Shown: piece after piece, positions 1 through 64,000 of the stretch
Numbering within the stretch: position 1 is the first letter of the stretch
How the letters are laid out: every line of letters begins with the position of its first letter
IMG/VR virus record: IMGVR_UViG_3300028048_000086
Location: 1-64,000 of that record
Reading direction: 5' to 3' (one strand)
DNA from: a virus
Taxonomy: Duplodnaviria; Caudoviricetes
DNA length: 64,000 bases
Notes under the pieces: model-generated
The model's input: the letters and a program-made list of their open reading frames with translations, nothing else
Told to the model about the DNA's origin: nothing
Database searches by the model: none
Position numbers and translations under genes: made by a program

Positions 1-995
1 CCTTCATCGACATCGGCAACGATATCGAAAACCGGGCGCTGAATCGTCGTCTGCGTTCCCGTTGACGGATCCAGGTAAGGCTGTTCTCTCGTGATACTCT
101 TTATATAATCGACGACACTATGCGGGACAGCTTCTACGATGCCTTCCAGCATAGATGCCGCGAGGCCGCAGGTAATTCTGTCTTCATCTTCATTCGGCGT
201 CGTCGTCGCGAAGATGACATTACCGCGACCTTGGCTCTTGAGAAGATGATCCTTGATATCATCGATATACGCGATTTCTTTCGTAGAGTTCGCGTTGATC
301 GCGCTACGAAGATTTTTCGCTGTCTCGAGATCAAAGTCATCGATAGAAAGCGGAACGTCCTTCGTTCTCGTATTATTTTCAAGGACAGTCAGTGCCTTCG
401 GCAGCATGGTGTCCGGAAGAAGATTGCCATACTTTACACAGAGAGCCAGATTGTTCTTGATACCGACAATATCTTCATCCTGCTTACGATTGACTTCTTT
501 CAGCTCACCGTAGTACGCCGCGACTTCTTTTTTAAGAGCTCCGTACGTATCACGGTCTTGGTCGTATACCTTCGATAGAAAGTTACTGTCAAACATGTCT
601 TCTGTAATGAAGACTCTGCCATCTTTGGCAAGAAGCTGTCCTCTCAGATCCTGAACATCTTTCGTGTTCTGGTCAATCGAAGCTTTTAGGGTATCGTTGA
701 CATGGATAAGATTTCTTTTGATCTCATCCTTCGAATACATATCTGATTTTTTCAGATATTCATTCATGTCCGGAAGCGATGCCTTAGTGGCATCTTCTTC
801 GTCTTTGAGCTTCTGCAGCTCGTCGCGGACTTCCGTATCATCATAAGCGATGAACTTTCCGTCTTTATCCGTGACAGAACTCTTGAGCGTATTGATGATA
901 TTTTTTACTTCCGGATCTAAGTCCTCGGATTTGATCAGAGCATTCTTTCGAAAATATTTGAGGACTTCATCATCAAGATTTCGTAATTTGATCAT
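1..995 (-). CDS. Tail fibre/appendage-associated coiled-coil protein, partial (runs off the left edge)
   Basis: ATG at 995 after GAGG. Frame reads MIKLRNLDDEVLKYFRKNALIKSEDLDPEV... and was open in the segments I translated, down to base 1. It is absent from the ORF track, presumably because no stop falls in the window. The N-terminus resembles MIDVKQLDENF of 5081..6637. Confidence 0.7.
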   Translation of the reverse strand, partial: MIKLRNLDDEVLKYFRKNALIKSEDLDPEVKNIINTLKSSVTDKDGKFIAYDDTEVRDELQKLKDEEDATKASLPDMNEYLKKSDMYSKDEIKRNLIHVNDTLKASIDQNTKDVQDLRGQLLAKDGRVFITEDMFDSNFLSKVYDQDRDTYGALKKEVAAYYGELKEVNRKQDEDIVGIKNNLALCVKYGNLLPDTMLPKALTVLENNTRTKDVPLSIDDFDLETAKNLRSAINANSTKEIAYIDDIKDHLLKSQGRGNVIFATTTPNEDEDRITCGLAASMLEGIVEAVPHSVVDYIKSITREQPYLDPSTGTQTTIQRPVFDIVADVDE

Positions 996-1004
996 ACTCT
1001 ATCC

Positions 1005-2144
1005 TCATTCTTTCCACATCGCCGAGAATGGTGCCCACTTCTTGTCACTCGTGAAAATCTTTATGCATTCTTTGCCGGCCGTCGTGTCAAACCAAATAGA
1101 CCCGGGATTCGGATTATCCGGAAGCGTGTCCTGAATAAACATGATGGCGGCATCTGCCAGCATTTGCTTGATATCAACCGTCGTTGTTGGGAGCTTGCCA
1201 TACTGGTCATACGTTACGATGTTGTAAGCACCCGTACCGACAACGTGTCCCTGTACGGAATCCGCGTTGCCGCCATTCGCCGGAAGTGTCGTCGGAAAGT
1301 CGACGATATCAGCTACTCTATGATAATGTCCCTCGCGAGACAGCGTATCTTCAAATCCTAGGCTTTCAAAAAGCGTATCCAGAGAGTTCGGTTTTCCCGT
1401 GATATCCTTCCATGCGATTGTCTGGATAGCCGGTTCTTCATATTCGTTATCGAGCCAGAAGTCGCCTTCTTCGGCGCCGTCCGGTATAATTTTAGTATCG
1501 CTCACTTTTTTCGTCTCCATTTTCGAAATATCGCTGTAGATACGAGGATATGGATTGCCGATGCGAAGGGACGTCAGATATTGCGCCGTAACTTTTGATC
1601 CCGGAACTAGCTTCGTATTAAGAGCGAATTTTGTCTGCGTCAATTCCTGAACGCCATCATTGATATCGAAACGTAGAGCATCATCAACGAAGACGGTAAG
1701 ATGATGACGGTCAAGAAGATAAGAGCCTTTTTCCAGCGTAAATACGTAGGAGCCATCGCTCATAATCTTCTCGTGGCGAACACTGCCTGTCCGGCCTTTC
1801 TCGTCGCACAAGAAATAGCTGAACATTTTCGGCTTTGCGTCGCCGGTGCCATCGTCCAAGGTTTCGATTTCGAAGACTTCCTGAATTAGCTTGGCATCTT
1901 TATCGATACAGACCGTACCGTCATTTTTACGATCAACGGGAACCCAGTCGGATTCTCCTTCTAACTTCACATAGAGGCGGCCGCCGTCCTTGGCGCTCGC
2001 CGAAGAAATGACGCAGATCGTTCCTACGGGGATGTTTGCCCAGGTAAGCTTGTCTGCCTGTTCTTTCGTTATGATTACGGCTCTGCCGTCAAGAGTATTC
2101 TGCTCACTTACTTTACGTACGCCACGAGCAACTGCGTCTGACAT
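1005..2144 (-). CDS. Tail fibre-like structural protein
   Basis: 379 aa with fibre-type motifs WKDITGKP, HYHRVADIVDFP, ANGGNADSVQG, EEGDFWLD and PNPGSIWFDT; lies in the fibre cluster. Confidence 0.65.
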   Translation of the reverse strand: MSDAVARGVRKVSEQNTLDGRAVIITKEQADKLTWANIPVGTICVISSASAKDGGRLYVKLEGESDWVPVDRKNDGTVCIDKDAKLIQEVFEIETLDDGTGDAKPKMFSYFLCDEKGRTGSVRHEKIMSDGSYVFTLEKGSYLLDRHHLTVFVDDALRFDINDGVQELTQTKFALNTKLVPGSKVTAQYLTSLRIGNPYPRIYSDISKMETKKVSDTKIIPDGAEEGDFWLDNEYEEPAIQTIAWKDITGKPNSLDTLFESLGFEDTLSREGHYHRVADIVDFPTTLPANGGNADSVQGHVVGTGAYNIVTYDQYGKLPTTTVDIKQMLADAAIMFIQDTLPDNPNPGSIWFDTTAGKECIKIFTSDKKWAPFSAMWKE

Positions 2145-2199
2145 AGCTTTTCACGTCCTTTAGGTATCGCTATAGAAATATTACCAATCGTAGATTCCA

Positions 2200-2232
2200 T
2201 AAAAATAGGCGTCGGTAAAAAGCCCCGACGCC
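2200..2232 (-). terminator. Rho-independent terminator after the holin-like gene
   Basis: Stem GGCGTCGG/CCGACGCC followed on the minus strand by TATTTTTA. Confidence 0.65.
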
Positions 2233-2251
2233 CCTTTTCCCTAGTTATCTA

Positions 2252-2605
2252 TTACATTTCCCGAGGGATAATTTCAAAGGTCTTGAAGTCATTATATATA
2301 TCAGTCACCATGCCATTCCCTCCGAGACCATGATATGCCTGATAGAGGAAATCCATGTTCTGAGTATCGTAATAAGTTTTCTTCCTTCCGTCTCGAAGAC
2401 ATTTATCGTGAAGCTGGATGATGCTGTTACGGAGAAGCGATTGAAGTCCGAGGGCGGTTGCGGTCGCTTGCTTTTCTAATTTTTCGGCAGCTTTCTGCCG
2501 CTCTTGTTCTCTCTTCTCGTATTTTCTTCTCATATGCTCCACGAATGCCGTAAGGGCTATAGGGATCGCCGTCAAAAGCACCTGCAACCAGAAAGCATAG
2601 TCCAT
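2252..2605 (-). CDS. Putative holin / small membrane protein
   Basis: 117 aa; one N-terminal hydrophobic helix (FWLQVLLTAIPIALTAFV), a coiled coil, and a C-terminal YHGLGGNG motif typical of holin-like proteins of Firmicutes phages; AAGGAG RBS. Confidence 0.55.
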   Translation of the reverse strand: MDYAFWLQVLLTAIPIALTAFVEHMRRKYEKREQERQKAAEKLEKQATATALGLQSLLRNSIIQLHDKCLRDGRKKTYYDTQNMDFLYQAYHGLGGNGMVTDIYNDFKTFEIIPREM

Positions 2606-2659
2606 GGGGGCATTTGCTCCTTTCTAGTAGTATTTCTTGAATTTTGCTTCATAGATAAA

Positions 2660-2702
2660 ATTACGGGATAGAACGGAATACCAGCACTCTACGTTTTGAA
2701 AT
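2660..2702 (-). promoter_or_regulatory. Candidate phage late promoter ATTTCAAAACGTA-N24-CGTAAT
   Basis: The same two boxes with the same 24-nt spacer recur at 7911..7953; both copies are intergenic and upstream of an RBS. Confidence 0.45.
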
Positions 2703-2709
2703 TATTGAT

Positions 2710-2759
2710 AAAAAACGGCGCGGCGCAACCCCATGATTTCAATCGTGGGAGTATGTCAA
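2710..2759 (+). mobile_element. Miniature IS200/IS605-family end remnant (PATE-like)
   Basis: Preceded by TTGAT (2705-2709), contains the hairpin CCCATGATT-TC-AATCGTGGG, and ends GAGTATGTCAA. This matches the target and right-end pattern of ISDra2-like elements. No tnpA or tnpB is present. Confidence 0.55.
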
Positions 2760-2775
2760 CGAAATCGTACGATAC

Positions 2776-2807
2776 AAAAAGCGAGTAAGCAAAAAGCTTG
2801 CTCGCTT
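2776..2807 (-). terminator. Rho-independent terminator
   Basis: Stem AAGCGAGTAAGC/GCTTGCTCGCTT followed by a T-run on the minus strand. Confidence 0.7.
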
Positions 2808-2829
2808 GTCGATATATTATTCGATTCTG

Positions 2830-3618
2830 TTATTTAGCTGGTTCTGTAGTGCGATAAGAGATGATTGTAAATTGACTCTCATTCAATCCAAGATCAGAAG
2901 CTTTGAGATTCTTCGGAGCGTTTTTGATCTTTAATCCTTTGAGTTTCGTGCAGTTTTCAAACATTCTTTCCCATGTCGTAGCGGAAGTCATGTCGATGTC
3001 ACCAGGAATATTCTCAAGCGATTCACAGCCAGAGAACATTGTCTCAAAATTTTTTCCGCGAGAAGTATCCATTTCAGGGACTTCTTTCAGTGCTGAACAT
3101 CCAGCGAACATCGACCTAAAATTTTCAACTTTTGACGTATTGTATTTCGGTACATTCATAAGTTTGTGGCATCCAACGAATAAGCATTCCATGCTTGTTA
3201 TATTTTTTGTATCAAGCACTGGGGCAGTGACCAATGACGAACATCTTATAAATAGTTGAAGCGAAGTAACCGATGGATCTAATACGATTTTGTCAGGTAC
3301 TTCTTCCTTCGCAAAATCATACCCGTAAATACCGATAATCGAAGAATATCCATTGAGAATTAGATAATGTCCATCTTTAAAATGCTTCGCATCCACTTTC
3401 CCGTCATTATTCCAATCTATATTTTTAGGAACACCATTTAGTACGGCTTTTACGGCTTTAAACGGATACGAAGATTTCTCCATTTGCTCATTTGTTGGTT
3501 TTACAGCTTTTTCAACGCTAATGAGCTCGAAAGTGCTTGGTTCAAGAGAGTGAACATTAATAGGTATGGCATCCTCATCTTTGCTCGCCGAAATAATATC
3601 GATTCCATAGAACTTCAT
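2830..3618 (-). CDS. DUF285/BspA-like surface repeat protein (putative appendage or receptor-binding protein)
   Basis: ~23-aa repeats of the form DTKNITSMECLFVGCHKL / NTSKVENFRSMFAGCSAL / DTSRGKNFETMFSGCESL; AAGGAG RBS. Confidence 0.75.
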   Translation of the reverse strand: MKFYGIDIISASKDEDAIPINVHSLEPSTFELISVEKAVKPTNEQMEKSSYPFKAVKAVLNGVPKNIDWNNDGKVDAKHFKDGHYLILNGYSSIIGIYGYDFAKEEVPDKIVLDPSVTSLQLFIRCSSLVTAPVLDTKNITSMECLFVGCHKLMNVPKYNTSKVENFRSMFAGCSALKEVPEMDTSRGKNFETMFSGCESLENIPGDIDMTSATTWERMFENCTKLKGLKIKNAPKNLKASDLGLNESQFTIISYRTTEPAK

Positions 3619-3646
3619 TTAAATAGCTCCTTTATATATATTGTCG

Positions 3647-3694
3647 TTTATACTATAAAATCCGACGAATATTCGTCGGATTTTATAGTATAAA
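3647..3694. repeat. Perfect 48-bp palindrome
   Basis: TTTATACTATAAAATCCGACGAAT|ATTCGTCGGATTTTATAGTATAAA: 24-bp arms, no loop, intergenic. Confidence 0.9.
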
Positions 3695-3706
3695 ACTTAA
3701 GTAAAA

Positions 3707-5050
3707 TTACTTACTAGCGTCGTAGACGAAGTAGACGGCATTTGTCAGATCCTTATCAATGTCGAAGCCTTCATTTGCTTCTGTGAGCGTCCACGTAGCT
3801 TTCTTCGCGGCACGGTCCACCGTGAAGTCATCACCTTCGAAATACGGGCAATGGTTGATATAGAGAGCAACCTTGTCATCCGTCGGCGTCTTCGAGAGCG
3901 TGAACTCCGTCACCGGAGCACTAGCTTCCGCCGTAACGGCGATTTTGTCCGTGACATGCTCAACAGCTTCACCGACATTCGCGAGAGCCGCGAGAACGGC
4001 TTTTTCAGAAAGAACTTTGTCGTCGGACGGCGTGTAGCCAGAAGCTTTCGTGTCAACCGTCGAAGCAACGACGTTGCTCTTGTCAAGCTTCTTCGCATCT
4101 TCAGCGATAAGAGAAGACGGGTCGAAGACGTTCGGAATCGCGGCCGTCTTGATGACATCCTGAAGATCCGTATCAAGATCTTCCATCTTAAGGGCATCGG
4201 AAGTCTTGCGGAAGAGCGGCGTCTTTACGCCCTTGTCGTCGACAGAATAAACATCCGTCGTATCAGCCTTCGCGTCGATCTTCGTCTGGAGAGTTGCCGT
4301 GGCGTCATTCAGCTGATCCTGAACAGCCTTCGTGCCGATCTGCGTCTTGACAGCATCGATGATGCCCTTGTCCTTGGCGAGTTCGACGATGACTTTATTC
4401 AGAGCCTGCTTGTAAGCGATGAGCTGGATCTCGTTGTTGTCGAGAAGAGCTTCTGCCGGGAGATCCGAAAGCTTCCACTCGCCAGCCGGGAAGACCTTGA
4501 CTTTCGAGATCGTAGCAACCTTATAGACGAAGGAGCCATCCGTGGACTTCGCCGAAGCATCCGCATCGATGACCGACGGCGTGCCGTTGAAAGCACCCGT
4601 AGTCATATCAACGATGAGCTGTTCGCCCCTTTCGTTCAGGAGAACTTCGTTGTCAGCCGAGTAAGCCGGAAGCTTAATCGTCTTGTTGAGACCCGGAATC
4701 TTCGTATCAATATCCGTCGGGATAGCTGCCTTGCCATCAACGATGGAAAGTTCCGTACGAACAACGTCTCTGATCTTCTTATCCTGAAGAGCTTTGATAG
4801 CCGTATCGAGGCTCGTAATCGTCGGCGTCGAGGAGCTGGCACCAGCCGTACCGAGAATCGAGGAAAGGCTCGTGCGAAGTTCCGTGAGGAGTTCTTCGAC
4901 GTTATAATTGCCTGCTGCTGCGTCAGCGCCCTTCGCGATCTTCGTTAAAACCTTCGCGGCATCATACGAAGTGAGAAGAGCCTGGACGTCAGACTGAAGC
5001 TTTTTACCGCCTTTGATCTGAGAGAGATTCATAAGTGACATAAGAGTCAT
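3707..5050 (-). CDS. Virion structural/fibre protein with C-terminal beta-rich module
   Basis: 447 aa; coiled-coil segments; C-terminal FTLSKTP...VALYINH...EGDDFTVDR...W module shared with 6653, 9670 and 10726. Confidence 0.6.
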   Translation of the reverse strand: MTLMSLMNLSQIKGGKKLQSDVQALLTSYDAAKVLTKIAKGADAAAGNYNVEELLTELRTSLSSILGTAGASSSTPTITSLDTAIKALQDKKIRDVVRTELSIVDGKAAIPTDIDTKIPGLNKTIKLPAYSADNEVLLNERGEQLIVDMTTGAFNGTPSVIDADASAKSTDGSFVYKVATISKVKVFPAGEWKLSDLPAEALLDNNEIQLIAYKQALNKVIVELAKDKGIIDAVKTQIGTKAVQDQLNDATATLQTKIDAKADTTDVYSVDDKGVKTPLFRKTSDALKMEDLDTDLQDVIKTAAIPNVFDPSSLIAEDAKKLDKSNVVASTVDTKASGYTPSDDKVLSEKAVLAALANVGEAVEHVTDKIAVTAEASAPVTEFTLSKTPTDDKVALYINHCPYFEGDDFTVDRAAKKATWTLTEANEGFDIDKDLTNAVYFVYDASK

Positions 5051-5080
5051 CCAACCTTTCTATTTTATCTAGATAAAAAC

Positions 5081-6637
5081 TTAGTCAATGTAATTGTCGA
5101 TAACGTACTTGCCTGCTGCGATACCGATTTTCGAGAGGTCAAGAGAACGTGGTACATTCTTCAAGTGGAAGCCGTTGTCTTTTGTATTCTTCGCATTTTG
5201 GAACATATTGCCAACGTTCTCGGCGCTCGAAAGATCGATTGCCCACGGAAGTTCAACTAGCCTATAGTTTCCATTGAACAAGTTCGATAAATTTTTAGCC
5301 TGCTTTGTACTAAATTCTGGAATCGTATCGAAACTAGTACCGCAAAACATTCCTGACATATCGATTACGGATTCTGTATTGATAGCCTTTGTTGGCTTTA
5401 AGTATCCGCAACCATTAAACATTCCTTTCGCATTTGTTACCTTGTTCATATTAAGCCACTCAGGGAAATCCGTAATATGAGTGCTTGAGAACATATAGCT
5501 AGTATTTTCTGCTTTGCTCATGTCAAGCGTCGGGATTTTTTCGAGAACGCTCAGCCCTTGGAATATTCCGCTGAAATCTGTAAGATTACTTGTATCAAGC
5601 TTTTCTGGAATATGCGTTAATTTACAACGCATATCATAGCTATACATGCTGCCGATAGAATGATTGCTATCTGTCAGCGTCATAACGAATTCGTTAACTG
5701 AATCGTCAATATAATTATCAACGACGTACTTTGAAGCATCGCATCCAATCTTCGACAGATCGAGTTTCTTTGGTACGTTTTTAAGATGAACTCCGCCATC
5801 TTTTAGGGAGGTGCATCCTTCAAATACGCCTTCGGCAGAATAAACATTTTTCATGTCAATAGACTTAACGTCTTGAAGCGCCGTAGCATTTCTAAAAAGC
5901 CAATCGATATTTGTTGCATCATAGAAGCTTACGTTGCCGACGTGAATCATCTTAGAACCACTAAAGTCACAGTATGTAATACTATGCATAGCCATATCAC
6001 CAATGTCAGTGACCGTAGCTGGAATGCTGAGTACTTTCACGTATGGAGCGTCGAATGAAGGAAGCGTCGTGCGATTTTTATTCGACGACTTGTCAACGAC
6101 AGTTAAATTATCTATTTCCGGCATATCGAAATTTTGTTTCTCGAATTTTTGAACGTAATCTGGATTATGATTTGCAATGCGGTCATTTAAGTCTATCGTG
6201 TTATTCTTGTCTACAAACGAAACAAAAACACGATATGCTGGAAGAGACTTAAATTCGGGGTCATTAACTCCTGCGGGGAGCGCTAGCTCTGGATAAACGA
6301 CGAATTCTTTTCCGCGAAGATCCTGGTTTTCTCCTCGAAGAATGCTGTCTGCATATCCCCCAAGAGCACTGAGCGAAGAAACTGGGCTTTTTATGGCGTG
6401 GTAACCTCTTACGAAGTAATTGACTGTTGTTCCATCGTTTAGTTCAATATTGAAATTTGACGGTAGATCCTTGTCGTTGATATCTATCCCAGTGTTTACA
6501 TCCGAAGAGCGAATCGTATGAAGTTCTTCTTCTCCTATTACTCTTTTGATAGAACGAGGAGCGCCGTCAGCAATGGTCTTAATCGCTTTCAGAATCTCGC
6601 TCATAAAATTTTCGTCTAGTTGTTTTACGTCGATCAA
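5081..6637 (-). CDS. DUF285/BspA-like repeat protein with duplicated cap module
   Basis: Repeats such as LDTSNLTDFSGIFQG, LDMSKAENTSYMFSS, INTESVIDMSGMFCG; the cap HLKNVP..LDLSKIG....KYV.DNYID occurs twice. Confidence 0.75.
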   Translation of the reverse strand: MIDVKQLDENFMSEILKAIKTIADGAPRSIKRVIGEEELHTIRSSDVNTGIDINDKDLPSNFNIELNDGTTVNYFVRGYHAIKSPVSSLSALGGYADSILRGENQDLRGKEFVVYPELALPAGVNDPEFKSLPAYRVFVSFVDKNNTIDLNDRIANHNPDYVQKFEKQNFDMPEIDNLTVVDKSSNKNRTTLPSFDAPYVKVLSIPATVTDIGDMAMHSITYCDFSGSKMIHVGNVSFYDATNIDWLFRNATALQDVKSIDMKNVYSAEGVFEGCTSLKDGGVHLKNVPKKLDLSKIGCDASKYVVDNYIDDSVNEFVMTLTDSNHSIGSMYSYDMRCKLTHIPEKLDTSNLTDFSGIFQGLSVLEKIPTLDMSKAENTSYMFSSTHITDFPEWLNMNKVTNAKGMFNGCGYLKPTKAINTESVIDMSGMFCGTSFDTIPEFSTKQAKNLSNLFNGNYRLVELPWAIDLSSAENVGNMFQNAKNTKDNGFHLKNVPRSLDLSKIGIAAGKYVIDNYID

Positions 6638-6652
6638 GTTTATGCTCCTCTC

Positions 6653-7156
6653 TTAGTTCTTAGCCATGTAGACGATAGAAATGATATCTTTCGAGCTGAG
6701 GCTGAAGCCATTCGGATGCTTCTCGTCTTTGATACCGATCCACGTTTCTTCGTTCGTATTCTCGTCATACGAGTGGTCAGCACGAGCGTATTTGACGCCG
6801 TTGACGAAGAACATGATATTATCTTTATCAGCCGGAGTCTTCGTAAGCAAGAACTTCGTATCTCCATCCTGGCATTTGAATTCATCATTCTGAATGCCGC
6901 CGGAGACGATACTCGTAACCTGTTCTTTGACGATATTGATGATATTCTCTTTAACGTCAGTTACCTGATCAGAAGCTGTCTGAGATTTGTTAATTGCCTG
7001 AGACAGATTACCTTTCAGCTCATTGATAGCTTTCGTGATAGACTTCTGTGTTGTCTTCAGCTGGTTCAGCTTGTTGATTTTCGCATTAGCTTCAAGGGAA
7101 GTAGTGAGGACGTCTGCCTGGATCACGCTTAAATCCGTTGATTTATCGTAGGCCAT
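6653..7156 (-). CDS. Fibre-associated protein (coiled coil plus shared beta module)
   Basis: 167 aa; LKTTQKSITKAINEL is a fibre-type heptad motif; C-terminal FLLTKTP...FFVNGVKY module; GGAGG RBS. Confidence 0.6.
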   Translation of the reverse strand: MAYDKSTDLSVIQADVLTTSLEANAKINKLNQLKTTQKSITKAINELKGNLSQAINKSQTASDQVTDVKENIINIVKEQVTSIVSGGIQNDEFKCQDGDTKFLLTKTPADKDNIMFFVNGVKYARADHSYDENTNEETWIGIKDEKHPNGFSLSSKDIISIVYMAKN

Positions 7157-7172
7157 ATTTTAATACCTCCGG

Positions 7173-7829
7173 TTACGGCTCGTACGTGACACGTAGCTTA
7201 TAAGCTTTGTTCGTATAATCCATCTGAAGATCGAGAGAGCTGTCAAGGCAATAGCCGCCAAGGGGAGCGTCGAAGGACGGCGTAAATCCGAGAGCCTTCA
7301 GATCATTGAAGACCTTATCATTCTTTTCGCCGGCGTTTTCGACCCACGGAAGTTCGTAAGCGCTCGTCGGCTTGTCAGGCGTACCGAGGAAATAAACATG
7401 GATCTTACGGCCAACGCCATCAGCCGCCGCGCCTGCCGTATTATCATCCGTCATAACGGACTTCTGCTCATCCGTAAAGAGCGTCGAGATATCGAAATCC
7501 GTACCCGGCGTATTTTCCGGCGACGTAATGTCGACCGTCCAAGCTGCTTTCGGCTTATCATCCGTTTTCGGTTCTGTCGGTTCCGTTTTTGGAGTATCGG
7601 AAGAGCTTGTAGCTCTGGAGGCGATAAAGACGCCCTTCATATTTCCGTCTCTGTCTGCTTTCTTGTAATTTAGCGTGCAGTAGCTCTTATTCTCGTGGAG
7701 ATCTTTTTCGTCCACGAGAATCGCTTTCTTCGTGATATTGCCTTCATTGTCCTGAGCGTTGACCGTGACGTAGTATCCCGTAGACGGGGTATCTACGACA
7801 GCCAAGCCGCGAAATTCGATATCGGCCAT
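7173..7829 (-). CDS. Hypothetical appendage/decoration protein
   Basis: 218 aa; N-terminus (IEFRGLAVV...YVTVN) resembles those of 2830..3618 and 8010..9548; P/T/K-rich linker; AAGGAG RBS. Confidence 0.6.
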   Translation of the reverse strand: MADIEFRGLAVVDTPSTGYYVTVNAQDNEGNITKKAILVDEKDLHENKSYCTLNYKKADRDGNMKGVFIASRATSSSDTPKTEPTEPKTDDKPKAAWTVDITSPENTPGTDFDISTLFTDEQKSVMTDDNTAGAAADGVGRKIHVYFLGTPDKPTSAYELPWVENAGEKNDKVFNDLKALGFTPSFDAPLGGYCLDSSLDLQMDYTNKAYKLRVTYEP

Positions 7830-7910
7830 TCACTAAAAACTCCTTCCTAAAATTCGATTCTACGAGTAGAAGAATATAGTATATACTATGTTTTCCCTCG
7901 CCTTTTATCT

Positions 7911-7953
7911 ATTACGTTCGAGACTTTCGGCTACTCATTTTACGTTTTGAAAT
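7911..7953 (-). promoter_or_regulatory. Candidate phage late promoter ATTTCAAAACGTA-N24-CGTAAT (second copy)
   Basis: Boxes and spacer length identical to 2660..2702. Confidence 0.45.
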
Positions 7954-8009
7954 GATGAATTTGTGACGCGAAATATTCTTCGCAGTAAGTAGCTCAGGTA
8001 CCTTCTTAA

Positions 8010-9548
8010 TTACTTTTTTTGTTCTTCTATCTGATAGCGTAGTTTCTTATCGCTATTAAGAGACGCATCGCATTTCTCGATAGCTAGATCAAGGTTAGAA
8101 TTGATGAGATTAACGATATTTTTACGCATCACTTCTTCGGATGTAGCGGTCTTGACTAAGTCATAGTACAGTTTGAGTGTGGGATAATAGCTCGGAAGCT
8201 TTATTGGTTTACTGGTACGATTCTTAGCATCATGAATTTCTCCGTTCGCATAAACTGTACGATCTCGAACATATACGGTATTTTTATCATTAATGCCTTT
8301 TTCCGCGAGCTGGGCAACCGTAGTGTTTTTATCGTATTTCGTGCCATTAATCGAAAAACCGTCTGATCCTACTTCGAGAGCATCATGAATTTCATAATCG
8401 ATAATGCCGAAATCACCTTTTTGCCCATGTTTCGTATAGTCTTTTTCGACTGGGTAGCTAGATACAAAAGTTTCTTGAGCTTTCTCTTTTATCTTGGCCA
8501 TAACGTTAGGACTCGAGATACTTATAAGATCGCCTAAGCAAACAGAACTTCCACTTTTCTCGACGCCTTTGAGCCCGAGTGCCGTCGCACGCAGATCCGT
8601 AAAGCCGATTTTGACGGACTGGTTTGCTTTCGTGCCCGTCTGGAATACGAGTGCATTATCTTCCGAAGGATCCTGGGCACGGATGACTTCTTTGAAATCA
8701 TTCAACTTGCCGCTTGCCGTCTTGTTCACCGTACCATCTGAGCGAACCACTTGGAAAGTCAACCCTGAAATCTGCCCCTTGATGCCCGGCACCTTTGCCT
8801 GATAAACAATCGCATCTCCACCATCTGGTGTATATACGGATTCTCCATATTGATTTTTGCCAATATATGACGGATCACTCGAATTATACGCCATTCCCAT
8901 GACATCATCCATCGACCAAGTAGCAAATACATCCGACAGCACGGAGTATTCATCCACTTCCAACGGATCGCTCTGACTCGTAACACCATTTCGCACGTAC
9001 GAGACAATCAAGGTATCACCAACATGAATCCCCAGACTATTGCCATTCCGCTCGTTCATTTCCGTCAACGGCGTATTGAACGCATCTGTTCCTGCCTGCA
9101 AGCTCATATTTGCAAACGTCGTCAGCGTTCCTGGGTCTTTCACATAATTATTGTGAGATCCATCAACTAATGTCTTACCATTATACGTAACATTTCCGTT
9201 ATCATCAATTTGCTCGACAGCCTGATCGACTTCTTTCTGAATGGTGGCGCGATCGGCGTCCGTATTCGTATCATTCGCCGCGTTGATGGCCTTTTCCTTC
9301 AGCGTCTTGAGGATACTCTTAGTGTCGTTCACCATGTTTCCATGAGCGGTAAGCAGCTGAATCGCAGCGTTAGCCTCGGTAGCTTCCCAAACAACGTTCT
9401 TGCCGTTACTGAGTTCACCTTTATCATCATGAACGCAGAGAAGATTTGTTTCTACTTTATTATCTTTATTAATAGAAGTAAGGTTCACGGGAATATAAGC
9501 CGCGCCCGAATTTTTGATTTCTTGAATATCTAGATTCGAAAATTTCAT
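8010..9548 (-). CDS. Chimeric flagellin-domain protein (phage N-terminus plus flagellin D1/D2 region, no D0)
   Basis: ILKTLKEKAINAANDTNTDADRATIQKEVDQAVEQIDDNGNVTYNGKTLVDGSHN and FQTGTKANQSVKIGFTDLRATALGL are flagellin N-D1 and beta-hairpin signatures of the Selenomonas type. The terminal D0 helices are absent. Confidence 0.85.
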   Translation of the reverse strand: MKFSNLDIQEIKNSGAAYIPVNLTSINKDNKVETNLLCVHDDKGELSNGKNVVWEATEANAAIQLLTAHGNMVNDTKSILKTLKEKAINAANDTNTDADRATIQKEVDQAVEQIDDNGNVTYNGKTLVDGSHNNYVKDPGTLTTFANMSLQAGTDAFNTPLTEMNERNGNSLGIHVGDTLIVSYVRNGVTSQSDPLEVDEYSVLSDVFATWSMDDVMGMAYNSSDPSYIGKNQYGESVYTPDGGDAIVYQAKVPGIKGQISGLTFQVVRSDGTVNKTASGKLNDFKEVIRAQDPSEDNALVFQTGTKANQSVKIGFTDLRATALGLKGVEKSGSSVCLGDLISISSPNVMAKIKEKAQETFVSSYPVEKDYTKHGQKGDFGIIDYEIHDALEVGSDGFSINGTKYDKNTTVAQLAEKGINDKNTVYVRDRTVYANGEIHDAKNRTSKPIKLPSYYPTLKLYYDLVKTATSEEVMRKNIVNLINSNLDLAIEKCDASLNSDKKLRYQIEEQKK

Positions 9549-9670
9549 TTGTTTTTATTCTCCATTTCTTCGATTTTCTTCGTTAGCTCTTCTACTTTTC
9601 TCTCTAATTCTTCAATACGGGTAAGCAACGCCGCCCCGTTCTTGATTTGCCTAGGATCGATTAGTGGCAT
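9545..9670 (-). CDS. Small coiled-coil protein (41 aa; below the ORF-track cut-off)
   Basis: MPLIDPRQIKNGAALLTRIEELERKVEELTKKIEEMENKNK*; its start overlaps the upstream stop (TAATG) and its stop overlaps the downstream start (ATGA). Confidence 0.65.
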   Translation of the reverse strand: MPLIDPRQIKNGAALLTRIEELERKVEELTKKIEEMENKNK

Positions 9671-10665
9671 TATCCCTTACCCTCTTCCTTGCTGTCTTTA
9701 TTTTCTTCTGAGCTCCCAGAACCTTCCGTAGGAGATGGCGGCTCTGACGACGTAGAATCTCCGTTCTTATCATCTGACGGCTTATCTTCTGATGGAGAAG
9801 TTTCTTCCGACCCTTCTTTATCGGATCCCGACGACTCTTTCATGCCATCGCCGCCTTCCGAGGAAGAACTGGAAGAGTCACCTTCTGAAGGCTTGTCTTC
9901 TGTTCCCGACGTTTCTCCACCCGTAGGAGTATCAGAACCTTCGCCCGGCTTTTCACTTTCACCGGTACCGGAAGACTCTTCTCCACTCTTGCTATCTTCT
10001 CCACTCTTGCTATCTTCTCCAGAAGAAGAATCTGGCGGCGTGCTTTCTCCCGTGCCGCCTTCGCCGGAAGTTTCTTTCCCGCCGGTTCCGCTTTCTTCCG
10101 AAGAACCGGTACCCTCAGAAGAACCCGAAGACGTTCCTTCTCCGGTTCCAGTTCCACCTTCACCGGTCCCTCCGGATGAAGAAGTTCCACCCGATTCGGT
10201 TCCGCCAGAAGTCTCTTCTGACTTATCTATCTTCTCGTCCTTCGAATAGCTGTATTCAAAAACGACGTTCATATCACTGAGTTGAAAGCCTTCCGTAGAT
10301 TCTTCCGTATTCGTCCATTTGACGGTATTCGTATCTGCGTCGTACGTATAAAAAACGTCCGCTCCGTTGTTCCCGTTAAAGTAACGGAGACCGTCGATGA
10401 ATAGCTTGATTTTCCCGACCGGGATATGCGTCAACTGGAAATCTGTACGGTTCTCGCCTTCCGCTACCGAGAAGACATCTTCAAATTCTTTGACGATAGA
10501 TTTTGAGTCTCCGATTTCGATGTCTTTTGAACCATCGAACTCAACACCGTTGATCTTTACCGTTTTCTCTAAAGCTTTCGCTTTCCTGGCTACAAATTCG
10601 CTTCGAAGATAATTCATCGTAGTCTTCAGATGTTTTAGCTGCAAGACTCCCGAAATTTTTGCCAT
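9670..10665 (-). CDS. Fibre-associated protein with long Ser/Gly/Glu/Thr-rich tail
   Basis: KINGVEFDGSKDI fibre motif (also in 11972..14401), the shared beta module, then ~185 aa of low-complexity sequence including an 18-bp tandem duplication near 9977-10020. Confidence 0.65.
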   Translation of the reverse strand: MAKISGVLQLKHLKTTMNYLRSEFVARKAKALEKTVKINGVEFDGSKDIEIGDSKSIVKEFEDVFSVAEGENRTDFQLTHIPVGKIKLFIDGLRYFNGNNGADVFYTYDADTNTVKWTNTEESTEGFQLSDMNVVFEYSYSKDEKIDKSEETSGGTESGGTSSSGGTGEGGTGTGEGTSSGSSEGTGSSEESGTGGKETSGEGGTGESTPPDSSSGEDSKSGEDSKSGEESSGTGESEKPGEGSDTPTGGETSGTEDKPSEGDSSSSSSEGGDGMKESSGSDKEGSEETSPSEDKPSDDKNGDSTSSEPPSPTEGSGSSEENKDSKEEGKG

Positions 10666-10688
10666 CGATATTTCACCCCTACTTAGTA

Positions 10689-10719
10689 AAGAACGGAGAC
10701 TATAGCAGCCTCCGTTCTT
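10689..10719 (-). terminator. Intergenic hairpin / probable terminator
   Basis: Stem AAGAACGGAG/CTCCGTTCTT between 10726..11427 and 9670..10665; T-tract is short. Confidence 0.5.
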
Positions 10720-10725
10720 ACGACA

Positions 10726-11427
10726 TTATTTCCTGAGAACATCATCAACATCTTCATCCGAGGCTGCGCTGACGAATTCTTCATTTGCAGGCACCCATTC
10801 ATCTTCCGATGAATGACTTCCGCCATACGGAAGCGCTGTCTCTCTCAAGACACTCGAGACTTCTTCATCGGTAGCGTAACTGATGTAATCAGAATCAAGT
10901 GTCGGAGTCCAAGACTCGGGAGCCTCGCCAATCATGTCATCGATATCTTTATCCGTAGCTAGGTCAACATATTCATGAGCTCCTGGAACCCACTTCATCG
11001 TGTCTTCTATGTTGACGTGGTACAAGAAATAGACTTCATCGGCAAAGTTCTTATCTAGCTCGATGTCTCTCTTCCAGACTACCTGTCGAGATTCACGATC
11101 AACGGTAAAATCGTCGCCCTCGACGTACGTGAAGTTATTGACTAGAAGCAGTACGTTCCACGCGTTCGGAGTCTGATTCAGAGTGAAATTCTTCGTCGAA
11201 AATCTAGTGAGCTTAAATTTATCTAACTGGTCTCTTTCTCCGTGAGTCGGATGCCCCCAGATGCTTCCTTCTTTTTGGAGAATAGCTAGAATATCAGCAA
11301 TTGCTTTTTCTGATAGAATTCTGTCTTCTTGCGGAGTATCTGAGGGTTTTTGGAGTACCTCATCCATGTGGACGAGATCTCTTCCATACAGTAGTTCGTG
11401 TATGGTTTTAGAAAGGGAAACATCCAT
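10726..11427 (-). CDS. Fibre-associated protein
   Basis: Shared module FTLNQTP...LLVNN...EGDDFTVDR; DRILSEKAI matches DKVLSEKAV of 3707..5050; acidic A(T/S)D-D/E-(I/V) repeats at the C-terminus. Confidence 0.6.
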   Translation of the reverse strand: MDVSLSKTIHELLYGRDLVHMDEVLQKPSDTPQEDRILSEKAIADILAILQKEGSIWGHPTHGERDQLDKFKLTRFSTKNFTLNQTPNAWNVLLLVNNFTYVEGDDFTVDRESRQVVWKRDIELDKNFADEVYFLYHVNIEDTMKWVPGAHEYVDLATDKDIDDMIGEAPESWTPTLDSDYISYATDEEVSSVLRETALPYGGSHSSEDEWVPANEEFVSAASDEDVDDVLRK

Positions 11428-11449
11428 TTGATTTTCGTCCCCCTTCTAG

Positions 11450-11644
11450 TTATTTATTTTCTGTCTGCGCTTCTGATTCCGTTTTATTCGCTCTAGACTC
11501 AATCCCTAGCGGATCATCTTTCGAAACTTCAACCCCATGATTCGGGCAGCTTTCGTTTTCGCAGATATAATGAATTTGGTCTGCCTGCTGAACCAGACGA
11601 TGCCCGCACAGCTTGCAGCGCTTCGGAAGAGAGAAATTAAGCAT
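11450..11644 (-). CDS. Small Zn-ribbon protein (64 aa)
   Basis: MLNFSLPKRCKLCG...CENESCPNH with CxxC and CxxxxC motifs; ATG at 11644 overlaps the end of the upstream gene. The track start at 11752 is probably too long. Confidence 0.6.
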   Translation of the reverse strand: MLNFSLPKRCKLCGHRLVQQADQIHYICENESCPNHGVEVSKDDPLGIESRANKTESEAQTENK

Positions 11645-11975
11645 TTGTCTGCCCCTCCTTGTTAGCTTCTTCGATACTGACAGACGAAATAAGCTCAGCG
11701 TAGGAATCCTGAAGTTCCTTGATAAGCTCTTCGTCATTCTGGAGCTGGGCAAGTGCCATCTGGCGCATCAGCTCTTCTTTCGCTTCCACGAAAGCTTTTT
11801 CCGTCTCTTTCTTTTCATCGACGGGTTCTTCGACTTCTTCTACGGGAGGAATGAAGTCATCGGCAACTTCCTCCCAGCCGACGAAGTATTTTGCCTTCGC
11901 CTTATCTGAATAGTATTTATCTCCCCACGGAGCTTCGCTCTGGAGAACTTTCGTATTTACGTTATAATACATCAT
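11637..11975 (-). CDS. Putative tail fibre assembly/chaperone protein
   Basis: 112 aa, acidic, helical C-terminus, translationally coupled directly downstream of the fibre gene. Confidence 0.5.
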   Translation of the reverse strand: MMYYNVNTKVLQSEAPWGDKYYSDKAKAKYFVGWEEVADDFIPPVEEVEEPVDEKKETEKAFVEAKEELMRQMALAQLQNDEELIKELQDSYAELISSVSIEEANKEGQTNA

Positions 11976-14401
11976 AGCCAGTACTCATCCTCCACCTGAT
12001 CATCGATTCTCGCGTAGCAACCGACATAGCCGCTGTCTTTCCACGCGCCTTCCGTATAGCAGATATGATTGCCAACGTAGGCATCGATTGTCTGCATATA
12101 GCCGTTGATCTGTGAACCGACTCTCATGACACCGTAGTGATCCGTTTCCGAAGGAGCGACGAAACCATAAGACGGATAAACTTCCTTCATGCGGTTATCG
12201 TTCGGGCCTTCGCAGTAAACGAATTTCGTCTCGACGTTGTAGCGGCGGAACGGATTCGGCCACGAAACGATGCTTGTCGCCGGATCCAGCTTCGTGTTAT
12301 TGACCCAACGCCAGCCGAGGAACCTCCAGCGGTTGCCGAAGAACTCTCTTTCACGACGGCCGATATAATACGAAGAATCATCGTACATATAGATATCATC
12401 TTCATCGGCACGGCAGTAAGCGAGAACGAGTTCGTTGTTCGGATCCGTAACGTCCTCGATAATCGAGCTCATACCCTTCTTGAAGACCTGATGATAGATC
12501 GTGCTGATTTCGCCTTCGCCGAGAGCTCTCGGAACATACATGAAGTACGACATGTATCCTTTGAAATCATTGTCCGTCGTCATGTCCTTGTTATACGTAC
12601 CAAGAGAAATAGTGTCATTCGCGACGACTTTCTTCCAGTACGAATTCTGGCGCTTTGCCGTGATGCCATTCAGGAAGAACGTGAATTCCTGGTCCGTAAC
12701 CGTAATAGCAACGAAGTTGTCTTTGCCCGGCGTCGGCTTCAGGCCGGAAGTCACCCACTGGGAACCATTCGTACGGCCGCACCAGAAGGAAAGACCTGCC
12801 GCGTTATTAACGTTGATCGTGTCATCGCCTTCCGGATTCGAGCACGAGAACAGGAATTCTTCCGTATTCGTCGAGCCAACGATACGGTTTCTTTTGTCAA
12901 TGGCATCCGGATTGATGACGGCCATGATCGTGAATTCCTTCGGCATGATGATATTCGCCGAAGACGTAGCGAAATGGCCGCCTCCGCCGGCGAAGAAGAA
13001 TTCATTGCCGAGTCCGTTGCGGTTCACGCGAGTCGTAATGCCGGAAACAGAGCCATCGAATTTCTCTATATCGTCGAACGTGTATTCGATCTTGTCATCA
13101 TACTGAAGCGTCTTCGGATACGCGACAGTCTGTTTGTTATAAGAGTTGAAGAACAGGTAACGGTTATGGAAAGCGGAAACCTCATCGGCGCGGCGAATGT
13201 TGTGGCTGATTTCCAGGAAGCTGTAAACTGCTGCGCAGGGTTCGCCGGAATCAGCGTTCTTGCCGAGACGAACCGGAACCGTCTTATCCGGAGCCGGGAA
13301 AGCACGATTGCTATCGTGCGCAAGTTCCTGACCATTGACGAAAACGCTCCAGCGATTTCTCGCGAGATCATTCTGAATCGTAATCATGAACGGCTCATGT
13401 GGCTCTACTTTGAAGTTCAGACGATATGTGTCAACGTAAAGATCGCCATTCGCATCCGTACGAATCCGATACGTATCTTCCTTCGACATACGGAAGATTT
13501 CCTGAACAGCGTACGGATTATCGAGAGCGCAGATCAGCGTGATCTCGCCATCGACGTTGCCCGTGAGCATCGTCGCCGGATAATTGGCATCCGGGTCAAG
13601 ATCGACGTAGGAATCTTTGTTACCCATCGTATGAATACCGTAATCCGCGTAGCCATCGATCGAGAAAGAGCCATGCGGAATGAACGAGCAGTCTTCCGCA
13701 AGCTTGCTGATGCCGTAAGCTAGGTTCTGGAAATGCTCGCCGGAAAGTCTCGCGTTGAAGACCCAACATCCAATCGTATTATTGTTGATAAGATCGGACG
13801 TTCTGTAACCAGAGATTTCATGCTTCTTCAGCGTCGCATCTGCTTGAAGCGTAATCAACGCAGCAGATCTCTTAGAAATATCGATCGTGCCGCTGTTAAA
13901 TGTAATGTTGCGACCGCCGATAATCGCGTGGCCGGAGGAAACCGTCATCGTATGACCATCAATGCCGGAAACTTTCAGGCCATCAACGATGTAGCTCTTG
14001 CGGTCAACGCTGTCCGTCGAGATATTGATATCGTGCGTTCCATCGAATTCAACGCCATTGATCTGGACAGCTTTTTTGAGTTTCTCAGCGGTATGCGCAT
14101 CACCGACCGTGCGGATTGCCCACGTAATGCCGCCATCTTCCACAGTCTTGTCGCTATTGATTTTTATAACTGTTCCAGAAACAGCTTGGTTACTGGCAAC
14201 TGCGGTGCATTCCAGATACTGATTTGTTCTCAGCGCTGGATCGTAAGCGATATCGCCGACTCTATAATGAACGTTCGGCTGACGAAGATTTACTTTCGCT
14301 AGCCAAGAATCAAGGCCGTCTACCAGCTTCGCCTTTGTCGCGGGATAGGCTTTCTGATAGGAACTGCCAACCTTGACCTCCATCGTGCCTTCGAATGCCA
14401 T
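11972..14401 (-). CDS. Tail fibre / receptor-binding protein with two LamG (ConA-like) domains
   Basis: 809 aa; INGVEFDGTHDINI fibre motif; two beta-sandwich regions ending LEISHNIRRADEV and FKGYMSYFMYVPRALGEGEI; the second contains FTIMAVIN...FVAITV...FFLNG. Confidence 0.7.
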   Translation of the reverse strand: MAFEGTMEVKVGSSYQKAYPATKAKLVDGLDSWLAKVNLRQPNVHYRVGDIAYDPALRTNQYLECTAVASNQAVSGTVIKINSDKTVEDGGITWAIRTVGDAHTAEKLKKAVQINGVEFDGTHDINISTDSVDRKSYIVDGLKVSGIDGHTMTVSSGHAIIGGRNITFNSGTIDISKRSAALITLQADATLKKHEISGYRTSDLINNNTIGCWVFNARLSGEHFQNLAYGISKLAEDCSFIPHGSFSIDGYADYGIHTMGNKDSYVDLDPDANYPATMLTGNVDGEITLICALDNPYAVQEIFRMSKEDTYRIRTDANGDLYVDTYRLNFKVEPHEPFMITIQNDLARNRWSVFVNGQELAHDSNRAFPAPDKTVPVRLGKNADSGEPCAAVYSFLEISHNIRRADEVSAFHNRYLFFNSYNKQTVAYPKTLQYDDKIEYTFDDIEKFDGSVSGITTRVNRNGLGNEFFFAGGGGHFATSSANIIMPKEFTIMAVINPDAIDKRNRIVGSTNTEEFLFSCSNPEGDDTINVNNAAGLSFWCGRTNGSQWVTSGLKPTPGKDNFVAITVTDQEFTFFLNGITAKRQNSYWKKVVANDTISLGTYNKDMTTDNDFKGYMSYFMYVPRALGEGEISTIYHQVFKKGMSSIIEDVTDPNNELVLAYCRADEDDIYMYDDSSYYIGRREREFFGNRWRFLGWRWVNNTKLDPATSIVSWPNPFRRYNVETKFVYCEGPNDNRMKEVYPSYGFVAPSETDHYGVMRVGSQINGYMQTIDAYVGNHICYTEGAWKDSGYVGCYARIDDQVEDEYWL

Positions 14402-14415
14402 GTTTTTACCTGCCT

Positions 14416-14784
14416 TTACTTCTGTTGATCAGATTTCTTATAAATATCCGCGCTGTGATAGAACGCGGTAATCGTATCATACTCTTCCTTCGATACGTAT
14501 TGCTTCAGATGGGCAATCGTATACATATTAGGAATTCCAACTTGCTCATCAGAATCATTACCGCGAATTCTACTAATTATAGCTGAGCTTTGGTCTACGT
14601 CGTCATTTCTGATGACGAATTCTGTCTCGGAACTTCCGGTCGTAGCATTGCCGACCGCAGGGGTTCCGGAGACCATTTGCCCTGAAAGTTCATTGCGAAG
14701 ACTGTCAATGCTATTCTGAGTTTCACTCTTCAATGCATCAAGCGCATCTTGAAGCCCGGCTACTTGAGGAATCGCATTACTCAT
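14416..14784 (-). CDS. Hypothetical fibre-associated protein
   Basis: IPQVAGLQDALDAL fibre-repeat-like motif; GGAGG RBS. Confidence 0.5.
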   Translation of the reverse strand: MSNAIPQVAGLQDALDALKSETQNSIDSLRNELSGQMVSGTPAVGNATTGSSETEFVIRNDDVDQSSAIISRIRGNDSDEQVGIPNMYTIAHLKQYVSKEEYDTITAFYHSADIYKKSDQQK

Positions 14785-14806
14785 TTCCTTCCTCCTTCTT
14801 TATTTA

Positions 14807-15259
14807 TCAAATAGGAACAACTTCTATAGATAAGTTCTTGATGTCATTTTCCTTGACCCGCACTGTCTTATCGTCAATGCGGAACTTCAAAGTGAAATCA
14901 AGATAGTTTTCTTTATTCTCGGCCTCGACGCCGTTATTCTTTTTCCCTGAAACGTATTTGGATCTAGGAATCGAGAATATGGCATTCTTACCGGCGACGC
15001 TCGCCGGAATTTCTTCTGTACCAAGAAACATTGTGCAGTACGGAAGGAGAACTGAATCCTCGTAGCAATCAAAAGAGAGACGCAGGGCGAAGTTCTTCAG
15101 ATCTTCAACATCTTCAGATCCATAACGGTTATTCCATAAACGAAGATACACGACAATCGGCGAGTATAACGAGTACGTTCCGACATATTTTTCATCTTCT
15201 GCCGCGTATTTGTTTTCTTCATCAATCTGTACGTACCAGATAAGCTTCGGTTGATCCAT
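14807..15259 (-). CDS. Hypothetical baseplate/tail protein
   Basis: 150 aa, beta-rich, LWNN motif; co-oriented and closely packed in the baseplate cluster. Confidence 0.55.
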   Translation of the reverse strand: MDQPKLIWYVQIDEENKYAAEDEKYVGTYSLYSPIVVYLRLWNNRYGSEDVEDLKNFALRLSFDCYEDSVLLPYCTMFLGTEEIPASVAGKNAIFSIPRSKYVSGKKNNGVEAENKENYLDFTLKFRIDDKTVRVKENDIKNLSIEVVPI

Positions 15260-15262
15260 AGA

Positions 15263-17254
15263 TTATCGCCTCCCGAAGATGAATCCGGTAACGTAGATCG
15301 TATTTCCGGAAATCGCTAGTTCAGGACTCAAGTCAATTCGAAGTCCTTTTTCCGTATTGGCTAGCGTGTAGTCAACGGAACGAATCAGCATACGGTTATC
15401 TGACTTGCTTAAGAGATGAACTTGAATGAAGTCCGTATCTTTCGCGTCCTGGATCGGTGTCACCGCCGTCGCATTCATCGAGATGTCAATCACGCTATTA
15501 ATAAGCCCATTGATAACATCATCGTCGATATTGTCTCTTTTGACTTCTTTAACAGCGATCTTGCGTTCCTTGATCTTGTTGATCACCTGGTCTTGCGTAT
15601 CCAGCCTTTGATCGATAGAATCGAGCTGCCCGGATACTAGATCTGACTGCTTTTTGATGTCATCGGCATTCTTATCGATGTCTGCACGGAGTTTCTTGAT
15701 ATCGTTAAAAGTGTCGTCCATCAACTGAGAAATTTGATCGTAACTCCAGACCTGCTTCGTCAGCTTATGCTCAACAAGCTGCCCGACATTCAGAGGCTTC
15801 TTGACCTTGAAAAAGTGGCTGAGATATTTCTCGCTCTTTTTCTGTTCATCTGTCGGCACGAATTGGTTATCCAGTAATTCCTGAATTTCGATATCAGGAG
15901 AAAGGCGAAGGCCATCGACAAAAACTTCAAGCTGTTTTCCTCCGACAACGTAGGGATATTCTGTTTTGAAAATCTGATCTTTATTCGTTTCCGTCATATA
16001 ATCATGATTTTCATTGATGAATATCGCTGCTCTCTGGAACGTCTCTACGATCGGAGACGTGCGAACTCTATGATTTACGACGAGCTGGAGATATGTAGGG
16101 TGAGCTAGCGGTTTCTTCAGCCGGAATCCGATGCCCTGAGCGAGATAAGATGGAGCTCCGGGAGCGCCCTCGGAAATGATTTCGGTGAACTGGTCCTGCA
16201 TAAGGGTCGCGTTATCGACGAAGACTTCGAGAGCATTCGTATTCGGAACGAATCTTAGATTAATATCCTCTTTATCGAACAAGAACGTCTGATTATCGAG
16301 CGGCCATGTTTCCGGTGTCCACATTTTCGTTTCTCGCATCGTGACGGTTGAAAAGTCATTGACCTGTTGCCACCCCCAGATGCCGTTCTTCTGACGATAA
16401 ATCAGCAGAACTTCGTGTTCGATGTCATACCAGAAGTCATTTTCTTGCGGCTCTTCCGGCTCCTGAAGATAAATCTCATGAGGCTCTTCATAGAGCTTGC
16501 CATTGATATATAGACGATTCTTTTTGTCTACGTAGACACGGCGGTAAGAGCGATGGTTTGTATAGATACGAGCCGTAACTTTCTCACCGATCTGCCAGTG
16601 AATTGTACCGATCATCATGTAGCCCTTGTCATAATCTTCAAGGTCTACGTGAGACGGGTTCGACGCCACGATGCTTTTCTGGTACTTATAAGTGCCATCC
16701 GAGTTTAATAGAATGGCATCGACTCGGTCGCTCGTTACGAAGTAATCGAACGTGAGTTCTTTACCTCTCCAGTATTCCGGTTGATTGATATAGATAATAT
16801 CGCCGGAAATCTGAAGATATGGGACGTTCTTGCCTTCCAAGGCGCACATGATATGAAATTCTTTTTTACTGGGAATTTCTGTATCATACGGTGGAACGTA
16901 TTTTACGAGAGCCTTCTTTGACGGAGAGTACGGCTTATTCGCCAACCTCATGATTCCGTCTTCTGGGCAGATCAGTTTCTCTTGCACCGTGATGCATTCC
17001 GGAGCTCCGACGCTGAATGTTGTCTCCGGAATGATTTCTTCGCTTCCATCAACTGTAACGATACGTCCCTGGGAAACATTGACTTTGAAATTTTCAAGAT
17101 CGACCGAAATGTCGAATCCATCGATGATTCCAACGCCGCCGACGCAAGCACGTTCATCTTTGATCCACTGGTCTACGACATCGAAATTGTCATTGATGTC
17201 TTTTGCGCGGATGCCCGGAGTGAAGTCCAGTTTTACGAGCTTATTGTTCGCCAC
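15263..17254 (-). CDS. Baseplate/fibre-attachment structural protein
   Basis: 663 aa; DINDNFD...GVGIIDGFDI...VSQGRIV N-terminus typical of baseplate-distal proteins; two LEVFVD(N/G) modules; coiled coil. Confidence 0.55.
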   Translation of the reverse strand: MANNKLVKLDFTPGIRAKDINDNFDVVDQWIKDERACVGGVGIIDGFDISVDLENFKVNVSQGRIVTVDGSEEIIPETTFSVGAPECITVQEKLICPEDGIMRLANKPYSPSKKALVKYVPPYDTEIPSKKEFHIMCALEGKNVPYLQISGDIIYINQPEYWRGKELTFDYFVTSDRVDAILLNSDGTYKYQKSIVASNPSHVDLEDYDKGYMMIGTIHWQIGEKVTARIYTNHRSYRRVYVDKKNRLYINGKLYEEPHEIYLQEPEEPQENDFWYDIEHEVLLIYRQKNGIWGWQQVNDFSTVTMRETKMWTPETWPLDNQTFLFDKEDINLRFVPNTNALEVFVDNATLMQDQFTEIISEGAPGAPSYLAQGIGFRLKKPLAHPTYLQLVVNHRVRTSPIVETFQRAAIFINENHDYMTETNKDQIFKTEYPYVVGGKQLEVFVDGLRLSPDIEIQELLDNQFVPTDEQKKSEKYLSHFFKVKKPLNVGQLVEHKLTKQVWSYDQISQLMDDTFNDIKKLRADIDKNADDIKKQSDLVSGQLDSIDQRLDTQDQVINKIKERKIAVKEVKRDNIDDDVINGLINSVIDISMNATAVTPIQDAKDTDFIQVHLLSKSDNRMLIRSVDYTLANTEKGLRIDLSPELAISGNTIYVTGFIFGRR

Positions 17255-17258
17255 TTAT

Positions 17259-19001
17259 TCAATTAACCTCCTTCTCTCCGAAGAGCAGTACGTAATGCTG
17301 TCCAGCGGCAATATGTCTGTCTACGGCATCTTTGATTTTTTCTCTATGTTCTTCCAGCCTCTTAGGAAGCCGAATAATGATCGTAGAACCTAATCTGTAC
17401 GGTCTCCCTTTTACATTACCGATATCCAGTAAACTATAGACATCTTTTTCGTCTACGGGGAGGCCGCCGCCATACGGACGAATATCTACGAGAGAAGATT
17501 TATCCTTCGCCGTAATGATAATATCTGCGATCTTGTAACCGTTCGTTTCCTTGCTGTAGTTTTCTTGTTCAATTAGCTGGGGATCCAGTTCGGAGTTTAT
17601 TGTCAGGCACCAATGTTTATTCGCATCCGTAATCTTGAATGTCCTTGCCTTTTTCATATAGATCTTCCGAGAAGAATCTTTTAAAGGCATCAACTTAATC
17701 GTGATAAGTCCTTCCTGGATTTCCGCCGTCAGATTCGCATGAGTCGTTAGCAACTTTACGTCTTCCGGCTTATAGAACATAATCGTTCCTTTAGTCGTCA
17801 GATAAGACGATATGCCGTCGCCTTTCTTCGGATCTTTCGAGCCTTTTCCGTTCTTACGGAACAAGATATCTTTATTCGAGTCTACCGAAATAAACGAGAC
17901 ATCCTCTTTATTCGTATTCACGTAAAGAAGCTGATATTCTCCGTTGAGTTCATAGCCGGAAAAATACAGGAGCTTCGAAAGGCTGATTTTCTTATGGTAA
18001 GTATCGAGGCGTTCTCCGGAGTAAGATACGTAGTCAACTGGTTCATCCGTAATCCAGCTAGAAGCATAACGAGAAGTACGATAGCTTTTAAGAAATACCG
18101 TAACCAGTACATCATAGATAATCTTTACGTTGTCTATCGCCTTATCCATAAACTCTTTCGGAGTTATGATGACATAGCCGACGTTTCTCTTGTGGAGAAC
18201 GAGTACGTCTTCATACGGGAATTCATATTCATAAACGTCATCCGGATACCCGCCGTGAGACCCCGACTGCTTGAATATCTTTTTCGGCTTGCTTTTTCGT
18301 TCCGATGGAACATAAAACGTCCCGTAAGTGCCTTCTTTTTTGAATGTATACTGGACATCTTTCTTCAGCTCTTGAATCATATCGTCGAAAGTATCTACTT
18401 GGAGCCATAAGTTGATATGATTATCGAAACAGGTCTTCAGCGTCTTTTCTTCATCGCCATTATCCGATCTCATAAACATGAAATCAGCTTTCGTACTAGC
18501 TGCTTTGGCTAAGAACTCCGTATAGTCGATGCTTCCCTTGTTTATGGTAATGTTCGACGGGCAGATGCCTCTTTTATTCGCATCGCCAAATACACTGATC
18601 AGCGTATTTACAAGATCATGTTCGTAGCTGTTGTCGATAACGCCGACGGTTATATCGTAAGAAGCAGAGCTTCGATAAGTCATCGCTTTCTTGATAACAG
18701 CATCACATGTGAAAGTCTCTGGCTGGAATTCCGTTGCGTTGCTCGGTTCGTAAGAATATATATTCCCTGAACGCTTGAATTTTCCGTTGATCTTCTTCCC
18801 TTCGCTATTAAATACATAAGGCACGGAATCAAATTTCTGATAGGCATATACCTGTTCCGAGCTGTCCGTCGCGAAGTCCTTTGACAGATAAAAATCAACA
18901 TTGAATGTCGCATCCTGCGAATCGATATAGGCAAGCGGAATATCCGTCGGTTCTACTCTCTTGGATTCTACGATATCTCTATCCGATACTTTTATCTTCA
19001 C
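17259..19001 (-). CDS. Hypothetical baseplate protein
   Basis: 580 aa, GTG start; C-terminal DIRPYGGGLP...LLDIG...IIIRLP...HIAAG resembles baseplate wedge C-termini. Confidence 0.5.
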   Translation of the reverse strand: MKIKVSDRDIVESKRVEPTDIPLAYIDSQDATFNVDFYLSKDFATDSSEQVYAYQKFDSVPYVFNSEGKKINGKFKRSGNIYSYEPSNATEFQPETFTCDAVIKKAMTYRSSASYDITVGVIDNSYEHDLVNTLISVFGDANKRGICPSNITINKGSIDYTEFLAKAASTKADFMFMRSDNGDEEKTLKTCFDNHINLWLQVDTFDDMIQELKKDVQYTFKKEGTYGTFYVPSERKSKPKKIFKQSGSHGGYPDDVYEYEFPYEDVLVLHKRNVGYVIITPKEFMDKAIDNVKIIYDVLVTVFLKSYRTSRYASSWITDEPVDYVSYSGERLDTYHKKISLSKLLYFSGYELNGEYQLLYVNTNKEDVSFISVDSNKDILFRKNGKGSKDPKKGDGISSYLTTKGTIMFYKPEDVKLLTTHANLTAEIQEGLITIKLMPLKDSSRKIYMKKARTFKITDANKHWCLTINSELDPQLIEQENYSKETNGYKIADIIITAKDKSSLVDIRPYGGGLPVDEKDVYSLLDIGNVKGRPYRLGSTIIIRLPKRLEEHREKIKDAVDRHIAAGQHYVLLFGEKEVN

Positions 19002-19005
19002 GGTA

Positions 19006-21153
19006 TCACCTCTTTTTCCTCGCTACGATATACTTCGTCTTCAGGGAATCAATCTGCGTGCGAACATATCCCGGATTCATATTATCTGAGTTCATGTCAT
19101 AATGAATATCCAGCTTTTCTTCATCAGAAGCAACGTCGAGCTCGTATTGGCGAACATCGTCACGATAATTCAGCGTATAGCTGTCTTTCTTGAGATAGTC
19201 GATGATAATTTCTTCATATTTATTCCGGATTTCCGGATGCAGGGCAATGCGGCCCGTCTCGATTCCGATATCGAAGAGTTTTCCTGAAACAACTTCATAT
19301 TCTTCTGCGTAGTAGTCAATCGAATTCATAGAAGCTTTTGATGGAACACGATAAAAATATTTCGGATGCTTTTTTGCGCCTTTTCGAATGCCATAGACGA
19401 TGACGTCCAAATTGTTCTTTGAAATCGGCTTTGATAAGAAGATATATTTCTGATCGCCCGGGAAAGTCTCTCTTTCGTAGTTCGTGAACTCATAATAGAA
19501 ATCTTCCAGGGAATCATATTCTGCTACGATATAAGCGTAACGTTTCAAGTCTTCATTCTTGATCGCGAAGAAGTTGCCGAAGAACTCAATATGCTCATAC
19601 GGAATCTCGCTATAAGCGGACGCTGCTTTTGAAATAGAATCAGCGTTCTTATTGATGCGGGCTTCCACTGGAATTCCGTATACCTTGATTGAATGAATAT
19701 TTAGCGGGATATTTTCTCCCAAGAAGAATGGCGCTGTCTTTCGAAAGAATACGAGTTTTTTATGTGGGATAATGACTTCCCGATAAGATGCCGACAAGTC
19801 AATCGGCTCTTTCTGACTATTAAGAATCACGACAGGACTGACGATCGAACTCGGAATATATCTCTTAATAGTTTTCTGGATAATCTTATCGACGGACGTT
19901 CCGTCTTCAGCGATGAACTCCAGTGACGTTATCGTCATGCTCATGTTGTCCATGATCGTAATGATATTCCGATCGTCAGGATCAATTTTCCTTTCGGTGA
20001 TTACCTGGATCGCGGCGGTGTCTTCCAGTACTTGAACCGTATGGGTTGCTACATCGTAGACATATTTATAGTACTTTCCGAGAGAGATGCCCATATCATT
20101 GATTGAGAGTTTCTTCTTGCCATTGTGAATAACGGCGTAGGGACATGGAAGAGTGAAATCCAGCCATTCAGGAATACGTTCGATCCTCGCCCGCCACTTG
20201 ATTTTTTTATATCCAGTAAGAATAATCTCGATACTGCTGCCGTCTTGATGGTATGGATTTTCATCTGTCTCTACGAAGGAAGAATAGTCATTGTCCATGA
20301 TGGCAATATTCTTGACAGCTCCATTCTGCCCCTTGAACTTGATTGATATCTCCTGCGGAGCTTTTAAATAAAACGAGCCATCTTTCTCCAATATATTCTT
20401 CTTATCATCTTCGAGCCCCATATCTCCTTCCGAGATATTTACCGCCGACGGAAATAGATATCCCTTGATATCATTTTCTCCGTTGACTTTTTCCGTCTCG
20501 TACTTGAAGTAATGCTTTCCAGCAGGAACGGTGATATAATCCTGCTCAATTTCGGCATCGTGTTCACAGTTCTCGAAGATAATCTTGTCTCTCTCGAAGG
20601 AGAGGCGGCCGCCCATCGAATTTCCGACATTCGTTCTCCAGTGTCTCGGAACGGACGATTTGAAATTCACGGAACGGATCGTGTTATCCGCATTCGAATA
20701 AAAGCCGACTCGATAAGACTGGAATAGCTTATCAAGATGTATCTGCCCGAGAGAAACATCTCTTGGATTGTTATTCGAGTCCAGCGTATGATATACAGCC
20801 GAGAAGACGTGCCCTTTTAACGTAAATGTCAGCGAGGCATTCTGGATCTCTGGCTCGAAGATACAGCCGCCAGAATAGATTTCTTTCTGGAGACCGAGTC
20901 TTTTACGATAAACTCGGTAATCATTCAAGCCGACCTTTCCGAGATAGAGATTCGAGTAGCTATTTAACAGCGATGGATTCTTTTCATCGCATTCAATCAG
21001 GGCGACACCGAATCCTGGCCGCTCATAATCTACGACGACATTGATTTCCAAGTCTCCGCTGAACAGATAAGACGAACAAAGGATGTCCGGTTCATAGAAC
21101 TGGACACCCTCCGTGACTTTCTGTACGCGGCTACCTTTATCAAAGATAAACAT
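19006..21153 (-). CDS. Hypothetical baseplate protein
   Basis: 715 aa, beta-rich, coupled to the upstream gene (TGATG overlap). Confidence 0.5.
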   Translation of the reverse strand: MFIFDKGSRVQKVTEGVQFYEPDILCSSYLFSGDLEINVVVDYERPGFGVALIECDEKNPSLLNSYSNLYLGKVGLNDYRVYRKRLGLQKEIYSGGCIFEPEIQNASLTFTLKGHVFSAVYHTLDSNNNPRDVSLGQIHLDKLFQSYRVGFYSNADNTIRSVNFKSSVPRHWRTNVGNSMGGRLSFERDKIIFENCEHDAEIEQDYITVPAGKHYFKYETEKVNGENDIKGYLFPSAVNISEGDMGLEDDKKNILEKDGSFYLKAPQEISIKFKGQNGAVKNIAIMDNDYSSFVETDENPYHQDGSSIEIILTGYKKIKWRARIERIPEWLDFTLPCPYAVIHNGKKKLSINDMGISLGKYYKYVYDVATHTVQVLEDTAAIQVITERKIDPDDRNIITIMDNMSMTITSLEFIAEDGTSVDKIIQKTIKRYIPSSIVSPVVILNSQKEPIDLSASYREVIIPHKKLVFFRKTAPFFLGENIPLNIHSIKVYGIPVEARINKNADSISKAASAYSEIPYEHIEFFGNFFAIKNEDLKRYAYIVAEYDSLEDFYYEFTNYERETFPGDQKYIFLSKPISKNNLDVIVYGIRKGAKKHPKYFYRVPSKASMNSIDYYAEEYEVVSGKLFDIGIETGRIALHPEIRNKYEEIIIDYLKKDSYTLNYRDDVRQYELDVASDEEKLDIHYDMNSDNMNPGYVRTQIDSLKTKYIVARKKR

Positions 21154-24100
21154 CAGGAAGCCACCTCAAAAACTATATTGTCAATTTTTATGCTAGCGCT
21201 CGTATCGTTGATTTCGATCTTGAGCTGAAAATATCTATAATCATAGAATACATGCGAATCAGAGAAGCCCAGGCGGTTATTCAATTTCGCTGAATACCAG
21301 TCCGTCCAGACAATCGAGTTGTCGTCTTCGCGGCATCCTCTTACAGATATTTCGATATTTTTCAGATTTGTCGCGGAGCCTTCGATACGCCGTAAACGAT
21401 AATTCGCCGAAGTCACTAAATCGTATACTTTCGTGATAACGGATCCGTTGACTCTCGGCAATACATGCAGGTCATGCTTGGCATTCTCAGCGTATCTTGC
21501 GTAGATCTCTATATTTTCTATTACGCGATTGGCCGGTATTTCAACTACAATTCGTACAAAAGAGTCTAGCTCGCTACCGACAACGGACACCATGTTTGTC
21601 TTCTTGTCAAGCAGGACTTCTCGCAGATTGTCGCCATTCTGTGTCGGCGATGTCTGTACGTGGATATTGAAGAATCGGAACCCATCGACGAGAACATCAT
21701 TGATCTTGATATAGAGAGCTAAGACATTCTCGTGATCCGGCAGGTATGTCCATGGAGAAGTAATCGTGCCGGCTTCTGTTCCCGTATAGAAAGCATTCTT
21801 CCTGAGACCGACACGATAGCCGACGAACTCGTCGAAGTTATCCTTAAATTCCGCGATACGGGTAACGCCCCAGTCGATAGACGAGCCAGTCTCGATTCTT
21901 CCATCTTGAGCGATTTCCGCGTTGTCTTCCCGGTTGCCCTCCGAAGTAAATGCTTCTTTTACGAGCATTCTCTTATGCGTCTGTTCTGGGATATCCAGCT
22001 GAATTGAGTCAATGAACTTCGTATGACGAGTTTCGTCGAGAGAATCTTCGAGAATAATATCATCGATGGCGCCGCTGCCCATAATGCAGAGGTAATATCT
22101 CGTCTCTTCTTCGAGATTCTCGAAGTGATACGTGAGATACTTATCGTCTCTTTCACACTGGCCGATGGACTGACAGAAGATTGACCGAGCCATGCGGTCA
22201 ACTCCGGCATAGATTTCTTTCATGATATAAGCATCGATGCCAGCATCCGCGTAGAAAGACAGCCAAGAATTTGATTTAATAGCTTGGGTGATATTTAGCA
22301 GGGCGTATGCTGCCGACTCTTTCTTCTGAAAATTAATTCCTAGTCCGTTGATACTCGGAACAAGCGAAATATTCATTCCGAAAGAACGCCAGAGCTGATA
22401 AGAATCGCAGGCGGTGGTTGCCTTAAAATCTGAGACGCCTTCGATGCGATCTTGATCGTCATGGCAGTCAATCACACAGATTTTCTCTAGATGGTCTCCA
22501 TTCGTCATAACCGTATCTAGTACGTAGTTATTAGATTCTGGAGACCCCTGAAGCGTATTCGCCGTTCTTGAGATATTCTTGAGCTCGATGTCTTCCATAC
22601 GATTGACGGAGTCCGTATCATCATCACTGTAAAGATAATATTCGTCTTTGCCGTCATAATAATATCCACTCTGGACAATAGCGACATTTCGGTCGGGATA
22701 GCGATGCACCGTGACAACAGGGCCGGAAAGTGTCGTATAGAAGTCGCTATTATTTGTATGAACGATGATACGGCTCGCGGGGCCGTCTTCGAACTGGAGT
22801 TCTCTTTGCTCTCCATCTTTCAGTTTCTTATATACGATCGGGGTCTTATTGATAACTTCGTAGGCATCAACCGGATATCCGATGATTTCATAAAGAGAAG
22901 AGACATCCTTGAATTCCAGGGATTTTGGCCGTAAATATTGATACGTAATTTTTACTTTCTGGCCGACGTATTCCTTCCCGAGCTTCCACGTAACGATGCC
23001 CGCATCAGGGAGCAGCGAATAAGATGATTCATGGAGTTTCTTTCCTCCGCAATTTATATCGAGAATCTCCGTTGCGTTAGAGTACCATAGCTTATTGAAT
23101 CCGTCTTCTTCGATATAGAGTTCTTCTACGGTCGTTTCTTTCTGGTAAGAAACCTTCATGTCATCCGGAGGAATAATCAGATAGCGAGCTAAATCATAAC
23201 TCGTATCGCCAATCTGATAGCTATCTTCCAGCTCGATATTATTGCTCAGCGTAAAAGACTCATTCAAATTGTCGACATCAAGCTGGTAAGATGTGTTATT
23301 CCCGAACTCTAAATCATAAGCGACCCGCAACCCGAGATGATTTTCGCCGAGAGCCCAGTCCGTATAATACGTATCTGATCCATCGCTCTTCTCGAATTCA
23401 ATATCAACCTTTTCTCCATTTTCAAGTGTCGGAGATTCTACGGTCATATAAATTAGCTTGCCATTCGGAATCGCCGGGAAGAACGTATTGATTACGGGAA
23501 TGTTCTTCATAGACGGCTGGAGAAGCTGAACGGAATTATACGCGATGTACGTATTATATTTCGTCGGACGCAGGAAGCAATGATCGAATGCGGCGCTCGA
23601 AATCTTCGAGCTTTCAATCGTATTATTGTGAAGAGCATCTAGAATGAAGACGCCGCGAACGTTATCCGGAAGCCCAGAGAATTCGAACTGGTCACTTTTT
23701 ACCGGGAGATCTCTAGGATAGATGGAGACGACTCTTGTCTGTTCTCCGTTCTTTATAATAAAGCCATCGGAAGTACCGGAGATAAAAAGTTTATCGTCCG
23801 TGCTCAAGTTTAAAATCGTCGAAAGTGTTTGTTCTCCCGTATTTCTCGTTACTTCGCCGGAGAACGTGATATACCGAATACTTTCTCCGGGCTTTACCGA
23901 GAATGTCGCCGCATTGCTGCCATGATAAGCAATCGTGTTAATTACCGGGCTCGACGCCGTGATGTTGCTGTAGCGAGAAATGTCGATAATGACCGGAGCG
24001 TCTGAATCCGTTTGATTCACGTATGACGTATGTGTATCATAATCAGAATCGACGAGAGTGCCGTTTTTGCGGAGTTCTACGCGGCAATTCGTTTCTATCG

Positions 24101-26144
24101 CGAAGCTGGCTTTTTTATCGATCTCGACATTCGAGATAGTATATGATGACTTTAAGAGCGACGGGCCGATATGGATATACTGGAACTGCGGAGCGTAGAT
24201 GCTCATGGACGTAACACGGATATGCATCACATTCTTGCCATATCCGATCGGCAGTCTCATATAATTCTGAGCGTAGATCATTTCACCATGATCGAAAGAG
24301 TATGTCACCGTATATCGAGCCGCCGTGATATTCCGAATCGTAACCGGAAGCATGCCTGCTTTAGTGATGACGACTTTAACTCTGGCCATATGATCGAATT
24401 CATAATGGAATGTTTTAGCCTTGGTATAAAGACCAGATTTCTCAGGATCTAGCTTTCCATCGATTGAAAACATGATGGAGATAGATCCCTGCTTCGCCGC
24501 ATCGGCCGCCGCCGCGAATGTATACGACAGCGAATTACAGTTGATATCGATCGTCACGGTACTCGCAGAATCGACAGAATGACTCTCGATATTCTTGCTA
24601 TCAACTAGAGCAAAGCTGCCAGTTGTCTTGACGAAGTTCTCGTCATTTGTGTAATTCATCTCACGGCAAGTATATGATGGCATTAGCAGCTGGCCTTCCA
24701 GACCGGAAATATCCAAGTCCATCGTGCCGACGGTGCCTTTGTCTCCTAACGTAAAACCTTCAAGATTATCTACCACGTTGTCGTAACTATCAAAAGTCTT
24801 TACCTGGGTGATATGGAACTTGACATCTGAGTTCCGCAGGACGCCGCCATTGAACTTGAAAGCTCCCTGCTCTTTCAGCAGGCTCTTCGATGTTTTTTCA
24901 TCATATACGAGATCGCATTTAGAAATCGTCATGTCCGAGTATTCACTTCTCGGATAGAACGTTAAATCATATTTCTGGCCGACTTCCGGCAATGCTCCGA
25001 CTTCTTCCGTTAAGTTACCTTTATCTAGTATGATTTCTGAAACCGGAGTCTGAATCTCGCCCGTGATATGCTGCTTTGATTTTACGTAAATCGTATTCGA
25101 ATCAATTTCCTGCGCATCAGAAGCAGTGATTTTATATTTTACGTCTTTCGAGATGAGTTCATCACGATATCTCTTCAGCTTAAGAGGTATCGTCTTCTGA
25201 ATCCCCTGCTTGCGAATATACTCGTTAACAGTGATTTGGTTCGCCTTATATCCGGTAACGTAAATATCCGTTGTCTCATCAGCAGAATCCGAAGACATCT
25301 TGACTTTCAAATCGCCACCTTGTCCGGTGCCATTCTGATACGTAGAAAGCTCTTTATCCCACTCGTTCGGGATATACGTCGTTTGCTTGAAGTTGTTTTC
25401 CCAGTAGCTCTGGTTCCAGACTTTGTCTTTCGCGCTATCTTGATTTAATTCAGAGATCTCATCATAGATCGTGCTTCCATTTTCGTCTTTCTCGAAGATA
25501 TTCTCTCCGTTAGGTTCTTCGAATAAGATTTCTTCTGGAAGCAGATTGTCATAGTTGATGACGCTGTTAATAATAGCGTTTTTCAAGCCGGCTTCCGCAG
25601 AACTCGTCGGATTCCGATAAACGGCATAAATGCGTTTGACTAATTCAGCATTTGTTTCTCCGTCGTAACGATCGATGCCGCTGAATAGGGCGTATTCATC
25701 GAAAATATTCCAGAGATGCTGTTTCGACGTATTCGCCGAATGGATGTATTTATCGATCGTCTCGTATTTGATTTCCGGACCGGGATCTTCTCCGAACACC
25801 AAGTAGCCGCCTTGATACAAGACATATTTCCTGATATCTCTCAAGAACTCTCTCGCTGATTCCGTTACTTCGAGAGCTGGAGATTTCATAGTAATTGTCG
25901 GCAGTTCTCCCACGAGAGAGATCCAGACGGTCTCTAAGACTTCGTCTTCCTTCTTGTCATACGTTTTTAGAAAGAAACTTTTCTCGAAGTCCTTGAATTC
26001 TTTACAGAGACTATCCTGCTCTTCAGTAAAAGCTGATAGAAGCTTGCCGCCGCGAGACGTGCGAAATCTCTTGTTGATGTCCATCCATTCAGGAAAGAAA
26101 TCTAACGCGATTTCGTTTGCCTGCTGAACATTATACATCTGCAT
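21153..26144 (-). CDS. Large baseplate wedge protein
   Basis: 1663 aa directly after the baseplate J-like gene; HLWNIFDEYALFSGIDRYDGETNAELVKRI resembles the gpI/gp7-type N-terminal motif. Confidence 0.6.
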   Translation of the reverse strand: MQMYNVQQANEIALDFFPEWMDINKRFRTSRGGKLLSAFTEEQDSLCKEFKDFEKSFFLKTYDKKEDEVLETVWISLVGELPTITMKSPALEVTESAREFLRDIRKYVLYQGGYLVFGEDPGPEIKYETIDKYIHSANTSKQHLWNIFDEYALFSGIDRYDGETNAELVKRIYAVYRNPTSSAEAGLKNAIINSVINYDNLLPEEILFEEPNGENIFEKDENGSTIYDEISELNQDSAKDKVWNQSYWENNFKQTTYIPNEWDKELSTYQNGTGQGGDLKVKMSSDSADETTDIYVTGYKANQITVNEYIRKQGIQKTIPLKLKRYRDELISKDVKYKITASDAQEIDSNTIYVKSKQHITGEIQTPVSEIILDKGNLTEEVGALPEVGQKYDLTFYPRSEYSDMTISKCDLVYDEKTSKSLLKEQGAFKFNGGVLRNSDVKFHITQVKTFDSYDNVVDNLEGFTLGDKGTVGTMDLDISGLEGQLLMPSYTCREMNYTNDENFVKTTGSFALVDSKNIESHSVDSASTVTIDINCNSLSYTFAAAADAAKQGSISIMFSIDGKLDPEKSGLYTKAKTFHYEFDHMARVKVVITKAGMLPVTIRNITAARYTVTYSFDHGEMIYAQNYMRLPIGYGKNVMHIRVTSMSIYAPQFQYIHIGPSLLKSSYTISNVEIDKKASFAIETNCRVELRKNGTLVDSDYDTHTSYVNQTDSDAPVIIDISRYSNITASSPVINTIAYHGSNAATFSVKPGESIRYITFSGEVTRNTGEQTLSTILNLSTDDKLFISGTSDGFIIKNGEQTRVVSIYPRDLPVKSDQFEFSGLPDNVRGVFILDALHNNTIESSKISSAAFDHCFLRPTKYNTYIAYNSVQLLQPSMKNIPVINTFFPAIPNGKLIYMTVESPTLENGEKVDIEFEKSDGSDTYYTDWALGENHLGLRVAYDLEFGNNTSYQLDVDNLNESFTLSNNIELEDSYQIGDTSYDLARYLIIPPDDMKVSYQKETTVEELYIEEDGFNKLWYSNATEILDINCGGKKLHESSYSLLPDAGIVTWKLGKEYVGQKVKITYQYLRPKSLEFKDVSSLYEIIGYPVDAYEVINKTPIVYKKLKDGEQRELQFEDGPASRIIVHTNNSDFYTTLSGPVVTVHRYPDRNVAIVQSGYYYDGKDEYYLYSDDDTDSVNRMEDIELKNISRTANTLQGSPESNNYVLDTVMTNGDHLEKICVIDCHDDQDRIEGVSDFKATTACDSYQLWRSFGMNISLVPSINGLGINFQKKESAAYALLNITQAIKSNSWLSFYADAGIDAYIMKEIYAGVDRMARSIFCQSIGQCERDDKYLTYHFENLEEETRYYLCIMGSGAIDDIILEDSLDETRHTKFIDSIQLDIPEQTHKRMLVKEAFTSEGNREDNAEIAQDGRIETGSSIDWGVTRIAEFKDNFDEFVGYRVGLRKNAFYTGTEAGTITSPWTYLPDHENVLALYIKINDVLVDGFRFFNIHVQTSPTQNGDNLREVLLDKKTNMVSVVGSELDSFVRIVVEIPANRVIENIEIYARYAENAKHDLHVLPRVNGSVITKVYDLVTSANYRLRRIEGSATNLKNIEISVRGCREDDNSIVWTDWYSAKLNNRLGFSDSHVFYDYRYFQLKIEINDTSASIKIDNIVFEVAS

Positions 26145-26940
26145 TACTCGTATCTCCTATCCAGTGGATTTCATCGAAGAGCATCTTAGATTCCGTATCC
26201 TGAAGAATTCGCATCGTGCTAACTTGATAGTTATTGATATAGAGGCCGAGAACGCTAAAATACTCTACGTTTGAAGTATTAACGCCCATACGATTGATAT
26301 CTCCGATTGACAGGTAATCATTCGGCGCGATAGAGTTGATATAAGTAGAGATAGAGTCTGTAAGATACTGCTTGATAGCTGTCTCGTCCTGACTTGTTTT
26401 GAGATAGATTTCGAGAGAAACTGAACGGACTTCAGGGATAATATAATCAACGTAGAGCTGGGCACTCGCATACTTCTCGATAATCTTACGAGCCTCCAGT
26501 AAAGATTCGCTGATAGATTCTTGCGTATAATGCTTTGGAATCACGTAGCACGTCGCCGTACCGCATCCATGCGTAAAAGTAACGAACGAGATGTTCTCCG
26601 CGTATTGAGGAGACAAACATGCCGTATCGATTGCCGTACGGTTCGATGTCTCCATCATCTGTTCCCATTTCATCAGGCGATATTTATAAGAATCATCGCT
26701 CTCTCCGGACTTGCGCGGAACATTAACCCAAGTGCCGGTATCATCAAGACGAGTCCCTTCTAGGTATGTCCATACATGAGGCGTACGATTGTCATCGATT
26801 GCCTGATAGTTTCCATGGACTTCTTCGGCGGCAGCCAGGGCATAAAGGTCGATGACTGCGCCCGGATCATCTCCAGTTTTCTCGACGAATCTATCTCGTA
26901 TATCTTGAAAGATTTCGTCAGATGTTTTTACTTCTGCCAC
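26131..26940 (-). CDS. Baseplate J-like (gp6-like) protein
   Basis: GTRLDDTG...RKSGESDDSYKYRL and GCGTATCYVIP motifs; follows the gp25-like gene. Confidence 0.7.
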   Translation of the reverse strand: MAEVKTSDEIFQDIRDRFVEKTGDDPGAVIDLYALAAAEEVHGNYQAIDDNRTPHVWTYLEGTRLDDTGTWVNVPRKSGESDDSYKYRLMKWEQMMETSNRTAIDTACLSPQYAENISFVTFTHGCGTATCYVIPKHYTQESISESLLEARKIIEKYASAQLYVDYIIPEVRSVSLEIYLKTSQDETAIKQYLTDSISTYINSIAPNDYLSIGDINRMGVNTSNVEYFSVLGLYINNYQVSTMRILQDTESKMLFDEIHWIGDTSNADV

Positions 26941-26942
26941 TT

Positions 26943-27431
26943 TTATGCCTCCATCGTGAAATTATAGATTTCTTCTTTGCCGTCGTAGATATAAATGTCG
27001 AGGTTCTGCCAAGAGAAAGGAGAATCATTGATTTCTCGTTTCTCTATCTCAACTCTCGGATCATTTAAGAACGGAGAAACGGTATCGAGTACGGCATCAT
27101 GAATCCCATCGATCGTTGTCTTAGCGAGAATATCTAAATGCCTTTTAGCGATTACTTGCTCATTAATTCTGAGTAGGATCATGATTCTCTGGCGCAGCTC
27201 TTCACGATCAAGAGCACTGTCAATCTGATTCGCGTGAGATTTCTCTCCGAGATAAAAAGACAACGTGATTCCGTTTTCAAGCTTTGGCGGGTCTACTGCG
27301 TTACGCCCGGTACGAAACTTTAAACGCAAAACTGGGTAATCAGAAAACATCCATTTGAGCTTTGTCTTCGCGAGAACTTCGGATTCTCTTTCTTTTAAGT
27401 CACCGCTATTCGTAATCGCCAAATCAATCAT
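26943..27431 (-). CDS. gp25-like baseplate wedge / sheath initiator
   Basis: MIDLAITNSGDL start, ELRQRIMILLR helix, size and position before baseplate J. Confidence 0.55.
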   Translation of the reverse strand: MIDLAITNSGDLKERESEVLAKTKLKWMFSDYPVLRLKFRTGRNAVDPPKLENGITLSFYLGEKSHANQIDSALDREELRQRIMILLRINEQVIAKRHLDILAKTTIDGIHDAVLDTVSPFLNDPRVEIEKREINDSPFSWQNLDIYIYDGKEEIYNFTMEA

Positions 27432-27443
27432 TTATATCGTCCT

Positions 27444-28739
27444 TTAAAAGCCTAATTTTATTCCTGATACCATACCACCAAGCTTGCCACCAATCATCCC
27501 GCCGAGAATTCTCAGGCCCTTCGCGGCGAGGTTTCCGATAATCGCTTTCGTCTTTTCTTGAATAAAATTCTTGACCTTATCTTCATATGTTTTGATTAAT
27601 GTCTTGAATTTTTTCTGGGCAAGAAATACTTTAGCTTTGAACGTAGCTACCTTTTTAGCGATTTTCTCGATCTGCTTGACATGCTTCTCTATCATAGGCT
27701 TCAATCTGTTTTCCAGATTTTTTCCAACGGTAGATTTAATGCGATTGAGAACAGGAGCTAATCTTGCTTTGCTGTTAAAGCTTTGACCCGTCAAACGACC
27801 AACGAGTTTATCGACTTTATTGTACGTACTGCCAAGCAATTTATCTTCTAATCTGCTACTGTCAAAGGCATCCGTGATCGCCTTAGAGATCGTGCCTTCC
27901 TTCGTAAAGTTATCAATCATGTTGTATGTTTTCGAGAACTTCTGATACATATTGTCAAAAGTATTGAAGACTTTATCTCCGAAAGCATTGATTTTATTAA
28001 ATGCTGCACTCGCTTTTCCTGTGAGCATCTTCGTTTGTCTTTCGGTAAAGCTCGATAGAGCATTCTCCACTTTCGATACAGCAGAATCGAATAGTTTGCT
28101 TTGAACGATCTCAACGGTTTTATGCGCTCGAATAATGGCACGCATTTTGCGTTCCGTCATTTCATCAACTTTGCCGTTCTGTTTTAAAACATCGAGCTCT
28201 TGTTGCATTTCGTCCTGAAGCTGCTGAGAGATGATTCCTTCTGCGGCCTTGCGGTTCTTGTACTTCTTCGACTGCTCAAGTTCACCTTGAAATTGCTGAA
28301 GTTCGCCTTGAATCTGCCGATCCGCTAGCATAGATTGAGATAGAAGCTTATCCTTCTTGTCGTTAAGCTTATCAAGCTTCTTCTGTTCCGTCGAAGTTAG
28401 CTCACGAGTCTTCTTGATTTTCTCGATATCCTGAATCTGAGAGTCAACCGTAGACATCTGGCTCCAAGCCTTAACTCTCCTCTGTTGCTTTTTATCGATG
28501 TCTTTCTTCAGGCGAGTTCTCTTCTTCTCGTAGTCCTCATCAGACATCGTATCCCTATTTTTCTCTTCCTCTGCTTTTTTAGCCTCTTCGGCTTTTTTCT
28601 TTTCTTCTGCCGCTTTTTTCTTTTCGGCGTCTTTTTTCGCTAGTTCTTCTTTATGCTTCCGATGATGCTCTTCTTTTCTTTTCGCGTAATCTTCGACATT
28701 CTTATTCGCATCTTCTTCTATCTGAGAAAGAGAAATCAT
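27444..28739 (-). CDS. Lys/Glu-rich coiled-coil protein with Gly-rich hydrophobic C-terminus
   Basis: 431 aa; highly charged N-terminal half; ends GLRILGGMIGGKLGGMVSGIKLGF. Confidence 0.6.
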   Translation of the reverse strand: MISLSQIEEDANKNVEDYAKRKEEHHRKHKEELAKKDAEKKKAAEEKKKAEEAKKAEEEKNRDTMSDEDYEKKRTRLKKDIDKKQQRRVKAWSQMSTVDSQIQDIEKIKKTRELTSTEQKKLDKLNDKKDKLLSQSMLADRQIQGELQQFQGELEQSKKYKNRKAAEGIISQQLQDEMQQELDVLKQNGKVDEMTERKMRAIIRAHKTVEIVQSKLFDSAVSKVENALSSFTERQTKMLTGKASAAFNKINAFGDKVFNTFDNMYQKFSKTYNMIDNFTKEGTISKAITDAFDSSRLEDKLLGSTYNKVDKLVGRLTGQSFNSKARLAPVLNRIKSTVGKNLENRLKPMIEKHVKQIEKIAKKVATFKAKVFLAQKKFKTLIKTYEDKVKNFIQEKTKAIIGNLAAKGLRILGGMIGGKLGGMVSGIKLGF

Positions 28740-28753
28740 TTATATCATCCTTA

Positions 28754-30136
28754 TTAAAGCTTCGTACCTTCGTTTCCAAGAGCGCCGGCGCACTTCTGAT
28801 AATATTCTTCCAAACTGTCTGAAGCACAATATGGTGTAACATCTGATTGCAGAATCGAGATAAATTCATGGAACGTTTTTGCGCTGCATGCACCATAATT
28901 CTTGATTGTATTTCTGTAAACTCTAAGAAATTCGTCGTTGTCAGCATACTGATTATGCGGACCAAGTCCGGCATAATTATTTTCTGATCGTGACTGCTCA
29001 TTGAATCTACCAGATTCACATGCCCATTGTCCCCAAATCCAGTCAACAGGAATACCAAGCATGTTAGATGCTTGCATCGCGAGATCGACTGTCCACGGTT
29101 CTGCGTCGGACGGAATATTTTCCTTACCTTTTCCTGGCGCGGGCCCGATTGGTGTATTACTGTTACTGGAACTGCTAGAAGAACTTGATGACGAAGAACT
29201 ACCTCCACCGCCAACTTCCATAGCATCCACATTTCTCGGAATACCAGGACGATCCTGTCCAGCTTTGCCGATAAGAGACTTGGAATCTTTGATAACGGTG
29301 CTAACCTGATATCCTTTGTCCGTAAGAGCTAGAATATCATCGTTGATCTTCAGCGGATCGTCAATTCGAATAGCTGAGTTGATCTCGGGAACATTTAGAA
29401 TCGGTCCGAACATCGGGCCGCGCCACGGACGCCGAATCAGCATATAACGCTTTAGCTGAGGCTCCCAAGCTTTTACCAAGACATGCCCGTCTAGCGTGAA
29501 TCCACCAATCAAAGCATGCATGTTCGTAAGCAGTGGAGACTCTCTAAAATCTGTCAGCTCCCATAGCTGTGGATTCATCTTATGCTCGTTGACGATAATT
29601 TCATCTGTGAGCAGACGCATCCGATTAGTAATCGTCTCGGATTCCATAGACTGCTCAACCGCTTTCCCTTTCGGAGAAAGTTTATAAGATGAATATTTAC
29701 TCGCGGCTAGATTAATCTGTCCATCCGTGCGGACGACGACGGCCGCACCTGTCTGCTCATTGACGATACCCTGCTCGCTCATGCGAGAAAGGTTCTTTGA
29801 CTTCGACTTCATGTCATTTAGAGTCGGCGTCAATTCTTTCGGCTCTTCCGGCTCGATGGCGACCCTGATAGACCCCTGCGTATTACCTCTGGAAGCCACT
29901 ACTTCCGTACCTGTATTGGCGCTATCGCTGACGGACTGAGAAGAATCGAAGTTTTCAGTCTTGCCTTCTTGAACATTGTTATTAGCGATATTTTTGACGG
30001 AAGCGATCAAATCATCTGCGCTAGCCCTATTCCTTTGAATATTTGATGGTGCATTTTTCAAGAAAGCGCGGGCTTGAGCATTTGATGGGATTCCAAGCGT
30101 TTTCGTCGCTTTATCTTGTCGATCAGATTTTGACAT
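28754..30136 (-). CDS. Baseplate spike-region protein with C-terminal GH73/FlgJ-like peptidoglycan hydrolase
   Basis: After a Gly/Ser linker: GIPVDWIWGQWACESG...NNYAGL...YCAS, matching the Q-x-x-x-ESG / NNxxG / Y-A-T pattern of glucosaminidase-lysozyme folds. Confidence 0.65.
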   Translation of the reverse strand: MSKSDRQDKATKTLGIPSNAQARAFLKNAPSNIQRNRASADDLIASVKNIANNNVQEGKTENFDSSQSVSDSANTGTEVVASRGNTQGSIRVAIEPEEPKELTPTLNDMKSKSKNLSRMSEQGIVNEQTGAAVVVRTDGQINLAASKYSSYKLSPKGKAVEQSMESETITNRMRLLTDEIIVNEHKMNPQLWELTDFRESPLLTNMHALIGGFTLDGHVLVKAWEPQLKRYMLIRRPWRGPMFGPILNVPEINSAIRIDDPLKINDDILALTDKGYQVSTVIKDSKSLIGKAGQDRPGIPRNVDAMEVGGGGSSSSSSSSSSSSNSNTPIGPAPGKGKENIPSDAEPWTVDLAMQASNMLGIPVDWIWGQWACESGRFNEQSRSENNYAGLGPHNQYADNDEFLRVYRNTIKNYGACSAKTFHEFISILQSDVTPYCASDSLEEYYQKCAGALGNEGTKL

Positions 30137-30161
30137 CCCTTATTCAACTCACCTTTCTCTT

Positions 30162-30533
30162 TTAAGCAATCGTGCCGCCAGGGGACAGGCATCCGCCTTC
30201 GTCAGAATTGATATCTTGACGGAGCTGTCTCTTGGAACGAACGTCCATCGCATAATTACCGACATGGCGAGCAACGACAACGCAGGTGTCACCCGTGTCT
30301 TCGATAACGACTGTATCGTCGACGGCCGGGAACCAGTCCGCGCCATTTCCGTAAAGACGAACAACAACGTTACTACGTTCTCGCTTCTTTCCAGCCTTAT
30401 CTACATACTTGATATTTACTGTGTTATTTGATTCATCTGATCCAGTAACTACGCCGATCGTCGTAATCGATGTATTGGCATGTGCCGAAGGATTGACGAC
30501 GCGGCTCTGGAGCAGCGCTTTTAAATCACTCAT
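30162..30533 (-). CDS. Baseplate spike OB-fold (gp5/gpV N-terminal-like) protein
   Basis: IGVVTGSDESNNTVNIKY...NVVVRLYG..WFPAVDDTVVI pattern; directly follows the hub gene. Confidence 0.6.
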   Translation of the reverse strand: MSDLKALLQSRVVNPSAHANTSITTIGVVTGSDESNNTVNIKYVDKAGKKRERSNVVVRLYGNGADWFPAVDDTVVIEDTGDTCVVVARHVGNYAMDVRSKRQLRQDINSDEGGCLSPGGTIA

Positions 30534-30566
30534 ACCCTATCTCTCCTTTTCTATTTTACATTACGC

Positions 30567-30601
30567 AAAAAAGCCCTCGCTATTGAGACGAGAGCTTTTT
30601 T
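30567..30601. terminator. Bidirectional rho-independent terminator
   Basis: AAAAAAGCCCTCG-loop-CGAGAGCTTTTTT. Confidence 0.7.
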
Positions 30602-30689
30602 GAATCGAATATCAGGATTCAGAGGACGAATCCGTTGATTCAGAGCTGGAATCCGAAGACTCGGTCGAATCACTGGATTCCGAGCTATC

Positions 30690-33600
30690 TTAATTACTAG
30701 AATCACTTGAATCATCTGTGCTCGCTGATTCATCCGTTGATTCATCTTCTGGTTCTTCCATAGGCATATCTTCGCTATAAGCGTCATTGCCGGATTGCTC
30801 GGCGACATTCTTATTCGAGATACGCGGCATACGAACAACGACTGCTACTTTCTGAGCATCTACTTTCTTGGAGCTGAAAATCTCACTCGCAAGCTGTCCA
30901 TCACTATTTGCCGCGTCCTGCTTAATTTCCTGGGCAAATTCGATAATCGCATCCGCCAGAGGATTAATTGCGTTCTCTACGGCGTGGAGGATAAACGTAA
31001 AACCGGCGGCCGCCTGAGATTCCGTGTCTCCGATGCGGAGAGCGGACTCCAAAGCAACGAAAGAATTCTGAGTCATATCGTAAGATTCCTGAGGATCCGA
31101 GGAATTCGCCGTCGGCATATTGTTCTTAGCTCTGCGAATAATCTCGTAAAGAACGTCTACGGCATCAGGATTTAACAGCGGCATGTCATAAACATGGTCG
31201 CCATTGTCAAGGTCATATTCCATGACCTTAACGTACTTCTGCTCTCCTTCGATATTCAAGATTCTTGACTCTACATACTTGCCATCATTCAGCGCCGGAG
31301 TTTCGTGGATAATCTTAAAGAAGCCTTCTTTGATATATGGGCGGAAACGAGGATCGTCGCCAATCATGCGGACATTTTTCATCTTAGGATCATCCTGAAA
31401 ATTCGATGTGTTCTGCATGGAGAAGTAATTATACGAAGTTTGGACGTCATCGTAGAGAGAATAATCAGCTCTAGGAGTCATGAGCAGACGACGATAATCC
31501 TGCTTTACGGTATTGCCGGAGAGTGCCGACATTCCGTAAGAAGCTTGAAGCGTATTCTTGAAGAGATTGTTACTGGAAGTAGGATTGCCATTAGCATCTA
31601 CCATTCCAGAATCTCTTTGAGATTTCGCGACCGCATCTTTATAAACTTCTGGATCAGAAATCAAGGAGCCAGTGTAAGCGCCGATGGCTGACGACGGATC
31701 ATTCTTGATTCTCTCGTCGTCGTCGATGCCACTGACCTTGTTCATGAGTTTCGTCCATGCGCCCTGCTCTTTATAAGAAGGATCACCATAAATCATGCCC
31801 ATGCTTCCGGCTACGCCCGCCGTCCAGACAATGCCGTATCTCTTAAGAGGATAAATCGTAAGCACTTGGAGATTACGAGTATATTTTTTGAACATATTCA
31901 TGATCGTACTTCCGATAGCTTCTACGGCGATTGTCTCTAAAGTGGCCTCTACTAGATTAACTACAAGACCTGGCCCAAGAACGCCAGCGCCACCGGTACC
32001 TATAGCATTACGAAGAAAACGAGCACCGAAACCAGCAGCAATTTTCCCAACCGCACTTTCGGCTAATCGTTCCCCGGCTTTTTTGCCGGCCCATTTGGCA
32101 CCGGCATCAACGTACTTTATCGGATTCGCTGACTTAACCGCTGAACCTGCCGCGCTCGCCGCTTTTCCTCCCATCTCTACGGCTTTCGTAGCCATCTTGC
32201 TTTTTGCCGTGAGATTCTTCATAGCTTCTAGTCCGCGTTCAGGATAGAGAGCCTGCTTTAACTTAGAAGCCGCGTCAACAACGGGAGAGCTTCCGAAGAG
32301 TCCCATCGCCGAAGCAAATTTCGCGACGGCTAATAAATGGACGGTAGCAAAACCAGCCGTCATATTAAACCAGGAAGCGATGATTTGCTCAAAGCGATCG
32401 TCGACCGCGCAGATTAAATCAGGAGATACCGTAGTCGTGAATCCGTTTTCTACGGACATAGAATGAACAACTTCTTTTGCCGTACATTGGCCCGAGATGC
32501 CTTCATACTCATCGCTGATATACATACGGTCATGTGGCTTTATCGTCGGATCTCCGAGGAGAACCATATCGCCGGCATACATCTCTTTCATGGAATCTTT
32601 GAGAGCGGAAGCTGTCATACGCCAAGCGATAGACTTGTTGTTCATGTTATGACCGCCGGTAAGAGCTCCGTCTTCATCGTTGCCGACGATAGCATCTACT
32701 GTCTCGAAAGACGTAAAGAAGTTTAATCCGGCGGCACCGACGAATGGAACGCCCTTGCCCAACAGCTGCGTATCCACAACCATAGATTTCTGGTCTTCTG
32801 GATAGATATCATAGTCGGCATAAAGCGGGCCAACTGTATGCTGCTCTTTCGTATTCGCTGTCGCACAAACCTGATACAATCCAGTGGCTACGGTCTTCAT
32901 CTTTTGAGAAGTTGCCGTGATGCCATTCGCGATAATATCAGATCCAGAAGTATAAATATGATATTGTTGAAATGGTTTGCGCTTTTCGAGAATTGCCCCG
33001 TTTGAATTTATGTAGGAATAAGCATAATAGAAACGAGGAGCGCCGATGAAGAGCGTAGACCGGAAATCGAACGGAGCTACTGCGCAGATGAAGTCAGGCA
33101 TAACACTCTTACAGATATTCGCGATATCCCAGACAGTCTTGCCGAAAACATCGAACGTAATTGATGGAGCCTTATCGATGCCTAACACGTTCGTGACATT
33201 ATCATCGCCCCAATTTGGACTAGCCCAAGCTTCAAAGATGTTCTGCATAGGTTCAGATGACTTTGAACTTGAACCAGAGCCAGAAATATCAGCCGAGGAT
33301 GCCATTGAGAAATCTTTATTTCCAAAATGATAGATACCATAAGGATTATCTCCGAGAATATCCGGGCGATCAAAACCGAATGGAAGATTCTTGAGAACGG
33401 TCGCGATCGCGCCGCCATTCGTCGTCAAGATATCATTCATAATCTGCTTCGGAGTCTCGCCGTTTGATAGCCAACCGCCACTCGAAGTAAGAGAGTGGGC
33501 TTCTTTCTTCTCTAAAATCGGATTCATGAGCTCGACACCATCGCCTTGGGCCACGATTTCAACGGTATCTTCCGCCGTAACTTCGGCGATAGAACCATTA

Positions 33601-36600
33601 AAGATAATCGGAAGCATCACGGCATTCGAACCATATCCAGCTCTTAAATGAATGCGGGCTCCGGCGCGAAGACGAAGTTTATCTGGCGGTGAAGCATTCT
33701 GGCGTTTCTTTTCCTGTTGCTCAGCATAGCTACTGGAGTCCTTCGCAAAATGATTATGCCACCCAGGGAAAAATACAGAATCAAACGTATCTCCGAGAGA
33801 GGCTTCTGATTTACGTAGGCGATCAATTCCTTCCGTCGCGTATGATTGGAAGTAATTCGTCAACGTAATCGTAGCCGTATCAGCCGGATTTTTACGATCT
33901 TTTACAACCGTAAACTTTAAGATATTCATGGAGTTATAGAAGTTATCGTGAAGTTTATAAGAACCGACATCTCTGCCTTCATCAACGAAAATCAGATAAT
34001 ACGTTGGGAATGCTCGGAGCATACGCCCACGAGCATCATGAACAATCATATCGTGGCAGGAATGAACCATAAACTTCTTCGGATCATCTGCTGCTTTAAT
34101 GTATAACTGTTCCGTTTCATTACGAGCATGCTGCACAGCCGGATCATTTTGCGAAACGCCGATCGTATCTTTGTTGTCGATATGACCAAGGCCAGTCATA
34201 GCCATCGTCATCTTGCGTAAGGCCATTGTCGGCTTGTCACCGGTAGAAATCTGGGAAGACGGAACCGCCGCGCCGCGAGAATATTCTTGAAGACCACGAT
34301 AATCACGATTGTCGATACGGTCAAGTATCATTTGGTTTCCGTCGCTTGAAGCTAGCACACTTGCTGTCCAAATTTTACCGGAATCCATCGTATCCGTATT
34401 CCGAGAGAAGAATTTGATGTGCTCTACTAGCTGAGCTTCTTTCTCTCCGACACGAAGTTTATTCGCTTCTTCTGTATTCGAAACCCCCTGCTGGGCTTTC
34501 GATGCTTTTCTCAAAATATCCGTTTTGATCGTAGGAATCGCGTGGCGATCAATTAGAACTTTGATCCAGTAAAGACAATTGCGTAAATAAGCATGCGTAC
34601 AGAATAGCGGATCACGAATGCATGCTAGTTTGTATGCAACGATCGTATCGACAGGCTGATAGCGATAGTAACGATCGAGAAGATAATAATTTGTGTTAAT
34701 GCGGGTAAGGTCATCATTCTTCTCCTTTTCTGTCCAAACATCACTCGGATTTTCTCCGGTCATTTTCATGAACTCGCTACGGGAATATTGCTTAATTTTG
34801 AAGCAGCCAAATTCCGTAGCATAAAAAGCACCGGCATCTGGAAGGTCTTCGTCCATCGTCGTCTCTGCTCTTGTCGTACCAGGAACATAACCGACGAAGC
34901 CCGGGGATGCCATCCAGTTCGTAGATTTTTTCTTACTGGAATATTCTTTTTCTCCCGTCGCGGCGCAGGCGGCGGAATAAACGATGTCTTTGACGGTTTT
35001 CAAGAAATTCGCGTTAACATCGATATTTATCAGATCCATGATCTGATGCACTTCAGATATATTGAAAAACTGCTCAACGCCGTTATAAATAGCGGTCTTG
35101 ACTAAGTCAAAGCACTTTTTGGTGTCTCCACCGTTCTTTTTCGCTGCCAGATATTGATTGCGGATAGCGTTATTGCTACTCCACATATCTACGACGATTG
35201 GTTCAGTTTTTAGATACGTCTCTATTTCACTAGAGGCTTCTCTCGCGTTTTCCAGTTGATCATGAACCCAAGCGCCTTCCGTAATCTTTTCTTGCGTTGA
35301 TTGCTGGCTATCATCAGTTGAAGAATCATCTGTGGCTTGCTTGGTATCCTGTTGTTGGGTGTTAGATTCGGCACCTTGCTGAACAGCATTCTGAATTGCT
35401 CTTTTTCTCTCATTCGCTTCGTACGCTTTGATTTCTTTCGTGTAATTAGGTTCGAGAAACATCGCCTTTACATCATTGCTAATTTCCCATCCTTCATACT
35501 CTTCAACAGCATTATAATTGCTATCTTTCTTTAGATTCTCGAGCGTCTTCTTAGCGTTGACAGTGTATTTAGCATTTTCACTGTTCTTCGCCATCTTTTC
35601 CTGATTTTTGGCAGCATCATTCATCGCTACGGCTTCATAGCCTTTTTGTTCCTGAGCTGTGAGTTTGTATTTAGCTCCCGTGGAATCCTTATAAGTTTTC
35701 GTACCGTCAATGCCGGCTTCGATAGATTCCATAATCGTATCGCGAAGAATCTGACTAGAAAGGCGTGCTAAATATACGAAGTAAAAATCAGGATCAACGT
35801 AGACACGGTTGTCTTGGAACTTATATCTGAGATAGGAATACCCGAGGGAGTTCATATCCTCCAAAGTTGGAAGTTCCAAATCAGGATACAGTTCTGCGTG
35901 AGCAAGAGTATTTTCAACTTCGAAGAAAGACTTCAATGTCTTCTCTTCAAAGTTACTATCCTTACGATCTCCGTTATTCCTAGCTTGAAGCATGGCCGTA
36001 GCTTCTCTTTGACGAAGCGTACGATCCATGGAACGCATGGAGAACGAAATATTATAAACGCCTGGCTGGCCCGGAATCGTATCTATTTGGACATCTGTAA
36101 TTGATACTTCTGTCGTACCGAAGAATCTCGTAAATTCAGAATCGACTTTGATAGGATAGCATGGAATTACCTGACGATATTGACGCATCATCAATGCTGA
36201 TAGCTTCGGCAAATTGCTGATAATACCGGCTGCTTTTTTACTCGACGTCATAATGCTGACATTGAAAACTGTGTCTTCGCCGCCGAGATATTGCGGAGCA
36301 CATCCTTTTGAATCCTGAAGAGAAATTGGATGACCATTTGCAGATGACATGTGGTTCATGATCTGTGCTGAATAATCCGTTATGTAAAAGACTCCAGCAT
36401 CGATAGGAATAAACGACATATTGTCCAGCTGGTCAATATTCGCTACTTTTCTCCATTGACTATTGCCAGAGTCATTGCCTTTGATTGAGTTGTTGTCATA
36501 TTTGTCTTTTGCATATGACAACAACTTCATATCATCTGTATCAGCTATCGGAGTAAAACTAGTTCCGGATCCATCCGCCGCGATAGAAATGCGCATCGGT

Positions 36601-39182
36601 ATAAAGATACGGCCATCTTTGTAAGTAGCTCCTTCCGTGCCACCAATAAATGCCGTAGCATTTTTCTGTACATCTTTAATAGCGTCTTCCGTAAGCGCAT
36701 GACCATCATCGTCATTGAAAGCTACGCAAGCGCCAATTTCAAAATACTTGTTTTGGCTATCATATCTTTCATATCCGCGCACGTTAGCATCCGGACACTG
36801 TTCTTTAATCGATGCTTTTAACGTAGATAGAGCTTCATCTACTTCATCGTGAACATCGTTGCCATCTGCATCACGGAGATCTCGCCATGAAGACATTCCA
36901 TGGTCTAAAAACGTCGTGGCATTTGTGTTTGCTTGCGGAGAAACTGGAATATAGTGAATGCCTCTACCGTCGAGTTTCTTGATCGCATTCTGAAAATCGT
37001 CACTGTTAATTGCAGCCTCGATTCCCTTGGCATTCTTACCGATAGTATTCATCGCTTTCGCGCCATCTTCGGAGTAATTAATGCCAAGCTGCTGCTCCTG
37101 CATCTTTTCTCTCTTAGCTTTGAGCATCTTATCAAGATATACAGGGTCAGCGACGTAGAACTTCATAGTGCTGTCTTTAAGAGGCATTGGCTGAAGCATT
37201 GTACGGTTTTCGAGAGTCTTTTTGAGATAACCCTTCGAATTAATTTCCAGTCCAGAATTCAGCAAGGCGTTGCCATTAATCAGTGCTCTCTGATAATAGT
37301 AACGCATAACCGGCCAGTTGAATGCCGCCGAGAATCCATTTATTTTCTTTCCTGTTTGAAGCTTGAAGAGAGCACAATCAGGGATATAGACGGCATAATC
37401 AAATTCCGTCATTGTGAGAGTTGCTTCGATTAATTGTGGGCCATTCGACGACACATTCTTGATAGCGATGGAATTCATAACAACGGCTTCAATTCCAAGC
37501 GTATCATTCAAATAATCGTTTTCGATCGGCAGAAATGGCGTGAACTTAAATTCCGAAACGAGAGCGCGAAGGCCATCCATATAGTAGACCATCTTTTTCC
37601 CGTTCGGAGCCTGTGCTTTATATTCCCAACCATTGATACCTTTATCTCCGCAAAAATAAATATGCATGGAAATTTCGCGCTCGATATTGCGGCCGCCCTT
37701 CGCCATCGTGCCACGAGCGCGGAGCATAGAGACACGTTCTTCTGATGTATGCGTCGTAACAGAAATCGACGTAGGAGGAACTAAGAAAGTAACATCACCG
37801 ATTGTTACCGTCCAATTTGTCAGTTCTGCCCAGTCTTTGCCGAAGATAGATTCCTGGATTTTCTTGCGATCATCCAGCTCTGAAGCCATAGAAAAATAAG
37901 CGTCAGCAAAAACCTGCTGGTCAGGATCATATTCTGTTTTGAAAGCTTCATTATTTCCGATATTTGAGTTATCCGGCTGCGCATGCGTTTCCGTATCCGC
38001 GATAAGGGCTTTCGCTAAGTTTACGAACTTGCCATCAACTTTTACGAAGGCTTGCCCGGAAACTCTACCGAGGACATCTTCTTTCGCGAGGCACCAGCCA
38101 TTATTCGCGCCATAAAGATCATTTCCCGCCCAATTCTTTAGTGTGCTGATTGCTTTTTGATCATCGGCAATATACTGGAAATTGTTGATACCACCAATGC
38201 CGGTTTTATTATCAATCGTAACGTAAATCGGACCATGATCTTTGATGAGATTTTTTAGTCTCATCGACGCTTTTTCAGCATCTTCTTTACTGCCGTTAGC
38301 CGGGCATACGAGCCATTTGAATGAGATTTTCTCGTCAGAATCATTCGTCCGTTCAATCTGATACCAGCGTTCTCCAAGATGAACGAACTCTGCTGAATTT
38401 TCTCCGTCTAAGAACTCTTGCGTACAGGTATAAGAACTCGGATAATTCTTGGCATCTGTTGGCGAGAAAGACCGAATTTCTACCTGATCAGCGGGAATGT
38501 TCTTTTCAAAGGCATAGCGATCTGGGTACACGGCGTCAATACCGTATAAAGATAGCTGTATGCAATCAGAATCATCGAGCCCGCCGAAATTCGGATCATT
38601 TCCACTGACAGACTGGCGGAAAGTCTTCGCTGCGCCATCCGTCATCCCATTCGCATCAGAATGGAGTTCGCTGAGCCCGACACGTAGAACGTTACCATTT
38701 AGCCAATCACCTTCATAATCGTGAGATGAAGGTGTAGCGTAAAACATCGTAGACTGAGTCTTTTCATCGTAACCGAACTCTTTGCTTGGTGGATTTTCGG
38801 TATAGAATGCCGCTCTCTTTCCTTTTTCTTCGTCTCCAGGTTTGAAAGCATCGTCCGTCTTGTTTACCATATCATCGAGTTTTCGAAGATAAACATCGTC
38901 GACGGCGCCGAGATAAAAATCTCCCATTTCAGGAGTCTCAAAAGTATTTACCTGCGTAACATTTCCATTCTCGTCAGTAACTGTTTCGGAGAACGGATTA
39001 TAGTCTTGGCCTTCGTATCTCTTACGATATTCTGCGGCCTGCTTCGCTGCAGAAGCCAGATTTGCTTGTGCATTTGGATCCATCTTCTGAGCAACAGGAT
39101 TGCTCAGTCCAGGAGTCGCGGTAGCTACCTGCTGAACTTCTTCCATTGATGGCTTTTCAGTTGTGTTATTCTCGTCAGCCAA
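30690..39182 (-). CDS. Giant baseplate hub-like protein (~2830 aa) with N-terminal SNase-like region
   Basis: Likely TTG start at 39182 after AGGAGG (track start 39212). LYGIDA...DVLGRVSG...VNLAKAL is thermonuclease-like. TIGDVTFLVPPTSISV and DRKNPADTATITLTN...RIHLRAGYG...IFNG...GDPTIKPHD...EVVHSMSVENGFTT are tube/hub (gp27-like) patterns. Lies just upstream of the spike gene. Confidence 0.65.
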   Translation of the reverse strand: MADENNTTEKPSMEEVQQVATATPGLSNPVAQKMDPNAQANLASAAKQAAEYRKRYEGQDYNPFSETVTDENGNVTQVNTFETPEMGDFYLGAVDDVYLRKLDDMVNKTDDAFKPGDEEKGKRAAFYTENPPSKEFGYDEKTQSTMFYATPSSHDYEGDWLNGNVLRVGLSELHSDANGMTDGAAKTFRQSVSGNDPNFGGLDDSDCIQLSLYGIDAVYPDRYAFEKNIPADQVEIRSFSPTDAKNYPSSYTCTQEFLDGENSAEFVHLGERWYQIERTNDSDEKISFKWLVCPANGSKEDAEKASMRLKNLIKDHGPIYVTIDNKTGIGGINNFQYIADDQKAISTLKNWAGNDLYGANNGWCLAKEDVLGRVSGQAFVKVDGKFVNLAKALIADTETHAQPDNSNIGNNEAFKTEYDPDQQVFADAYFSMASELDDRKKIQESIFGKDWAELTNWTVTIGDVTFLVPPTSISVTTHTSEERVSMLRARGTMAKGGRNIEREISMHIYFCGDKGINGWEYKAQAPNGKKMVYYMDGLRALVSEFKFTPFLPIENDYLNDTLGIEAVVMNSIAIKNVSSNGPQLIEATLTMTEFDYAVYIPDCALFKLQTGKKINGFSAAFNWPVMRYYYQRALINGNALLNSGLEINSKGYLKKTLENRTMLQPMPLKDSTMKFYVADPVYLDKMLKAKREKMQEQQLGINYSEDGAKAMNTIGKNAKGIEAAINSDDFQNAIKKLDGRGIHYIPVSPQANTNATTFLDHGMSSWRDLRDADGNDVHDEVDEALSTLKASIKEQCPDANVRGYERYDSQNKYFEIGACVAFNDDDGHALTEDAIKDVQKNATAFIGGTEGATYKDGRIFIPMRISIAADGSGTSFTPIADTDDMKLLSYAKDKYDNNSIKGNDSGNSQWRKVANIDQLDNMSFIPIDAGVFYITDYSAQIMNHMSSANGHPISLQDSKGCAPQYLGGEDTVFNVSIMTSSKKAAGIISNLPKLSALMMRQYRQVIPCYPIKVDSEFTRFFGTTEVSITDVQIDTIPGQPGVYNISFSMRSMDRTLRQREATAMLQARNNGDRKDSNFEEKTLKSFFEVENTLAHAELYPDLELPTLEDMNSLGYSYLRYKFQDNRVYVDPDFYFVYLARLSSQILRDTIMESIEAGIDGTKTYKDSTGAKYKLTAQEQKGYEAVAMNDAAKNQEKMAKNSENAKYTVNAKKTLENLKKDSNYNAVEEYEGWEISNDVKAMFLEPNYTKEIKAYEANERKRAIQNAVQQGAESNTQQQDTKQATDDSSTDDSQQSTQEKITEGAWVHDQLENAREASSEIETYLKTEPIVVDMWSSNNAIRNQYLAAKKNGGDTKKCFDLVKTAIYNGVEQFFNISEVHQIMDLINIDVNANFLKTVKDIVYSAACAATGEKEYSSKKKSTNWMASPGFVGYVPGTTRAETTMDEDLPDAGAFYATEFGCFKIKQYSRSEFMKMTGENPSDVWTEKEKNDDLTRINTNYYLLDRYYRYQPVDTIVAYKLACIRDPLFCTHAYLRNCLYWIKVLIDRHAIPTIKTDILRKASKAQQGVSNTEEANKLRVGEKEAQLVEHIKFFSRNTDTMDSGKIWTASVLASSDGNQMILDRIDNRDYRGLQEYSRGAAVPSSQISTGDKPTMALRKMTMAMTGLGHIDNKDTIGVSQNDPAVQHARNETEQLYIKAADDPKKFMVHSCHDMIVHDARGRMLRAFPTYYLIFVDEGRDVGSYKLHDNFYNSMNILKFTVVKDRKNPADTATITLTNYFQSYATEGIDRLRKSEASLGDTFDSVFFPGWHNHFAKDSSSYAEQQEKKRQNASPPDKLRLRAGARIHLRAGYGSNAVMLPIIFNGSIAEVTAEDTVEIVAQGDGVELMNPILEKKEAHSLTSSGGWLSNGETPKQIMNDILTTNGGAIATVLKNLPFGFDRPDILGDNPYGIYHFGNKDFSMASSADISGSGSSSKSSEPMQNIFEAWASPNWGDDNVTNVLGIDKAPSITFDVFGKTVWDIANICKSVMPDFICAVAPFDFRSTLFIGAPRFYYAYSYINSNGAILEKRKPFQQYHIYTSGSDIIANGITATSQKMKTVATGLYQVCATANTKEQHTVGPLYADYDIYPEDQKSMVVDTQLLGKGVPFVGAAGLNFFTSFETVDAIVGNDEDGALTGGHNMNNKSIAWRMTASALKDSMKEMYAGDMVLLGDPTIKPHDRMYISDEYEGISGQCTAKEVVHSMSVENGFTTTVSPDLICAVDDRFEQIIASWFNMTAGFATVHLLAVAKFASAMGLFGSSPVVDAASKLKQALYPERGLEAMKNLTAKSKMATKAVEMGGKAASAAGSAVKSANPIKYVDAGAKWAGKKAGERLAESAVGKIAAGFGARFLRNAIGTGGAGVLGPGLVVNLVEATLETIAVEAIGSTIMNMFKKYTRNLQVLTIYPLKRYGIVWTAGVAGSMGMIYGDPSYKEQGAWTKLMNKVSGIDDDERIKNDPSSAIGAYTGSLISDPEVYKDAVAKSQRDSGMVDANGNPTSSNNLFKNTLQASYGMSALSGNTVKQDYRRLLMTPRADYSLYDDVQTSYNYFSMQNTSNFQDDPKMKNVRMIGDDPRFRPYIKEGFFKIIHETPALNDGKYVESRILNIEGEQKYVKVMEYDLDNGDHVYDMPLLNPDAVDVLYEIIRRAKNNMPTANSSDPQESYDMTQNSFVALESALRIGDTESQAAAGFTFILHAVENAINPLADAIIEFAQEIKQDAANSDGQLASEIFSSKKVDAQKVAVVVRMPRISNKNVAEQSGNDAYSEDMPMEEPEDESTDESASTDDSSDSSN

Positions 39183-39259
39183 GTTTTCGTTCCTCCTAAA
39201 TACTGTCGTCACTTTATTGCTAACCGTATATTACGGTTTTGACGAGCCGATATGAATTT

Positions 39260-39281
39260 GTCTAACGGTTAGACTTTTTCA
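39260..39281. promoter_or_regulatory. Palindromic site GTCTAAC-G-GTTAGAC (copy 1)
   Basis: 39263..39281 is the exact reverse complement of 48365..48383 (19 bp). Confidence 0.55.
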
Positions 39282-39287
39282 ATTCAT

Positions 39288-39315
39288 AAAAAATAGAGCC
39301 GATCTCTCGGCTCTT
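39288..39315 (-). terminator. Rho-independent terminator after the 3006-aa gene
   Basis: Stem AGAGCCGA/TCGGCTCT followed by ATTTTTT on the minus strand. Confidence 0.7.
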
Positions 39316-39318
39316 AAG

Positions 39319-42300
39319 TCAGCTCGACATCCCGATGGCATTCGACACCATACGATTAATATGATATTGGCTGGCAGTAGATCCAATCGTACTGCTCATC
39401 GTGATATTTACTGATCCATTCTGCGGCGTCATTCCGGAAGCGGCATTCTGAATAGCTTCTACGGCTTTTTGCTGTCCCTGCGGAGAAGTAGCGTTGACAT
39501 TGATGACGTAACCACTATTCGGGCCTCCACGCATGACATTCAAGTTCGCATCAGAGAGCGATGGAGCCTGCTGCATCTGTGCTACTTGGCTTTCATCAGA
39601 CTGACCACTTTGAGCTTGATCTGCCGGGCCATGATCCGATGTAGAATTCATCGGACCAGAAACATATCCGGAAGTAAGCAATCCGCCGGCGATGCCGATT
39701 GCTCCGGCGAGAATCGGATTTCCGACATGTTCTGTCATTCCGGCAATGCCTTTGATAGCCTTCGCCACTCTATGAGTAGAAGCTCTAACGGCAGCTTCTT
39801 CGATTTCTTCTCTGCGTTTTAAAGCATTGTCTGAATTCTGACGAATGACATCGGCAGCTTCTCTTGCTTTTTCTGTACGAATATCGGCGGCGCTACTACG
39901 ATTTTGAGGAGCTAGTGCATCTTCGTAGATTTTAGAATCAACCCCCATGCTTTTCGCTTGTTGATTGACCATTTCTTCTGTGCTCGTTATGAGCGATTCA
40001 GAAGATCCGCCTTCAATTTTGTACTGGTCATAATCTGGGTTGAGACCATTCTTGGAGATACCGACACGCATTGCCGCACGGAAATTAGCGCTGTTCGGAG
40101 AAGTCATTGTCTCTACAGCGTCATGAACGAGCTGGGCGCCCATCGCGGCTTTCATGCCATTCGTAATTTCTCCACGATTAACGGAAGCAATTTCTTCGGC
40201 GTTCGCGGCGGCATCCTGTCCAAGTTTCCAGAGATAGAAGTCTTTTGCTTTCTCATATATCGGCGTATCCTTATCGAGAACGTTGGACGGTAAACGAGCA
40301 AGTTCTTTTCCGGTACGAGTACTTAAGAGATTATAGTACATCTCGCGAGCTTCATTCGCGACATCACTGACTTCTTCGCCTCTACCGCGTCTATTCATAA
40401 CACCGTAGATACGGCTATTCAATTTCGACAGCTCTTCACTTCGAGTCAAATCACCATGTTTCTCACTCTTACCCGTTAAGGTAGCTTCCTGAATCGCGGC
40501 TACAGTTGTCGTCGCGAGATTTAAGTAACCATGCGTATCTCGATTGCCTTCGAGATTTGCCATGGTGCGCATCCATTCAAAGATCGAAGTATTCAAGCTG
40601 CCAGCTGCTAGTTTCGAAGCATCTGCCTCGATCTTCTGATTAATCAGAGCAGAAGTCTTCGCATAATGCATGGACTCCAGCAAATCTTTCTGCGTGTCTT
40701 CCGTATACTTTCCGCTCGTCCGTACATAGTCGCTCATCGCTCTTAAGTAATCTGTGGATCCTTTTTCAAGACCTTTTTCTTCGGCGATAGGCGCGAAAGC
40801 TTCATTTAGTTTTTCATTTAACTTGGAATATTTCTTTTCTTCTTCAGGAGTGTAGACTCTGTCGAAATCAACGGAATGGCGACCATCATACGTGGCATCC
40901 CGAACAGAGTGCGTATCAAGATCATCCATACGAGGAGAAGCATCGCGGCGATCATCAAACTGGTTGAACGTAGCTGCTGTATGGATCGTAGAACCGATGG
41001 CGTCGCGGAAAGCCTTTCCTCCGTCATCGAGCTCGACAGATACGCCTTCCATTTTCTTGAGAGCTTTGTATCCGGCATAGTCAAGAGAATCCGTGTGGAT
41101 TTTCTTTTCTCCGATATTAATCGTAGCTCCGGAACGAACGACGAGAGCGTCGCCTTTATCGGAGTCAAAGTCACCTTTCTTTTGCATCCAGCCCCTGACA
41201 CCGACAAGAAGCTCATCATCTCCGACTGTATCATTGACGTATAAAGCACTCGCGGCGATAGAAGTATTCTGCTGAGCTGGTTGACGAAGAATATCGGAAA
41301 GAGTACCCGTCGTTTTAACTTCTTCCAGCGTAGCCTTCTTCAACTTCGTAGCCAAATCGGCATTGCCGCCGGTCAGTTCCATGAAGTAGTCGTCGTTGTA
41401 AATAGCCTTCGCAGCATTGTTACCAACGACAGCGTAAGAAAAGTTTAAAGCCTTAGAAGCATCTTTTCTTCCAACATCTGCCATTTTCGACAGGTTGACA
41501 CCTTGCCATTCCAGCTGCGAGAAGTTGCCATCCAGAGAACGCCATTCTCCATTTTCGGTAACGCCGCCAGCGAAATCATGTCCCTGAGCAGTCGCACGAA
41601 TAACGCCATCTTGGAAGTAAGCATTCGACGCTTTCTTGACAACGCCATCTTTGCCTGTCGTCAGCTGCGAGACATGTCCGACAAACTGGTCAATACTTTC
41701 CTGAATTTTTCCGAGAGCTTTTTCACGAGCGCCTTTGACGTCAGCATTTTGCTCGTAGTTATCACTATAATCACGATATTGACGCAAGAGACTAGCAATG
41801 TCACCTGTAAGAATGCCAGGACTCAGTGTGCCATCTTCTCTTTCGAAGATATCTTTCGTAAACGGAAGAGCTAAGTAGCGATTGCTTCTCTTGCCGTAGA
41901 TCTGAGCCTCTTCAGGAAGTTTGTCATCATGAAGATCGATCAGAAGAGGTCTGCCATAGAGCTGATTCGTAAACTCTTCCATACCAGAAGCTCTTGCCTG
42001 AGTATTCAAGTCTTTCAATGAAACGACATTGAATCCGAACTTCTGCATGTCATCGACGGTCAGAGTATTCTTTTTCTGATTAAACTTGCGAGCGACGGAG
42101 AAAGAAAACGCCATATTTTGCGCCAAGACTTTATCAGCCGTGATCTTTGTTGCGCCGGCTTTTTTCATGGTGCCAATGACAGAATCAATCTGTTCTCCTG
42201 TCATGCCTTCGTCAACTAACCTTTGGCGAGCTTTCTGAGACTCTTCTGTCAGCTGTTTATACTGAGGAGCAAATTCTTCTTTGCGTTCTTCCAGCGTCTT

Positions 42301-45300
42301 ATCATAGATACGATCTTCTCCATCCGTATAGAACTGATGAGCTTTAATCGTATCAACCAGAGATTGATCGATATTATCTCCGGCTTTTGTGCCTTTGACA
42401 AATCTCTCGTATAGTTCGTTACCTTTTTCTTCTCCGAGAGAATGAACAAGGCGTTGCTGAATCGTATTTACATAGTCTTCGTTGATTCTATTCGCGAAGA
42501 CGTTTGTCATAATACGCTCGTCAAGTTTCTCAGGCTTCTTGTTCTGACGAGCTGTATCCTTCGTCGTAATACGAAGCATATCTAGATTCTGGAGCTGCCC
42601 GCCACGAGACAATGCCGTATTCGAATATAGATATCTCTGACCGTATTTCTTGGCTTCTTCGTCATTCAGCCTCTGAACTTTTTCGAAAGAGTGAATCTCT
42701 CTTGCGTAGTCGTCTTTTCCTAAGAGCTCGTCTACGGTTTTTCCAGTACTAACTTCCTTTCCTTCCATATCGAATTTGCGATAATATCCGTTATCTAATT
42801 GCTCGATATAGCCGGTGACTTTCTTGCCGCCCTTTGATAGCTCGAAATACTTTTCAGGGCCTTCGCTCTTAAAGTATTTGTGAGCTATCTCATCGTACGC
42901 ATCCCAATCAATAGAACCGTGAGATAACGTAAACGTACCGGTTTTTTCATCAAGTTCAAGATCTGGGCGAACCTTCTTCATTTCACGAAGAATCTCTTGG
43001 TTCGACATGCCACGATCTTTCATAGCATAAAACATGCTTGAAAATGCGGTAGGATCTCCGTGCTTGATCTGTCCGGAGTAGTTGTTCATGACGCCCCAGA
43101 TATGCTGTCCTTCTTGCAGGGCACCGCTGGCCGTCATAACACGTTCGAGCAAGTCTGTCGCTCCATGCCGCTCCGTCATCATGGCATTCGCGAATTCTTC
43201 TATGCTGGAGAATGTTTTTCCAATCGTTTCCCGGATTCTCTTATCGTTCCAGCCACCATCAGTCATCGCATTGAGAGCGATACCGAACTTCGTCTTCGAG
43301 AGATCCTTCGGTGGATTCATCAGTTCCGTAATAAAGTCTGCCGTAACTTCTCTGCCAATTAGGTTCGTTGCCTTAAATTCCGTAAGGACTTTAGCGACTT
43401 TCCGATCTTTCTGCCCGAGACCGTTCATGATAACACGGCCCATCGTCTTCTCGTTATTATCCGAGACTTTGATGTTACCGGACATGTCCATGTCTTCGAG
43501 GAAGTAACGTGCTTTATATGTGTTGTTCGAATTGAAGAGATTCCAGACTCTTTCCTGCCAGCCTTCGCGGCTCGTATCAATCTTATCGAGATTCTCATTG
43601 ATGATTTCGCTGACTCGTTCATCCGACAGGCGCATACGATCCTGGAAGATTCCGAGGCGCAAGAATCCATTTGATTTTGCTAGAACAGGTTTTTCGCCTT
43701 CGTCGTAAGCGCCGAGAACGCTGAACAACTTTTCATCTTTTTTACGGAAGACACCGTTGTTAGAATGGAAATGAACGTTGCCTTCGCTATCAAGTTCGAG
43801 TTCCGGAGTAGCATCGCCGAGATTCGAGCGTTTCATAACAACGTCACGAGCATTGCTTTCAACGGCACGAACTTTATCGACATCTACCTGTTGCTCGTAA
43901 TAGCGATAGGATAGCATCGCATCAGCTGCACGAGAAGTAATTGCGCCAGCGCCTTCATCCGTCATAATTGAGGAAATGCGAGTAAATTCAGCGCTTTCTC
44001 TCGCTGATAGAGATAGAGCTAGAGCATTCGCGCCTTTATCGACGAGAATTTGAAAATCTCTCGTACTCGTAGAAAGACGCCTGCCGATAAACGAGTTTTC
44101 TACTTTATAGCCAATGCTTTTGCCAATTTCTTCGTTACGAGCAGACTCACCGACGGTGCGAATAAGATCTCCGGCCATGCCACCGATTGAATCAAGATAT
44201 TTCAGAGTATCTTCTGAAGCCCTGAAATAAGAAGCTCTCGCTTTCTTGTATTCGATGCCATTCGCACCAACATGGGCATTCTCACCGACATTCTGATTCT
44301 CTTGATAGATACGGTAGAAGCCCTTCGAAGAATGCGTTCCTAGATGACGAGTAAATCCGCGAATCTTGGAATAAACATCGGCATTCGGGCTGCCGTTATT
44401 AATAACTTCCTGTATTGCGTCTTCGAAGAGAGAACCGTGCTCTTGAATAGCAACGACCTGTGCCATCGTAAGATCGCTCAGACGTTTGCCGTCATAAAGC
44501 TCTGTTCCGTCTTTCATGTAAGCTTCATGGGATTTATCCATGAGCTCTTTCAGGATATTATCAGTATCTGAGCCAGTACCTTCGAATTCTTGGAAAGCCT
44601 TGGTATTTGAAAGTTCTCCCAGCTTCTGTACAATATCTCCTGCATAGAAAGATTGCGAAGTCAGGCGATCCTGCTTATTCTTGTCCAAGCTCGTAGAGAA
44701 ATCTCTCCACGTAGCGTTGAACTTGCTGAGAATATAATTGACACCGCCAAGAAGTTCGTTCTCGCCAGCTTTCCTTTCAAGAAAGTCTGTATGGAGAGAG
44801 GCCCCGACATTTCCGGCGGCCTTGCCCCATAATGAATTAACTTGGAGCTTCTTTTCACGGCTTCCTCTGTCGTAGAGGTTAAATAAACCGATAGGGTCTA
44901 CGCGACGAGTATTATTCTTGCCTTGGCGAATAAAGAACGCCCCGTCTTCATAGCGCTCCTTGGTGAAGAATAGCTCTTGAGACTTGCCAGCTTTAAAATC
45001 ATTGATACTGTTGTAGCCCCAGATTTTGCCAGTTTCTTCGTTGTAGCCGATGGCGCCGCCATTTTCATAGATTCCACGAACAAGATCGTGGACGACTTCG
45101 CGAGTATTTGCTCTCTTGATCTGTTGTCCTCTCTGCATGAGTTCAGCGCTCTCTTTCGAGTAGCCCTGAGCCATGAGATTCTTTACGAAGTCCTCGGAAT
45201 CTTCATGAGCGAACCCTGTATTGAATAGAATCTTATCTACGATATTATCGGCGATTTTATTCGTCGCGTTCTCGAATTTCTGCTTCGCAAGTTTCGGATT

Positions 45301-48300
45301 ATCTTTACTATACGAGAATGGGATGATTCCTAGCTTGTTTTTGCCGATACGATCAAGAGTCTCTTCAATCGTTTTCTTCGAGAGTCCTTGGTTTTTCTCC
45401 TTCGAATTTACGACATCATAAGTGCCGATAGGAGACAAGAAGCCTTTCGTCGGGTCTTTCTCACGAGCTTGTTCGAAGCCATGGAGAATCTTGCTCGTGG
45501 CAATATCCGTACTATCATTTGCCAAATCAACGGCATAGTCTTTATCTTCTTCAATGACATGCTTATCAACGAGAAACTTCTGGAAATCGCCGAGAATCTT
45601 GACTTGATTTTCCGGCGTGAAACTCTGAATCTGACGATCGTCGTAGCCCATCTCTTTTAAGAGAGTAGTGGCCATGCCCCATTCGCCACCATGAAGCTTA
45701 AAGGCTTTGATTCTACCTTCCGGAGCTTTGATGCCATTGAATCCGTTAAGATCAACTTCGAAGATATTCTCCATTTCGGAGGCAACACGATATCCTCTGC
45801 GCCACCCAATCGGAGCATTATTCAGTTTTGATAGCTTCGTTACACCTTCATTTGCCTGAAGAACTGCTTGTTCTTGAAGAGCTTGACGAGCATAGCGATA
45901 GTAAATCTTGAAGCTCTTGTCGCGAGTATTGTCTGTGCCGGACTGCTTCTTAGCGAAATCGAGTGCAGCCTGAATCAGACCGAAGTTACGACGGCCATAA
46001 TCTTCTAGCTGTGTCATGTTACTCGCAGTGTTCGAGTACATGTGCATGATGCCGTCGGATTCCCAACCGAAATATTTATAGAGAGTATCCTCAAAAGACT
46101 TCGCCGAAGGTTTATATTTCGGATTATTCGCGATTTCCGTCGCCGTACGTATCGTGCGATCCATCATCTCTTGAGTATATTTGCGACGATATACTTCAAG
46201 ATCAGAACCGGCGGCAGCTACCATATGAGGAGTATCTTCTGGCAGCCCCTGAATCGGACCATAGACTTTCGGGATTTCCTCATCCATATCGGAGATATAA
46301 CGAAGCAACCCGGCGTCTTTCGTGGCGTCGAGTTCTCTCGCTGCTCTAGCGGCCGCATCGTTATCAAACGCCAGCGTGCTTTGAGCTTTTAAGCCCTCAG
46401 CCGTAGGATCGATAATTTCGACTTTTCCCTTGGAATCTGTAGAGTAAAGTCGAAGAGCATTTCTCTCTTCTTTTTTCAAGTCATTAATAACATATTCGCC
46501 ATTCTCGTTGATATGGCCAGCGTATGACATATGACTCAGGCTGAGTCCGATATTATGCGGAGTACCGAATTTCCAAACATCGCTATTGGCGCCAATGGTT
46601 TCAGAATCAGAATATGGAGTTAAATGGATAAAATCTAGAGAACCGAAATCTAATTCAGGATGTGCTTCTATGATGGATTGATATAGTGGATTATCTCTAT
46701 CAATCCTGCCATTGCCCTGAAGAATGTAAAGACCGCGACGACGCTCGCCAGTTTGCTGGAAAAGTTCTTCTTTCGCTCCAGTTCCCGTGATAGAGACAGC
46801 ATCCGATGTACGGATAGTGCCATTCATTGGATCTCCGACGAATGTCAAAATGCCATCTTGGCGATAGCCAGAACGATTTGCGTAAAATACTTCCGTGCCA
46901 TTTGCGCTAAGTCGATCGGCGTCTTTCGGCAACTGATTGATAAGCGAATTCGGGTCATTCGGATTGAATAATCCAGTTCTATAAACCAGCGTCGCTGTTC
47001 CGATGGCGTCTTCTTTCGCGTTATGGGCACCGTTCTGAACTTTCGAGCCATTGATAAGTTCGAAAGCGTGAAGAAGAGCTTCCTGTGTCAGAGGCGTCTT
47101 GCCGGCTTCGCGCATCCATTTCATTTGCTGCGGAAGGAGGTCTTCGTGTCCTTTAAAAAGGTTCCGATAAAATTCAGAGCTATTTCCGACAGCTGCTCTT
47201 TCGACATGGAGATCGTCGAAAACATGATTGAACTTAATAGCGGAGCCGCCGAAGAGCTGATTGACTTCTTCTTTAGCTTTGTCGCTCATATAAGGCGACG
47301 TAGCAAAATAGCTTAAGTTGCGAATATCGAAGACTTCGGTGTTGTGGCCAATTGCTGTTAAGTCATTATCTACGATTGTATGAAGACCGGAAAGAAGTTC
47401 TTTTTCCCATCCACGAACACCGTCAACAGCCGTAGCTTCCTGCTGACGATAGATATCCGTATAAAGTTTGAGACCTTTTTCGACTTCTTCCTTCGAAAAA
47501 CGTATGTCTTCCTGCTCCGCGAAATTATCGAACGTGAAGATGCCTTCACTTGCTCTAGAAGTATTTAATTTCGTCTTCTCATTTCCAGCAAGAGCGAGAC
47601 GGTTCAGCGTAACCTTTTCATCGTTCGTGATTTCCTGACCGGAAAAATAGCGGCGCGAAATATCTTCGATACGCTTCCGCATATCATCGTTGATACCGAT
47701 GATAGAGCCATAAGTATGCTTGATTCCCGTAGAAGCATCGAAAGCGTTATTGGCGATGTCTCCTTGAACATGAGAGAAAGAAAACTCCGTGATGAACTGG
47801 CCTAGTTTTCTTCCGCCCTCATCGTAAGTAGCGCCAAGAGTTTCCAGATCCCATAAGACACTTTCACCGTTATGCTTCAAGATATTAGCGATACCTTGAT
47901 AAGCGGTCGCCGGTGTTTGTGCGACGTTATTCAAGATCCTCTGATAGAAGAGTCTCGGCGTCTGGTTCTTCGGTGATGTTACTGCTTCGATAAATGTATC
48001 TGGCGTGAGCTTCCCGTAAGCATTCTTGACAACTTGAGAAATCAGAGCTTTATCTGAGCTAGTAAGAGCCTGAATAGGTACTCCGATATGGCCGCCTTCA
48101 CCATATTTCGAGACAGTCTGAATTCTACCGGTAAAAATAGGCGCAATACGAGTGGAGAGAGCGTCAGAATCCATCTTGCGCAGATAATCATCAATGAGAG
48201 CGTTCTTTTCTTCCGCGCTCAAACTGTCAATATCATTGACTTCTCTCGTTACTTGCTGGTGTACTCTCCTATTTTTCTCTCTAATCTCTGCTTGTCCACG

Positions 48301-48339
48301 GACGTACGCAGCTACGCTGTCTCCTTCGTATATGCTCAT
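39319..48339 (-). CDS. Giant virion protein: DEDDh exonuclease domain plus putative single-chain two-barrel RNA polymerase
   Basis: Exonuclease motifs WDLETLG (D164/E166), GHNTEVFD (D338), HNAKED (H439/D444). Beta'-like GKDG (2229), RQP (2352) and GDFDSD (D2390). Weaker beta-like DEGAG (1461) and K1624/K1631. C-terminal hydrophobic segment ILAGAIGIAGGLL. Confidence 0.7.
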   Translation of the reverse strand: MSIYEGDSVAAYVRGQAEIREKNRRVHQQVTREVNDIDSLSAEEKNALIDDYLRKMDSDALSTRIAPIFTGRIQTVSKYGEGGHIGVPIQALTSSDKALISQVVKNAYGKLTPDTFIEAVTSPKNQTPRLFYQRILNNVAQTPATAYQGIANILKHNGESVLWDLETLGATYDEGGRKLGQFITEFSFSHVQGDIANNAFDASTGIKHTYGSIIGINDDMRKRIEDISRRYFSGQEITNDEKVTLNRLALAGNEKTKLNTSRASEGIFTFDNFAEQEDIRFSKEEVEKGLKLYTDIYRQQEATAVDGVRGWEKELLSGLHTIVDNDLTAIGHNTEVFDIRNLSYFATSPYMSDKAKEEVNQLFGGSAIKFNHVFDDLHVERAAVGNSSEFYRNLFKGHEDLLPQQMKWMREAGKTPLTQEALLHAFELINGSKVQNGAHNAKEDAIGTATLVYRTGLFNPNDPNSLINQLPKDADRLSANGTEVFYANRSGYRQDGILTFVGDPMNGTIRTSDAVSITGTGAKEELFQQTGERRRGLYILQGNGRIDRDNPLYQSIIEAHPELDFGSLDFIHLTPYSDSETIGANSDVWKFGTPHNIGLSLSHMSYAGHINENGEYVINDLKKEERNALRLYSTDSKGKVEIIDPTAEGLKAQSTLAFDNDAAARAARELDATKDAGLLRYISDMDEEIPKVYGPIQGLPEDTPHMVAAAGSDLEVYRRKYTQEMMDRTIRTATEIANNPKYKPSAKSFEDTLYKYFGWESDGIMHMYSNTASNMTQLEDYGRRNFGLIQAALDFAKKQSGTDNTRDKSFKIYYRYARQALQEQAVLQANEGVTKLSKLNNAPIGWRRGYRVASEMENIFEVDLNGFNGIKAPEGRIKAFKLHGGEWGMATTLLKEMGYDDRQIQSFTPENQVKILGDFQKFLVDKHVIEEDKDYAVDLANDSTDIATSKILHGFEQAREKDPTKGFLSPIGTYDVVNSKEKNQGLSKKTIEETLDRIGKNKLGIIPFSYSKDNPKLAKQKFENATNKIADNIVDKILFNTGFAHEDSEDFVKNLMAQGYSKESAELMQRGQQIKRANTREVVHDLVRGIYENGGAIGYNEETGKIWGYNSINDFKAGKSQELFFTKERYEDGAFFIRQGKNNTRRVDPIGLFNLYDRGSREKKLQVNSLWGKAAGNVGASLHTDFLERKAGENELLGGVNYILSKFNATWRDFSTSLDKNKQDRLTSQSFYAGDIVQKLGELSNTKAFQEFEGTGSDTDNILKELMDKSHEAYMKDGTELYDGKRLSDLTMAQVVAIQEHGSLFEDAIQEVINNGSPNADVYSKIRGFTRHLGTHSSKGFYRIYQENQNVGENAHVGANGIEYKKARASYFRASEDTLKYLDSIGGMAGDLIRTVGESARNEEIGKSIGYKVENSFIGRRLSTSTRDFQILVDKGANALALSLSARESAEFTRISSIMTDEGAGAITSRAADAMLSYRYYEQQVDVDKVRAVESNARDVVMKRSNLGDATPELELDSEGNVHFHSNNGVFRKKDEKLFSVLGAYDEGEKPVLAKSNGFLRLGIFQDRMRLSDERVSEIINENLDKIDTSREGWQERVWNLFNSNNTYKARYFLEDMDMSGNIKVSDNNEKTMGRVIMNGLGQKDRKVAKVLTEFKATNLIGREVTADFITELMNPPKDLSKTKFGIALNAMTDGGWNDKRIRETIGKTFSSIEEFANAMMTERHGATDLLERVMTASGALQEGQHIWGVMNNYSGQIKHGDPTAFSSMFYAMKDRGMSNQEILREMKKVRPDLELDEKTGTFTLSHGSIDWDAYDEIAHKYFKSEGPEKYFELSKGGKKVTGYIEQLDNGYYRKFDMEGKEVSTGKTVDELLGKDDYAREIHSFEKVQRLNDEEAKKYGQRYLYSNTALSRGGQLQNLDMLRITTKDTARQNKKPEKLDERIMTNVFANRINEDYVNTIQQRLVHSLGEEKGNELYERFVKGTKAGDNIDQSLVDTIKAHQFYTDGEDRIYDKTLEERKEEFAPQYKQLTEESQKARQRLVDEGMTGEQIDSVIGTMKKAGATKITADKVLAQNMAFSFSVARKFNQKKNTLTVDDMQKFGFNVVSLKDLNTQARASGMEEFTNQLYGRPLLIDLHDDKLPEEAQIYGKRSNRYLALPFTKDIFEREDGTLSPGILTGDIASLLRQYRDYSDNYEQNADVKGAREKALGKIQESIDQFVGHVSQLTTGKDGVVKKASNAYFQDGVIRATAQGHDFAGGVTENGEWRSLDGNFSQLEWQGVNLSKMADVGRKDASKALNFSYAVVGNNAAKAIYNDDYFMELTGGNADLATKLKKATLEEVKTTGTLSDILRQPAQQNTSIAASALYVNDTVGDDELLVGVRGWMQKKGDFDSDKGDALVVRSGATINIGEKKIHTDSLDYAGYKALKKMEGVSVELDDGGKAFRDAIGSTIHTAATFNQFDDRRDASPRMDDLDTHSVRDATYDGRHSVDFDRVYTPEEEKKYSKLNEKLNEAFAPIAEEKGLEKGSTDYLRAMSDYVRTSGKYTEDTQKDLLESMHYAKTSALINQKIEADASKLAAGSLNTSIFEWMRTMANLEGNRDTHGYLNLATTTVAAIQEATLTGKSEKHGDLTRSEELSKLNSRIYGVMNRRGRGEEVSDVANEAREMYYNLLSTRTGKELARLPSNVLDKDTPIYEKAKDFYLWKLGQDAAANAEEIASVNRGEITNGMKAAMGAQLVHDAVETMTSPNSANFRAAMRVGISKNGLNPDYDQYKIEGGSSESLITSTEEMVNQQAKSMGVDSKIYEDALAPQNRSSAADIRTEKAREAADVIRQNSDNALKRREEIEEAAVRASTHRVAKAIKGIAGMTEHVGNPILAGAIGIAGGLLTSGYVSGPMNSTSDHGPADQAQSGQSDESQVAQMQQAPSLSDANLNVMRGGPNSGYVINVNATSPQGQQKAVEAIQNAASGMTPQNGSVNITMSSTIGSTASQYHINRMVSNAIGMSS

Positions 48340-48364
48340 GGAATAAACTCCTTATCTATATAAA

Positions 48365-48392
48365 TGAAAAAGTCTAACCGTTACACTTTTTC
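48365..48392. promoter_or_regulatory. Palindromic site GAAAAAGTCTAAC-C-GTTACACTTTTTC (copy 2)
   Basis: 13-bp arms with one mismatch, ~26 nt upstream of the ATG of the 3006-aa gene; shares 19 bp with copy 1. Confidence 0.55.
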
Positions 48393-48421
48393 GAAATGAC
48401 TTCTACTACGTAGATTACCCG

Positions 48422-48451
48422 AAAAAATTTCCCGCTTAAATAAAGCGGGAA
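48422..48451 (-). terminator. Rho-independent terminator after the 2190-aa gene
   Basis: Stem TTCCCGCTT/AAGCGGGAA followed by ATTTTTT on the minus strand. Confidence 0.7.
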
Positions 48452-48459
48452 GCACGAAC

Positions 48460-51400
48460 TTAATTCGCTTGCATCTGAAGACTTTGATTAACACGTTCCT
48501 GGACATCTTTCATTCCGAGCATCGTCTTAATCGATGCTTTTATCGAAGTAGCTCCGCCGGATTGGCCGGCCTCGACGGAGATATCAACGTTCTTCAAGCC
48601 TTGTCCTTTTAGTATCTTTTCGATACGGTTTTTGACGGTCGTAGAATTATGATCTTGCTTATGTATATCCTGAATCCGAGGAGCATTCGCTACTTCCGGT
48701 TTATCCAGCTCAGATTCATAGAATCCGAAATCGCCTAATTGCAGTCCTTGATTCACAACACTCTGGACTTCAGAATTCTTCAGGTCATACTGCGGAGCCC
48801 ATCCAGCCCAGTTTTCCTGTGGAAGAGCATGCTTCTTGAAATATGTTTCGTTATCTACTTGCTTATCTTCTTTCATGCCCCAAGCCATTTTGAGGGCCCG
48901 ATTCAAGAACGGAGATACTTTATTCAGGATTTCCTCTCGACGAGATTTATTACGCTCCTTGACAAATTCCATGAAATACTCGCGGTCTGTCTGCGGAAGT
49001 GCCGTGATAATCTGTGACCACGTAGCATCTTCTTTTAAGCCGTACATCGTATTTTCTGCCGCTTGCTTATAAAGCAGGGCAGTACGTGTCCATTTACCAC
49101 CTGGAACAACGAGTTTTTCTCCTTCGAGGTCGTTGATACGGCTCGTGAGCATACTCGTCAGACGATCTCTTTCTTCACTTTCAGGAGCAGAACGAACAAG
49201 ATCTTTTTTAAGAGACTGGAAGTGTTTAATCGCGAGACGATTCTGTTTGGTCGCTTCTTCTCGACGTTCGATGACATCTTCGATATCGACGTCTTCTTCA
49301 TCTTTCGCTTTTTTGGCGGCTTTCTTGTAGAGCCCCATGAACTTGAGATATGTCAGGCGATCATAGTAATCCTGCATCTCCCATTTCTTTTTCGTTCTTT
49401 GAGGTACCCATTCGCCGTTTGGATTCGTAGCCGTACGATATAATGCGCCTACGGCAGCACCTATCAAAGCACCCTTGCCTCGGCTCTTCTTAAAGAAACG
49501 AGCAACTTCTTGCCCGACATTCGCCGCAGAAAGTGTTTCATCGGCGTAACTATTGCCTCCTGTAAGAGCGTGGCCTAACGTAGAAATCGCACTTCCATGA
49601 CGAGCCCATTCCATGGCTTTCTTGGAGTTACCGAGATACAGTAGCTGAGATAAAGCCGCTCCGATAAATGCACCTCGATCAGAAAGAAGATAAGCCGCTC
49701 CGATTCCGTGACGCATGCCAGGAGATAACCCTTCAATTTCTTCTGAAATACGATAAGCTCCACCGATCAATCCCGTAAAAGCTGAGCGATCATGGAAAGA
49801 ACGCTCCAATGCAGGACGCAAGAACGTCTCAATTGGATGAGACCAAGTCTGATAAGGAGTGCCGTAAACTTGCTCTGCTTCATAAGATTCTAGCGGAGAA
49901 CGAACTCTCAAGAACTGGTCAGAGATCCACGGGAGATCCAGGTGAGCGATAAATTCAGAAGCGTAGGCTACACCTTTTTGAACGACGCCCATATCGCCAA
50001 GAACTGCCGGGGTGCTATTATCGCTTTTACGAATCGCGGCATCGCCGGCGGAAATCATCTGCTTTCCGACATTTTGTCCGTCGATGTAAACAGCTGCGTT
50101 GATACTACCGATAGAATCATTGTTCGTCTGATTATCCGAATCTTCGTCAACGGCAACAGTAACTGTTTGACCAACGTGAATATATCTACCGAGAACATCC
50201 TTCATGGATTCATTCGGATTTCCTCGGACACTCGCACCGGCAATCTTGAAGATAGAGTTGCCACTACGGAACTTGCCGTATCCAAGAACTTCAGAAACGA
50301 CGACATTCTTATACTGTAATCCGTGTCCTACGACTTTATAATCGTAGAAATCATGTTGCTTGCCTTGCTGGTTAACTCTCTGACGAATCTCGCTCATCTC
50401 ATCGATGAGTTCAGGATCCGTAACAGTCTTCTTAGCGATGTCTCTCCACATCTTATATTCAGGAGAAAAAGGAGCGATATCCGCTAGAATTTTCATTCTA
50501 TCAAAAGCACCGTATTTTCCTCCGAATTGATCAGGGTGCAGTTGATTCAGACTTTCGTATCCTTTACCAGGTAAACGCATTTCTCCTTTCGGCACGGCCG
50601 TAAACGGATCACCATAGCGGAAACGATCTGGGAGCCAATCAGGCATCTCATTCATGAGAGGATTGATACGAGTATTACGTCGATAATCAGGAATAAAACG
50701 ACGCATGATTTCTGCGGCTGGGCCGCCGAGACCGCCGAGATTCTCATCCCAAAAAGTACGGCTAAATGAAGTGATGTCTTGTCCCGTCGCGATACGTTTC
50801 TTATTATCGACACCGAACCCGGTAGCCTCGCCGACACCATAACCGTAAATACCAGCTATTAAGCGCCAAGAAACTGCCGCATTCTGAACGAACGAAGAAC
50901 CTTTACCTTGATTAATCAGATCCGTAACAGTATCAGGATCATTTAATAAGTTCATGGCGTCGACTGGACGATAGTTTTTGAGTTTCAGCCCCTGAGCCAT
51001 TCCTTCTTCCGCATCGATTTCGTCCTGAGACATCGTGCGAACGTTCTTTCCGGCCTTCGCTTTCGTAGCATCATTCATTTGACGAAGCCAATTTGCCGGA
51101 TTATGATCTCTCAGTATATTTTCGAGGTCTTCTTTAATACCGAGAGTATCGCCTTTCGTTAAACGATTAATCTCTAGACGATCTGCGTCATATAGATGTC
51201 GAGCATTTTTATTTACCGGTTGCCCATCTTTATCAGCGACGTAAGAATCTTTCCCGTCAGCTTTCTGAACGACGTAATTCTGTTGGTTCGGGACTGGGCC
51301 TCCGAAAACAGCGTAATCAATCGCTTCTTTCCAACCGATATGATTATTCTGGTTAACCGTTTCAAGAGCATCAGCAGCTGATTTTCCTCCCGTGAGAGAA

Positions 51401-54400
51401 ATGCCGCCTATCGTTCCTCCCGCTCCGGAACCAGAACCTAAGCCGAAACCGCCTTCTCCGTTCGGCGCTCCAGTAGCCCCGATATTCGGTCCGCCATTTC
51501 CATAACGAGTGCCAAGTAATTGGCCATTCTTAAATTGGACCGAAAGAACGTTTGTGTCATCCGTAGGATGATCATAAGGAACGAAGTTAATCGGGTCGAA
51601 GTTGCTTCCACCGATCTGGATATAATTTTCTCCGGCGAGATCTCTTGCTTTCTGCTTCGTATATTCATTGATTCCATGAAGCAGTGAAAGAGGATCGATG
51701 CCATTGACATTTCGATAGTCAATATCCGTAAACGGAATCGTATGAAGACTCTTTTGAGGTTTTATCAGCTCTCCGATCGTAGGATTCAGTATCGCGCCCC
51801 ACGGAGTACCATCGGCGAACATATGACCCGTTAATTCGTACGGGCGGTCGTCTTTATGTTTTTCTTCTAACCAATAAGGATCTAGGATTCCGAGAATCGG
51901 AGAAAATGGATTCGTCGGAGTAGGCAAGAGTGAATGTGACCACTTATCAAAGTATCCATCATAAAGAGATTTATCTTCGTAGTCTGATTGAATACGACGA
52001 ACGAAAGTGGGCTCGAAATACTGGATCGCGCCGCCACGAGCTTCATTGACGCCGCCAAATGTCCACCAAGCGCCCTTGCGAACCGGCGTATATCCTGACT
52101 CGTACCATTTACGGCGCTCATCCGCGCTCTGGAATTCATCATGATCTCCCCAGTACTGCATAATCGGATTAATCGATTTTTCACCTTTCATCCAATCCGT
52201 AATACCGAAGGTATCCATCAATTTACGTGAAGCAATATCGACGTTCGCTACACCTTGAGCGGCAGCGCCGGTAATCGACATTCCGGTAACTTCCTGAGAA
52301 GTATCATCTGCCCATTCATAATACGTAGCGGCAACGCCGATCGGGATCACACGCTTCAGCATAATAGCCGATGCTAGATCGGCGGTAGACCCCATATTAT
52401 CTTTCGAAAAGCCTAAACCGACTTTATTCATTTCATCGGAGAGGCGAGAAAGCATAAAGTATGGAATCTGCGTATATTCCGATACGCTTTCCATGCTATC
52501 GCGGCCTGCGTAGAACTGTTTGAAAAACTGTTTGACGTTCGCTTTCGTTTTCGTCCAGCTATTAAGGTCGTTCAGCATATCTAGCGGGCCCATCGCGTCA
52601 CGCATTGTGACCCATGAGTTATATCCGATAGGATTGCCGATTTCGTCCGGCTTTTCGTAGACCGTATCCGTAAAATGGGAATTCTCTTTTCTCATGTTAC
52701 GGACTTCGCTGCGAAGTGTACTAGTTAGCTCATCATCTCCTACGAAGATATCATGAGCTCTTTCGACTGCTTGCCAACCTTCGCCGATACTATTAGAACC
52801 ATCATCTTCGCCGATATCGCGGCCGAGATTCACCATATCATCGAAATATGATGTCATTGCTGAACGCTTTGCATTAATTTCTTCTACGCCACTGAGATCA
52901 GCTTTTTTAATTAAATCCAGCGCTTGCTGAAAATCTGGCAAATCCGTATCAGGAACTCTGGAAGCACTCTCTTTCGCGAAAGCTTCACGAGTTAGCACGG
53001 TACGAAGATATTCATCGACTGTTTCGGTAGCGTTCCCGGTATCTGTACCGACGATATCATTGATAGAAGAACCGACCCTCGTATTTGAGCGAGAGTTCTT
53101 TTGTTTGACGATCTCGAAAACAGAACGAGGATTCGTCTGAAGACGGTTCGACACATCTTTCAGTTCTGAATCAGAAATATAATCGAGATCCGCGTTCTTT
53201 ATGAAATCGATAAGCTCTTCATGATTTGCCGACTGTAATGCTTCGAAAATCCTTTTCGCGTCTTTATTCTCGGCAGCTGCCGCGAGTTTGCCGGCAGATT
53301 CTCTCGTAACTCCATACGTATTATCATGCATGAAATCACGAATCGTTTTGACTTTGAAGAGCTCTCCGAGACGAGTCTCTCGTTGCTCTGCTGTTTCTCT
53401 TTGATAGCTTCCTCCAAAAGCATCGATGGTATCATGAAGGGTATTCAGCTCTTCATTCGTGGCATCAGTATATGAATCGATAATATTGCCGAAGTAATCC
53501 TCAGAATCGTATTTATTGGCCATTGCCTTGATACGTTCCAAGGAAGAATTCATACCGGAGAATTCATCGCGGTCTTGTCCGATATCGAAGAATCGTAAAA
53601 TACGATTATCGTTTCGTTTATATCGGACATCGCCTGCCATCTGCTTCAAGATATTCTTGCGGGCTCCGTATTCGCCGGAAGCCATATGCGTTCGGATACC
53701 GCGAAGTTCTTCTATTTCTTCTAGGCCGTTCTCGGTAAATCTGAAATAACGAGAACTGGTATGAAAAATCGTAGAATCTAGCTGTGAACTACCGTGATTT
53801 TCTTTATTGTTCGTCAAAGCGGCGAGGACTGGGTCATAGGAGCCTTTGAATTCTAGAGAAAACTTCGGAGCAAAGCGAGCGTATTCAAAATCTCTCGCTT
53901 TCAAAACTTTGCCGGGGAGGGTGTCGGCAACACCTTTTATTAGCGAGTCAACGAATTTACGAGAGCCTTCTTTGGAATAGATATTTCCGTTCGCGTCTTT
54001 TCCGAGGCCACCGACATCCGCCGTGATATTTAAGAAGCGCTCTTCGAAATTCGTTCCTTTCTGAGCATCGATGCGGGCATAGAATTTCCGCATATCTTCC
54101 ATATCTTGAATCGGATCGAATTTCTTTGCCGCGTGATGCGCTCCGCCAGTTTTGTACGTCGATACTTCGATTTTATCTTTATTTTTTAGGAGGTCTCTGA
54201 CCGTGACTTCGTTCTGCCCTTGGATGAGGTCAACGAGTTTCCCGAAAGCGCCTTTCTTTCTCGTCGCTGTTCCGAAGATCTCTTCCATTTCGTCAAGAGA
54301 AGCCATTTCTTTCATCAGAAATTTATTCTGGCGTCTCCAATCAAGCATGAAAGGCGTACGATGTTCTTTTGAGTACGCCTTCATATCGTTTACGAGCATC

Positions 54401-55032
54401 TGGGCAAAGTCTTTCTGAGTCCCCGTAAAGCCAGCTCGTTTTATTTGCTCATTTACGATGTTTTCTTTGTGAACACCTGAAGCAACATTGCTGATAAAAG
54501 AACGAAATCTCTGCGCTTCGTTCGCATCCATCCTGGAAGCCTGAACGCCAGCTTCGAGATTTTCTGCCGCATGATTAATTAGTCTCTGCGTCCATGCACT
54601 CCCGGCATCGGAAATACCTTCTGTATTCCGCATCGTGCGTATCTGACGCAAATGACTAAAGAGAGAACGAGATTCTTCAGGGTTCAAGCGAACTTTGCCA
54701 CGCGCTGTTTCAGCCGCTTCTTTATATGCTGCTTCCGCTGTTTTACGTAGTCCTCTTACGTCGTCAATCGTCCAGTCTTCCATGGCTTTTGAAAAACTGG
54801 AATTCGTCGCCATTCGACGAGCGAACGTCGCACCAAAATTAAGCCCCCGTTCAGCAACGGAGGCTAATCCAGTACGTCTAGCGAGCATCTTACCTGTCTT
54901 CCAAGCAATCGCGGCTCCAACGCTTTTACCTAGGAAACTCAGATATGGATTCTCTCCACTCTGACGTTCGTTCATTTCTCTTTGACGGCGGCGCTGCTCT
55001 TCAGCGGCTAATTGTTTATCTTCGTCTGCCAA
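48460..55032 (-). CDS. Tape measure-like giant protein with degenerate SNase-like region
   Basis: 2190 aa, TTG start; immediately downstream of the tail chaperones (canonical tape-measure position); helical with Ala/Gly-rich hydrophobic stretches; VVSEVLGYG...FKIAG...AAVYIDGQNVGKQMISAG resembles the SNase OB fold. Confidence 0.6.
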   Translation of the reverse strand: MADEDKQLAAEEQRRRQREMNERQSGENPYLSFLGKSVGAAIAWKTGKMLARRTGLASVAERGLNFGATFARRMATNSSFSKAMEDWTIDDVRGLRKTAEAAYKEAAETARGKVRLNPEESRSLFSHLRQIRTMRNTEGISDAGSAWTQRLINHAAENLEAGVQASRMDANEAQRFRSFISNVASGVHKENIVNEQIKRAGFTGTQKDFAQMLVNDMKAYSKEHRTPFMLDWRRQNKFLMKEMASLDEMEEIFGTATRKKGAFGKLVDLIQGQNEVTVRDLLKNKDKIEVSTYKTGGAHHAAKKFDPIQDMEDMRKFYARIDAQKGTNFEERFLNITADVGGLGKDANGNIYSKEGSRKFVDSLIKGVADTLPGKVLKARDFEYARFAPKFSLEFKGSYDPVLAALTNNKENHGSSQLDSTIFHTSSRYFRFTENGLEEIEELRGIRTHMASGEYGARKNILKQMAGDVRYKRNDNRILRFFDIGQDRDEFSGMNSSLERIKAMANKYDSEDYFGNIIDSYTDATNEELNTLHDTIDAFGGSYQRETAEQRETRLGELFKVKTIRDFMHDNTYGVTRESAGKLAAAAENKDAKRIFEALQSANHEELIDFIKNADLDYISDSELKDVSNRLQTNPRSVFEIVKQKNSRSNTRVGSSINDIVGTDTGNATETVDEYLRTVLTREAFAKESASRVPDTDLPDFQQALDLIKKADLSGVEEINAKRSAMTSYFDDMVNLGRDIGEDDGSNSIGEGWQAVERAHDIFVGDDELTSTLRSEVRNMRKENSHFTDTVYEKPDEIGNPIGYNSWVTMRDAMGPLDMLNDLNSWTKTKANVKQFFKQFYAGRDSMESVSEYTQIPYFMLSRLSDEMNKVGLGFSKDNMGSTADLASAIMLKRVIPIGVAATYYEWADDTSQEVTGMSITGAAAQGVANVDIASRKLMDTFGITDWMKGEKSINPIMQYWGDHDEFQSADERRKWYESGYTPVRKGAWWTFGGVNEARGGAIQYFEPTFVRRIQSDYEDKSLYDGYFDKWSHSLLPTPTNPFSPILGILDPYWLEEKHKDDRPYELTGHMFADGTPWGAILNPTIGELIKPQKSLHTIPFTDIDYRNVNGIDPLSLLHGINEYTKQKARDLAGENYIQIGGSNFDPINFVPYDHPTDDTNVLSVQFKNGQLLGTRYGNGGPNIGATGAPNGEGGFGLGSGSGAGGTIGGISLTGGKSAADALETVNQNNHIGWKEAIDYAVFGGPVPNQQNYVVQKADGKDSYVADKDGQPVNKNARHLYDADRLEINRLTKGDTLGIKEDLENILRDHNPANWLRQMNDATKAKAGKNVRTMSQDEIDAEEGMAQGLKLKNYRPVDAMNLLNDPDTVTDLINQGKGSSFVQNAAVSWRLIAGIYGYGVGEATGFGVDNKKRIATGQDITSFSRTFWDENLGGLGGPAAEIMRRFIPDYRRNTRINPLMNEMPDWLPDRFRYGDPFTAVPKGEMRLPGKGYESLNQLHPDQFGGKYGAFDRMKILADIAPFSPEYKMWRDIAKKTVTDPELIDEMSEIRQRVNQQGKQHDFYDYKVVGHGLQYKNVVVSEVLGYGKFRSGNSIFKIAGASVRGNPNESMKDVLGRYIHVGQTVTVAVDEDSDNQTNNDSIGSINAAVYIDGQNVGKQMISAGDAAIRKSDNSTPAVLGDMGVVQKGVAYASEFIAHLDLPWISDQFLRVRSPLESYEAEQVYGTPYQTWSHPIETFLRPALERSFHDRSAFTGLIGGAYRISEEIEGLSPGMRHGIGAAYLLSDRGAFIGAALSQLLYLGNSKKAMEWARHGSAISTLGHALTGGNSYADETLSAANVGQEVARFFKKSRGKGALIGAAVGALYRTATNPNGEWVPQRTKKKWEMQDYYDRLTYLKFMGLYKKAAKKAKDEEDVDIEDVIERREEATKQNRLAIKHFQSLKKDLVRSAPESEERDRLTSMLTSRINDLEGEKLVVPGGKWTRTALLYKQAAENTMYGLKEDATWSQIITALPQTDREYFMEFVKERNKSRREEILNKVSPFLNRALKMAWGMKEDKQVDNETYFKKHALPQENWAGWAPQYDLKNSEVQSVVNQGLQLGDFGFYESELDKPEVANAPRIQDIHKQDHNSTTVKNRIEKILKGQGLKNVDISVEAGQSGGATSIKASIKTMLGMKDVQERVNQSLQMQAN

Positions 55033-55054
55033 GGAAGTGCCACCTTTCTATTTT

Positions 55055-55879
55055 TTAATACCAGCCTGGACGCAGTGCTGGCGGACGATCATCAACATCA
55101 TCCTGCGCAAGTCCGTCGATGCCATGTTCCATAACATCATCGTGAGCGAATTCCGGGAACTTCTTCAAGAATTCCTCACGCTCTTTCATTTTGTCGAGAG
55201 TAAGCTTGGCCCCTTTGTCTCTCTTGTTGTCCCGAGAAACTGTTCCATCGTCAGCCTTCTTGTCAGCTTTCTTTGATCGATTCCGAACTTCGGAACGCTC
55301 AGCTTCTTTTTCTTCGAGGTTTTCTTCGCCATAGAACTGTCCTTCCGGCTCCTTGAATTCTAGCCCATGCAGATTATGAAGTTTCCATTCCGCACGAGAT
55401 AGATACTTCGTTGTCTTCTCGACATCCCATTTTTCGATTTCTTCGATATCATAGTTCGGGAATGCCTCGTTAATAATGCAAGTGATCTGATTGTCGAGAT
55501 CATACATTTCTGAACGATAATAGTCATGGAGACTGCGGCGACGGGCCAGGTCATCTAAGAAAGAGTCCTTCAGAATTTCCTGTTTTAGCTGAGAGGGAAG
55601 ACCAGCTTCCTTATCATCCCAATCATATTCATCCGGATCCGGGTAGAGCATGCACTGAGAACACATGAGCTCTTCTTTCTGATAATCGTTGAAACGAGAA
55701 TCTTGAAGAATCTCCCGAAACTCGGCGCGGCCAAGTGCTCGGTAGATAAATGTTTGACCATCAATTTCTGTGACGAAAACATTGCGATATTTCTGGCTAA
55801 ACTCGATGAATAGCTTGGTGATATCTACTGGCTCTTTTGCTTCTTCGACAGCTTTTTTGATTTGAATCTTATTCCTCAT
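55055..55879 (-). CDS. Tail assembly chaperone (long paralogue)
   Basis: N-terminal half aligns with 55889..56251 (FIYRALGRAEF / IIYRPIRRSEY; CMLYP / AVLYP; AGLPSQL / AGLADNL); lies between the tube genes and the tape measure. Confidence 0.6.
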   Translation of the reverse strand: MRNKIQIKKAVEEAKEPVDITKLFIEFSQKYRNVFVTEIDGQTFIYRALGRAEFREILQDSRFNDYQKEELMCSQCMLYPDPDEYDWDDKEAGLPSQLKQEILKDSFLDDLARRRSLHDYYRSEMYDLDNQITCIINEAFPNYDIEEIEKWDVEKTTKYLSRAEWKLHNLHGLEFKEPEGQFYGEENLEEKEAERSEVRNRSKKADKKADDGTVSRDNKRDKGAKLTLDKMKEREEFLKKFPEFAHDDVMEHGIDGLAQDDVDDRPPALRPGWY

Positions 55880-55888
55880 AAGACATCA

Positions 55889-56251
55889 TCAGAGTTCCTT
55901 TGTTCTCTTAAGAGCACCGAAGCCAGAATGCGACATAATCTCTTCCGAGAGATTGTCGGCAAGGCCGGCAGCTGCTTCAAGTTCATCATCGATGTTTTCC
56001 GGATACAGAACTGCCGCACGGCAAATTTCCGTCTGACGATCCATGAGACGCTTTGCCCTCTTCGCGTCATCCTGCTCGTCTTCACGAGGAATTTCGGTAT
56101 CAATCATAATCTTCGAATATTCACTACGACGAATCGGACGATAGATAATTACGGTATCGCCATAACCCGTCTGATAGACATGTTTGAATTCATCCTTCCA
56201 GGAAGCGATGGTCTCTTCCGTAAGAAGCGTGCTCTCCAGTTTCTTGTTCAT
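55889..56251 (-). CDS. Tail assembly chaperone
   Basis: 120 aa; IASWKDEFKHVY...IYRP motif; position; GAGGAG RBS. Confidence 0.65.
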   Translation of the reverse strand: MNKKLESTLLTEETIASWKDEFKHVYQTGYGDTVIIYRPIRRSEYSKIMIDTEIPREDEQDDAKRAKRLMDRQTEICRAAVLYPENIDDELEAAAGLADNLSEEIMSHSGFGALKRTKEL

Positions 56252-56306
56252 GTAAATATATCCTCCTCTAGGAATGAGTAATTAGTTGTTTTTTACACTA
56301 TAAACA

Positions 56307-56966
56307 TTACGTATCGGACGCAGCTTTCGCATCCAGAGTTTTCATGTCGTTAGCTACGAATTGATACATTTCTGTTGTCGGCGTCGGATCGGAGACGCTG
56401 GCACCGTTCGTACATGATAAGATGTGAACACCTTCTAAGATAACATGAACTTCACGATTTCCTCTCTCAGGATGCCCGTAAATCACATCGATATCGAAGG
56501 TTTGCGGCCAAAGATATCCATGATTATCTTGAGAAACTGAGCCTTTTACCTTTGCATCCCCAGCGCCATGAACTTCTCCTAAAATGCGATCATGTACAGG
56601 GACAACATAATCCTTCATGTTATAAATAGCATTCTGTTTCTCAGCCGAAGCTAGTAGTCTAAATAGATAGTTCGGAGACGTAAAGCGAATAGAGAACTGT
56701 CCGTTGATAATACGACTGCCAATCGCGATTTCGTCGAAGGTATAGCTGTTAAAACCATAGATTGGTAGGCTCCTCTGCTGTACCGTCCATTGAATATCAC
56801 TAACATCCTCTACGTAATAATTTCCGAAATAGATTTCGGCATCAATCGAAGAATAATATCGCTTGATATACTGCTTCGATATTTCTTGCACGCCATTCTC
56901 GGTTTTTACTCGATCATAGCTAGCAACGAATGGAGTATAAACTGGCGTCTGATTCTGATTAGCCAT
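56307..56966 (-). CDS. Tail tube-fold paralogue
   Basis: YYSSIDAEIYFG...IQWTVQQRSLPIYG...GSRIINGQF...FDIDVIYG aligns with the tube motifs FSGCDIVATFG...ITYHVQREKAPVY...GKRGVAGSL...FDITISFA. Confidence 0.65.
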   Translation of the reverse strand: MANQNQTPVYTPFVASYDRVKTENGVQEISKQYIKRYYSSIDAEIYFGNYYVEDVSDIQWTVQQRSLPIYGFNSYTFDEIAIGSRIINGQFSIRFTSPNYLFRLLASAEKQNAIYNMKDYVVPVHDRILGEVHGAGDAKVKGSVSQDNHGYLWPQTFDIDVIYGHPERGNREVHVILEGVHILSCTNGASVSDPTPTTEMYQFVANDMKTLDAKAASDT

Positions 56967-58719
56967 CGTAGATGTTCACCTCCATATCCAGCTGGTCGCG
57001 ATAGCACGATGCATCGCCAATATTATTGAATGCCGCGAAACCTGAACGATGATAGTCATTCAAGCTAATCGCTAGAACAACGCAAAGGGCATCTTGTGCT
57101 ACATTTACCGTTACGGCATGTCTGTAATCATCAGAGCGATAGAATCTCTTCGTCACCGTTCTCGATGATGTGTCGTACTTAATAGCGCATATCTCGTATG
57201 GAACGTCTTGGTCGTAGAACGCGACTTCGCCCTCGGAGTATTTTAGTATCGGCATTTTGTCGAAGAACTGACGAGTATAATTGAACTGTTTCATCCACTG
57301 ATCGTGAATAAAGAAGATTGTGTTGTCGATGTCATTCGACAGTTCTTGGTGCTGAAGAATCTCGAAAATGGCCTTGTCTCGAATATCTTGCATCGTAAGA
57401 TCATAGTCATGAGACAAGTTGGTGATGATATCTGAAACGGTATTGTATAGATTTCCCGCGCCGAATACCCGCTGGAAGCTCTGAAGAAAGCTCTTTGCGT
57501 AAGATAGATTCTCTACCAATTGGCGCTTCTTTCGATAATCGTCGATATCTCCCCGGATATCGAAACGAGCAAATTTCGATATAATCTTGCCATCAGCATC
57601 TTTGATATATAACAAGATTTCGTCATCGATAAAGTCTGAACGAGTATCGATCGTCATAACTCTCTTGTTGATCTTATAGCGGCAATCGTACGTAACGTTC
57701 TCGAAGAGATCTGTCTCGCAAAGCGCCAGATAAAAGTCTTTTCTCGAACTAGCGAAGAAATCATAATCTGGAATCGTAACATGAATCACGCGGTCGTCCA
57801 GATTGTCTCTCTTCACCGTGACACGATCTATGATATAATCTACCGGCTCTTTCTGTGTTTCAATGACGATGCGGGACTTGTCATCCTGTGTCAATTCAAT
57901 ATCCAAGTACGATAGCTCCGTATCATCGATAGAGTTTTCAATTTCAATATCGCGAGAAAGCCCTGAATAGGATTCCCATAGGAATTTGGATCCTTCCTCA
58001 TCCATTTGATAATGGATAAGTTCGAGAGCCATTTCCCCCTGAATGTAGAAATCCAGCAGATAGTATGTGTCTGGCGTCAAGCTCGGATAGAAGTCTTCAT
58101 CAATTCCTCTCGTAGTTACATATACTTTTTCTCCGTCTTCGATTTTGAAGACATTTACGCTCGTAAAACCGGAAAACGGAGTTATGCTGAAACGTGCCGC
58201 ATAATGAATAGAAACATCCGGGCAGTTTCTTTTATTGCATGACATCGATACAATATTTTCGTACTGCTCCGATGCTAGAATCAGTTGATAGAAGCTTTTT
58301 CTTTCGAACTCCTGAATATTTTTCACTTCATGAAAAGCTTTTACCAGTGAGTAAGTATATCCATCATTCGCATCTCGAATTTCGGCGATTACTTTCTTCA
58401 TGTAATCTTCGTCGATAGGGGAGACGATGCGAGAATATATTTTCTCGTAAGTTTCGCTGTCTTTCTCAAGAGAAACATATGCTTCAATTTTTGCGGAACT
58501 GCCTTCTCCTGATGTCATCCAGAAAGAATAGAATCCTGCTCCTTCTGGAAAGCTTCTTATAATTGTTCGGTTCGACGCTACAGCAGCGGCATGAATCTCG
58601 TCATTGCCATTCTTCTGATACATAACAGAATTATATCCGACGTCCCATCCGTCTGTCCGGAAGCATAAGCCTCTTTCTCTCTGCCATAAAAGCGCTAGCG
58701 GCGCGTAAGATCTTCTCAT
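56959..58719 (-). CDS. Hypothetical virion-region protein
   Basis: 586 aa, acidic, overlaps both neighbours; no motif recognised. Confidence 0.55.
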   Translation of the reverse strand: MRRSYAPLALLWQRERGLCFRTDGWDVGYNSVMYQKNGNDEIHAAAVASNRTIIRSFPEGAGFYSFWMTSGEGSSAKIEAYVSLEKDSETYEKIYSRIVSPIDEDYMKKVIAEIRDANDGYTYSLVKAFHEVKNIQEFERKSFYQLILASEQYENIVSMSCNKRNCPDVSIHYAARFSITPFSGFTSVNVFKIEDGEKVYVTTRGIDEDFYPSLTPDTYYLLDFYIQGEMALELIHYQMDEEGSKFLWESYSGLSRDIEIENSIDDTELSYLDIELTQDDKSRIVIETQKEPVDYIIDRVTVKRDNLDDRVIHVTIPDYDFFASSRKDFYLALCETDLFENVTYDCRYKINKRVMTIDTRSDFIDDEILLYIKDADGKIISKFARFDIRGDIDDYRKKRQLVENLSYAKSFLQSFQRVFGAGNLYNTVSDIITNLSHDYDLTMQDIRDKAIFEILQHQELSNDIDNTIFFIHDQWMKQFNYTRQFFDKMPILKYSEGEVAFYDQDVPYEICAIKYDTSSRTVTKRFYRSDDYRHAVTVNVAQDALCVVLAISLNDYHRSGFAAFNNIGDASCYRDQLDMEVNIYDG

Positions 58720-59747
58720 TCTTTCTTTTCACGCTCTCTTTCATCATAGTATTCTCGAGTCTTTGAGAAAGCGTAGTTGTAAGCTGCTCTGATCTTTTCT
58801 TTTCTATGCTCGTATCTATCTTTCTGTATCAGGCCGCTCTTATAATCTTTTTCGTTCTCATTGTCAAACCAAGCTTTTTTATCGCTGAGCTTTTTATTGA
58901 AATCTTCCCGAGTCGAATCCTGTAGTTCTCTTACGTCTAACGGAAAATCGGAAACGTATGGATTCGAGCTATCATACTCTTTAGAAATTCCCGTGATAGA
59001 TAAGTTGTAGTCATCATCGCTTGATTTTACCTCACCACTATCTTTTTTTACTGGGTTATCAATGGGAGTATTATCGTTAACGTTATTGTTTACAGGGATA
59101 TCGTTTATGGATAGCGGGCGATTGACACCAGCGCGATTTCCGTCCGTGACATTCGACAAATAATCTACATCCTTCGCGAAGAACTCAAACGTATTTTCAG
59201 TGTACATGTCCTGCACACTCATAACCTGTCCTTCTGATACAAAAGAAACACCGTAGATTGCCAAGCGAGAGCTACTGCCGTATTCGTTGCTCATTGAAAT
59301 CGTAACATTAATCGGCGGAATCTCGTCTATCAAAACATGAGATTTATTGCTAACAGCATTCAGGTATTCGTCCATCATAGACTGAGCCCAGTGACGATCG
59401 AATACCGTAAAAATCATTTTACCGGCAACCATGCGATTGCTGAAGACATAACTCTTGTAATTCATGTCTCCGAGAACGCGAACTGGCATTTTCTGGTTAT
59501 ACAAGGAATATGATATCGTCTGCATCTCTCCGACGACCTTCGTAATGCTCTTTCCGCTCACCAACGGAAGTTCGAAGATGCAGATCATATCGTTGCCAGA
59601 GTAGCTCGTATAAGTACGAGTATACGCAGAAGCTACTGTTCCACCATATCCTTGAGATTTTGCCGATACTCCGCTCGTGTATGCTTTTTTATTTTCTTGA
59701 GCCGTATAAGCAGGAGAATCCACTTTCGGCTTGTCTACTATATTCAA
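58716..59747 (-). CDS. Tail tube-fold paralogue with charged C-terminal extension
   Basis: YTRTYTSYSGND...VGEMQTISYS...FTVFDR...DEIPPINVTISMSNEYG closely matches the spliced tube protein. Likely TTG start at 59747 after GGAGG (track start 59774). Confidence 0.7.
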   Translation of the reverse strand: MNIVDKPKVDSPAYTAQENKKAYTSGVSAKSQGYGGTVASAYTRTYTSYSGNDMICIFELPLVSGKSITKVVGEMQTISYSLYNQKMPVRVLGDMNYKSYVFSNRMVAGKMIFTVFDRHWAQSMMDEYLNAVSNKSHVLIDEIPPINVTISMSNEYGSSSRLAIYGVSFVSEGQVMSVQDMYTENTFEFFAKDVDYLSNVTDGNRAGVNRPLSINDIPVNNNVNDNTPIDNPVKKDSGEVKSSDDDYNLSITGISKEYDSSNPYVSDFPLDVRELQDSTREDFNKKLSDKKAWFDNENEKDYKSGLIQKDRYEHRKEKIRAAYNYAFSKTREYYDEREREKKE

Positions 59748-59774
59748 TGGAGAATCCCTCCGTTTTATACGCAC

Positions 59775-59814
59775 GAAAAAAGAGAGTGAGTTAATTTTTT
59801 AATTCACTCTCTTT
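59775..59814 (-). terminator. Terminator after the tail tube gene
   Basis: Stem AAAGAGAGTGA(A)TTAA/TTAA(C)TCACTCTCTTT followed by a T-run on the minus strand. Confidence 0.65.
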
Positions 59815-59841
59815 ATTACCGATTGTAGATATAAATATATC

Positions 59842-61936
59842 TTACTGGACGGCGCTCTCGCGCTCGATCGGCTTCATGTACTCGACGCGACGAGCAACGA
59901 ACGTGCAGGCTTTCTCCGAGATGACATTGTCGATAGAAAAACCGCTCTGCTCGTTCAGGATTTCAACAGCGTAAAGAACGATTGAAGCCTTCTGGCCATA
60001 TTCATTCGCGAACGAGATCGTGATATCGAACGGCGGAATTTCATCGGCGTACTTCGGCATAGCGACACTCGAGATATTTTTCGCACGCGTCTCGGCTGCC
60101 TTCTGCATACCAGCATCCGTATTCGTATCGTTAGAACCGACGCCATTATTCGCGATACTCGTCATGTTCTTATCCCATTCATCGATGGAGAGACGAGCAT
60201 ACTCGTTAGCATTTTCGTTATCTCCGCCGATACGATGGAACGACTTTTCTTTTCTGACGTGATCAGCTAGACCAGCGACAAGAGCATCACGGTCGAAAAT
60301 TGTGAACACAAGAGAGCCCGCGACGCCACGTTTGCCACGAGAGAACGAACGAGGCTCTGCACTACCCATAGTATAGCATTTATTGGACTATGCCTTTGGC
60401 AGCTCAAAGAGCTGCGTGTCTCGCATATTAGCAATAAAATCAGAATCTTTTATATGCAGTCGATAATACTTATGTGTTCCTTTATTGTGAAAAACAGGTG
60501 TCGAATTAACATCAAGAAGATGCTGAATTCGTTTACACCACGCAAGTGTTCGATTGCTATCAGCTATTGGCATGATTTCATTTCTTTCATCGAGAACGGT
60601 ATGCGAAACATATAGAAGTTCTTGATCTTGATTGTCAAATGTGTTATTATCGAGAACATATTTTTTATATAGCTCATGCTTTCTGGATAAGCAACAGTCG
60701 TCTATGTCTCCATGATATAGCCACCAAATAATCAATCTTGCGAGATTTCCTTCCCACAGAATTTCCCAGACATTATTTTGTGGTACCCATCTTGGCGCTT
60801 TTGGAGGAAGCATAAGAGTGTCAACAAGCGTATCACATACCCAATCAGTGATCTCTTTCTTCTCGTCTATAAAACCAAATCTTACCGCGTTTCTTGAAGC
60901 ACGATATGAAATGGTGCCATCGCCATCGACACATCCACGAATAAAATCTCGTTCATAGCCTTTTATCGCTTCTACAGGAACTCTTTCTTTGATATCTGAA
61001 AATTCATCGATAATGTCCCTGCGATCGTAAACACGAATTTTGGGTTGTGGAGATTTATACTCGGAATAATCATGAACAACGGCTTTAATTCCGAGAATTG
61101 CTTTTACCTTATGCATCAATTCCCTGTCAGCGTATTTACAGATAAACTGCATATGCGTTTCATCACCTTTTCCTCGATATGAAGGATGTGTAATGGCGCC
61201 ATCTGACAGAAGATAACCTAAAAACCATGCCATTTTGCTATTCAATTTTGATTTCTCCTTTATATCCACCTATAGGGGATTGGAATATTGCTAGGACCTC
61301 TTCAGGTCGAGTCTCTACGGGCTTTGATACTTTATGTATCTTACCCTCGGCGTTGGGTGCTAACCGTTCACCGATTTGAGCGAGATTTTATGCCAGCCTA
61401 CACTTATTAGGCAACCGGCGCTTTTTCCTTTTCTTTTAGATAGTTCGTTAAGCTATCTACTGCATCATATGCAGCTCGAGATTTCAATCTCGATGAGGAG
61501 ACTATTTCTTCACCATGCCGCTTACGCGGTTTAGGGCGACCCATTTCGAAAGCACTTGCTTTCTATGGCTATTTCAAGCCTTAGTCGTTTGACCTTCCTG
61601 TTTCCAGGCTTGGCGACCAAACATCCCTTGTTAGCAGCTTTTAGACTTGCGTCATGAGCTATCTTCATCGTTGTTTCTGGATTTCTCCACCATCAACAAG
61701 GTTTCTATCTATCCTTGTTTGTGGTGATGAAGCTCTTAAGGAGTTACTGGTTTTAAGGTCGTGTCCCTGCACGGTTTCCCGTACAGCGGAGAATAAAATG
61801 CTTTTTATAGCGTTTCTCTTTGAACGTGATAGGTAATAGCTTGCAGCTCTCCGATGACGGTATCACCGAAAGTAGCTACGATGTCGCATCCTGAAAACGA
61901 CGTATAAGTACGCGTGTAGCTAGAAGATATTGACAT
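59842..61936 (-). CDS. Major tail tube protein, split in 3 exons (61936-61817, 61427-61414, 60376-59842; 222 aa spliced)
   Basis: AAGGAGG RBS and ATG at 61936 right after the sheath gene. Joining the exons gives MSISSSYTRTYTSFSGCDIVATFGDTVIGELQAITYHVQR|EKAPV|YTMGSAEPRSFSRGKRG..., 669 nt in frame, with the same register as the paralogue at 58716 across both junctions. Confidence 0.85.
60377..61413 (-). mobile_element. Group I intron 2 (carries homing endonuclease)
   Basis: The 5' exon ends in U and the intron ends in G. IGS GUGUAG-GCUGGC (61403-61392) pairs with exon 2 GCCGGU (U.G at the splice site) and with exon 3 CUAUAC (P10). P3 UCUCGC/GCGAGA, P4 UCGGUG/CGCCGA, P7 GACU/AGUC, P8 GCAGCUC/GAGCUGC. 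Confidence 0.9.
60388..61269 (-). CDS. Intron-encoded double-motif LAGLIDADG homing endonuclease
   Basis: Motifs AWFLGYLLSDG and DFIRGCVDGDG; lies inside intron 2 and looks more AT-rich than the flanks. Alternative TTG start at 61245 after AAGGAG. Confidence 0.85.
   Translation of the reverse strand: MDIKEKSKLNSKMAWFLGYLLSDGAITHPSYRGKGDETHMQFICKYADRELMHKVKAILGIKAVVHDYSEYKSPQPKIRVYDRRDIIDEFSDIKERVPVEAIKGYERDFIRGCVDGDGTISYRASRNAVRFGFIDEKKEITDWVCDTLVDTLMLPPKAPRWVPQNNVWEILWEGNLARLIIWWLYHGDIDDCCLSRKHELYKKYVLDNNTFDNQDQELLYVSHTVLDERNEIMPIADSNRTLAWCKRIQHLLDVNSTPVFHNKGTHKYYRLHIKDSDFIANMRDTQLFELPKA
61428..61816 (-). ncRNA. Group I intron 1 (ORF-less, ~389 nt)
   Basis: P2 CUGUACGG-GAAA-CCGUGCAG; P3 CGACC/GGUCG; R element GGUCAAACGACUA (P7 at 61586-61582); S element AAGAAAUAGUC (to 61500); P7.1, P7.2, P9, P9.1 and P9.2 hairpins; terminal G. 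Boundaries are uncertain by a few nt. Confidence 0.8.
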
Positions 61937-62017
61937 GTTTTCCTCCTTGGTCTGATTATAAATTCAGGCGAGGGCGACGGCCCCCGCCCAAATATACTTT
62001 TCTTATATTTTCTCGAA

Positions 62018-64000
62018 TCAGCTATTCGTCGTAATGGTGTCAACCATCTTGATCGAGTTGCTGACCTCGCGAATTTCATAGATCGGGATGATCTGATAGT
62101 CGATCTCGATACGGTTGAACTTCATGAGGCTCGGATCCGTATTCATCGTGAAGTCGTACTTCTCGATGAGCTTGTTGACGATCTTATCAAGTTCGGACTT
62201 GATCGCCGTATTAAGAGCATTACGGTTCGCCTGATGATTTTCCTTACCGATGAACGGCTCAGCAGCAGCACGAATGAGCTCTTCAACTGCACCGACGATA
62301 CGGCTCGTGGAAAGGCGACGGTAAATCGACTCTGCCGGAGCCATCGTGATACCATCCGTAACGACGATACCCTTCGTGAACGAGTTCTTGAAGGTGACTG
62401 CACCGTAAGACGTGAGGCGACCAAGCTGAGTATTCGTCAGCGTGTAGCTCGGCGTCGGAATAGAAATCGTCTGGCCCGTGGAGCTCTGATCAAGCGGAAG
62501 CGTTGAAACCATCGCGGCATAACCAGCGGCACCGTTGGAGATGTACTGATAGTTCGTGCTGCCAACCGTGATCGGATACTGACCGAAGACAAGAGAAACG
62601 TTCTTGCCAATCGGATACGGCATCGAGTTTGAATCCAGCATGTTGTGGCCGACGCTCGTCTTCGCGTAGAGATCAAAATCACGATCAACGATCGAAGAAA
62701 CCTTCTTCGCGACAGAAGCGAGGCCGAGATTCGAAAGCGTTTTAACACCGATCACACCATGCGTCGGAGCCGTTTTGATTTCCGTATACGTGCAGTGCTG
62801 TGCAAGCTGACGAACAAAGTTGTCGCTCGTACGATACGGAATATAACGAGAGTAATCATACGTGAGCTGACGATCTTCGAGAGAAACAACCTCTGCCGGA
62901 GTTCCCGGGGTCGTCGTGCTCGGACCGCCACCGACACCCGGAACCGTCGTGCCCGGAGTAGCGAATGCCTTCTTCGCGTTCTCAGCTTCCTCGACAAAAT
63001 CATCTTTTTCGAGAGAGCCGTCATCCGTAAGAGACGTGATGAACAGGCGGCTGAAAACTGTATCCGCATTAAGATCTTCTGCGATTTCATCAACCGTAGA
63101 CGTGTCAAAGATGTTCGAACGAACGATGACATGATTGAGAACTCCGCCGAGGTTCGTAGCTGCGACTGTAAGAATATCAGAAGTATCCGTAGCAGACAGC
63201 TTCGAGAACTCGCCCTGCGGAACCATCGAACCGCTTTCTTCTTTATATACGAAAACCATGCTCATGTCATCACCAAGAGCGTACTCCTTGCCAGCAGAAA
63301 GCGTATCGGCAATAAGAGCACCCGTTGCGTCAGCTTTCATGAGCTTAGCATCGCCTGTCGCGTCGATGACGATATATTTCGTTCCATCAGCAACCGTGCC
63401 GGAAACATCATCAATCGACTTATCGCCAACGCGCTTCAGCTTTCCGCCGACACTGATAAGCGTACCGTTATCGTAATCATCGACTTCAGGATCTGACGGG
63501 AGTTCAGCGATGATCTTGCGGATATCATCCGTATCGACCTTATCCATCTTATCAGCGATGGAGTCTGCATCCGTGATCTTCTCGAACTTGATATCAAACT
63601 TGCGAGCAGCCTTCAGATCAGACTGAGCAACGTTTGCTTTGACGCGGATATCGCCGCCAAGGACGATTGCATCATTCGCGGCTGCAACGCGGAACGAATT
63701 TGCTCTCGGAAGTTTGCCGTTGATGCTTTCATCCGCACTAGCGCAGGTAAGAACGCGATACTTTGCATTCGAGTCCTGAATGACCGAATAAATGCCATCC
63801 GTGATAGCAACAACATGATTCGAATCATCAGCTTCAGATTCCTTGATGCGCGGACGGAGCTCTTTGCCTTCGCTATCAACACGGCGAATCGCATGAGCCG
63901 TAATAGCGTAGCCCATGCCGAGACGCTGGTAAATATCGAACGGCGTCATGCTCGTTTCCTCGTAGTCAATGTCGTCCTTCGTGAAGACACGATCCGTGAG
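62018..64000 (-). CDS. Tail sheath protein, partial (start beyond the right edge)
   Basis: C-terminal sheath signature DGITMA...YRRLSTSRIV...AAEPFIGKEN...IDYQIIPIYEIREV; directly upstream of the tube gene; the frame stays open to the window edge. Confidence 0.85.
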   Translation of the reverse strand, partial: LTDRVFTKDDIDYEETSMTPFDIYQRLGMGYAITAHAIRRVDSEGKELRPRIKESEADDSNHVVAITDGIYSVIQDSNAKYRVLTCASADESINGKLPRANSFRVAAANDAIVLGGDIRVKANVAQSDLKAARKFDIKFEKITDADSIADKMDKVDTDDIRKIIAELPSDPEVDDYDNGTLISVGGKLKRVGDKSIDDVSGTVADGTKYIVIDATGDAKLMKADATGALIADTLSAGKEYALGDDMSMVFVYKEESGSMVPQGEFSKLSATDTSDILTVAATNLGGVLNHVIVRSNIFDTSTVDEIAEDLNADTVFSRLFITSLTDDGSLEKDDFVEEAENAKKAFATPGTTVPGVGGGPSTTTPGTPAEVVSLEDRQLTYDYSRYIPYRTSDNFVRQLAQHCTYTEIKTAPTHGVIGVKTLSNLGLASVAKKVSSIVDRDFDLYAKTSVGHNMLDSNSMPYPIGKNVSLVFGQYPITVGSTNYQYISNGAAGYAAMVSTLPLDQSSTGQTISIPTPSYTLTNTQLGRLTSYGAVTFKNSFTKGIVVTDGITMAPAESIYRRLSTSRIVGAVEELIRAAAEPFIGKENHQANRNALNTAIKSELDKIVNKLIEKYDFTMNTDPSLMKFNRIEIDYQIIPIYEIREVSNSIKMVDTITTNS

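Follow-up and report, generated by a model that had tools for sequence, protein, structure and literature searches.

The gene at 8010..9548 (minus strand) of the window, by which we mean the whole 64,000-nucleotide stretch of phage DNA analysed here, encodes a 512-residue chimeric protein (P0001) that, judged from its predicted structure, is a flagellin scaffold devoid of D0: a D1 bundle with its beta-hairpin that bears two distal domains, one a host-type flagellin outer domain and the other an orphan domain found only in phage, with a phage-only N-terminus of 57 residues at the base in place of ND0 and the lower part of ND1a. Our clearest result is an evolutionary one. The flagellin block of this gene behaves as a recombination cassette, repeatedly exchanged with host flagellin alleles and not acquired in a single capture, and gene conversion from the host chromosome can be followed allele by allele. 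The source phage is a member of a family of large rumen myophages of Selenomonadaceae.

A flagellin core in this open reading frame had been noticed in the first-pass annotation, and it is genuine: residues 58-131 match positions 63-137 of the 139-position Pfam profile Flagellin_N (E 4e-10, 40 bits, above the cut-off of 26.6 bits), BLASTP returns flagellins, and alignment with Hag-type flagellins identifies FQTGTKANQ...DLRATALGL as the D1 beta-hairpin. Read from the N-terminus, and always on the minus strand, the protein consists of the phage-specific segment (residues 1-57; 9378..9548), the ND1 helices, that is distal ND1a and ND1b, which form the 5' homology arm of the cassette (58-134; 9147..9377), the surface-exposed outer domain, which is the part exchanged (135-299; 8652..9146), the D1 beta-hairpin, placed by the Hag alignment and forming the 3' arm (300-330; 8559..8651), the orphan insertion, located where classical flagellins have D2/D3 (331-470; 8139..8558), and a C-terminal helix equivalent to distal CD1 (471-512; 8013..8138). 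Both D0 ends had been described as absent, which agrees with the profile match limited to positions 63-137, with the lack of any Flagellin_C match in the protein at E up to 0.1 or across the whole 118-kb record at E up to 1, and with the limits of the structural superposition; what is missing is ND0 together with the start of ND1a, and the whole of CD0 together with the proximal CD1. The sequence shows no evident signal peptide or membrane segment, the protein has no match in any PHROG or tail-fibre family (E up to 0.01), a tblastn search against 50,697 phage records gave no match, and scanning IMG/VR with the alignment of the family returned no relatives.

In the AF2 model (mean pLDDT 68, with 65-87 in the D1 helices) residues 55-512 superpose on the D1 of solved flagellins with Z 15-17 over 145-170 residues, reaching the C-terminal residue 512; examples are 5gy2_C (Z 17.2, rmsd 2.6 A, 162 residues), 1io1 (Z 16.1, covering chain residues 62-437) and 6gow_D (Z 15.9). 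The alignments begin at model residue 55, which is flagellin residue 61, and the end of the chain corresponds to Hag 247 or FliC 437, Hag being matched only across residues 61-247. Helices at 58-90 and 97-118 occupy the ND1 region, and the C-terminal helix 471-511 (pLDDT 80-87), whose motif LDxAIEKCD is kept in all orthologues, is predicted to close the three-helix bundle of D1. Its earlier likening to CD1 is thus upheld by the superposition through residue 512, and hhalign places it, weakly and in the right place (P 0.005), on residues 351-365 of the bacterial P0004, where CD1 starts. The N- and C-termini meet at one end of the predicted D1, the two variable domains stand at the opposite end, and the whole is a monomeric helical bundle and not a trimeric fibre. 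The N-terminal segment has pLDDT below 40 and the orphan insertion is poorly modelled. The outer domain folded alone reaches pLDDT 93; by VIA-align it is nearest to FliD D2-D3 and to flagellin outer domains (Z 6-8, maximum 8.1), with no enzymatic or lectin fold, and Foldseek gives no match for it below E 1e-3.

A metagenomic contig with a 409-nt stretch identical to a bacterial gene (8818..9226, minus strand; gene nt 323-731) may of course arise when an assembler joins a phage contig to an abundant host flagellin gene, and the read depth indeed has a spike, at a conserved 40-nt flagellin stretch, which comes from other flagellin genes. We regard such a chimera as effectively refuted, since the identical joined sequence is found with zero mismatches in contigs of two other studies, both being independent bovine-gut runs: in one (X2) the contigs bridge the N junction (9276-9729) and the C junction (8373-8847), and in the other (X3) a single contig (8529-9274) spans the identical tract with both its flanks. 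Moreover, four other contigs carry orthologues of the same architecture, the phage flanks within the flagellin block differ from all bacterial alleles, and selection acts on an intact reading frame. The junctions, for which the first-pass annotation had asked a check of read coverage, are therefore real. The phage-specific C-terminal part is also present in contigs of two rumen metatranscriptome studies, which gives a weak hint of expression; contigs from RNA libraries may derive from DNA.

The origin of the core from Selenomonas-type flagellins, also foreseen from the sequence, is confirmed both by the top protein matches, which are flagellins of Selenomonas, Selenomonadaceae and Veillonellaceae at 72-76% identity, and by the 409 identical nucleotides. 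A 441-aa flagellin of a Veillonellaceae MAG is 76% identical to residues 60-372 over its own residues 70-382, and the match is essentially perfect from about residue 108 to 246. On the donor side the 409-nt tract matches a flagellin gene from a Veillonellaceae/Selenomonadaceae MAG (L001, 6001-7326), and in the flanks the identity drops to 71-93%. Identical runs of 409, 295 and 396 nt, with flanks of 71-97%, occur in three different phage-bacterium pairs, so that in each of three phage lineages a stretch of DNA is 100% identical to a Selenomonadaceae flagellin allele, a different one in each case. It follows that gene conversion is ongoing, and that it leads from the host chromosomal gene to a gene of the phage structural module.

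The phylogeny is of the same kind. Along the entire central block P0001, P0002, P0003 and P0005 reach 85-94% identity, each with its own bacterial allele, and on the tree these four pair as sisters with four different bacterial alleles (SH-aLRT 97-100); the phage label requires at least five changes, monophyly of the phage cassettes is rejected by the AU test (p 1.6e-6), and P0001 itself is a patchwork of several bacterial alleles. The ND1 segment is 69-95% conserved among phage orthologues as against a far more divergent outer domain (29-67% identity between phage lineages, 65-99% inside the lineage of P0031-P0034 and P0096), and the hairpin is 87-97% conserved among P0001, P0002 and P0003 and up to 97% identical to bacterial alleles. 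The conserved coding sequences of ND1b and of the hairpin thus act as homology arms, between which the outer domain has been overwritten repeatedly and recently; the source is the flagellin gene on the chromosome of the host strain in which the phage happened to replicate.

That gene conversion is frequent may follow, as a neutral effect, from the homology to an abundant host gene, and need not mean an adaptive tracking of host alleles. A more radical version, according to which a single capture brought in a flagellin fragment that serves only as a rigid spacer or scaffold, the host-like tracts being due to neutral conversion, seems to us quite unlikely. Arms that are 80-100% identical make conversion likely whether it is useful or not, and the lineage of P0031-P0034 and P0096, which lies on a long branch without a close bacterial partner (49-56% identity), speaks in its favour; however, in every lineage the outer domain is intact and folded, as its confident model indicates, it is lost in no orthologue despite at least four swaps of the remaining C-terminal half, and one relative has a second flagellin-like module.

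This relative, L004, carries the second module as a start-less copy beside the expressed gene. In the window an A_AAA_AAG heptamer of slippery type, read from the sequence, lies directly ahead of the stop codon (8013..8019, minus strand), and the -1 frame at this site opens with a peptide resembling the L004 lead-in to the second module and ends after 33 codons. In L004 the corresponding heptamer is A_AAA_AAA. The RNA folds 3' of the heptamers are no better than shuffles in L004 and in the window alike, and no in-frame fused two-module proteins were found, which is weak evidence; we take the heptamer as a candidate site of -1 frameshifting, as a lead only.

Outside the flagellin block the protein belongs to the phage alone, as the earlier reading had expected of both its N- and C-terminal parts. 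Residues 1-57 have no flagellin similarity and are confined to the 8 proteins of the P0001 family, being 59-100% conserved among orthologues with dN/dS of 0.20-0.24. The orphan insertion has no homologue among 1.84 billion representative proteins (phmmer) and no structural match above TM 0.4 in the ESM Atlas, where a sub-threshold flagellin_C-like lead stands at 0.86; it is under purifying selection, as follows from pN of 0.18 against pS of 0.71 in comparison with the L004 orthologue, and at least four unrelated versions of it are present among the orthologues. Intact orthologues occupy the same slot in four related phage contigs (L004, L005, L006 and L009, of which one is 136 kb, one 158 kb and two are shorter), and this, together with the purifying selection on the phage-only parts, speaks against a gene decaying in related phages. 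A conserved N-terminus followed by variable mosaic distal domains is a pattern typical of receptor-binding proteins.

The resemblance of the N-terminus to those of neighbouring appendage genes, which the first-pass annotation had also pointed to, stands only in a marginal form. Comparison of residues 1-57 with g7173, g9670, g10726 and other neighbours by BLAST, shuffle tests and hhalign gave nothing significant. What remains is a link to one other gene family: an HMM of residues 1-32 matches, in a related phage, a DUF285 protein (L006, 14057-14770; E 0.002) and, after one iteration, the DUF285/BspA-like LRR gene of the window at 2830..3618 on the minus strand (E 0.03; its Pfam DUF285 match has E 2e-14), where the likeness to the N-terminus of P0001 is weak and covers the first ~26 residues, and no further copy of the motif occurs in the 118-kb record.

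The surroundings of the gene are those of an appendage module, where it had been placed from the outset: tail sheath, baseplate wedge and Laminin_G_3 fibre genes are upstream, the slot is shared by the four contigs, and stop and start codons overlap. A conserved ORF for a 41-aa coiled-coil protein (P0121; 9545..9670, minus strand) joins the fibre-like and the flagellin-like genes by TAATG and ATGA overlaps, through which the two are translationally coupled, and its DNA is nearly invariant across four phages; both flanking genes are variable. The fibre-like gene (9670..10665, minus strand) encodes 331 residues with a tail-fibre-type N-terminus (residues 21-62 match phrog_1833, a tail fibre family, at E 0.003) and a tail rich in Ser, Gly and Glu; relatives combine this N-terminus with a DUF285/BspA-like LRR payload, and its motif recurs in a Laminin_G_3 fibre protein of 809 aa (11972-14401). 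All 64 kb are coded on one strand, and orientation is little informative. A scan of 6500-12000 for promoters and terminators was no better than shuffles, and the gene is therefore not set off as a 'moron' with its own promoter and its own terminator.

We propose that the gene product is a virion appendage that displays a host-matched flagellin surface, a function deduced from the features above, to which we would give about an even chance. D0 is required for export and polymerisation of flagellin. As P0001 is without D0 and without the segments by which the B. subtilis flagellin binds FliW, FliS and FlhA, including the FliS/FlhA-binding C-terminus (PMC6070490), it should escape export by the flagellar type III system, polymerisation and feedback, and would stay in the cytoplasm. 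Such retention may leave the protein to virion assembly, where it could be mounted on the particle by its base, that is by the N-terminal peptide, perhaps together with the 41-aa coiled-coil protein; this would turn the orphan domain and the host-matched flagellin surface outwards, as a putative adhesin or a mimic tied to the flagellar surface of the host. The missing match to PHROG and tail-fibre families, the monomeric bundle, and an N-terminal anchor shared only marginally with one gene family weigh against display on the virion.

Taking this one step further, the host-matched outer domain may dock on host filaments or on the flagellar bundle via allele-specific contacts between outer domains, of the kind by which flagellin subunits or adjacent filaments touch one another, and copying of the current host allele into the cassette by way of the D1 arms would keep the host range; this we hold to be unlikely. 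If such self-mimicry were true, the phage would, as a side effect, ferry flagellin surface alleles between strains.

The same properties may be read in favour of an intracellular modulator, a cytoplasmic mimic that titrates FliW, FliS, FlhA or a glycosyltransferase, or poisons flagellin folding, with synthesis of the flagellum shut down or rewired. The intact D1 fold and the host-identical outer domain could be read by any factor that recognises those surfaces, the protein has, as said, no evident signal for leaving the cytoplasm, and the flagellin of Selenomonas sputigena is heavily glycosylated (cited in 10.1101/2024.05.20.594992), the glycosylating enzymes working on surface domains in the cytoplasm. 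FliW protects Hag residues 11-34, 50-72 and 240-260, the first 60-72 residues being enough for its binding, and FliS wraps D0-C and a part of D1-C (PMC6070490). The regions by which the B. subtilis flagellin binds FliW and FliS are thus largely among the deleted parts, the model covering Hag 61-247 only, which argues against the chaperone decoy that the earlier reading had offered as one option. Partners that read the conserved D1 need neither the orphan domain nor a conserved N-terminus, translational coupling to fibre-like genes suggests a structural role, and neither a FliS gene nor a zinc-ribbon of the TnpB/TldR type (PF07282) is found in the 118-kb record, itself a fragment; altogether we consider a modulator improbable.

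A soluble decoy, which would reproduce the host flagellin surface in monomeric form, be freed at lysis or exported by means of the new N-terminus, and be aimed at competing flagellotropic phages or at anti-flagellin antibodies of the animal, has also been weighed. Matching of outer-domain alleles suits a decoy for allele-specific binders, and from what is established on flagellin polymerisation a protein without D0 should stay monomeric. We nevertheless find it very unlikely: the gain would fall to kin or to the host and not to the lysing phage, nothing in our data indicates secretion, and the conserved orphan insertion and the operon coupling would be left unexplained.

Several known systems help to place the putative appendage. 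It shares with mosaic genes of tail fibres and receptor-binding proteins a conserved N-terminus, independently shuffled distal domains and a location among fibre genes, and the neighbouring gene, with one N-terminus leading either to a low-complexity tail or to a DUF285 LRR payload, follows the same logic. Unlike in those genes, the module donor here is a structural gene of the host chromosome and not a fibre gene of another phage or prophage, and the scaffold is a flagellin D1 bundle, matching no fibre family, in place of a trimeric fibre. If it is true that the displayed domain mediates adsorption, this would be a new principle of receptor recognition, and it would bear on the origin and spread of flagellin surface diversity in gut communities. 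For uncultured rumen phages the identical tracts are an unusually direct link to the host, and they offer a natural system in which to ask whether phages track variation of the host surface by copying it.

In pilE/pilS of Neisseria other gene copies overwrite, by homologous recombination, a variable surface segment that lies between conserved arms. By analogy, the conserved arms of our cassette may be compared to those of pilE, the more so as a related phage holds a start-less second copy; however, the donors here are in the host genome, the outcome would be matching of the host and not an escape from recognition, and we found no dedicated signal for recombination. Flagellin homologues of Sphingomonas sp. 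A1 are alginate-binding proteins of the cell surface, outside the motility filament. They are similar to P0001 in sequence (E 5e-6) and in structure (Z 14-15; PDB 2zbi, 3k8v, 3k8w), but they are bacterial, keep the flagellin termini, and have neither phage context nor cassette exchange.

With the flagellin of Selenomonadaceae itself (FliC/Hag, Flagellin_N and Flagellin_C, about 440 aa) P0001 shares the D1 fold and the same outer domain between ND1b and the hairpin, at up to 100% identity over ~136 aa or 409 nt; it differs by the added 57-aa phage N-terminus, by the 140-aa orphan domain between the hairpin and CD1, and by its place in a phage fibre operon and not in a flagellar locus. The closest phage-borne counterpart is FliCP of TldR-carrying temperate Enterobacter phages, likewise a flagellin homologue with a functionally important variable outer domain (PMC13418256). 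FliCP is full length, has a conserved D0/D1 core and assembles into host filaments, it is typically highly divergent from the host copy, and it works with an RNA-guided repressor (PMC13418256); P0001, by contrast, is without D0, its outer domain is nearly identical to that of the host, it is carried by a large myovirus, and neither PF07282 (TnpB/Cas12f-type zinc-ribbon) nor Phage_integrase has a match in the 118-kb record, which is ~46% complete. According to the authors of that study, the only phage-borne flagellins known so far are full-length genes of prophages, by which the host flagellum is rebuilt (PMC13418256). The gene described here would represent a different use of flagellin, in which a lytic-looking giant phage keeps in its fibre operon only the part that presents the surface, and has dispensed with those parts that would pass the protein to the export and feedback machinery of the host.

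The gene at 8010-9548 (minus strand) encodes a 512-aa protein whose core belongs to a flagellin of the Selenomonas type and whose D0 ends are missing, as the first-pass annotation had proposed. Pfam Flagellin_N matches aa 58-131 through profile positions 63-137 of 139 only (E 4e-10, above the curated cut-off), and the Pfam search gave no Flagellin_C match; a phmmer search of the PDB found about 45 flagellins with the same footprint, and a second, weaker match of aa 293-336 to the D1 beta-hairpin of chains similar to Hag, the B. subtilis flagellin. A large protein search returned hundreds of flagellins of ~440 aa, labelled Selenomonas, Selenomonadaceae, Veillonellaceae and Schwartzia, all of which possess Flagellin_N and Flagellin_C and align solely with the central 50-60% of the query at identities up to 76%, together with eight longer proteins, of 449-554 aa, which lack Flagellin_C and match the query over its full length. 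The best bacterial match, the MAG flagellin P0004, aligns by its residues 70-382 to residues 60-372 of the query, with complete identity at aa ~108-246.

Structurally, the AF2 model (alignment of 51 sequences, mean pLDDT 68) leaves residues 1-55 unmodelled and then places two helices (58-90 and 97-118), a beta-rich domain predicted with confidence (135-300), a hairpin (300-329), a region of poor definition (331-470) and a last helix, again confident (471-511). According to VIA-align, residues 55-512 superpose on the flagellin D1 domain of 5gy2_C (Z 17.2, rmsd 2.6 A over 162 residues), 3v47_C (Z 16.6), 1io1 (Z 16.1, chain range 62-437) and Hag, 6gow_D (chain range 61-247). Because these superpositions cover 55-512 with such chain ranges, the last helix stands in for the distal CD1; the C-terminal resemblance noticed earlier thus holds in structure, while the sequence alignment of this helix with the start of bacterial CD1 is weak (hhalign P 0.005). 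On this model the phage protein is predicted to be a flagellin that kept D1 and the outer domain and lost ND0, the proximal ND1a, the proximal CD1 and CD0. The outer domain lies between ND1b and the hairpin in the Selenomonadaceae flagellins matched here, and in the phage protein an additional, unrelated insertion of 140 aa (aa 331-470) occupies the site that D2/D3 take in classical flagellins. Modelled by itself (pLDDT 93), the outer domain is similar to FliD D2-D3 and other flagellar outer domains with middling Z, a likeness that is unremarkable for a flagellin surface domain.

The 8010-9548 stretch is present in bovine gut metagenomes of many studies. Coverage across the junctions, a check proposed in the first-pass annotation, is provided by zero-mismatch contigs in two runs, neither from the study that is the probable source, which bridge three critical sites: the N-terminal junction (9276-9729), the C-terminal junction (8373-8847) and, in one contig (8529-9274), the tract identical to a bacterial gene with phage-specific flanks on either side. 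Orthologues occur in the same gene order in four related phage contigs, L004 (136 kb), L006 (158 kb), L005 (13 kb) and L009 (8.8 kb), the common order being a Laminin_G_3 fibre of 810 aa, three small genes, a fibre-like gene, a tiny ORF and the flagellin-like gene, followed by genes of 223 aa and 167 aa and then DUF285 genes. The junction contigs and these orthologues effectively rule out an assembly artefact. The phage-only parts are under purifying selection between the window and L004 (dN/dS 0.23 in the N-terminus; pN 0.18 vs pS 0.71 in the 140-aa insertion), which rules out a decaying gene. The phage-specific C-terminal part was also found in contigs of two rumen metatranscriptome studies, a mere hint of expression, since such libraries can contain DNA.

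Over nucleotides 323-731 (window 8818-9226) the gene is 100% identical to that of the bacterial P0004 in locus L001, with flanks at 71-93%, and the phenomenon recurs independently, the L004 orthologue sharing a 295-nt identical run with the gene of the bacterial flagellin P0068 and the L009 orthologue a 396-nt run with that of P0020. In the maximum-likelihood tree of the central block, the window's protein P0001 and its phage orthologues P0002, P0003 and P0005 each have a different bacterial allele as sister (SH-aLRT 97-100). At least five changes of the phage label are required, and enforced phage monophyly is 463 log-likelihood units worse (AU p 1.6e-6). In a sliding comparison P0001 is a patchwork, nearest to P0004 over aa ~101-250, to the bacterial alleles P0006/P0007 over 236-280 and to other alleles beyond. 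Its similarity to any bacterial flagellin falls away on both sides, to 40% ahead of aa ~70 and 63% past aa ~327. Among phage orthologues, identity is 59-100% for the N-terminus, 69-95% for ND1 and, between lineages, just 29-67% for the outer domain, and the segments shuffle independently: P0003 and the orthologue P0032 have identical N-termini and outer domains of 35% identity. The simplest reading of these sequences is repeated conversion of the phage gene by host chromosomal flagellin genes, with crossovers falling in the conserved coding sequence of ND1b and the hairpin. For the identical tracts an opposite transfer, from phage to host, is possible; the nesting of phage sequences within the bacterial diversity argues for the host-to-phage direction. 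Such tracts require the phage and an allele-bearing bacterium in one cell very recently, and therefore the host is one of Selenomonadaceae, in agreement with the Selenomonas-like host suggested at first.

The loci of P0004 and P0068 (L001:3785-13326 and L008:1-5348) are of one conserved type, with a 52-aa ORF, a Fic-domain gene, the flagellin and a 3186-3368-aa protein for which no Pfam match was found; just upstream in L001 there is a further flagellin gene called as two ORFs, Flagellin_N and Flagellin_C, possibly by a frameshift. Within the fibre block of L004 (5189-6652), and not in the window or L006, an RRXRR/HNH endonuclease gene is inserted, which looks like a mobile nuclease near the recombining cassette.

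The window comes from a large myovirus, whose record of 118 kb has an estimated completeness of 46%. It encodes a tail sheath (62018-63949; phrog_16991, E 6e-49) with Bacillus phage 0305phi8-36 and Moorella phage MTATph1 as nearest isolates at ~30% identity, a baseplate wedge gene (26131-26940), the Laminin_G_3 fibre protein (11972-14401) and three giant ORFs in a row (2840, 3006 and 2190 aa; 30690-55032, minus), placed between the baseplate genes and the sheath/tube region. The apparent 121-nt gap upstream of the flagellin-like gene is filled by a 41-aa coiled-coil ORF (9545-9670, minus; below the 60-aa ORF cut-off), nearly invariant in DNA among four phages. It overlaps both neighbours: TAATG joins the stop of a 331-aa fibre-like gene to the ORF's start, and ATGA joins the ORF's stop to the start of the flagellin-like gene. 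Its product may serve the flagellin-like protein as an assembly factor or adaptor. A 350-aa gene of the relatives has its first ~55 residues, tail-fibre motif included, in common with the 331-aa gene and continues into a DUF285/BspA-like LRR payload, which the 331-aa gene lacks. These overlaps and the modular neighbour suggest that the flagellin-like gene is expressed as a member of a modular fibre/appendage operon. In L004 only, a ~85-nt GC-rich insertion with inverted repeats (~7920-8000) parts the small ORF from the flagellin-like gene and so breaks the ATGA overlap present in the other three phages.

By eye, the products of 9670-10665, 10726-11427 and 6653-7156 (all minus) have in common a beta-rich motif of ~60 aa (in order F.LT..P, hydrophobic-x-[DN]G..Y, D...V.W and a strand ending in Y), which may be a repeated small domain of appendage proteins. 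A non-coding element upstream of the 218/223-aa gene (window ~7845-7960, minus; L006:9663-9785; L009:~8370-8477), is far better conserved than the coding sequence on its flanks and probably opens the next transcription unit as a promoter or operator; it contains a near-palindrome, ATAGTATATACTATATTC, which occurs once in the window.

In L004 (9546-10483) the stop of the flagellin-like gene is overlapped by an A_AAA_AAA run, at which a -1 frame of ~308 aa opens. This frame encodes a second, divergent flagellin-like module (ND1-type helix, outer domain, hairpin and a terminal AIDRCD helix) with 30-33% identity to both the phage and the bacterial copies. Its homologous part has no ATG, GTG or TTG ahead of it, the called GTG at 9689 falling inside; a -1 frameshift fusion and a start-less silent cassette are the candidate readings. 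In the window (7910-8021) an A_AAA_AAG heptamer is retained, and the -1 frame, similar over its first ~12 codons, stops after 33. Neither a stimulatory RNA fold at these heptamers nor in-frame fused relatives were found. In L009 (8157-8370), between the flagellin-like and 223-aa genes, a short ORF broken by a stop codon begins MKFQGM*LVDKPETGTYVQVNV, looks midway between the N-termini of the flagellin-like and 218/223-aa proteins, and may be a decayed paralogue.

The first 59 residues are confined, among proteins of comparable length, to the flagellin-like phage family. The first-pass annotation had likened this N-terminus to those of neighbouring appendage genes; pairwise and profile comparisons gave no significant similarity to most neighbouring products, and the likeness stands marginally for DUF285 proteins. 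An HMM of aa 1-32 matches a 237-aa DUF285 protein of L006 at its N-terminus (E 0.002, 463-ORF database) and, with that sequence added, the window's DUF285 gene at 2830-3618 (E 0.03); no further copies of the motif were found in the 118-kb record. From these weak matches, two host-type surface payloads may share an N-terminal docking peptide, a possibility with weak support.

The residues of B. subtilis flagellin protected by FliW are 11-34, 50-72 and 240-260, and the first 60-72 residues are enough for FliW to bind; FliS wraps around D0-C and a portion of D1-C, and D0-C is among the FlhA contacts (PMC6070490). By VIA-align of the AF2 model, the phage protein is the counterpart of Hag 61-247 only. 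The parts through which a flagellin is chaperoned, exported, polymerised and subject to feedback control would be almost exactly those lost; the exposed domain and the rigid D1 stalk are kept. A cytoplasmic decoy for FliS or FliW, also considered initially, is argued against by this range, which leaves out most of the partner-binding segments. The pattern of loss fits a protein that would stay in the cytoplasm and be built into another structure. The D1 fold brings both termini to one end, opposite the two variable domains, and this makes a base-anchored, outward-facing arrangement on the virion geometrically natural; the protein would then be anchored by its base with the variable domains outward. 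We give about an even chance to a virion appendage presenting a host-matched flagellin surface. Candidate targets are the host flagellar filaments or bundle, via homotypic contacts, or the same ligands as those of the host's flagella; a further candidate is that nothing is bound and the surface serves mimicry.

Searches of the literature outside subscription journals found neither a D0-less phage flagellin nor a phage gene exchanging cassettes with a host flagellin. The sole phage-borne flagellins described, according to their authors, are FliCP of TldR prophages, full-length, host-divergent and filament-forming (PMC13418256). Like FliCP, the gene described here encodes a flagellin homologue; unlike it, the architecture and the presumed role are different. 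It is mosaic, as are other appendage genes of phages, and what is unusual is the donor of the exchanged module, the host chromosome.

Follow-up and report, generated by a model that had tools for sequence, protein, structure and literature searches.

A giant tape-measure-slot phage protein with a predicted two-barrel RNA polymerase fold and a probable DEDDh exonuclease domain

Two-barrel RNA polymerases (RNAPs) carried in the virion are a known type of phage protein. In Thermus phage P23-45, gp96 (PDB 8H2M/8H2N; Chaban et al. 2024, PMC10770324) combines a single-chain two-barrel polymerase with a giant protein in the tape-measure position. [quoted passage not shown]

Here, we analyzed a 64,000-nt window of a Caudoviricetes genome (IMG/VR record IMGVR_UViG_3300028048_000086, positions 1 to 64,000), whose tail locus contains a gene for a 3006-aa protein (Table 1). 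A preliminary description of this DNA had read the product as a single-chain two-barrel virion RNA polymerase. We consider it likely that the protein, encoded by a jumbo phage with a contractile tail from the lineage of Bacillus phage 0305phi8-36, is a giant virion enzyme of several domains, comprising a two-barrel RNAP, a DEDDh exonuclease and a C-terminal module, and is injected through the tail. The protein family was previously unannotated.

Table 1 Coordinates of the giant gene, its predicted domains and its neighbors within the window
Feature	Residues	Position (nt)	Strand	Remarks
3006-aa gene		39319..48339	-	Open throughout, no stops
DEDDh (DnaQ/RNase T-like) 3'-5' exonuclease domain (probable)	127-459	46963..47961	-	Motifs, hhalign, ESM features
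Conserved region	460-1399	44143..46962	-	R668 invariant; fold and function unassigned
Beta/Rpb2-like module, DPBB-B type barrel (predicted)	1445-1824	42868..44007	-	
K1624...E1630-K1631, predicted beta-hairpin	1624-1631	43447..43470	-	Candidate catalytic basic residues; invariant in 34 sequences
Connector	1825-2225	41665..42867	-	Clamp-like position; aa 1825-1915 low-confidence
Beta'-type barrel, DPBB-A (predicted)	2226-2462	40954..41664	-	T-x-K (K2230), R2352-x-P2354, metal loop
Predicted Mg-binding triad D2390-F-D2392-S-D2394	2390-2394	41158..41172	-	Asp invariant; Ser replaces the usual Gly at position 4
Conserved block AAIQEATLTGKSEKH	2614-2628	40456..40500	-	Conservation rank 3; ends long helices
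Hydrophobic segment	2875-2894	39658..39717	-	Gly-rich, conserved
C-terminal module	2906-3006	39322..39624	-	Highest conservation in the protein
2190-aa gene, upstream		48460..55032	-	Homologue of 0305phi8-36 gp145; blastp 5e-43
2840-aa gene, downstream		30690..39212	-	Homologue of 0305phi8-36 gp147 hub; blastp 5e-80; phrog_20474 E 1.5e-188

Relatives and conserved residues

At full length, relatives of the 3006-aa protein measure ~2600-3300 aa, and all are annotated as "hypothetical" or "structural" proteins. Searches of Pfam, PHROGs and PDB sequences and a profile search did not recognize a polymerase family in the protein. Specifically, no Pfam family was found at E ≤ 0.01 in the protein and 15 relatives (16 members), the YonO/RdRP profile PF05183 being unmatched in 16 of 16; PHROGs gave no gp66-type match, and tblastn with aa 1001-3006 against 50,697 phage records returned no match, gp66-type proteins included. 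A search of the ESM Atlas with aa 460-1399 likewise gave no usable match.

The reading frame and the motifs quoted in the preliminary description were all recovered where it had placed them: LTTGKDGVVKK (aa 2226-2236), LRQPAQQNTSIAA (aa 2351-2363), DEGAGAITSRAA (aa 1461-1472), IKVSDNNEK (aa 1623-1631, containing K1624 and K1631) and DFDSD (aa 2390-2394; nt 41172-41158), with a spacing of exactly 38 residues from R2352 to D2390. Given an Asp content of 7.2%, ~1.1 DxDxD motifs are expected in the protein and one is present, so that DFDSD by itself is not above chance; what lifts it above chance is its conservation. In an alignment of 34 full-length sequences, which are 19-86% identical to the query and average 22% identity per column, 14 of the 3006 columns were invariant, among them K1624, E1630, K1631, P2354, D2390, D2392 and D2394. 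Six of the ten residues named in the preliminary description fell into these 14 columns (hypergeometric p 6e-13) and nine were conserved at 90% or more. The proposed DxDSD variant of the metal loop holds up in its invariant Asp residues, as does the R-x-P motif, R2352 and P2354 being invariant or nearly so in relatives. Glycine occupies the fourth loop position in family member P0035, among the members shown, and in homologues from Bacillus phages.

Predicted polymerase fold and exonuclease domain

Modeling of aa 1445-2644 with AlphaFold (pLDDT 80.3, pTM 0.77) supports a single-chain two-barrel RNA polymerase fold for aa ~1445-2650, as had been proposed. Foldseek against the PDB returned 184 matches at E ≤ 1e-3, the best 50 of which were all RNAP largest subunits (best, a beta' chain, E 3.5e-5), and a scan of 48,161 chains that did not rely on Foldseek placed two-barrel RNAPs at all of ranks 1-14. 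The best structural match was QDE-1 (Z 9.3-9.4; ~285 residues aligned, model 16-1200 vs chain 707-1140), and P74 gp62, a P23-45-type polymerase, reached Z 8.9 (model 15-1199 vs chain 109-435); both alignments cover the two modules in the order beta-type, connector, beta'-type. Matches to beta'/Rpb1 spanned Z 8.0-8.9 (the beta' chain, 8.4 in the independent scan), P23-45 gp96 scored Z 6.3 (247 residues aligned over model 14-1200), and matches to pieces of crAss proteins were marginal (E 0.01-0.05). No T7-like palm/fingers (N4-type) chain was among the listed fold matches for aa 1445-2644, nor did Pfam indicate one. Overall, Z scores of the whole-model matches were moderate (~9).

The beta'-type barrel, expected by the preliminary description around aa 2230-2400, is predicted with high confidence at ~aa 2246-2462 (pLDDT of aa 2226-2462 mostly 82-95) and aligns structurally with beta'/Rpb1, with QDE-1 and with a stand-alone double-psi barrel protein (model 802-1018; 110 residues, Z 5.9). 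Beta' chains align from model residue ~645 (aa ~2089) onward; the match to an archaeal clamp domain covers model 628-788. The inter-barrel connector (~760 aa) is much longer than that of QDE-1 or gp66. Further downstream, the conserved block at aa 2614-2628 lies at the point where alignments to beta' arrive at the bridge-helix/trigger-loop region and, together with the long helices of the model, suggests a bridge helix and trigger loop; its best hhalign match, which is non-significant, is the SEAVIDAAKKG motif of a second polymerase candidate in this genome.

The models point more weakly to the upstream, beta-type barrel, for which scores were low and targets uniform. When aa 1445-1824 were modeled separately (pLDDT 86.9), the best 50 re-aligned chains were all second-largest RNAP subunits, at a weak Z of 5.1 (~210 residues aligned, Rpb2 730-1043), and the best Foldseek match was chain C of the AR9 nvRNAP (weak E of 0.013). 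Conserved residues of this module are E1462, D1473, K1555, K1624, E1630, K1631, E1723 and H1760. The earlier proposal that K1624 and K1631 are the beta-type catalytic lysines agrees with their invariance in the 34 sequences, and strands are predicted around them (model residues 178-183 and 186-193), but K1555 is also a candidate and the assignment of the pair is ambiguous.

By its sequence features, the N-terminal region aa 127-459 is probably a DEDDh exonuclease. The motifs occur in order (ExoI D164/E166, ExoII N333..D338, ExoIII H439..D444), their residues being either invariant or kept in 90% or more of the sequences. Using hhalign, the domain matched Bacillus phage KLEB27-3 gp034 and Edson 0920 (E 1e-10) as well as Moorella phage CDS0027 (E 3.6e-5), and its nearest ESM-feature neighbors were RNase_T clusters (score 0.90-0.92). 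A PDB profile match to an exonuclease was weak (E 0.14), and the exonuclease Pfam family (PF00929) was unmatched in the 16 members.

All family members, and the Bacillus phage homologues as well, carry the exonuclease fused to the polymerase; we are aware of no previously described two-barrel RNA polymerase that has a DnaQ-type exonuclease. Conceivably the two, delivered together through the contractile tail, could work as one machine, either as a two-barrel polymerase that proofreads (making RNA, or even DNA) or with the exonuclease opening or trimming the incoming genome end to let the injected polymerase begin, a coupling we regard as unlikely. A further reading, in which the two-barrel module makes DNA or primers and forms with the DEDDh domain a proofreading polymerase resembling archaeal PolD with its exonuclease subunit, could draw on this fusion, on the existence of two-barrel DNA polymerases (PolD) and on the fact that sugar specificity is not readable from fold alone. 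We deem it very improbable: RNA polymerases head the structural matches, PolD is not among the matches listed, and slot proteins that lack any polymerase motif can have the exonuclease as well, so exonuclease and polymerase need not be coupled.

The tape-measure slot and its occupants in cultured phages

Around the 3006-aa gene, chaperonin-like genes, the gp145 homologue, the gene itself, the homologue of the gp147 hub and a 123-aa gene follow one another in that order. The hub homologue corresponds to a baseplate hub with cell-wall-degrading domains, with which tblastn agrees, and the 123-aa gene stands where 0305phi8-36 has the gpV-like gp148 (matched by position). On a 224-kb contig, a relative with ~30% identity is surrounded by genes in the same order. 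Judged by synteny with 0305phi8-36 gp146, the 3006-aa gene occupies the tape-measure slot, which Hardies et al. (2007) assigned to the tape measure. The preliminary description, which had put the gene between tape measure and hub, needs amending here, since the upstream gene is the gp145 homologue and the 3006-aa gene is itself in the gp146 slot. According to annotation, gp145 and gp146 of 0305phi8-36 are virion proteins identified by mass spectrometry, and gp146 bears the name "hypothetical tape measure protein".

The same gene position is held by KLEB27-3 gp034, Edson 0920, WH1 gp095 and 0305phi8-36 gp146, and all four proteins share with the 3006-aa protein the hydrophobic segment, which had been noted earlier and was found at aa 2875-2894, and the C-terminal module. 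For 0305phi8-36, KLEB27-3 and Edson, the common module was aligned by hhalign (E 7.4e-5, probability 62%); for BtI1/BwK1, relatives in the same lineage, the counterpart of orf146 is reported to align with it over no more than the last ~60 residues (Hardies 2007). The beta'-type barrel matched KLEB27-3 gp034 and Edson 0920 at E 1.2e-7, with RQPAQQ paired to NRYPTIN and KKGDFDSD to KADYDGD, and an added alignment found the same motifs in WH1 gp095. Annotation calls WH1 gp095 and KLEB27-3 gp034 structural proteins, on an unstated basis; in the records and literature searched, slot proteins of the four phages were structural or hypothetical only, with no polymerase annotation.

In contrast, gp146 of 0305phi8-36 has the exonuclease motif but no DxDxD, and DxDxD is also absent from Moorella CDS0027, another protein of the same slot; the slot alone thus does not imply a polymerase. 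That these phages manage without DxDxD, that the slot was assigned to the tape measure and that the non-glycine loop of crAss gp66 was seen in an inactive conformation (bioRxiv 10.1101/2020.03.07.982082) would suit a protein that is mainly a structural component of the tail lumen, its polymerase-like region being an inactive relic. We find this improbable, as no residues are retained more strictly, down to ~20% identity, than the Asp triad, R-x-P and the lysines, invariant catalytic residues are not expected of relics, and the Bacillus jumbo phage homologues (KLEB27-3, Edson, WH1) retain near-canonical NRYPTIN...ADYDGD. The modeled part (aa 1445-2644) is globular, not an extended helix as in a tape measure.

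Alternatively, an active two-barrel RNAP might not be delivered by the virion at all, and serve as a late product of the tail operon acting in the cell, or in assembly only. The size and globular domains of the protein, which fit a tail tube poorly, and the second polymerase candidate, whose presence leaves polymerase roles not pinned down, would be in keeping with this. The alternative is nonetheless unlikely given the conserved gene block, kept in order in distant relatives, with neighbors that are mass-spectrometry virion proteins in 0305phi8-36, the structural labels of the homologues and the C-terminal module common to tape-measure-slot proteins.

Proposed mode of action and comparison with known polymerases

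What the data above directly support is the fold, the conservation of the residues, the synteny and the homology to cultured Bacillus phages' structural proteins. An RNAP-like fold and a DnaQ-like exonuclease in a tape-measure-slot protein together suggest that it is probably a tail-injected enzyme that starts phage transcription. From gene position and homologue annotations, we infer packaging and ejection; catalysis, the sequence of steps and what the exonuclease does are likewise proposals. The 3006-aa protein would be built into the tail lumen, with the C-terminal module anchoring it at the hub. Sheath contraction would then expel it ahead of the DNA, during which the hydrophobic segment may engage the membrane. 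Once injected, the polymerase, with catalytic Mg ions bound by the D2390/D2392/D2394 loop of the beta'-like barrel, would transcribe the first phage genes without the host polymerase, as P23-45 gp96 and crAss gp66 do, and later genes may fall to the second candidate. For a protein of 3006 aa with large globular domains, fitting the tail tube requires an unfolded or extended state. The second polymerase candidate is split and YonO-like; a profile comparison of it with the 3006-aa protein found no significant similarity.

Among described enzymes, QDE-1 of Neurospora, which represents the RNAi RdRPs and YonO-like polymerases (PF05183), aligns over the two barrels without a change in their order, but the 3006-aa protein is three times larger than QDE-1/YonO-like polymerases and lies in a tail-module context. 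With P23-45 gp96 it has in common, besides architecture and tape-measure position, that beyond the DxDxD loop there is no recognizable sequence similarity to cellular RNAPs; P23-45 encodes a further two-barrel polymerase that is not a virion component, paralleling the second candidate here. Sequence homology between the two proteins was not detected. They differ in tail type (non-contractile in P23-45, contractile here), in the placement of the polymerase (N-terminal in gp96, with DFDGD at 779 of 5002; in the C-terminal half here, at 0.79 of the length), in the loop (DFDGD vs DFDSD), in the exonuclease domain present here, and in the clamp, which gp96 lacks and in whose place the 3006-aa protein has a long connector. 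The crAss gp66, in turn, is flanked by large virion proteins, has most of its chain unassigned to a fold and carries a non-glycine fourth loop residue (DFDID), all as in the 3006-aa protein; it differs in belonging to a podovirus-like phage, in lying outside a tape-measure slot and in having no exonuclease. P23-45 gp96 and crAss gp66 are the closest parallels to the 3006-aa protein.

Conserved residues of the 3006-aa protein

The ORF at 39319-48339 (−) runs for 3006 codons without a stop, and the preliminary description, which had proposed a single-chain two-barrel virion RNA polymerase from sequence alone, gave both this ORF and all quoted motif positions correctly (see table). The virus record, of which the window forms the first 64 kb, measures 117,973 bp and is rated 46% complete by CheckV, indicating it to be part of a jumbo phage. 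DxDxD occurs once in the 3006-aa chain (DFDSD); since about one occurrence is expected by chance, the motif by itself is no proof.

Searched exhaustively with phmmer, 1.84 billion representatives yielded 36 relatives, nearly all 2600-3300 aa long, located on contigs of up to 224-260 kb and bearing 'hypothetical protein' as their sole label. Scanning family patterns over genome contigs and viral contigs gave no confirmed relatives. Across 34 full-length sequences sharing 19-86% identity with the query, only 14 alignment columns were invariant (H439, D444, R668, K1624, E1630, K1631, G1642, E1723, H1760, P2354, D2390, D2392, D2394 and L2621), while D164, E166, N333, D338, E1462, K1555, K2230, R2352, E2618 and K2624 were at least 90% conserved. 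Thus, the R-x-P and DxDxD motifs, whose retention in homologues had been proposed as a check, are kept in the family. The motif-based choice of residues passed this independent sequence-level test, with six of the ten falling in the invariant columns (p = 6e-13). The best-conserved stretch of the family comprises its last ~100 residues. Toward the N-terminus, D164/E166, N333..D338 and H439..D444 make up a full DEDDh set, each residue of which is conserved, and the nearest ESM-feature clusters of this probable exonuclease domain are viral RNase_T (score 0.90-0.92).

Library searches returned little. Pfam and PHROGs gave nothing usable for the 3006-aa protein (sole row PAP_NTPase, E 0.018, below the cut-off), and Pfam recognised neither a polymerase nor an exonuclease family in 16 family members, the exonuclease domain itself included. 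Neither the protein nor the 34-sequence profile matched PDB sequences, and tblastn with aa 1001-3006 against 50,697 phage records yielded no match at E<=1e-5; the Bacillus phage homologues described below were reached solely through the adjoining hub gene and profile alignment. These proteins therefore escape Pfam, PHROGs and sequence searches, and are visible only by fold and catalytic-residue conservation.

Predicted fold

Structure prediction combined with Foldseek, as called for in the preliminary description, produced 184 PDB hits at E<=1e-3 for aa 1445-2644 (37-row alignment; mean pLDDT 80.3, pTM 0.77), and the best 50, headed by one at E 3.5e-5, were without exception the largest subunit of a multisubunit RNA polymerase. 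On re-alignment, QDE-1 came first (Z 9.4, 287 residues, model 17-1200, counted from aa 1445), followed by P23-45-type non-virion polymerases (Z 8.9) and then by beta' chains covering model 645-1200. In a Foldseek-independent search of 48,161 representative chains, ranks 1-14 all went to two-barrel RNA polymerases, among them QDE-1 (Z 9.3), P74 gp62 (8.9) and Mtb beta' (8.4) as well as vaccinia, Pol I, Pol II, archaeal A', AR9 and phiKZ enzymes, with maize RDR2 (Z 6.8) and P23-45 gp96 (Z 6.3) further down. The Asp-loop region was also matched by two stand-alone double-psi barrel proteins. No fold of the N4-type, T7-like polymerase class appeared among the matches to aa 1445-2644, and this alternative was therefore set aside; ESM Atlas gave no usable match for aa 460-1400.

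The putative first barrel was modelled separately (aa 1400-1830, pLDDT 86.9). No Foldseek hit fell below 1e-3. About 40 of the best 50 rows were RNA polymerase second-largest subunits; after re-alignment, 50/50 were such subunits, matched in their hybrid-binding/barrel region (Rpb2 730-1043, Z 5.1, ~210 residues). Against all representatives, other folds scored level with them (best Z 5.0). In hhalign comparisons, family sub-profiles gave no significant match to E. coli rpoC and a non-significant but suggestive sequence match to rpoB (E 0.023), which sets the GDKMAGRHGNKG lysine motif of E. coli beta on aa 1531-1560, so that K1555 rivals K1624/K1631 as candidate catalytic lysine. Of the two barrels originally proposed, the modelled beta'-type barrel is thus well supported, whereas matches to the beta-type barrel are uniform but weak. 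Taken as a whole, we consider a two-barrel polymerase fold highly probable and predict, with good though lesser confidence, an active RNA polymerase.

Among predicted viral structures (BFVD), the best matches to aa 1445-2644 were giants that were unnamed or called 'minor tail protein' (E 5e-9 to 3e-6), with giant-virus RNA polymerase subunits ranking behind pieces of giant phage proteins. Such pieces came from an uncultured siphovirus 'minor tail protein' (E 2e-7), Acinetobacter phage ME3 (E 3e-6) and Microcystis phage MaMV-DC (E 1e-3); two-barrel polymerases with a link to the tail may thus occur more widely among phages.

Tail locus and slot proteins of cultured phages

Downstream, the 2840-aa gene is homologous to gp147, the baseplate hub of 0305phi8-36 (5e-80); upstream, the 2190-aa gene is homologous to gp145 (5e-43). 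In 0305phi8-36, a tail-tube paralogue is followed by gp142, chaperonins gp143/144, gp145, gp146, hub gp147 and gpV-like gp148; the window has the same order with similar sizes (586, 219, 120, 274, 2190, 3006, 2840 and 123 aa), and so does a relative of ~30% identity whose contig measures 224 kb. This places the 3006-aa gene in the gp146 slot. Hence, rather than lying between tape measure and hub, as had been suggested, it occupies the tape-measure position itself, gp146 having been assigned as tape measure from tail length (Hardies et al.). Mass spectrometry identifies both gp145 and gp146 of 0305phi8-36 as virion proteins. The three giant neighbours show no paralogy to one another. When orf146 was compared with its presumptive BtI1/BwK1 counterpart from the same lineage, only the last 60 residues aligned (Hardies et al.), and the C-terminal ~100 residues of our family match the C-termini of gp146, KLEB27-3 gp034 and Edson 0920 (hhalign E 7.4e-5, probability 62%).

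In three cultured Bacillus jumbo phages (KLEB27-3, Edson and WH1), the slot protein, labelled 'structural' or 'hypothetical', carries DxDGD at the query's relative position, 0.79 of length. The family profile aligned with KLEB27-3 gp034 and Edson 0920 over both the exonuclease domain (E 1e-10, probability 97%) and the beta'-type barrel (E 1.2e-7, probability 94%), pairing RQPAQQ with NRYPTIN and KKGDFDSD with KADYDGD or KADHDGD; WH1 gp095, joined to the alignment later, has the same motifs. The Bacillus phage NRYPTIN...ADYDGD lies near the cellular consensus NR(A/Q)PTLH...NADFDGD. With their N-terminal DEDDh domain and polymerase motifs, these three proteins look like unannotated polymerases. 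As gp146 and Moorella phage MTATph1 CDS0027 hold exonuclease motifs and no DxDxD, the slot protein exists with or without a polymerase, and the exonuclease is apparently its older or more general part. In literature drawn mostly from outside subscription journals, we found no paper on KLEB27-3 or WH1, and none that describes the family or assigns a polymerase to its Bacillus phage members. The accessible part of the supplements of Chaban et al., including a list of viral two-barrel RNA polymerase genes, has no 0305phi8-36, WH1 or ME3 entry (PMC10770324).

Further features of the locus and record were noted. The hub homologue, 1.5x as long as 0305phi8-36 gp147, matches an endolysin-labelled PHROG over a long stretch and contains three hydrophobic segments at aa 2287-2434. 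Within 55055-61269 (−), three ORFs match one PHROG, 'major head protein', a label likewise found in MTATph1 on small genes just after the tail sheath; together with an endonuclease-like ORF, they point to paralogues of the tail tube and to a tube gene that carries an intron or homing element. An intein that includes a LAGLIDADG domain splits the large terminase gene (Pfam Intein_splicing 5e-19, LAGLIDADG_3 8.5e-17). In two relatives of ~35% identity, ParA-/ParB-like genes separate the first giant gene from the polymerase-candidate gene, an insertion consistent with some of the group living in a plasmid-like manner.

Features of the 3006-aa protein, of the virus record (G000:C1; L003, same genome) and of slot proteins in named phages (L005-L009)
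Feature	Position	Strand	Size or label	Observation
LTTGKDGVVKK	aa 2226-2236	−		At the position first described
LRQP	aa 2351-2354	−		At the position first described
DFDSD	aa 2390-2394, nt 41172-41158	−		At the position first described
DEGAGAITSRAA	aa 1461-1472	−		At the position first described
K1624, K1631		−		At the positions first described
Hydrophobic segment	aa 2875-2894	−		C-terminal part of 3006-aa protein
Hub homologue	30690-39212	−	2840 aa	
ORFs matching one PHROG	56307-56966, 58716-59774, 59842-60369	−	'major head protein'	
Endonuclease-like ORF	60388-61269	−		Between sheath and tube genes
Large terminase gene	G000:C1:79008-82046	−		Outside window
Adjacent ORF pair	G000:C1:89452-93606 (L003:7452-11606)	+	719 + 658 aa	Outside window
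CCCCTYATAWAACT, eight copies	G000:C1:96568-103018	+ (all)		Outside window
0305phi8-36 gp146	L005:9579-17192			YLDIETTGL; no DxDxD
MTATph1 CDS0027	L006:12021-15950			LDLETT, NVVGFDIP, GAHEALTDV; no DxDxD
KLEB27-3 gp034	L007:8469-15773		2434 aa, 'structural protein'	Bacillus jumbo phage slot protein
Edson 0920	L008:8270-15817		2515 aa	Bacillus jumbo phage slot protein
WH1 gp095	L009:7267-14814		2515 aa, 'virion structural protein'	Bacillus jumbo phage slot protein

Proposed role and known polymerases

Elsewhere in the record, the adjacent 719- and 658-aa ORFs contain KYPKQH...LAGMDFDGD followed by SEAVIDAAKKG, making the pair a candidate split YonO/RdRP-like non-virion polymerase by its motifs only: PHROGs, the PDB (by sequence and by profile) and tblastn against phages yielded nothing, nor did Pfam for the first ORF. 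Sub-profiles of the tail-protein family gave no significant hhalign match to it, either as a single sequence or as a 5-sequence profile (E 0.14-0.6). Most CCCCTYATAWAACT copies precede a stretch that contains GAGGA and lies upstream of ORFs; the eight copies look like phage-specific promoters and are candidate sites for a phage polymerase.

Injected RNA polymerases let a phage programme start without the host enzyme. On the reading we favour, the 3006-aa protein would be an enzyme of the virion that takes up the tape-measure position and unites a DnaQ-like exonuclease with a single-chain two-barrel RNA polymerase and with a C-terminus directed to the hub or membrane; upon tail contraction, it would be expelled and transcribe the first phage genes. 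Such delivery through the tail is putative, and we regard it as fairly probable. Characterised single-chain two-barrel injected polymerases come from crAss-like podoviruses (10.1101/2020.03.07.982082) and one group of Thermus siphoviruses (PMC10770324). If true, our reading would extend tape-measure-linked polymerases to jumbo phages with contractile tails, WH1, KLEB27-3 and Edson among them, account for the start of transcription in the 0305phi8-36-type lineage, and add a deeply divergent branch to the two-barrel polymerase tree. It also raises the questions of how a ~330-kDa enzyme would pass through the tail tube and what task the fused DnaQ-like exonuclease would have as the phage infects. 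Its nearest known counterparts are P23-45 gp96, in which the polymerase is fused to the tape measure, albeit in a phage with a non-contractile tail, and crAss gp66, whose DFDID loop has a non-glycine fourth residue, as does the DFDSD of the query.

Follow-up and report, generated by a model that had tools for sequence, protein, structure and literature searches.

Virion-packaged two-barrel RNA polymerases (RNAPs), such as gp66 of crAss-like phages and gp96 of phage P23-45, are recent discoveries. The protein described here, if it is such a polymerase, would be the first known to us with a nuclease module of its own; the sole parallel would be PolD, a DNA polymerase whose DP1 is Mre11-like. For gp66, we know of no established account of how a single-stranded template comes to the enzyme inside the cell. 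The gp66 enzyme transcribes ssDNA efficiently and dsDNA weakly or not at all (bioRxiv 10.1101/2020.03.07.982082). In Thermus phage P23-45, gp96 is a tape measure with an N-terminal two-barrel virion RNAP, and the paper describing it reports no nuclease, the words "exonuclease" and "nuclease" being absent from its text (bioRxiv 10.1101/2022.12.01.518664). A tape measure has likewise been assigned in Bacillus phage 0305phi8-36, to orf146 (PMC2147016).

According to our analysis, the giant ORF at 39319..48339 on the minus strand of the window (the whole 64,000-nt stretch of DNA analyzed here) encodes a 3006-aa protein, P0001, of a large uncultured phage, whose source record is a fragment of 118 kb (CheckV 46%). 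Residues ~150 to 475 of P0001 almost certainly form a genuine DEDDh domain, and judging from its motifs the C-terminal part is probably a two-barrel RNAP. Our literature search found no paper describing an exonuclease-two-barrel RNAP fusion, in agreement with the sequence-only reading of this DNA, which knew of no characterized two-barrel RNAP carrying such a domain.

Within a contractile-tail module, P0001 is encoded at the tape-measure position: the tail tube and chaperone-size genes precede it, and the baseplate hub follows. The gene order is tail sheath (62018-63949, upstream of P0001; phrog_16991, E 6e-49), tube paralogues, small ORFs, g2190 (gp145-like), g3006 (P0001), and g2840 (gp147 hub-like), and the locus is syntenic with gp145-gp146-gp147 of 0305phi8-36 and with CDS26-27-32 of Moorella phage MTATph1. 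The phage that carries it has a long, contractile tail and belongs to the 0305phi8-36 lineage; its own genome also encodes a YonO-like ORF ending in DFDGD. A packaging or ejection domain common to the three neighboring giants was considered and rejected, since there is no similarity among them. The C-terminal tail of P0001, whose consensus is kept across the family and which has no match in the Bacillus or Moorella phage giants, contains a hydrophobic Gly/Ala-rich segment read from the sequence (aa 2874-2895; 39655..39720, minus strand), which may insert in the membrane.

The DEDDh (DnaQ-like) 3'-5' exonuclease domain, supported by an AF2 model, structure matches, and a family profile, covers aa 140-475 (46915..47922, on the minus strand like all features of P0001 given below). 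Conservation was counted in 62 aligned representatives at no more than 50% identity, otherwise 22-42% identical. The sequence-only reading had claimed a complete DEDDh motif set with a long insertion between ExoI and ExoII, and all three motifs lie at the residues it named, nt 47008-47850 being exactly the codons D444 to D164. ExoI reads WDLETLG (aa 163-169; 47833..47853), with D164 and E166 conserved at 100%, and the subsequent strand beta-2, ITEFSF (47776..47793; T184, E185, and F186 conserved at 81-89%), aligns with the DnaQ-type I-x-E strand. ExoII reads GHNTEVFD (aa 331-338; 47326..47349), with N333 conserved at 95%, F337 at 85%, and D338 at 100%, and it is followed by a D-T-L-x-x-x-R-type motif, FDDLHVER (47197..47223; D375 at 97%, R381 at 68%), which aligns with DTLSLSRE of PDB entry 9mrc. 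ExoIII, AHNAKEDA (aa 438-445; 47005..47028), with H439 at 98% and D444 at 97%, belongs to the "h" subtype, H-x4-D, as opposed to Y-x3-D. The seven key residues D164, E166, N333, D338, D375, H439, and D444 are conserved at 95-100%; the acidic positions on which the reading hinged are among them, and this degree of conservation argues that the motif set of P0001 did not arise by chance. The insertion, too, is present. It is specific to this family, separates the ExoI sheet from ExoII with ~75 residues folded into helices and a small hairpin (~aa 234-309; 47413..47640), and is itself conserved, with R247, G252, G266, G289, and Q300 at 87-98% in the 62-sequence alignment; the same insertion is seen in the alignments of gp095 of phage WH1 and gp034 of phage KLEB27-3.

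The RNase H-like fold expected of such a domain is predicted with confidence. A first AF2 model from a 3-sequence alignment was poor (pLDDT 56.7) and was discarded in favor of one from a 36-row alignment, which reached a pLDDT of 95.5 and a pTM of 0.92. When this model was compared with 48,161 PDB chains in an unbiased, Foldseek-independent VIA scan, the top 50 were all DEDD exonuclease domains, the best being Pol III epsilon (Z 11.4, rmsd 3.0, 167/174 residues aligned), and every top match of a Foldseek search against the PDB was likewise a DEDD exonuclease. VIA-align gave Z scores of 11.4-11.5 to epsilon, TREX2, PolC exo, ExoI, and DinG exo, and only 167-191 of the 336 model residues superpose on canonical exonucleases, in keeping with the insertion. 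The structural neighbors include DNA and RNA exonucleases alike, with tied Z scores. Together, the DnaQ fold and the near-invariant motifs support the DnaQ/RNase T-type assignment.

In the profile search against DEDDh families, proposed along with that assignment, neither P0001 nor any of 17 diverse homologues matched PF00929 (RNase_T) above the gathering score. The family profile, searched against the PDB, retrieved the TREX1 homologue 9mrc as the best sequence match (E 0.026), with ExoI, ExoII, the DTL motif, and ExoIII all aligned. Elsewhere in the phage's own 118-kb record, PF00929 was not found. Single-sequence searches of Pfam and PHROGs with the N-terminus, the whole of P0001, or its parts detected neither domain; no match came from phmmer of P0001 against the PDB, from an IMG/VR pattern scan, or from 50,697 phage records searched by tblastn with the exonuclease region, and hhalign of the exonuclease family with the single sequence of E. 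coli DnaQ aligned ExoI only. Since Pfam does not recognize the domain, it is deemed a divergent, DnaQ-like subfamily with a conserved, lid-like insertion, its membership being predicted from fold and motifs. From the residues retained, the domain is very probably catalytically active.

A search of 1.84 billion representatives found 61 matches, nearly all in proteins of 2500-3800 aa with the domain at ~aa 150-480. Clustered at 50% identity, the family has 61 clusters or more, to which the cultured WH1 and KLEB27-3 are added. The exonuclease and the R-x-P...DxDxD signature occur together in 54/54 giant homologues, some of them ~20% identical, so that the homologous giants do keep the fusion. A partial, word-index search for the polymerase part without the exonuclease returned seven proteins, all seven of them with the exonuclease.

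In its C-terminal part, P0001 matches the beta'-barrel signature R-x-P...(35-39 aa)...D-x-D-x-D. The beta'-like LRQPAQQNTS (R2352, P2354, S2360; 41260..41289) conforms to R-x-P-x-x-(Y/Q)-x-x-S, a pattern present in 54/54 giants with K for R in two, and the metal-binding type motif DFDSD (D2390, D2392, D2394; 41158..41172) begins 38 residues after R2352; the Pro and the three Asp are invariant in the 54 giants. Upstream, the paired lysines K1624 and K1631, with E1630 (43447..43470), are invariant in 17 diverse giants and are candidates for the second, beta-like barrel. The signature lies ~1900 residues C-terminal of the exonuclease in the same chain. In profile searches, neither PF00623 (RNA_pol_Rpb1_2) nor any other RNAP profile was found in P0001 or 17 homologues, Pfam showed no recurrent family in the 17 diverse giants, and the ESM Atlas returned no usable match for aa 1400-2800. 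The family profile matched phiKZ gp55 weakly (E 1.3), and the full-length family HMM gave nothing significant against E. coli RpoB/RpoC and phiKZ gp55/56/71-74, or against phi14:2 gp076-078 and the phage's own YonO-like ORFs; with hhalign, the same set yielded weak alignments at the level of the catalytic loop only. The virion RNAP proposed in the sequence-only reading is plausible but less firm than the exonuclease, the signature being constant in the giants while PF00623 matches are sub-threshold and confined to the cultured homologues.

These cultured homologues, vB_BceM_WH1 gp095 and vB_BauM_KLEB27-3 gp034, are ~20-25% or less identical to P0001 and were missed by tblastn, and are deposited as "virion structural protein" and "structural protein," respectively, with neither domain annotated. 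They share the architecture of P0001, with the exonuclease at aa 75-414 and the catalytic loop at ~aa 1880-2000, and their genes are likewise flanked by a gp145-like and a hub-like giant. The exonuclease HMM matches both at the N-terminus (33.9 bits in WH1 gp095 and 25.7 bits in KLEB27-3 gp034), and so does the catalytic-loop HMM at the loop (21.9 and 29.2 bits), which reads NRYPT...ADxDGD and is closer than that of P0001 to the cellular NRAPTLH...NADFDGD. PF00623, the only recurrent Pfam match in the Bacillus phage homologues, falls exactly on the motif stretch at 16.0 bits in KLEB27-3 and 13.5 bits in WH1 (cut-off 25.3).

More distant are 0305phi8-36 gp146, recorded as "hypothetical tape measure protein" and identified as a virion protein by mass spectrometry, and CDS0027 (CDS27) of Moorella phage MTATph1, whose genes both occupy the corresponding position, with homologues of the two flanking giants on either side. 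Their exonuclease lies mid-protein (~aa 1196-1703 in gp146 and ~844-1070 in CDS27), whereas that of P0001 is N-terminal. DEDDh motifs are present in both proteins. CDS27 passes Pfam RNase_T (24.2 against a cut-off of 24.0 bits) and is also matched by the family exonuclease HMM; in gp146, the assignment is based on low scores, ~10 bits in total. Neither protein has a DxDxD motif or a match to the catalytic-loop HMM, so both apparently keep the exonuclease without the polymerase motif.

We infer that P0001 is carried by the virion and reaches the cell together with the DNA or immediately before it, and that the exonuclease would then work on a 3' end of the phage DNA as it comes in. We put the chance that the phage's own end is the target at about even, and the explanation taken as a whole, which includes it, stands equally in the balance. 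A role on DNA ends rather than in RNA synthesis fits the apparent retention of the exonuclease in gp146 and CDS27. In the version that we prefer, the 3'-ended strand would be resected at the entering end, giving the fused polymerase a single-stranded template; since gp66 prefers ssDNA templates, an exonuclease on the chain of an RNAP would have a rationale. This template generation, as one form of action on the DNA end, is put forward tentatively, and a resection-coupled transcription, in which one virion protein strips a strand at the genome end and then transcribes the strand exposed, is possible at best. In a second version, resection of terminal repeats would ready the ends for annealing and circularization. 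The geometry at the end speaks against the template version, as a 3'-5' exonuclease at a duplex end spares the 5'-ended strand and transcription would run towards the terminus, which is useful only if early genes point outwards; the record here is a fragment (CheckV 46%).

The exonuclease might instead be an injected counter-defense or host-takeover nuclease degrading host nucleic acids with free 3' ends, independently of the polymerase. We consider this unlikely; the targets would be the nicked or broken chromosome, DNA or RNA products of defense systems, and primers. The domain does sit in a protein that, from its tape-measure position, is probably the first into the cell; its structural neighbors include the nonprocessive DNA degraders TREX1/2, ExoI, and ExoX as well as the CBASS effector Cap18; and it seems to persist in relatives lacking the polymerase motif. 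However, the one or few copies in each virion, tethered to a giant chain, would be ill suited to degrading nucleic acids in bulk, and no defense-related genes were seen near P0001 in the 64,000-nt window.

It is quite unlikely that the C-terminal part is not a polymerase at all, the giant then being a tape measure or ejection protein with an exonuclease and its RxP...DxDxD a metal site or a structural element. The absence of any database profile reaching threshold on this region, the weak hhalign support, and the positional relatives gp146 and CDS27 without the motif all favor such a reading, but it would have to accommodate three invariant Asp, an R-x-P at canonical spacing, and upstream paired lysines in sequences ~20% identical, as well as the near-canonical Bacillus loops under PF00623 and a P0001 loop in register with that of gp66, a proven vRNAP.

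Very unlikely, in our view, is an RNA 3'-end editor that proofreads or trims the nascent transcripts of the fused polymerase. Precedents exist: nsp14 ExoN, also a DEDDh enzyme, edits RNA 3' ends for the coronavirus replicase, and ERI-1/QIP-type DEDDh enzymes accompany eukaryotic two-barrel RdRPs. The strict coupling of the two signatures in the 54 giants would suit an editor, as would the RNA-acting 3'hExo, ERI2, REXO2, QIP, and RNase T among the structural matches (Z 7.8-10.2). Against it, the active site of a two-barrel RNAP normally takes care of cleaving backtracked RNA, the two signatures are separated by ~1900 residues of chain, and transcript proofreading as the main role is disfavored because gp146 and CDS27 appear to keep the exonuclease without DxDxD. 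Nothing specific suggests that the domain has lost catalysis and retains the fold alone, as a structural or nucleic-acid-binding module, although decayed domains such as the exonuclease-like domain of Pol alpha are among the matches, and five catalytic residues plus the ExoII Asn conserved at 95-100% in 62 sequences so divergent make this highly improbable.

Across a whole phage family, the chain of a predicted RNAP retains a proofreading-type exonuclease that is apparently active, and in the 0305phi8-36 lineage the giants recorded as "hypothetical tape measure" can be reannotated as putative enzyme carriers. Should the exonuclease prepare the DNA end as it enters, a new first step of infection would be defined; if resection-coupled transcription is true, infection could start without promoter melting, and the template supply of ssDNA-preferring virion RNAPs in vivo would be explained. 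Two family members infect culturable Bacillus hosts, so direct testing is possible.

Among known enzymes, the exonuclease of P0001 is closest in fold to DnaQ/epsilon, TREX1/2, PolC-exo, ExoI, and SaDinG-exo, of the DEDDh branch of the DnaQ-like superfamily (PF00929, RNase_T; Z 10.3-11.5, rmsd 3.0-3.7 A, with 167-194 residues aligned and nearly the whole reference domains spanned), and it shares with them the motif order D-x-E, N-x3-F-D, D-(T/D)-L, H-x4-D. It differs from them in an identity of just 14-20%, in its own ~75-residue insertion and extra helices before ExoIII, and in being embedded in a 3000-aa virion-locus protein, whereas those enzymes are standalone or carried on a DNA polymerase or helicase.

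On the polymerase side, gp66 of Cellulophaga phage phi14:2 (crAss-like virion RNAP, PDB 6VR4 family) is likewise a giant single chain encoded among structural genes, and both proteins show R-x-P-x-Q-x-x-x-S followed after 38-39 residues by DFDxDK, R1322...D1361-FDID of gp66 being in register. P0001 has no PHROG match, the family HMM gave no significant score on gp66, and hhalign with crAss-like vRNAPs aligned the catalytic loop only, weakly (P 0.013). Membership in the crAss-like gp66 family was rejected, as there is no profile homology beyond the loop and the likeness is at the motif level only. An exonuclease domain was found neither in gp66 nor in its neighbors gp076 and gp078, and phi14:2 is a podovirus-like crassvirus, while the P0001 phage is a long-tailed myovirus. 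P23-45 gp96, instead, resembles P0001 in placing a two-barrel polymerase module within a giant protein at the tape-measure position of a phage with a very long tail, the module of P0001 being predicted from motif evidence. In gp96 the polymerase is N-terminal, whereas in P0001 the N-terminus is taken by the exonuclease and the polymerase motif lies at ~aa 2350-2394. Like the P0001 phage, P23-45 also encodes a second, nonvirion YonO-like RNAP elsewhere in its genome.

According to our analysis, the 3006-aa ORF P0001 (39319..48339, minus strand) in the window carries all three motifs of a DnaQ/RNase T-type (DEDDh) 3'-5' exonuclease that the sequence-only reading had claimed, at the residues it named: ExoI is WDLETLG (aa 163-169; D164, E166), ExoII is GHNTEVFD (aa 331-338; N333, D338), and ExoIII is AHNAKEDA (aa 438-445; H439, D444). 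The interval 47008-47850 starts and ends, to the base, with the codons of D444 and D164. Across 62 aligned domain sequences, which otherwise share just 22-42% identity with P0001, the acidic residues of the set are conserved (D164, E166, and D338 at 100%, D375 and D444 at 97%), as are H439 (98%) and N333 (95%). D375 belongs to an F-D-D-L-x-x-x-R stretch, the counterpart of the D-T-L-x-L-x-R motif found downstream of ExoII in many enzymes of the DnaQ type; in PDB 9mrc, it aligns with DTLSLSRE. At the sequence level, the domain is shown to be catalytically complete and under strong purifying selection.

The exonuclease domain was not seen by Pfam, PHROGs, or phmmer against the PDB in single-sequence searches, and neither tblastn against 50,697 phage records nor an IMG/VR scan returned a match for this region. 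A word-index search recovered seven homologues of P0001 (2882-3200 aa, 36-97% identity), all with the three motifs. A profile of aa 140-475 built from three sequences (the window and the relatives L001 and L002), searched exhaustively against 1.84 billion cluster representatives, matched 61 proteins at E <= 0.001 and 51 at <= 1e-10, nearly all of 2500-3800 aa and with the match at ~aa 150-480; a few are short and appear to be truncated at contig ends. Since neither P0001 nor any of 17 diverse relatives gives a Pfam match over the domain, the domain is a divergent DEDDh subfamily, recognisable by fold and motifs only.

AlphaFold2 modelled the domain with a pLDDT of 56.7 from a 3-row alignment and of 95.5 (pTM 0.92) from a 36-row alignment, and the fold predicted in the latter is DnaQ-like, so that the expectation of an RNase H-like fold was not refuted. 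Almost all the Foldseek matches listed from the PDB were DEDD exonucleases (E 2e-3 to 5e-2, probabilities mostly 0.9-1.0), including the SaDinG exonuclease domain, RNase T, TREX1/2, PolC-exo, REXO2/Orn, and Pop2. VIA-align on Foldseek candidates gave Z 11.5 for TREX2, Z 11.3 for a Cas2-fused DnaQ domain, and Z 11.4 for the epsilon exonuclease domain (rmsd 3.0 A, 167/174 residues). In a Foldseek-independent scan of 48,161 PDB representatives, epsilon ranked first (Z 11.4) and the best 50 matches were all DnaQ-like exonuclease domains. Profile searching led to the same superfamily: the best PDB sequence match of the full-length family profile was an exonuclease, the TREX1 homologue Plex9.1 (9mrc, E 0.026), in an alignment covering ExoI, ExoII, DTL, and ExoIII. 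Of the 336 modelled residues, just 167-191 can be superposed on canonical exonucleases; the remainder is made up of extra helices before ExoIII and a conserved insertion (~aa 234-309), which corresponds to the long insertion reported between ExoI and ExoII. In BFVD, the top structural match, at E 7e-9 and TMq 0.61, was a 1257-residue piece of a viral protein, followed at E 2.6e-7 by a virus fragment with the automatic name 'YprB ribonuclease H-like domain-containing protein'. A0A7R7G2L5_1 and A0A8S5RKK9 are the only viral predicted structures in BFVD that match the whole domain including the insertion; one of them carries the YprB auto-name, marked (Fragment), which means that automatic annotation has already touched on the exonuclease domain in a fragment. 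Motif conservation and predicted fold together support the DEDDh identity: the domain belongs to the DnaQ-like DEDDh superfamily, though it fails the curated Pfam profile. Neither of the two refuting outcomes named by the sequence-only reading, absence of an RNase H-like fold or unconserved acidic residues, was seen. We consider it nearly certain that the DEDDh domain is real, and it is predicted, with good confidence, to be active.

Exonuclease and polymerase motif are both kept in 54/54 full-length homologous giants, the latter being R-x-P-x-x-(Y/Q)-x-x-S, then ~38 residues, then D-x-D-(S/G/T/A)-D, with its three Asp and its Pro invariant. Upstream of the R-x-P motif, a lysine pair (K1624, K1631) is likewise invariant, as are other charged residues. 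HMMER and hhalign comparisons of the family with E. coli beta/beta', the phiKZ RNAP subunits, the phage's own YonO-like RNAP, and gp66, the crAss-like virion RNAP of Cellulophaga phage phi14:2, were not significant. The best local hhalign alignment, against gp66 alone or a nine-sequence crAss-like RNAP alignment (P 0.013), falls on the catalytic loop of gp66, where R1322-x-P...D1361-FDID-K is in register with R2352-x-P...D2390-FDSD-K of P0001. This part of P0001 resembles gp66 and beta' by motif but lies outside the gp66 family by sequence. The polymerase reading is well supported at motif level, and the proposed fusion to a putative virion RNAP is plausible, with a beta'-type loop throughout the giants but no significant RNAP profile match. 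Conservation of both motifs shows an exonuclease permanently fused to a chain with a predicted beta'-type catalytic loop; that its partner is a two-barrel polymerase is quite probable.

The minus-strand gene order is sheath (62018-63949; phrog_16991, E 6e-49), tube paralogues, small ORFs, a 2190-aa giant (48460-55032), the 3006-aa giant, and a 2840-aa giant (30690-39212). The 2190-aa protein has no recognisable domain and no similarity to the other two; it is homologous to gp145 of Bacillus phage 0305phi8-36 and CDS26 of Moorella phage MTATph1 (E down to 1e-63). The 2840-aa protein matches phrog_20474 'endolysin', a profile of 1954 positions (E 1.5e-188), and is homologous to MTATph1 CDS32 and to 0305phi8-36 gp147, a baseplate hub with peptidoglycan-degrading domains. 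Since the flanking giants are gp145/gp147 and CDS26/CDS32 homologues, P0001 holds the gp146 slot, and its gene is shown to sit where a contractile tail module has its tape-measure gene. In GenBank, gp146 is a 'hypothetical tape measure protein; identified as virion protein by mass spectrometry', and Hardies et al. assigned it as tape measure from tail length (PMC2147016). The conserved C-terminal tail of the P0001 family (39319-39720, minus strand, aa ~2874-3006), in which a hydrophobic segment rich in Gly and Ala precedes P-x-L-S-D ... G-Y-x-I-N-(I/V)-x-A, was not found in the giants of the Bacillus and Moorella phages and could be a membrane-insertion or assembly signal. Between tube-like segments lies an ORF (60388-61269, minus strand) matching phrog_4645 phage endonuclease (E 7e-16) and, weakly, LAGLIDADG_3, which fits an intron-borne homing endonuclease.

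In a 15-sequence database, the exonuclease HMM matched gp095 of Bacillus phage vB_BceM_WH1 (2515 aa; gene at L019:7898-15445) at aa 82-414 (33.9 bits, E 1.8e-11), gp034 of vB_BauM_KLEB27-3 (2434 aa; L020:8121-15425) at aa 75-414 (25.7 bits, E 5e-9), Moorella CDS27 (1309 aa; CDS0027, L018:8946-12875) at aa 844-1070 (22.4 bits, E 5e-8), and, weakly, gp146 (2537 aa; L017:9869-17482) at aa 1196-1703 (10.2 bits total, E 2.7e-4). The gp095 and gp034 scores would stay significant even against a million sequences, and collinear D-x-E, N...D, and H-x4-D occur in all four proteins. CDS27 independently passes Pfam RNase_T (24.2 bits versus a 24.0 cut-off), and through it the P0001 family is transitively linked to PF00929. 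The catalytic-loop HMM also matches gp095 (21.9 bits) and gp034 (29.2 bits), whose loops near aa 1930-2000, NRYPT...(~37 aa)...ADHDGD and ADYDGD, respectively, are close to the cellular NRAPTLH...NADFDGD; PF00623 (Rpb1 domain 2) falls on the same loop below threshold (13.5 and 16.0 bits versus 25.3). Because both HMMs match, the predicted exonuclease-polymerase architecture is present in these cultured Bacillus phages, with the DEDDh domain N-terminal in proteins deposited as structural protein only, and WH1 and KLEB27-3 are tractable model systems for such giants. In gp146 and CDS27, the DEDDh motifs lie mid-protein, and neither DxDxD nor a catalytic-loop HMM match was found. In MTATph1, CDS0027 is followed (L018:12972-16302) by transposase CDS0028 and the short ORFs CDS0029-31; an insertion element may interrupt the middle giant.

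As for function, we favour DNA-end processing at the start of infection, a reading that we regard as evenly balanced. The giant would be ejected together with the DNA or just before it, and the exonuclease would process the 3' end of the entering genome. In the preferred version, which is tentative, resection would give the fused polymerase a single-stranded template; ssDNA and denatured DNA are efficient templates for gp66, and native duplex is transcribed weakly or not at all (bioRxiv 10.1101/2020.03.07.982082). One caveat to this template model is that the strand left by a 3'-5' exonuclease is the 5'-ended one, on which transcription would run towards the terminus. A second version, rather unlikely, is that the exonuclease prepares ends for terminal-repeat annealing and circularisation, which would suit the placement of ParA/ParB genes next to the giants of relatives. 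Such ParA/ParB-like genes adjoin the giant-protein block in several relatives (the contigs encoding P0005 and P0006; L001:18856-20824), which suggests a plasmid-like maintenance stage in the phage group. A role purely in RNA proofreading is argued against by the apparent retention of the exonuclease in the polymerase-less positional relatives gp146 and CDS27.

In the full-text literature that could be searched, which covers a minority of subscription journals, and in papers on N4 vRNAP, gp66, P23-45 gp96, 0305phi8-36, and a jumbo-phage domain survey, we found no virion RNAP, two-barrel RNAP, or tape measure protein described as carrying an exonuclease; the statement that no characterised two-barrel RNAP carries a DEDDh domain stands within that scope. 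In P23-45, a virion two-barrel RNAP is fused to the tape measure protein and a second, YonO-like polymerase serves later genes (bioRxiv 10.1101/2022.12.01.518664). A YonO-like polymerase is also found in 0305phi8-36 (PMC2147016), and the genome of the present phage, a 118-kb fragment (CheckV 46%), has a YonO-like ORF ending in DFDGD. Both modules of P0001 are of known kinds; what is new is their conserved combination and its setting.
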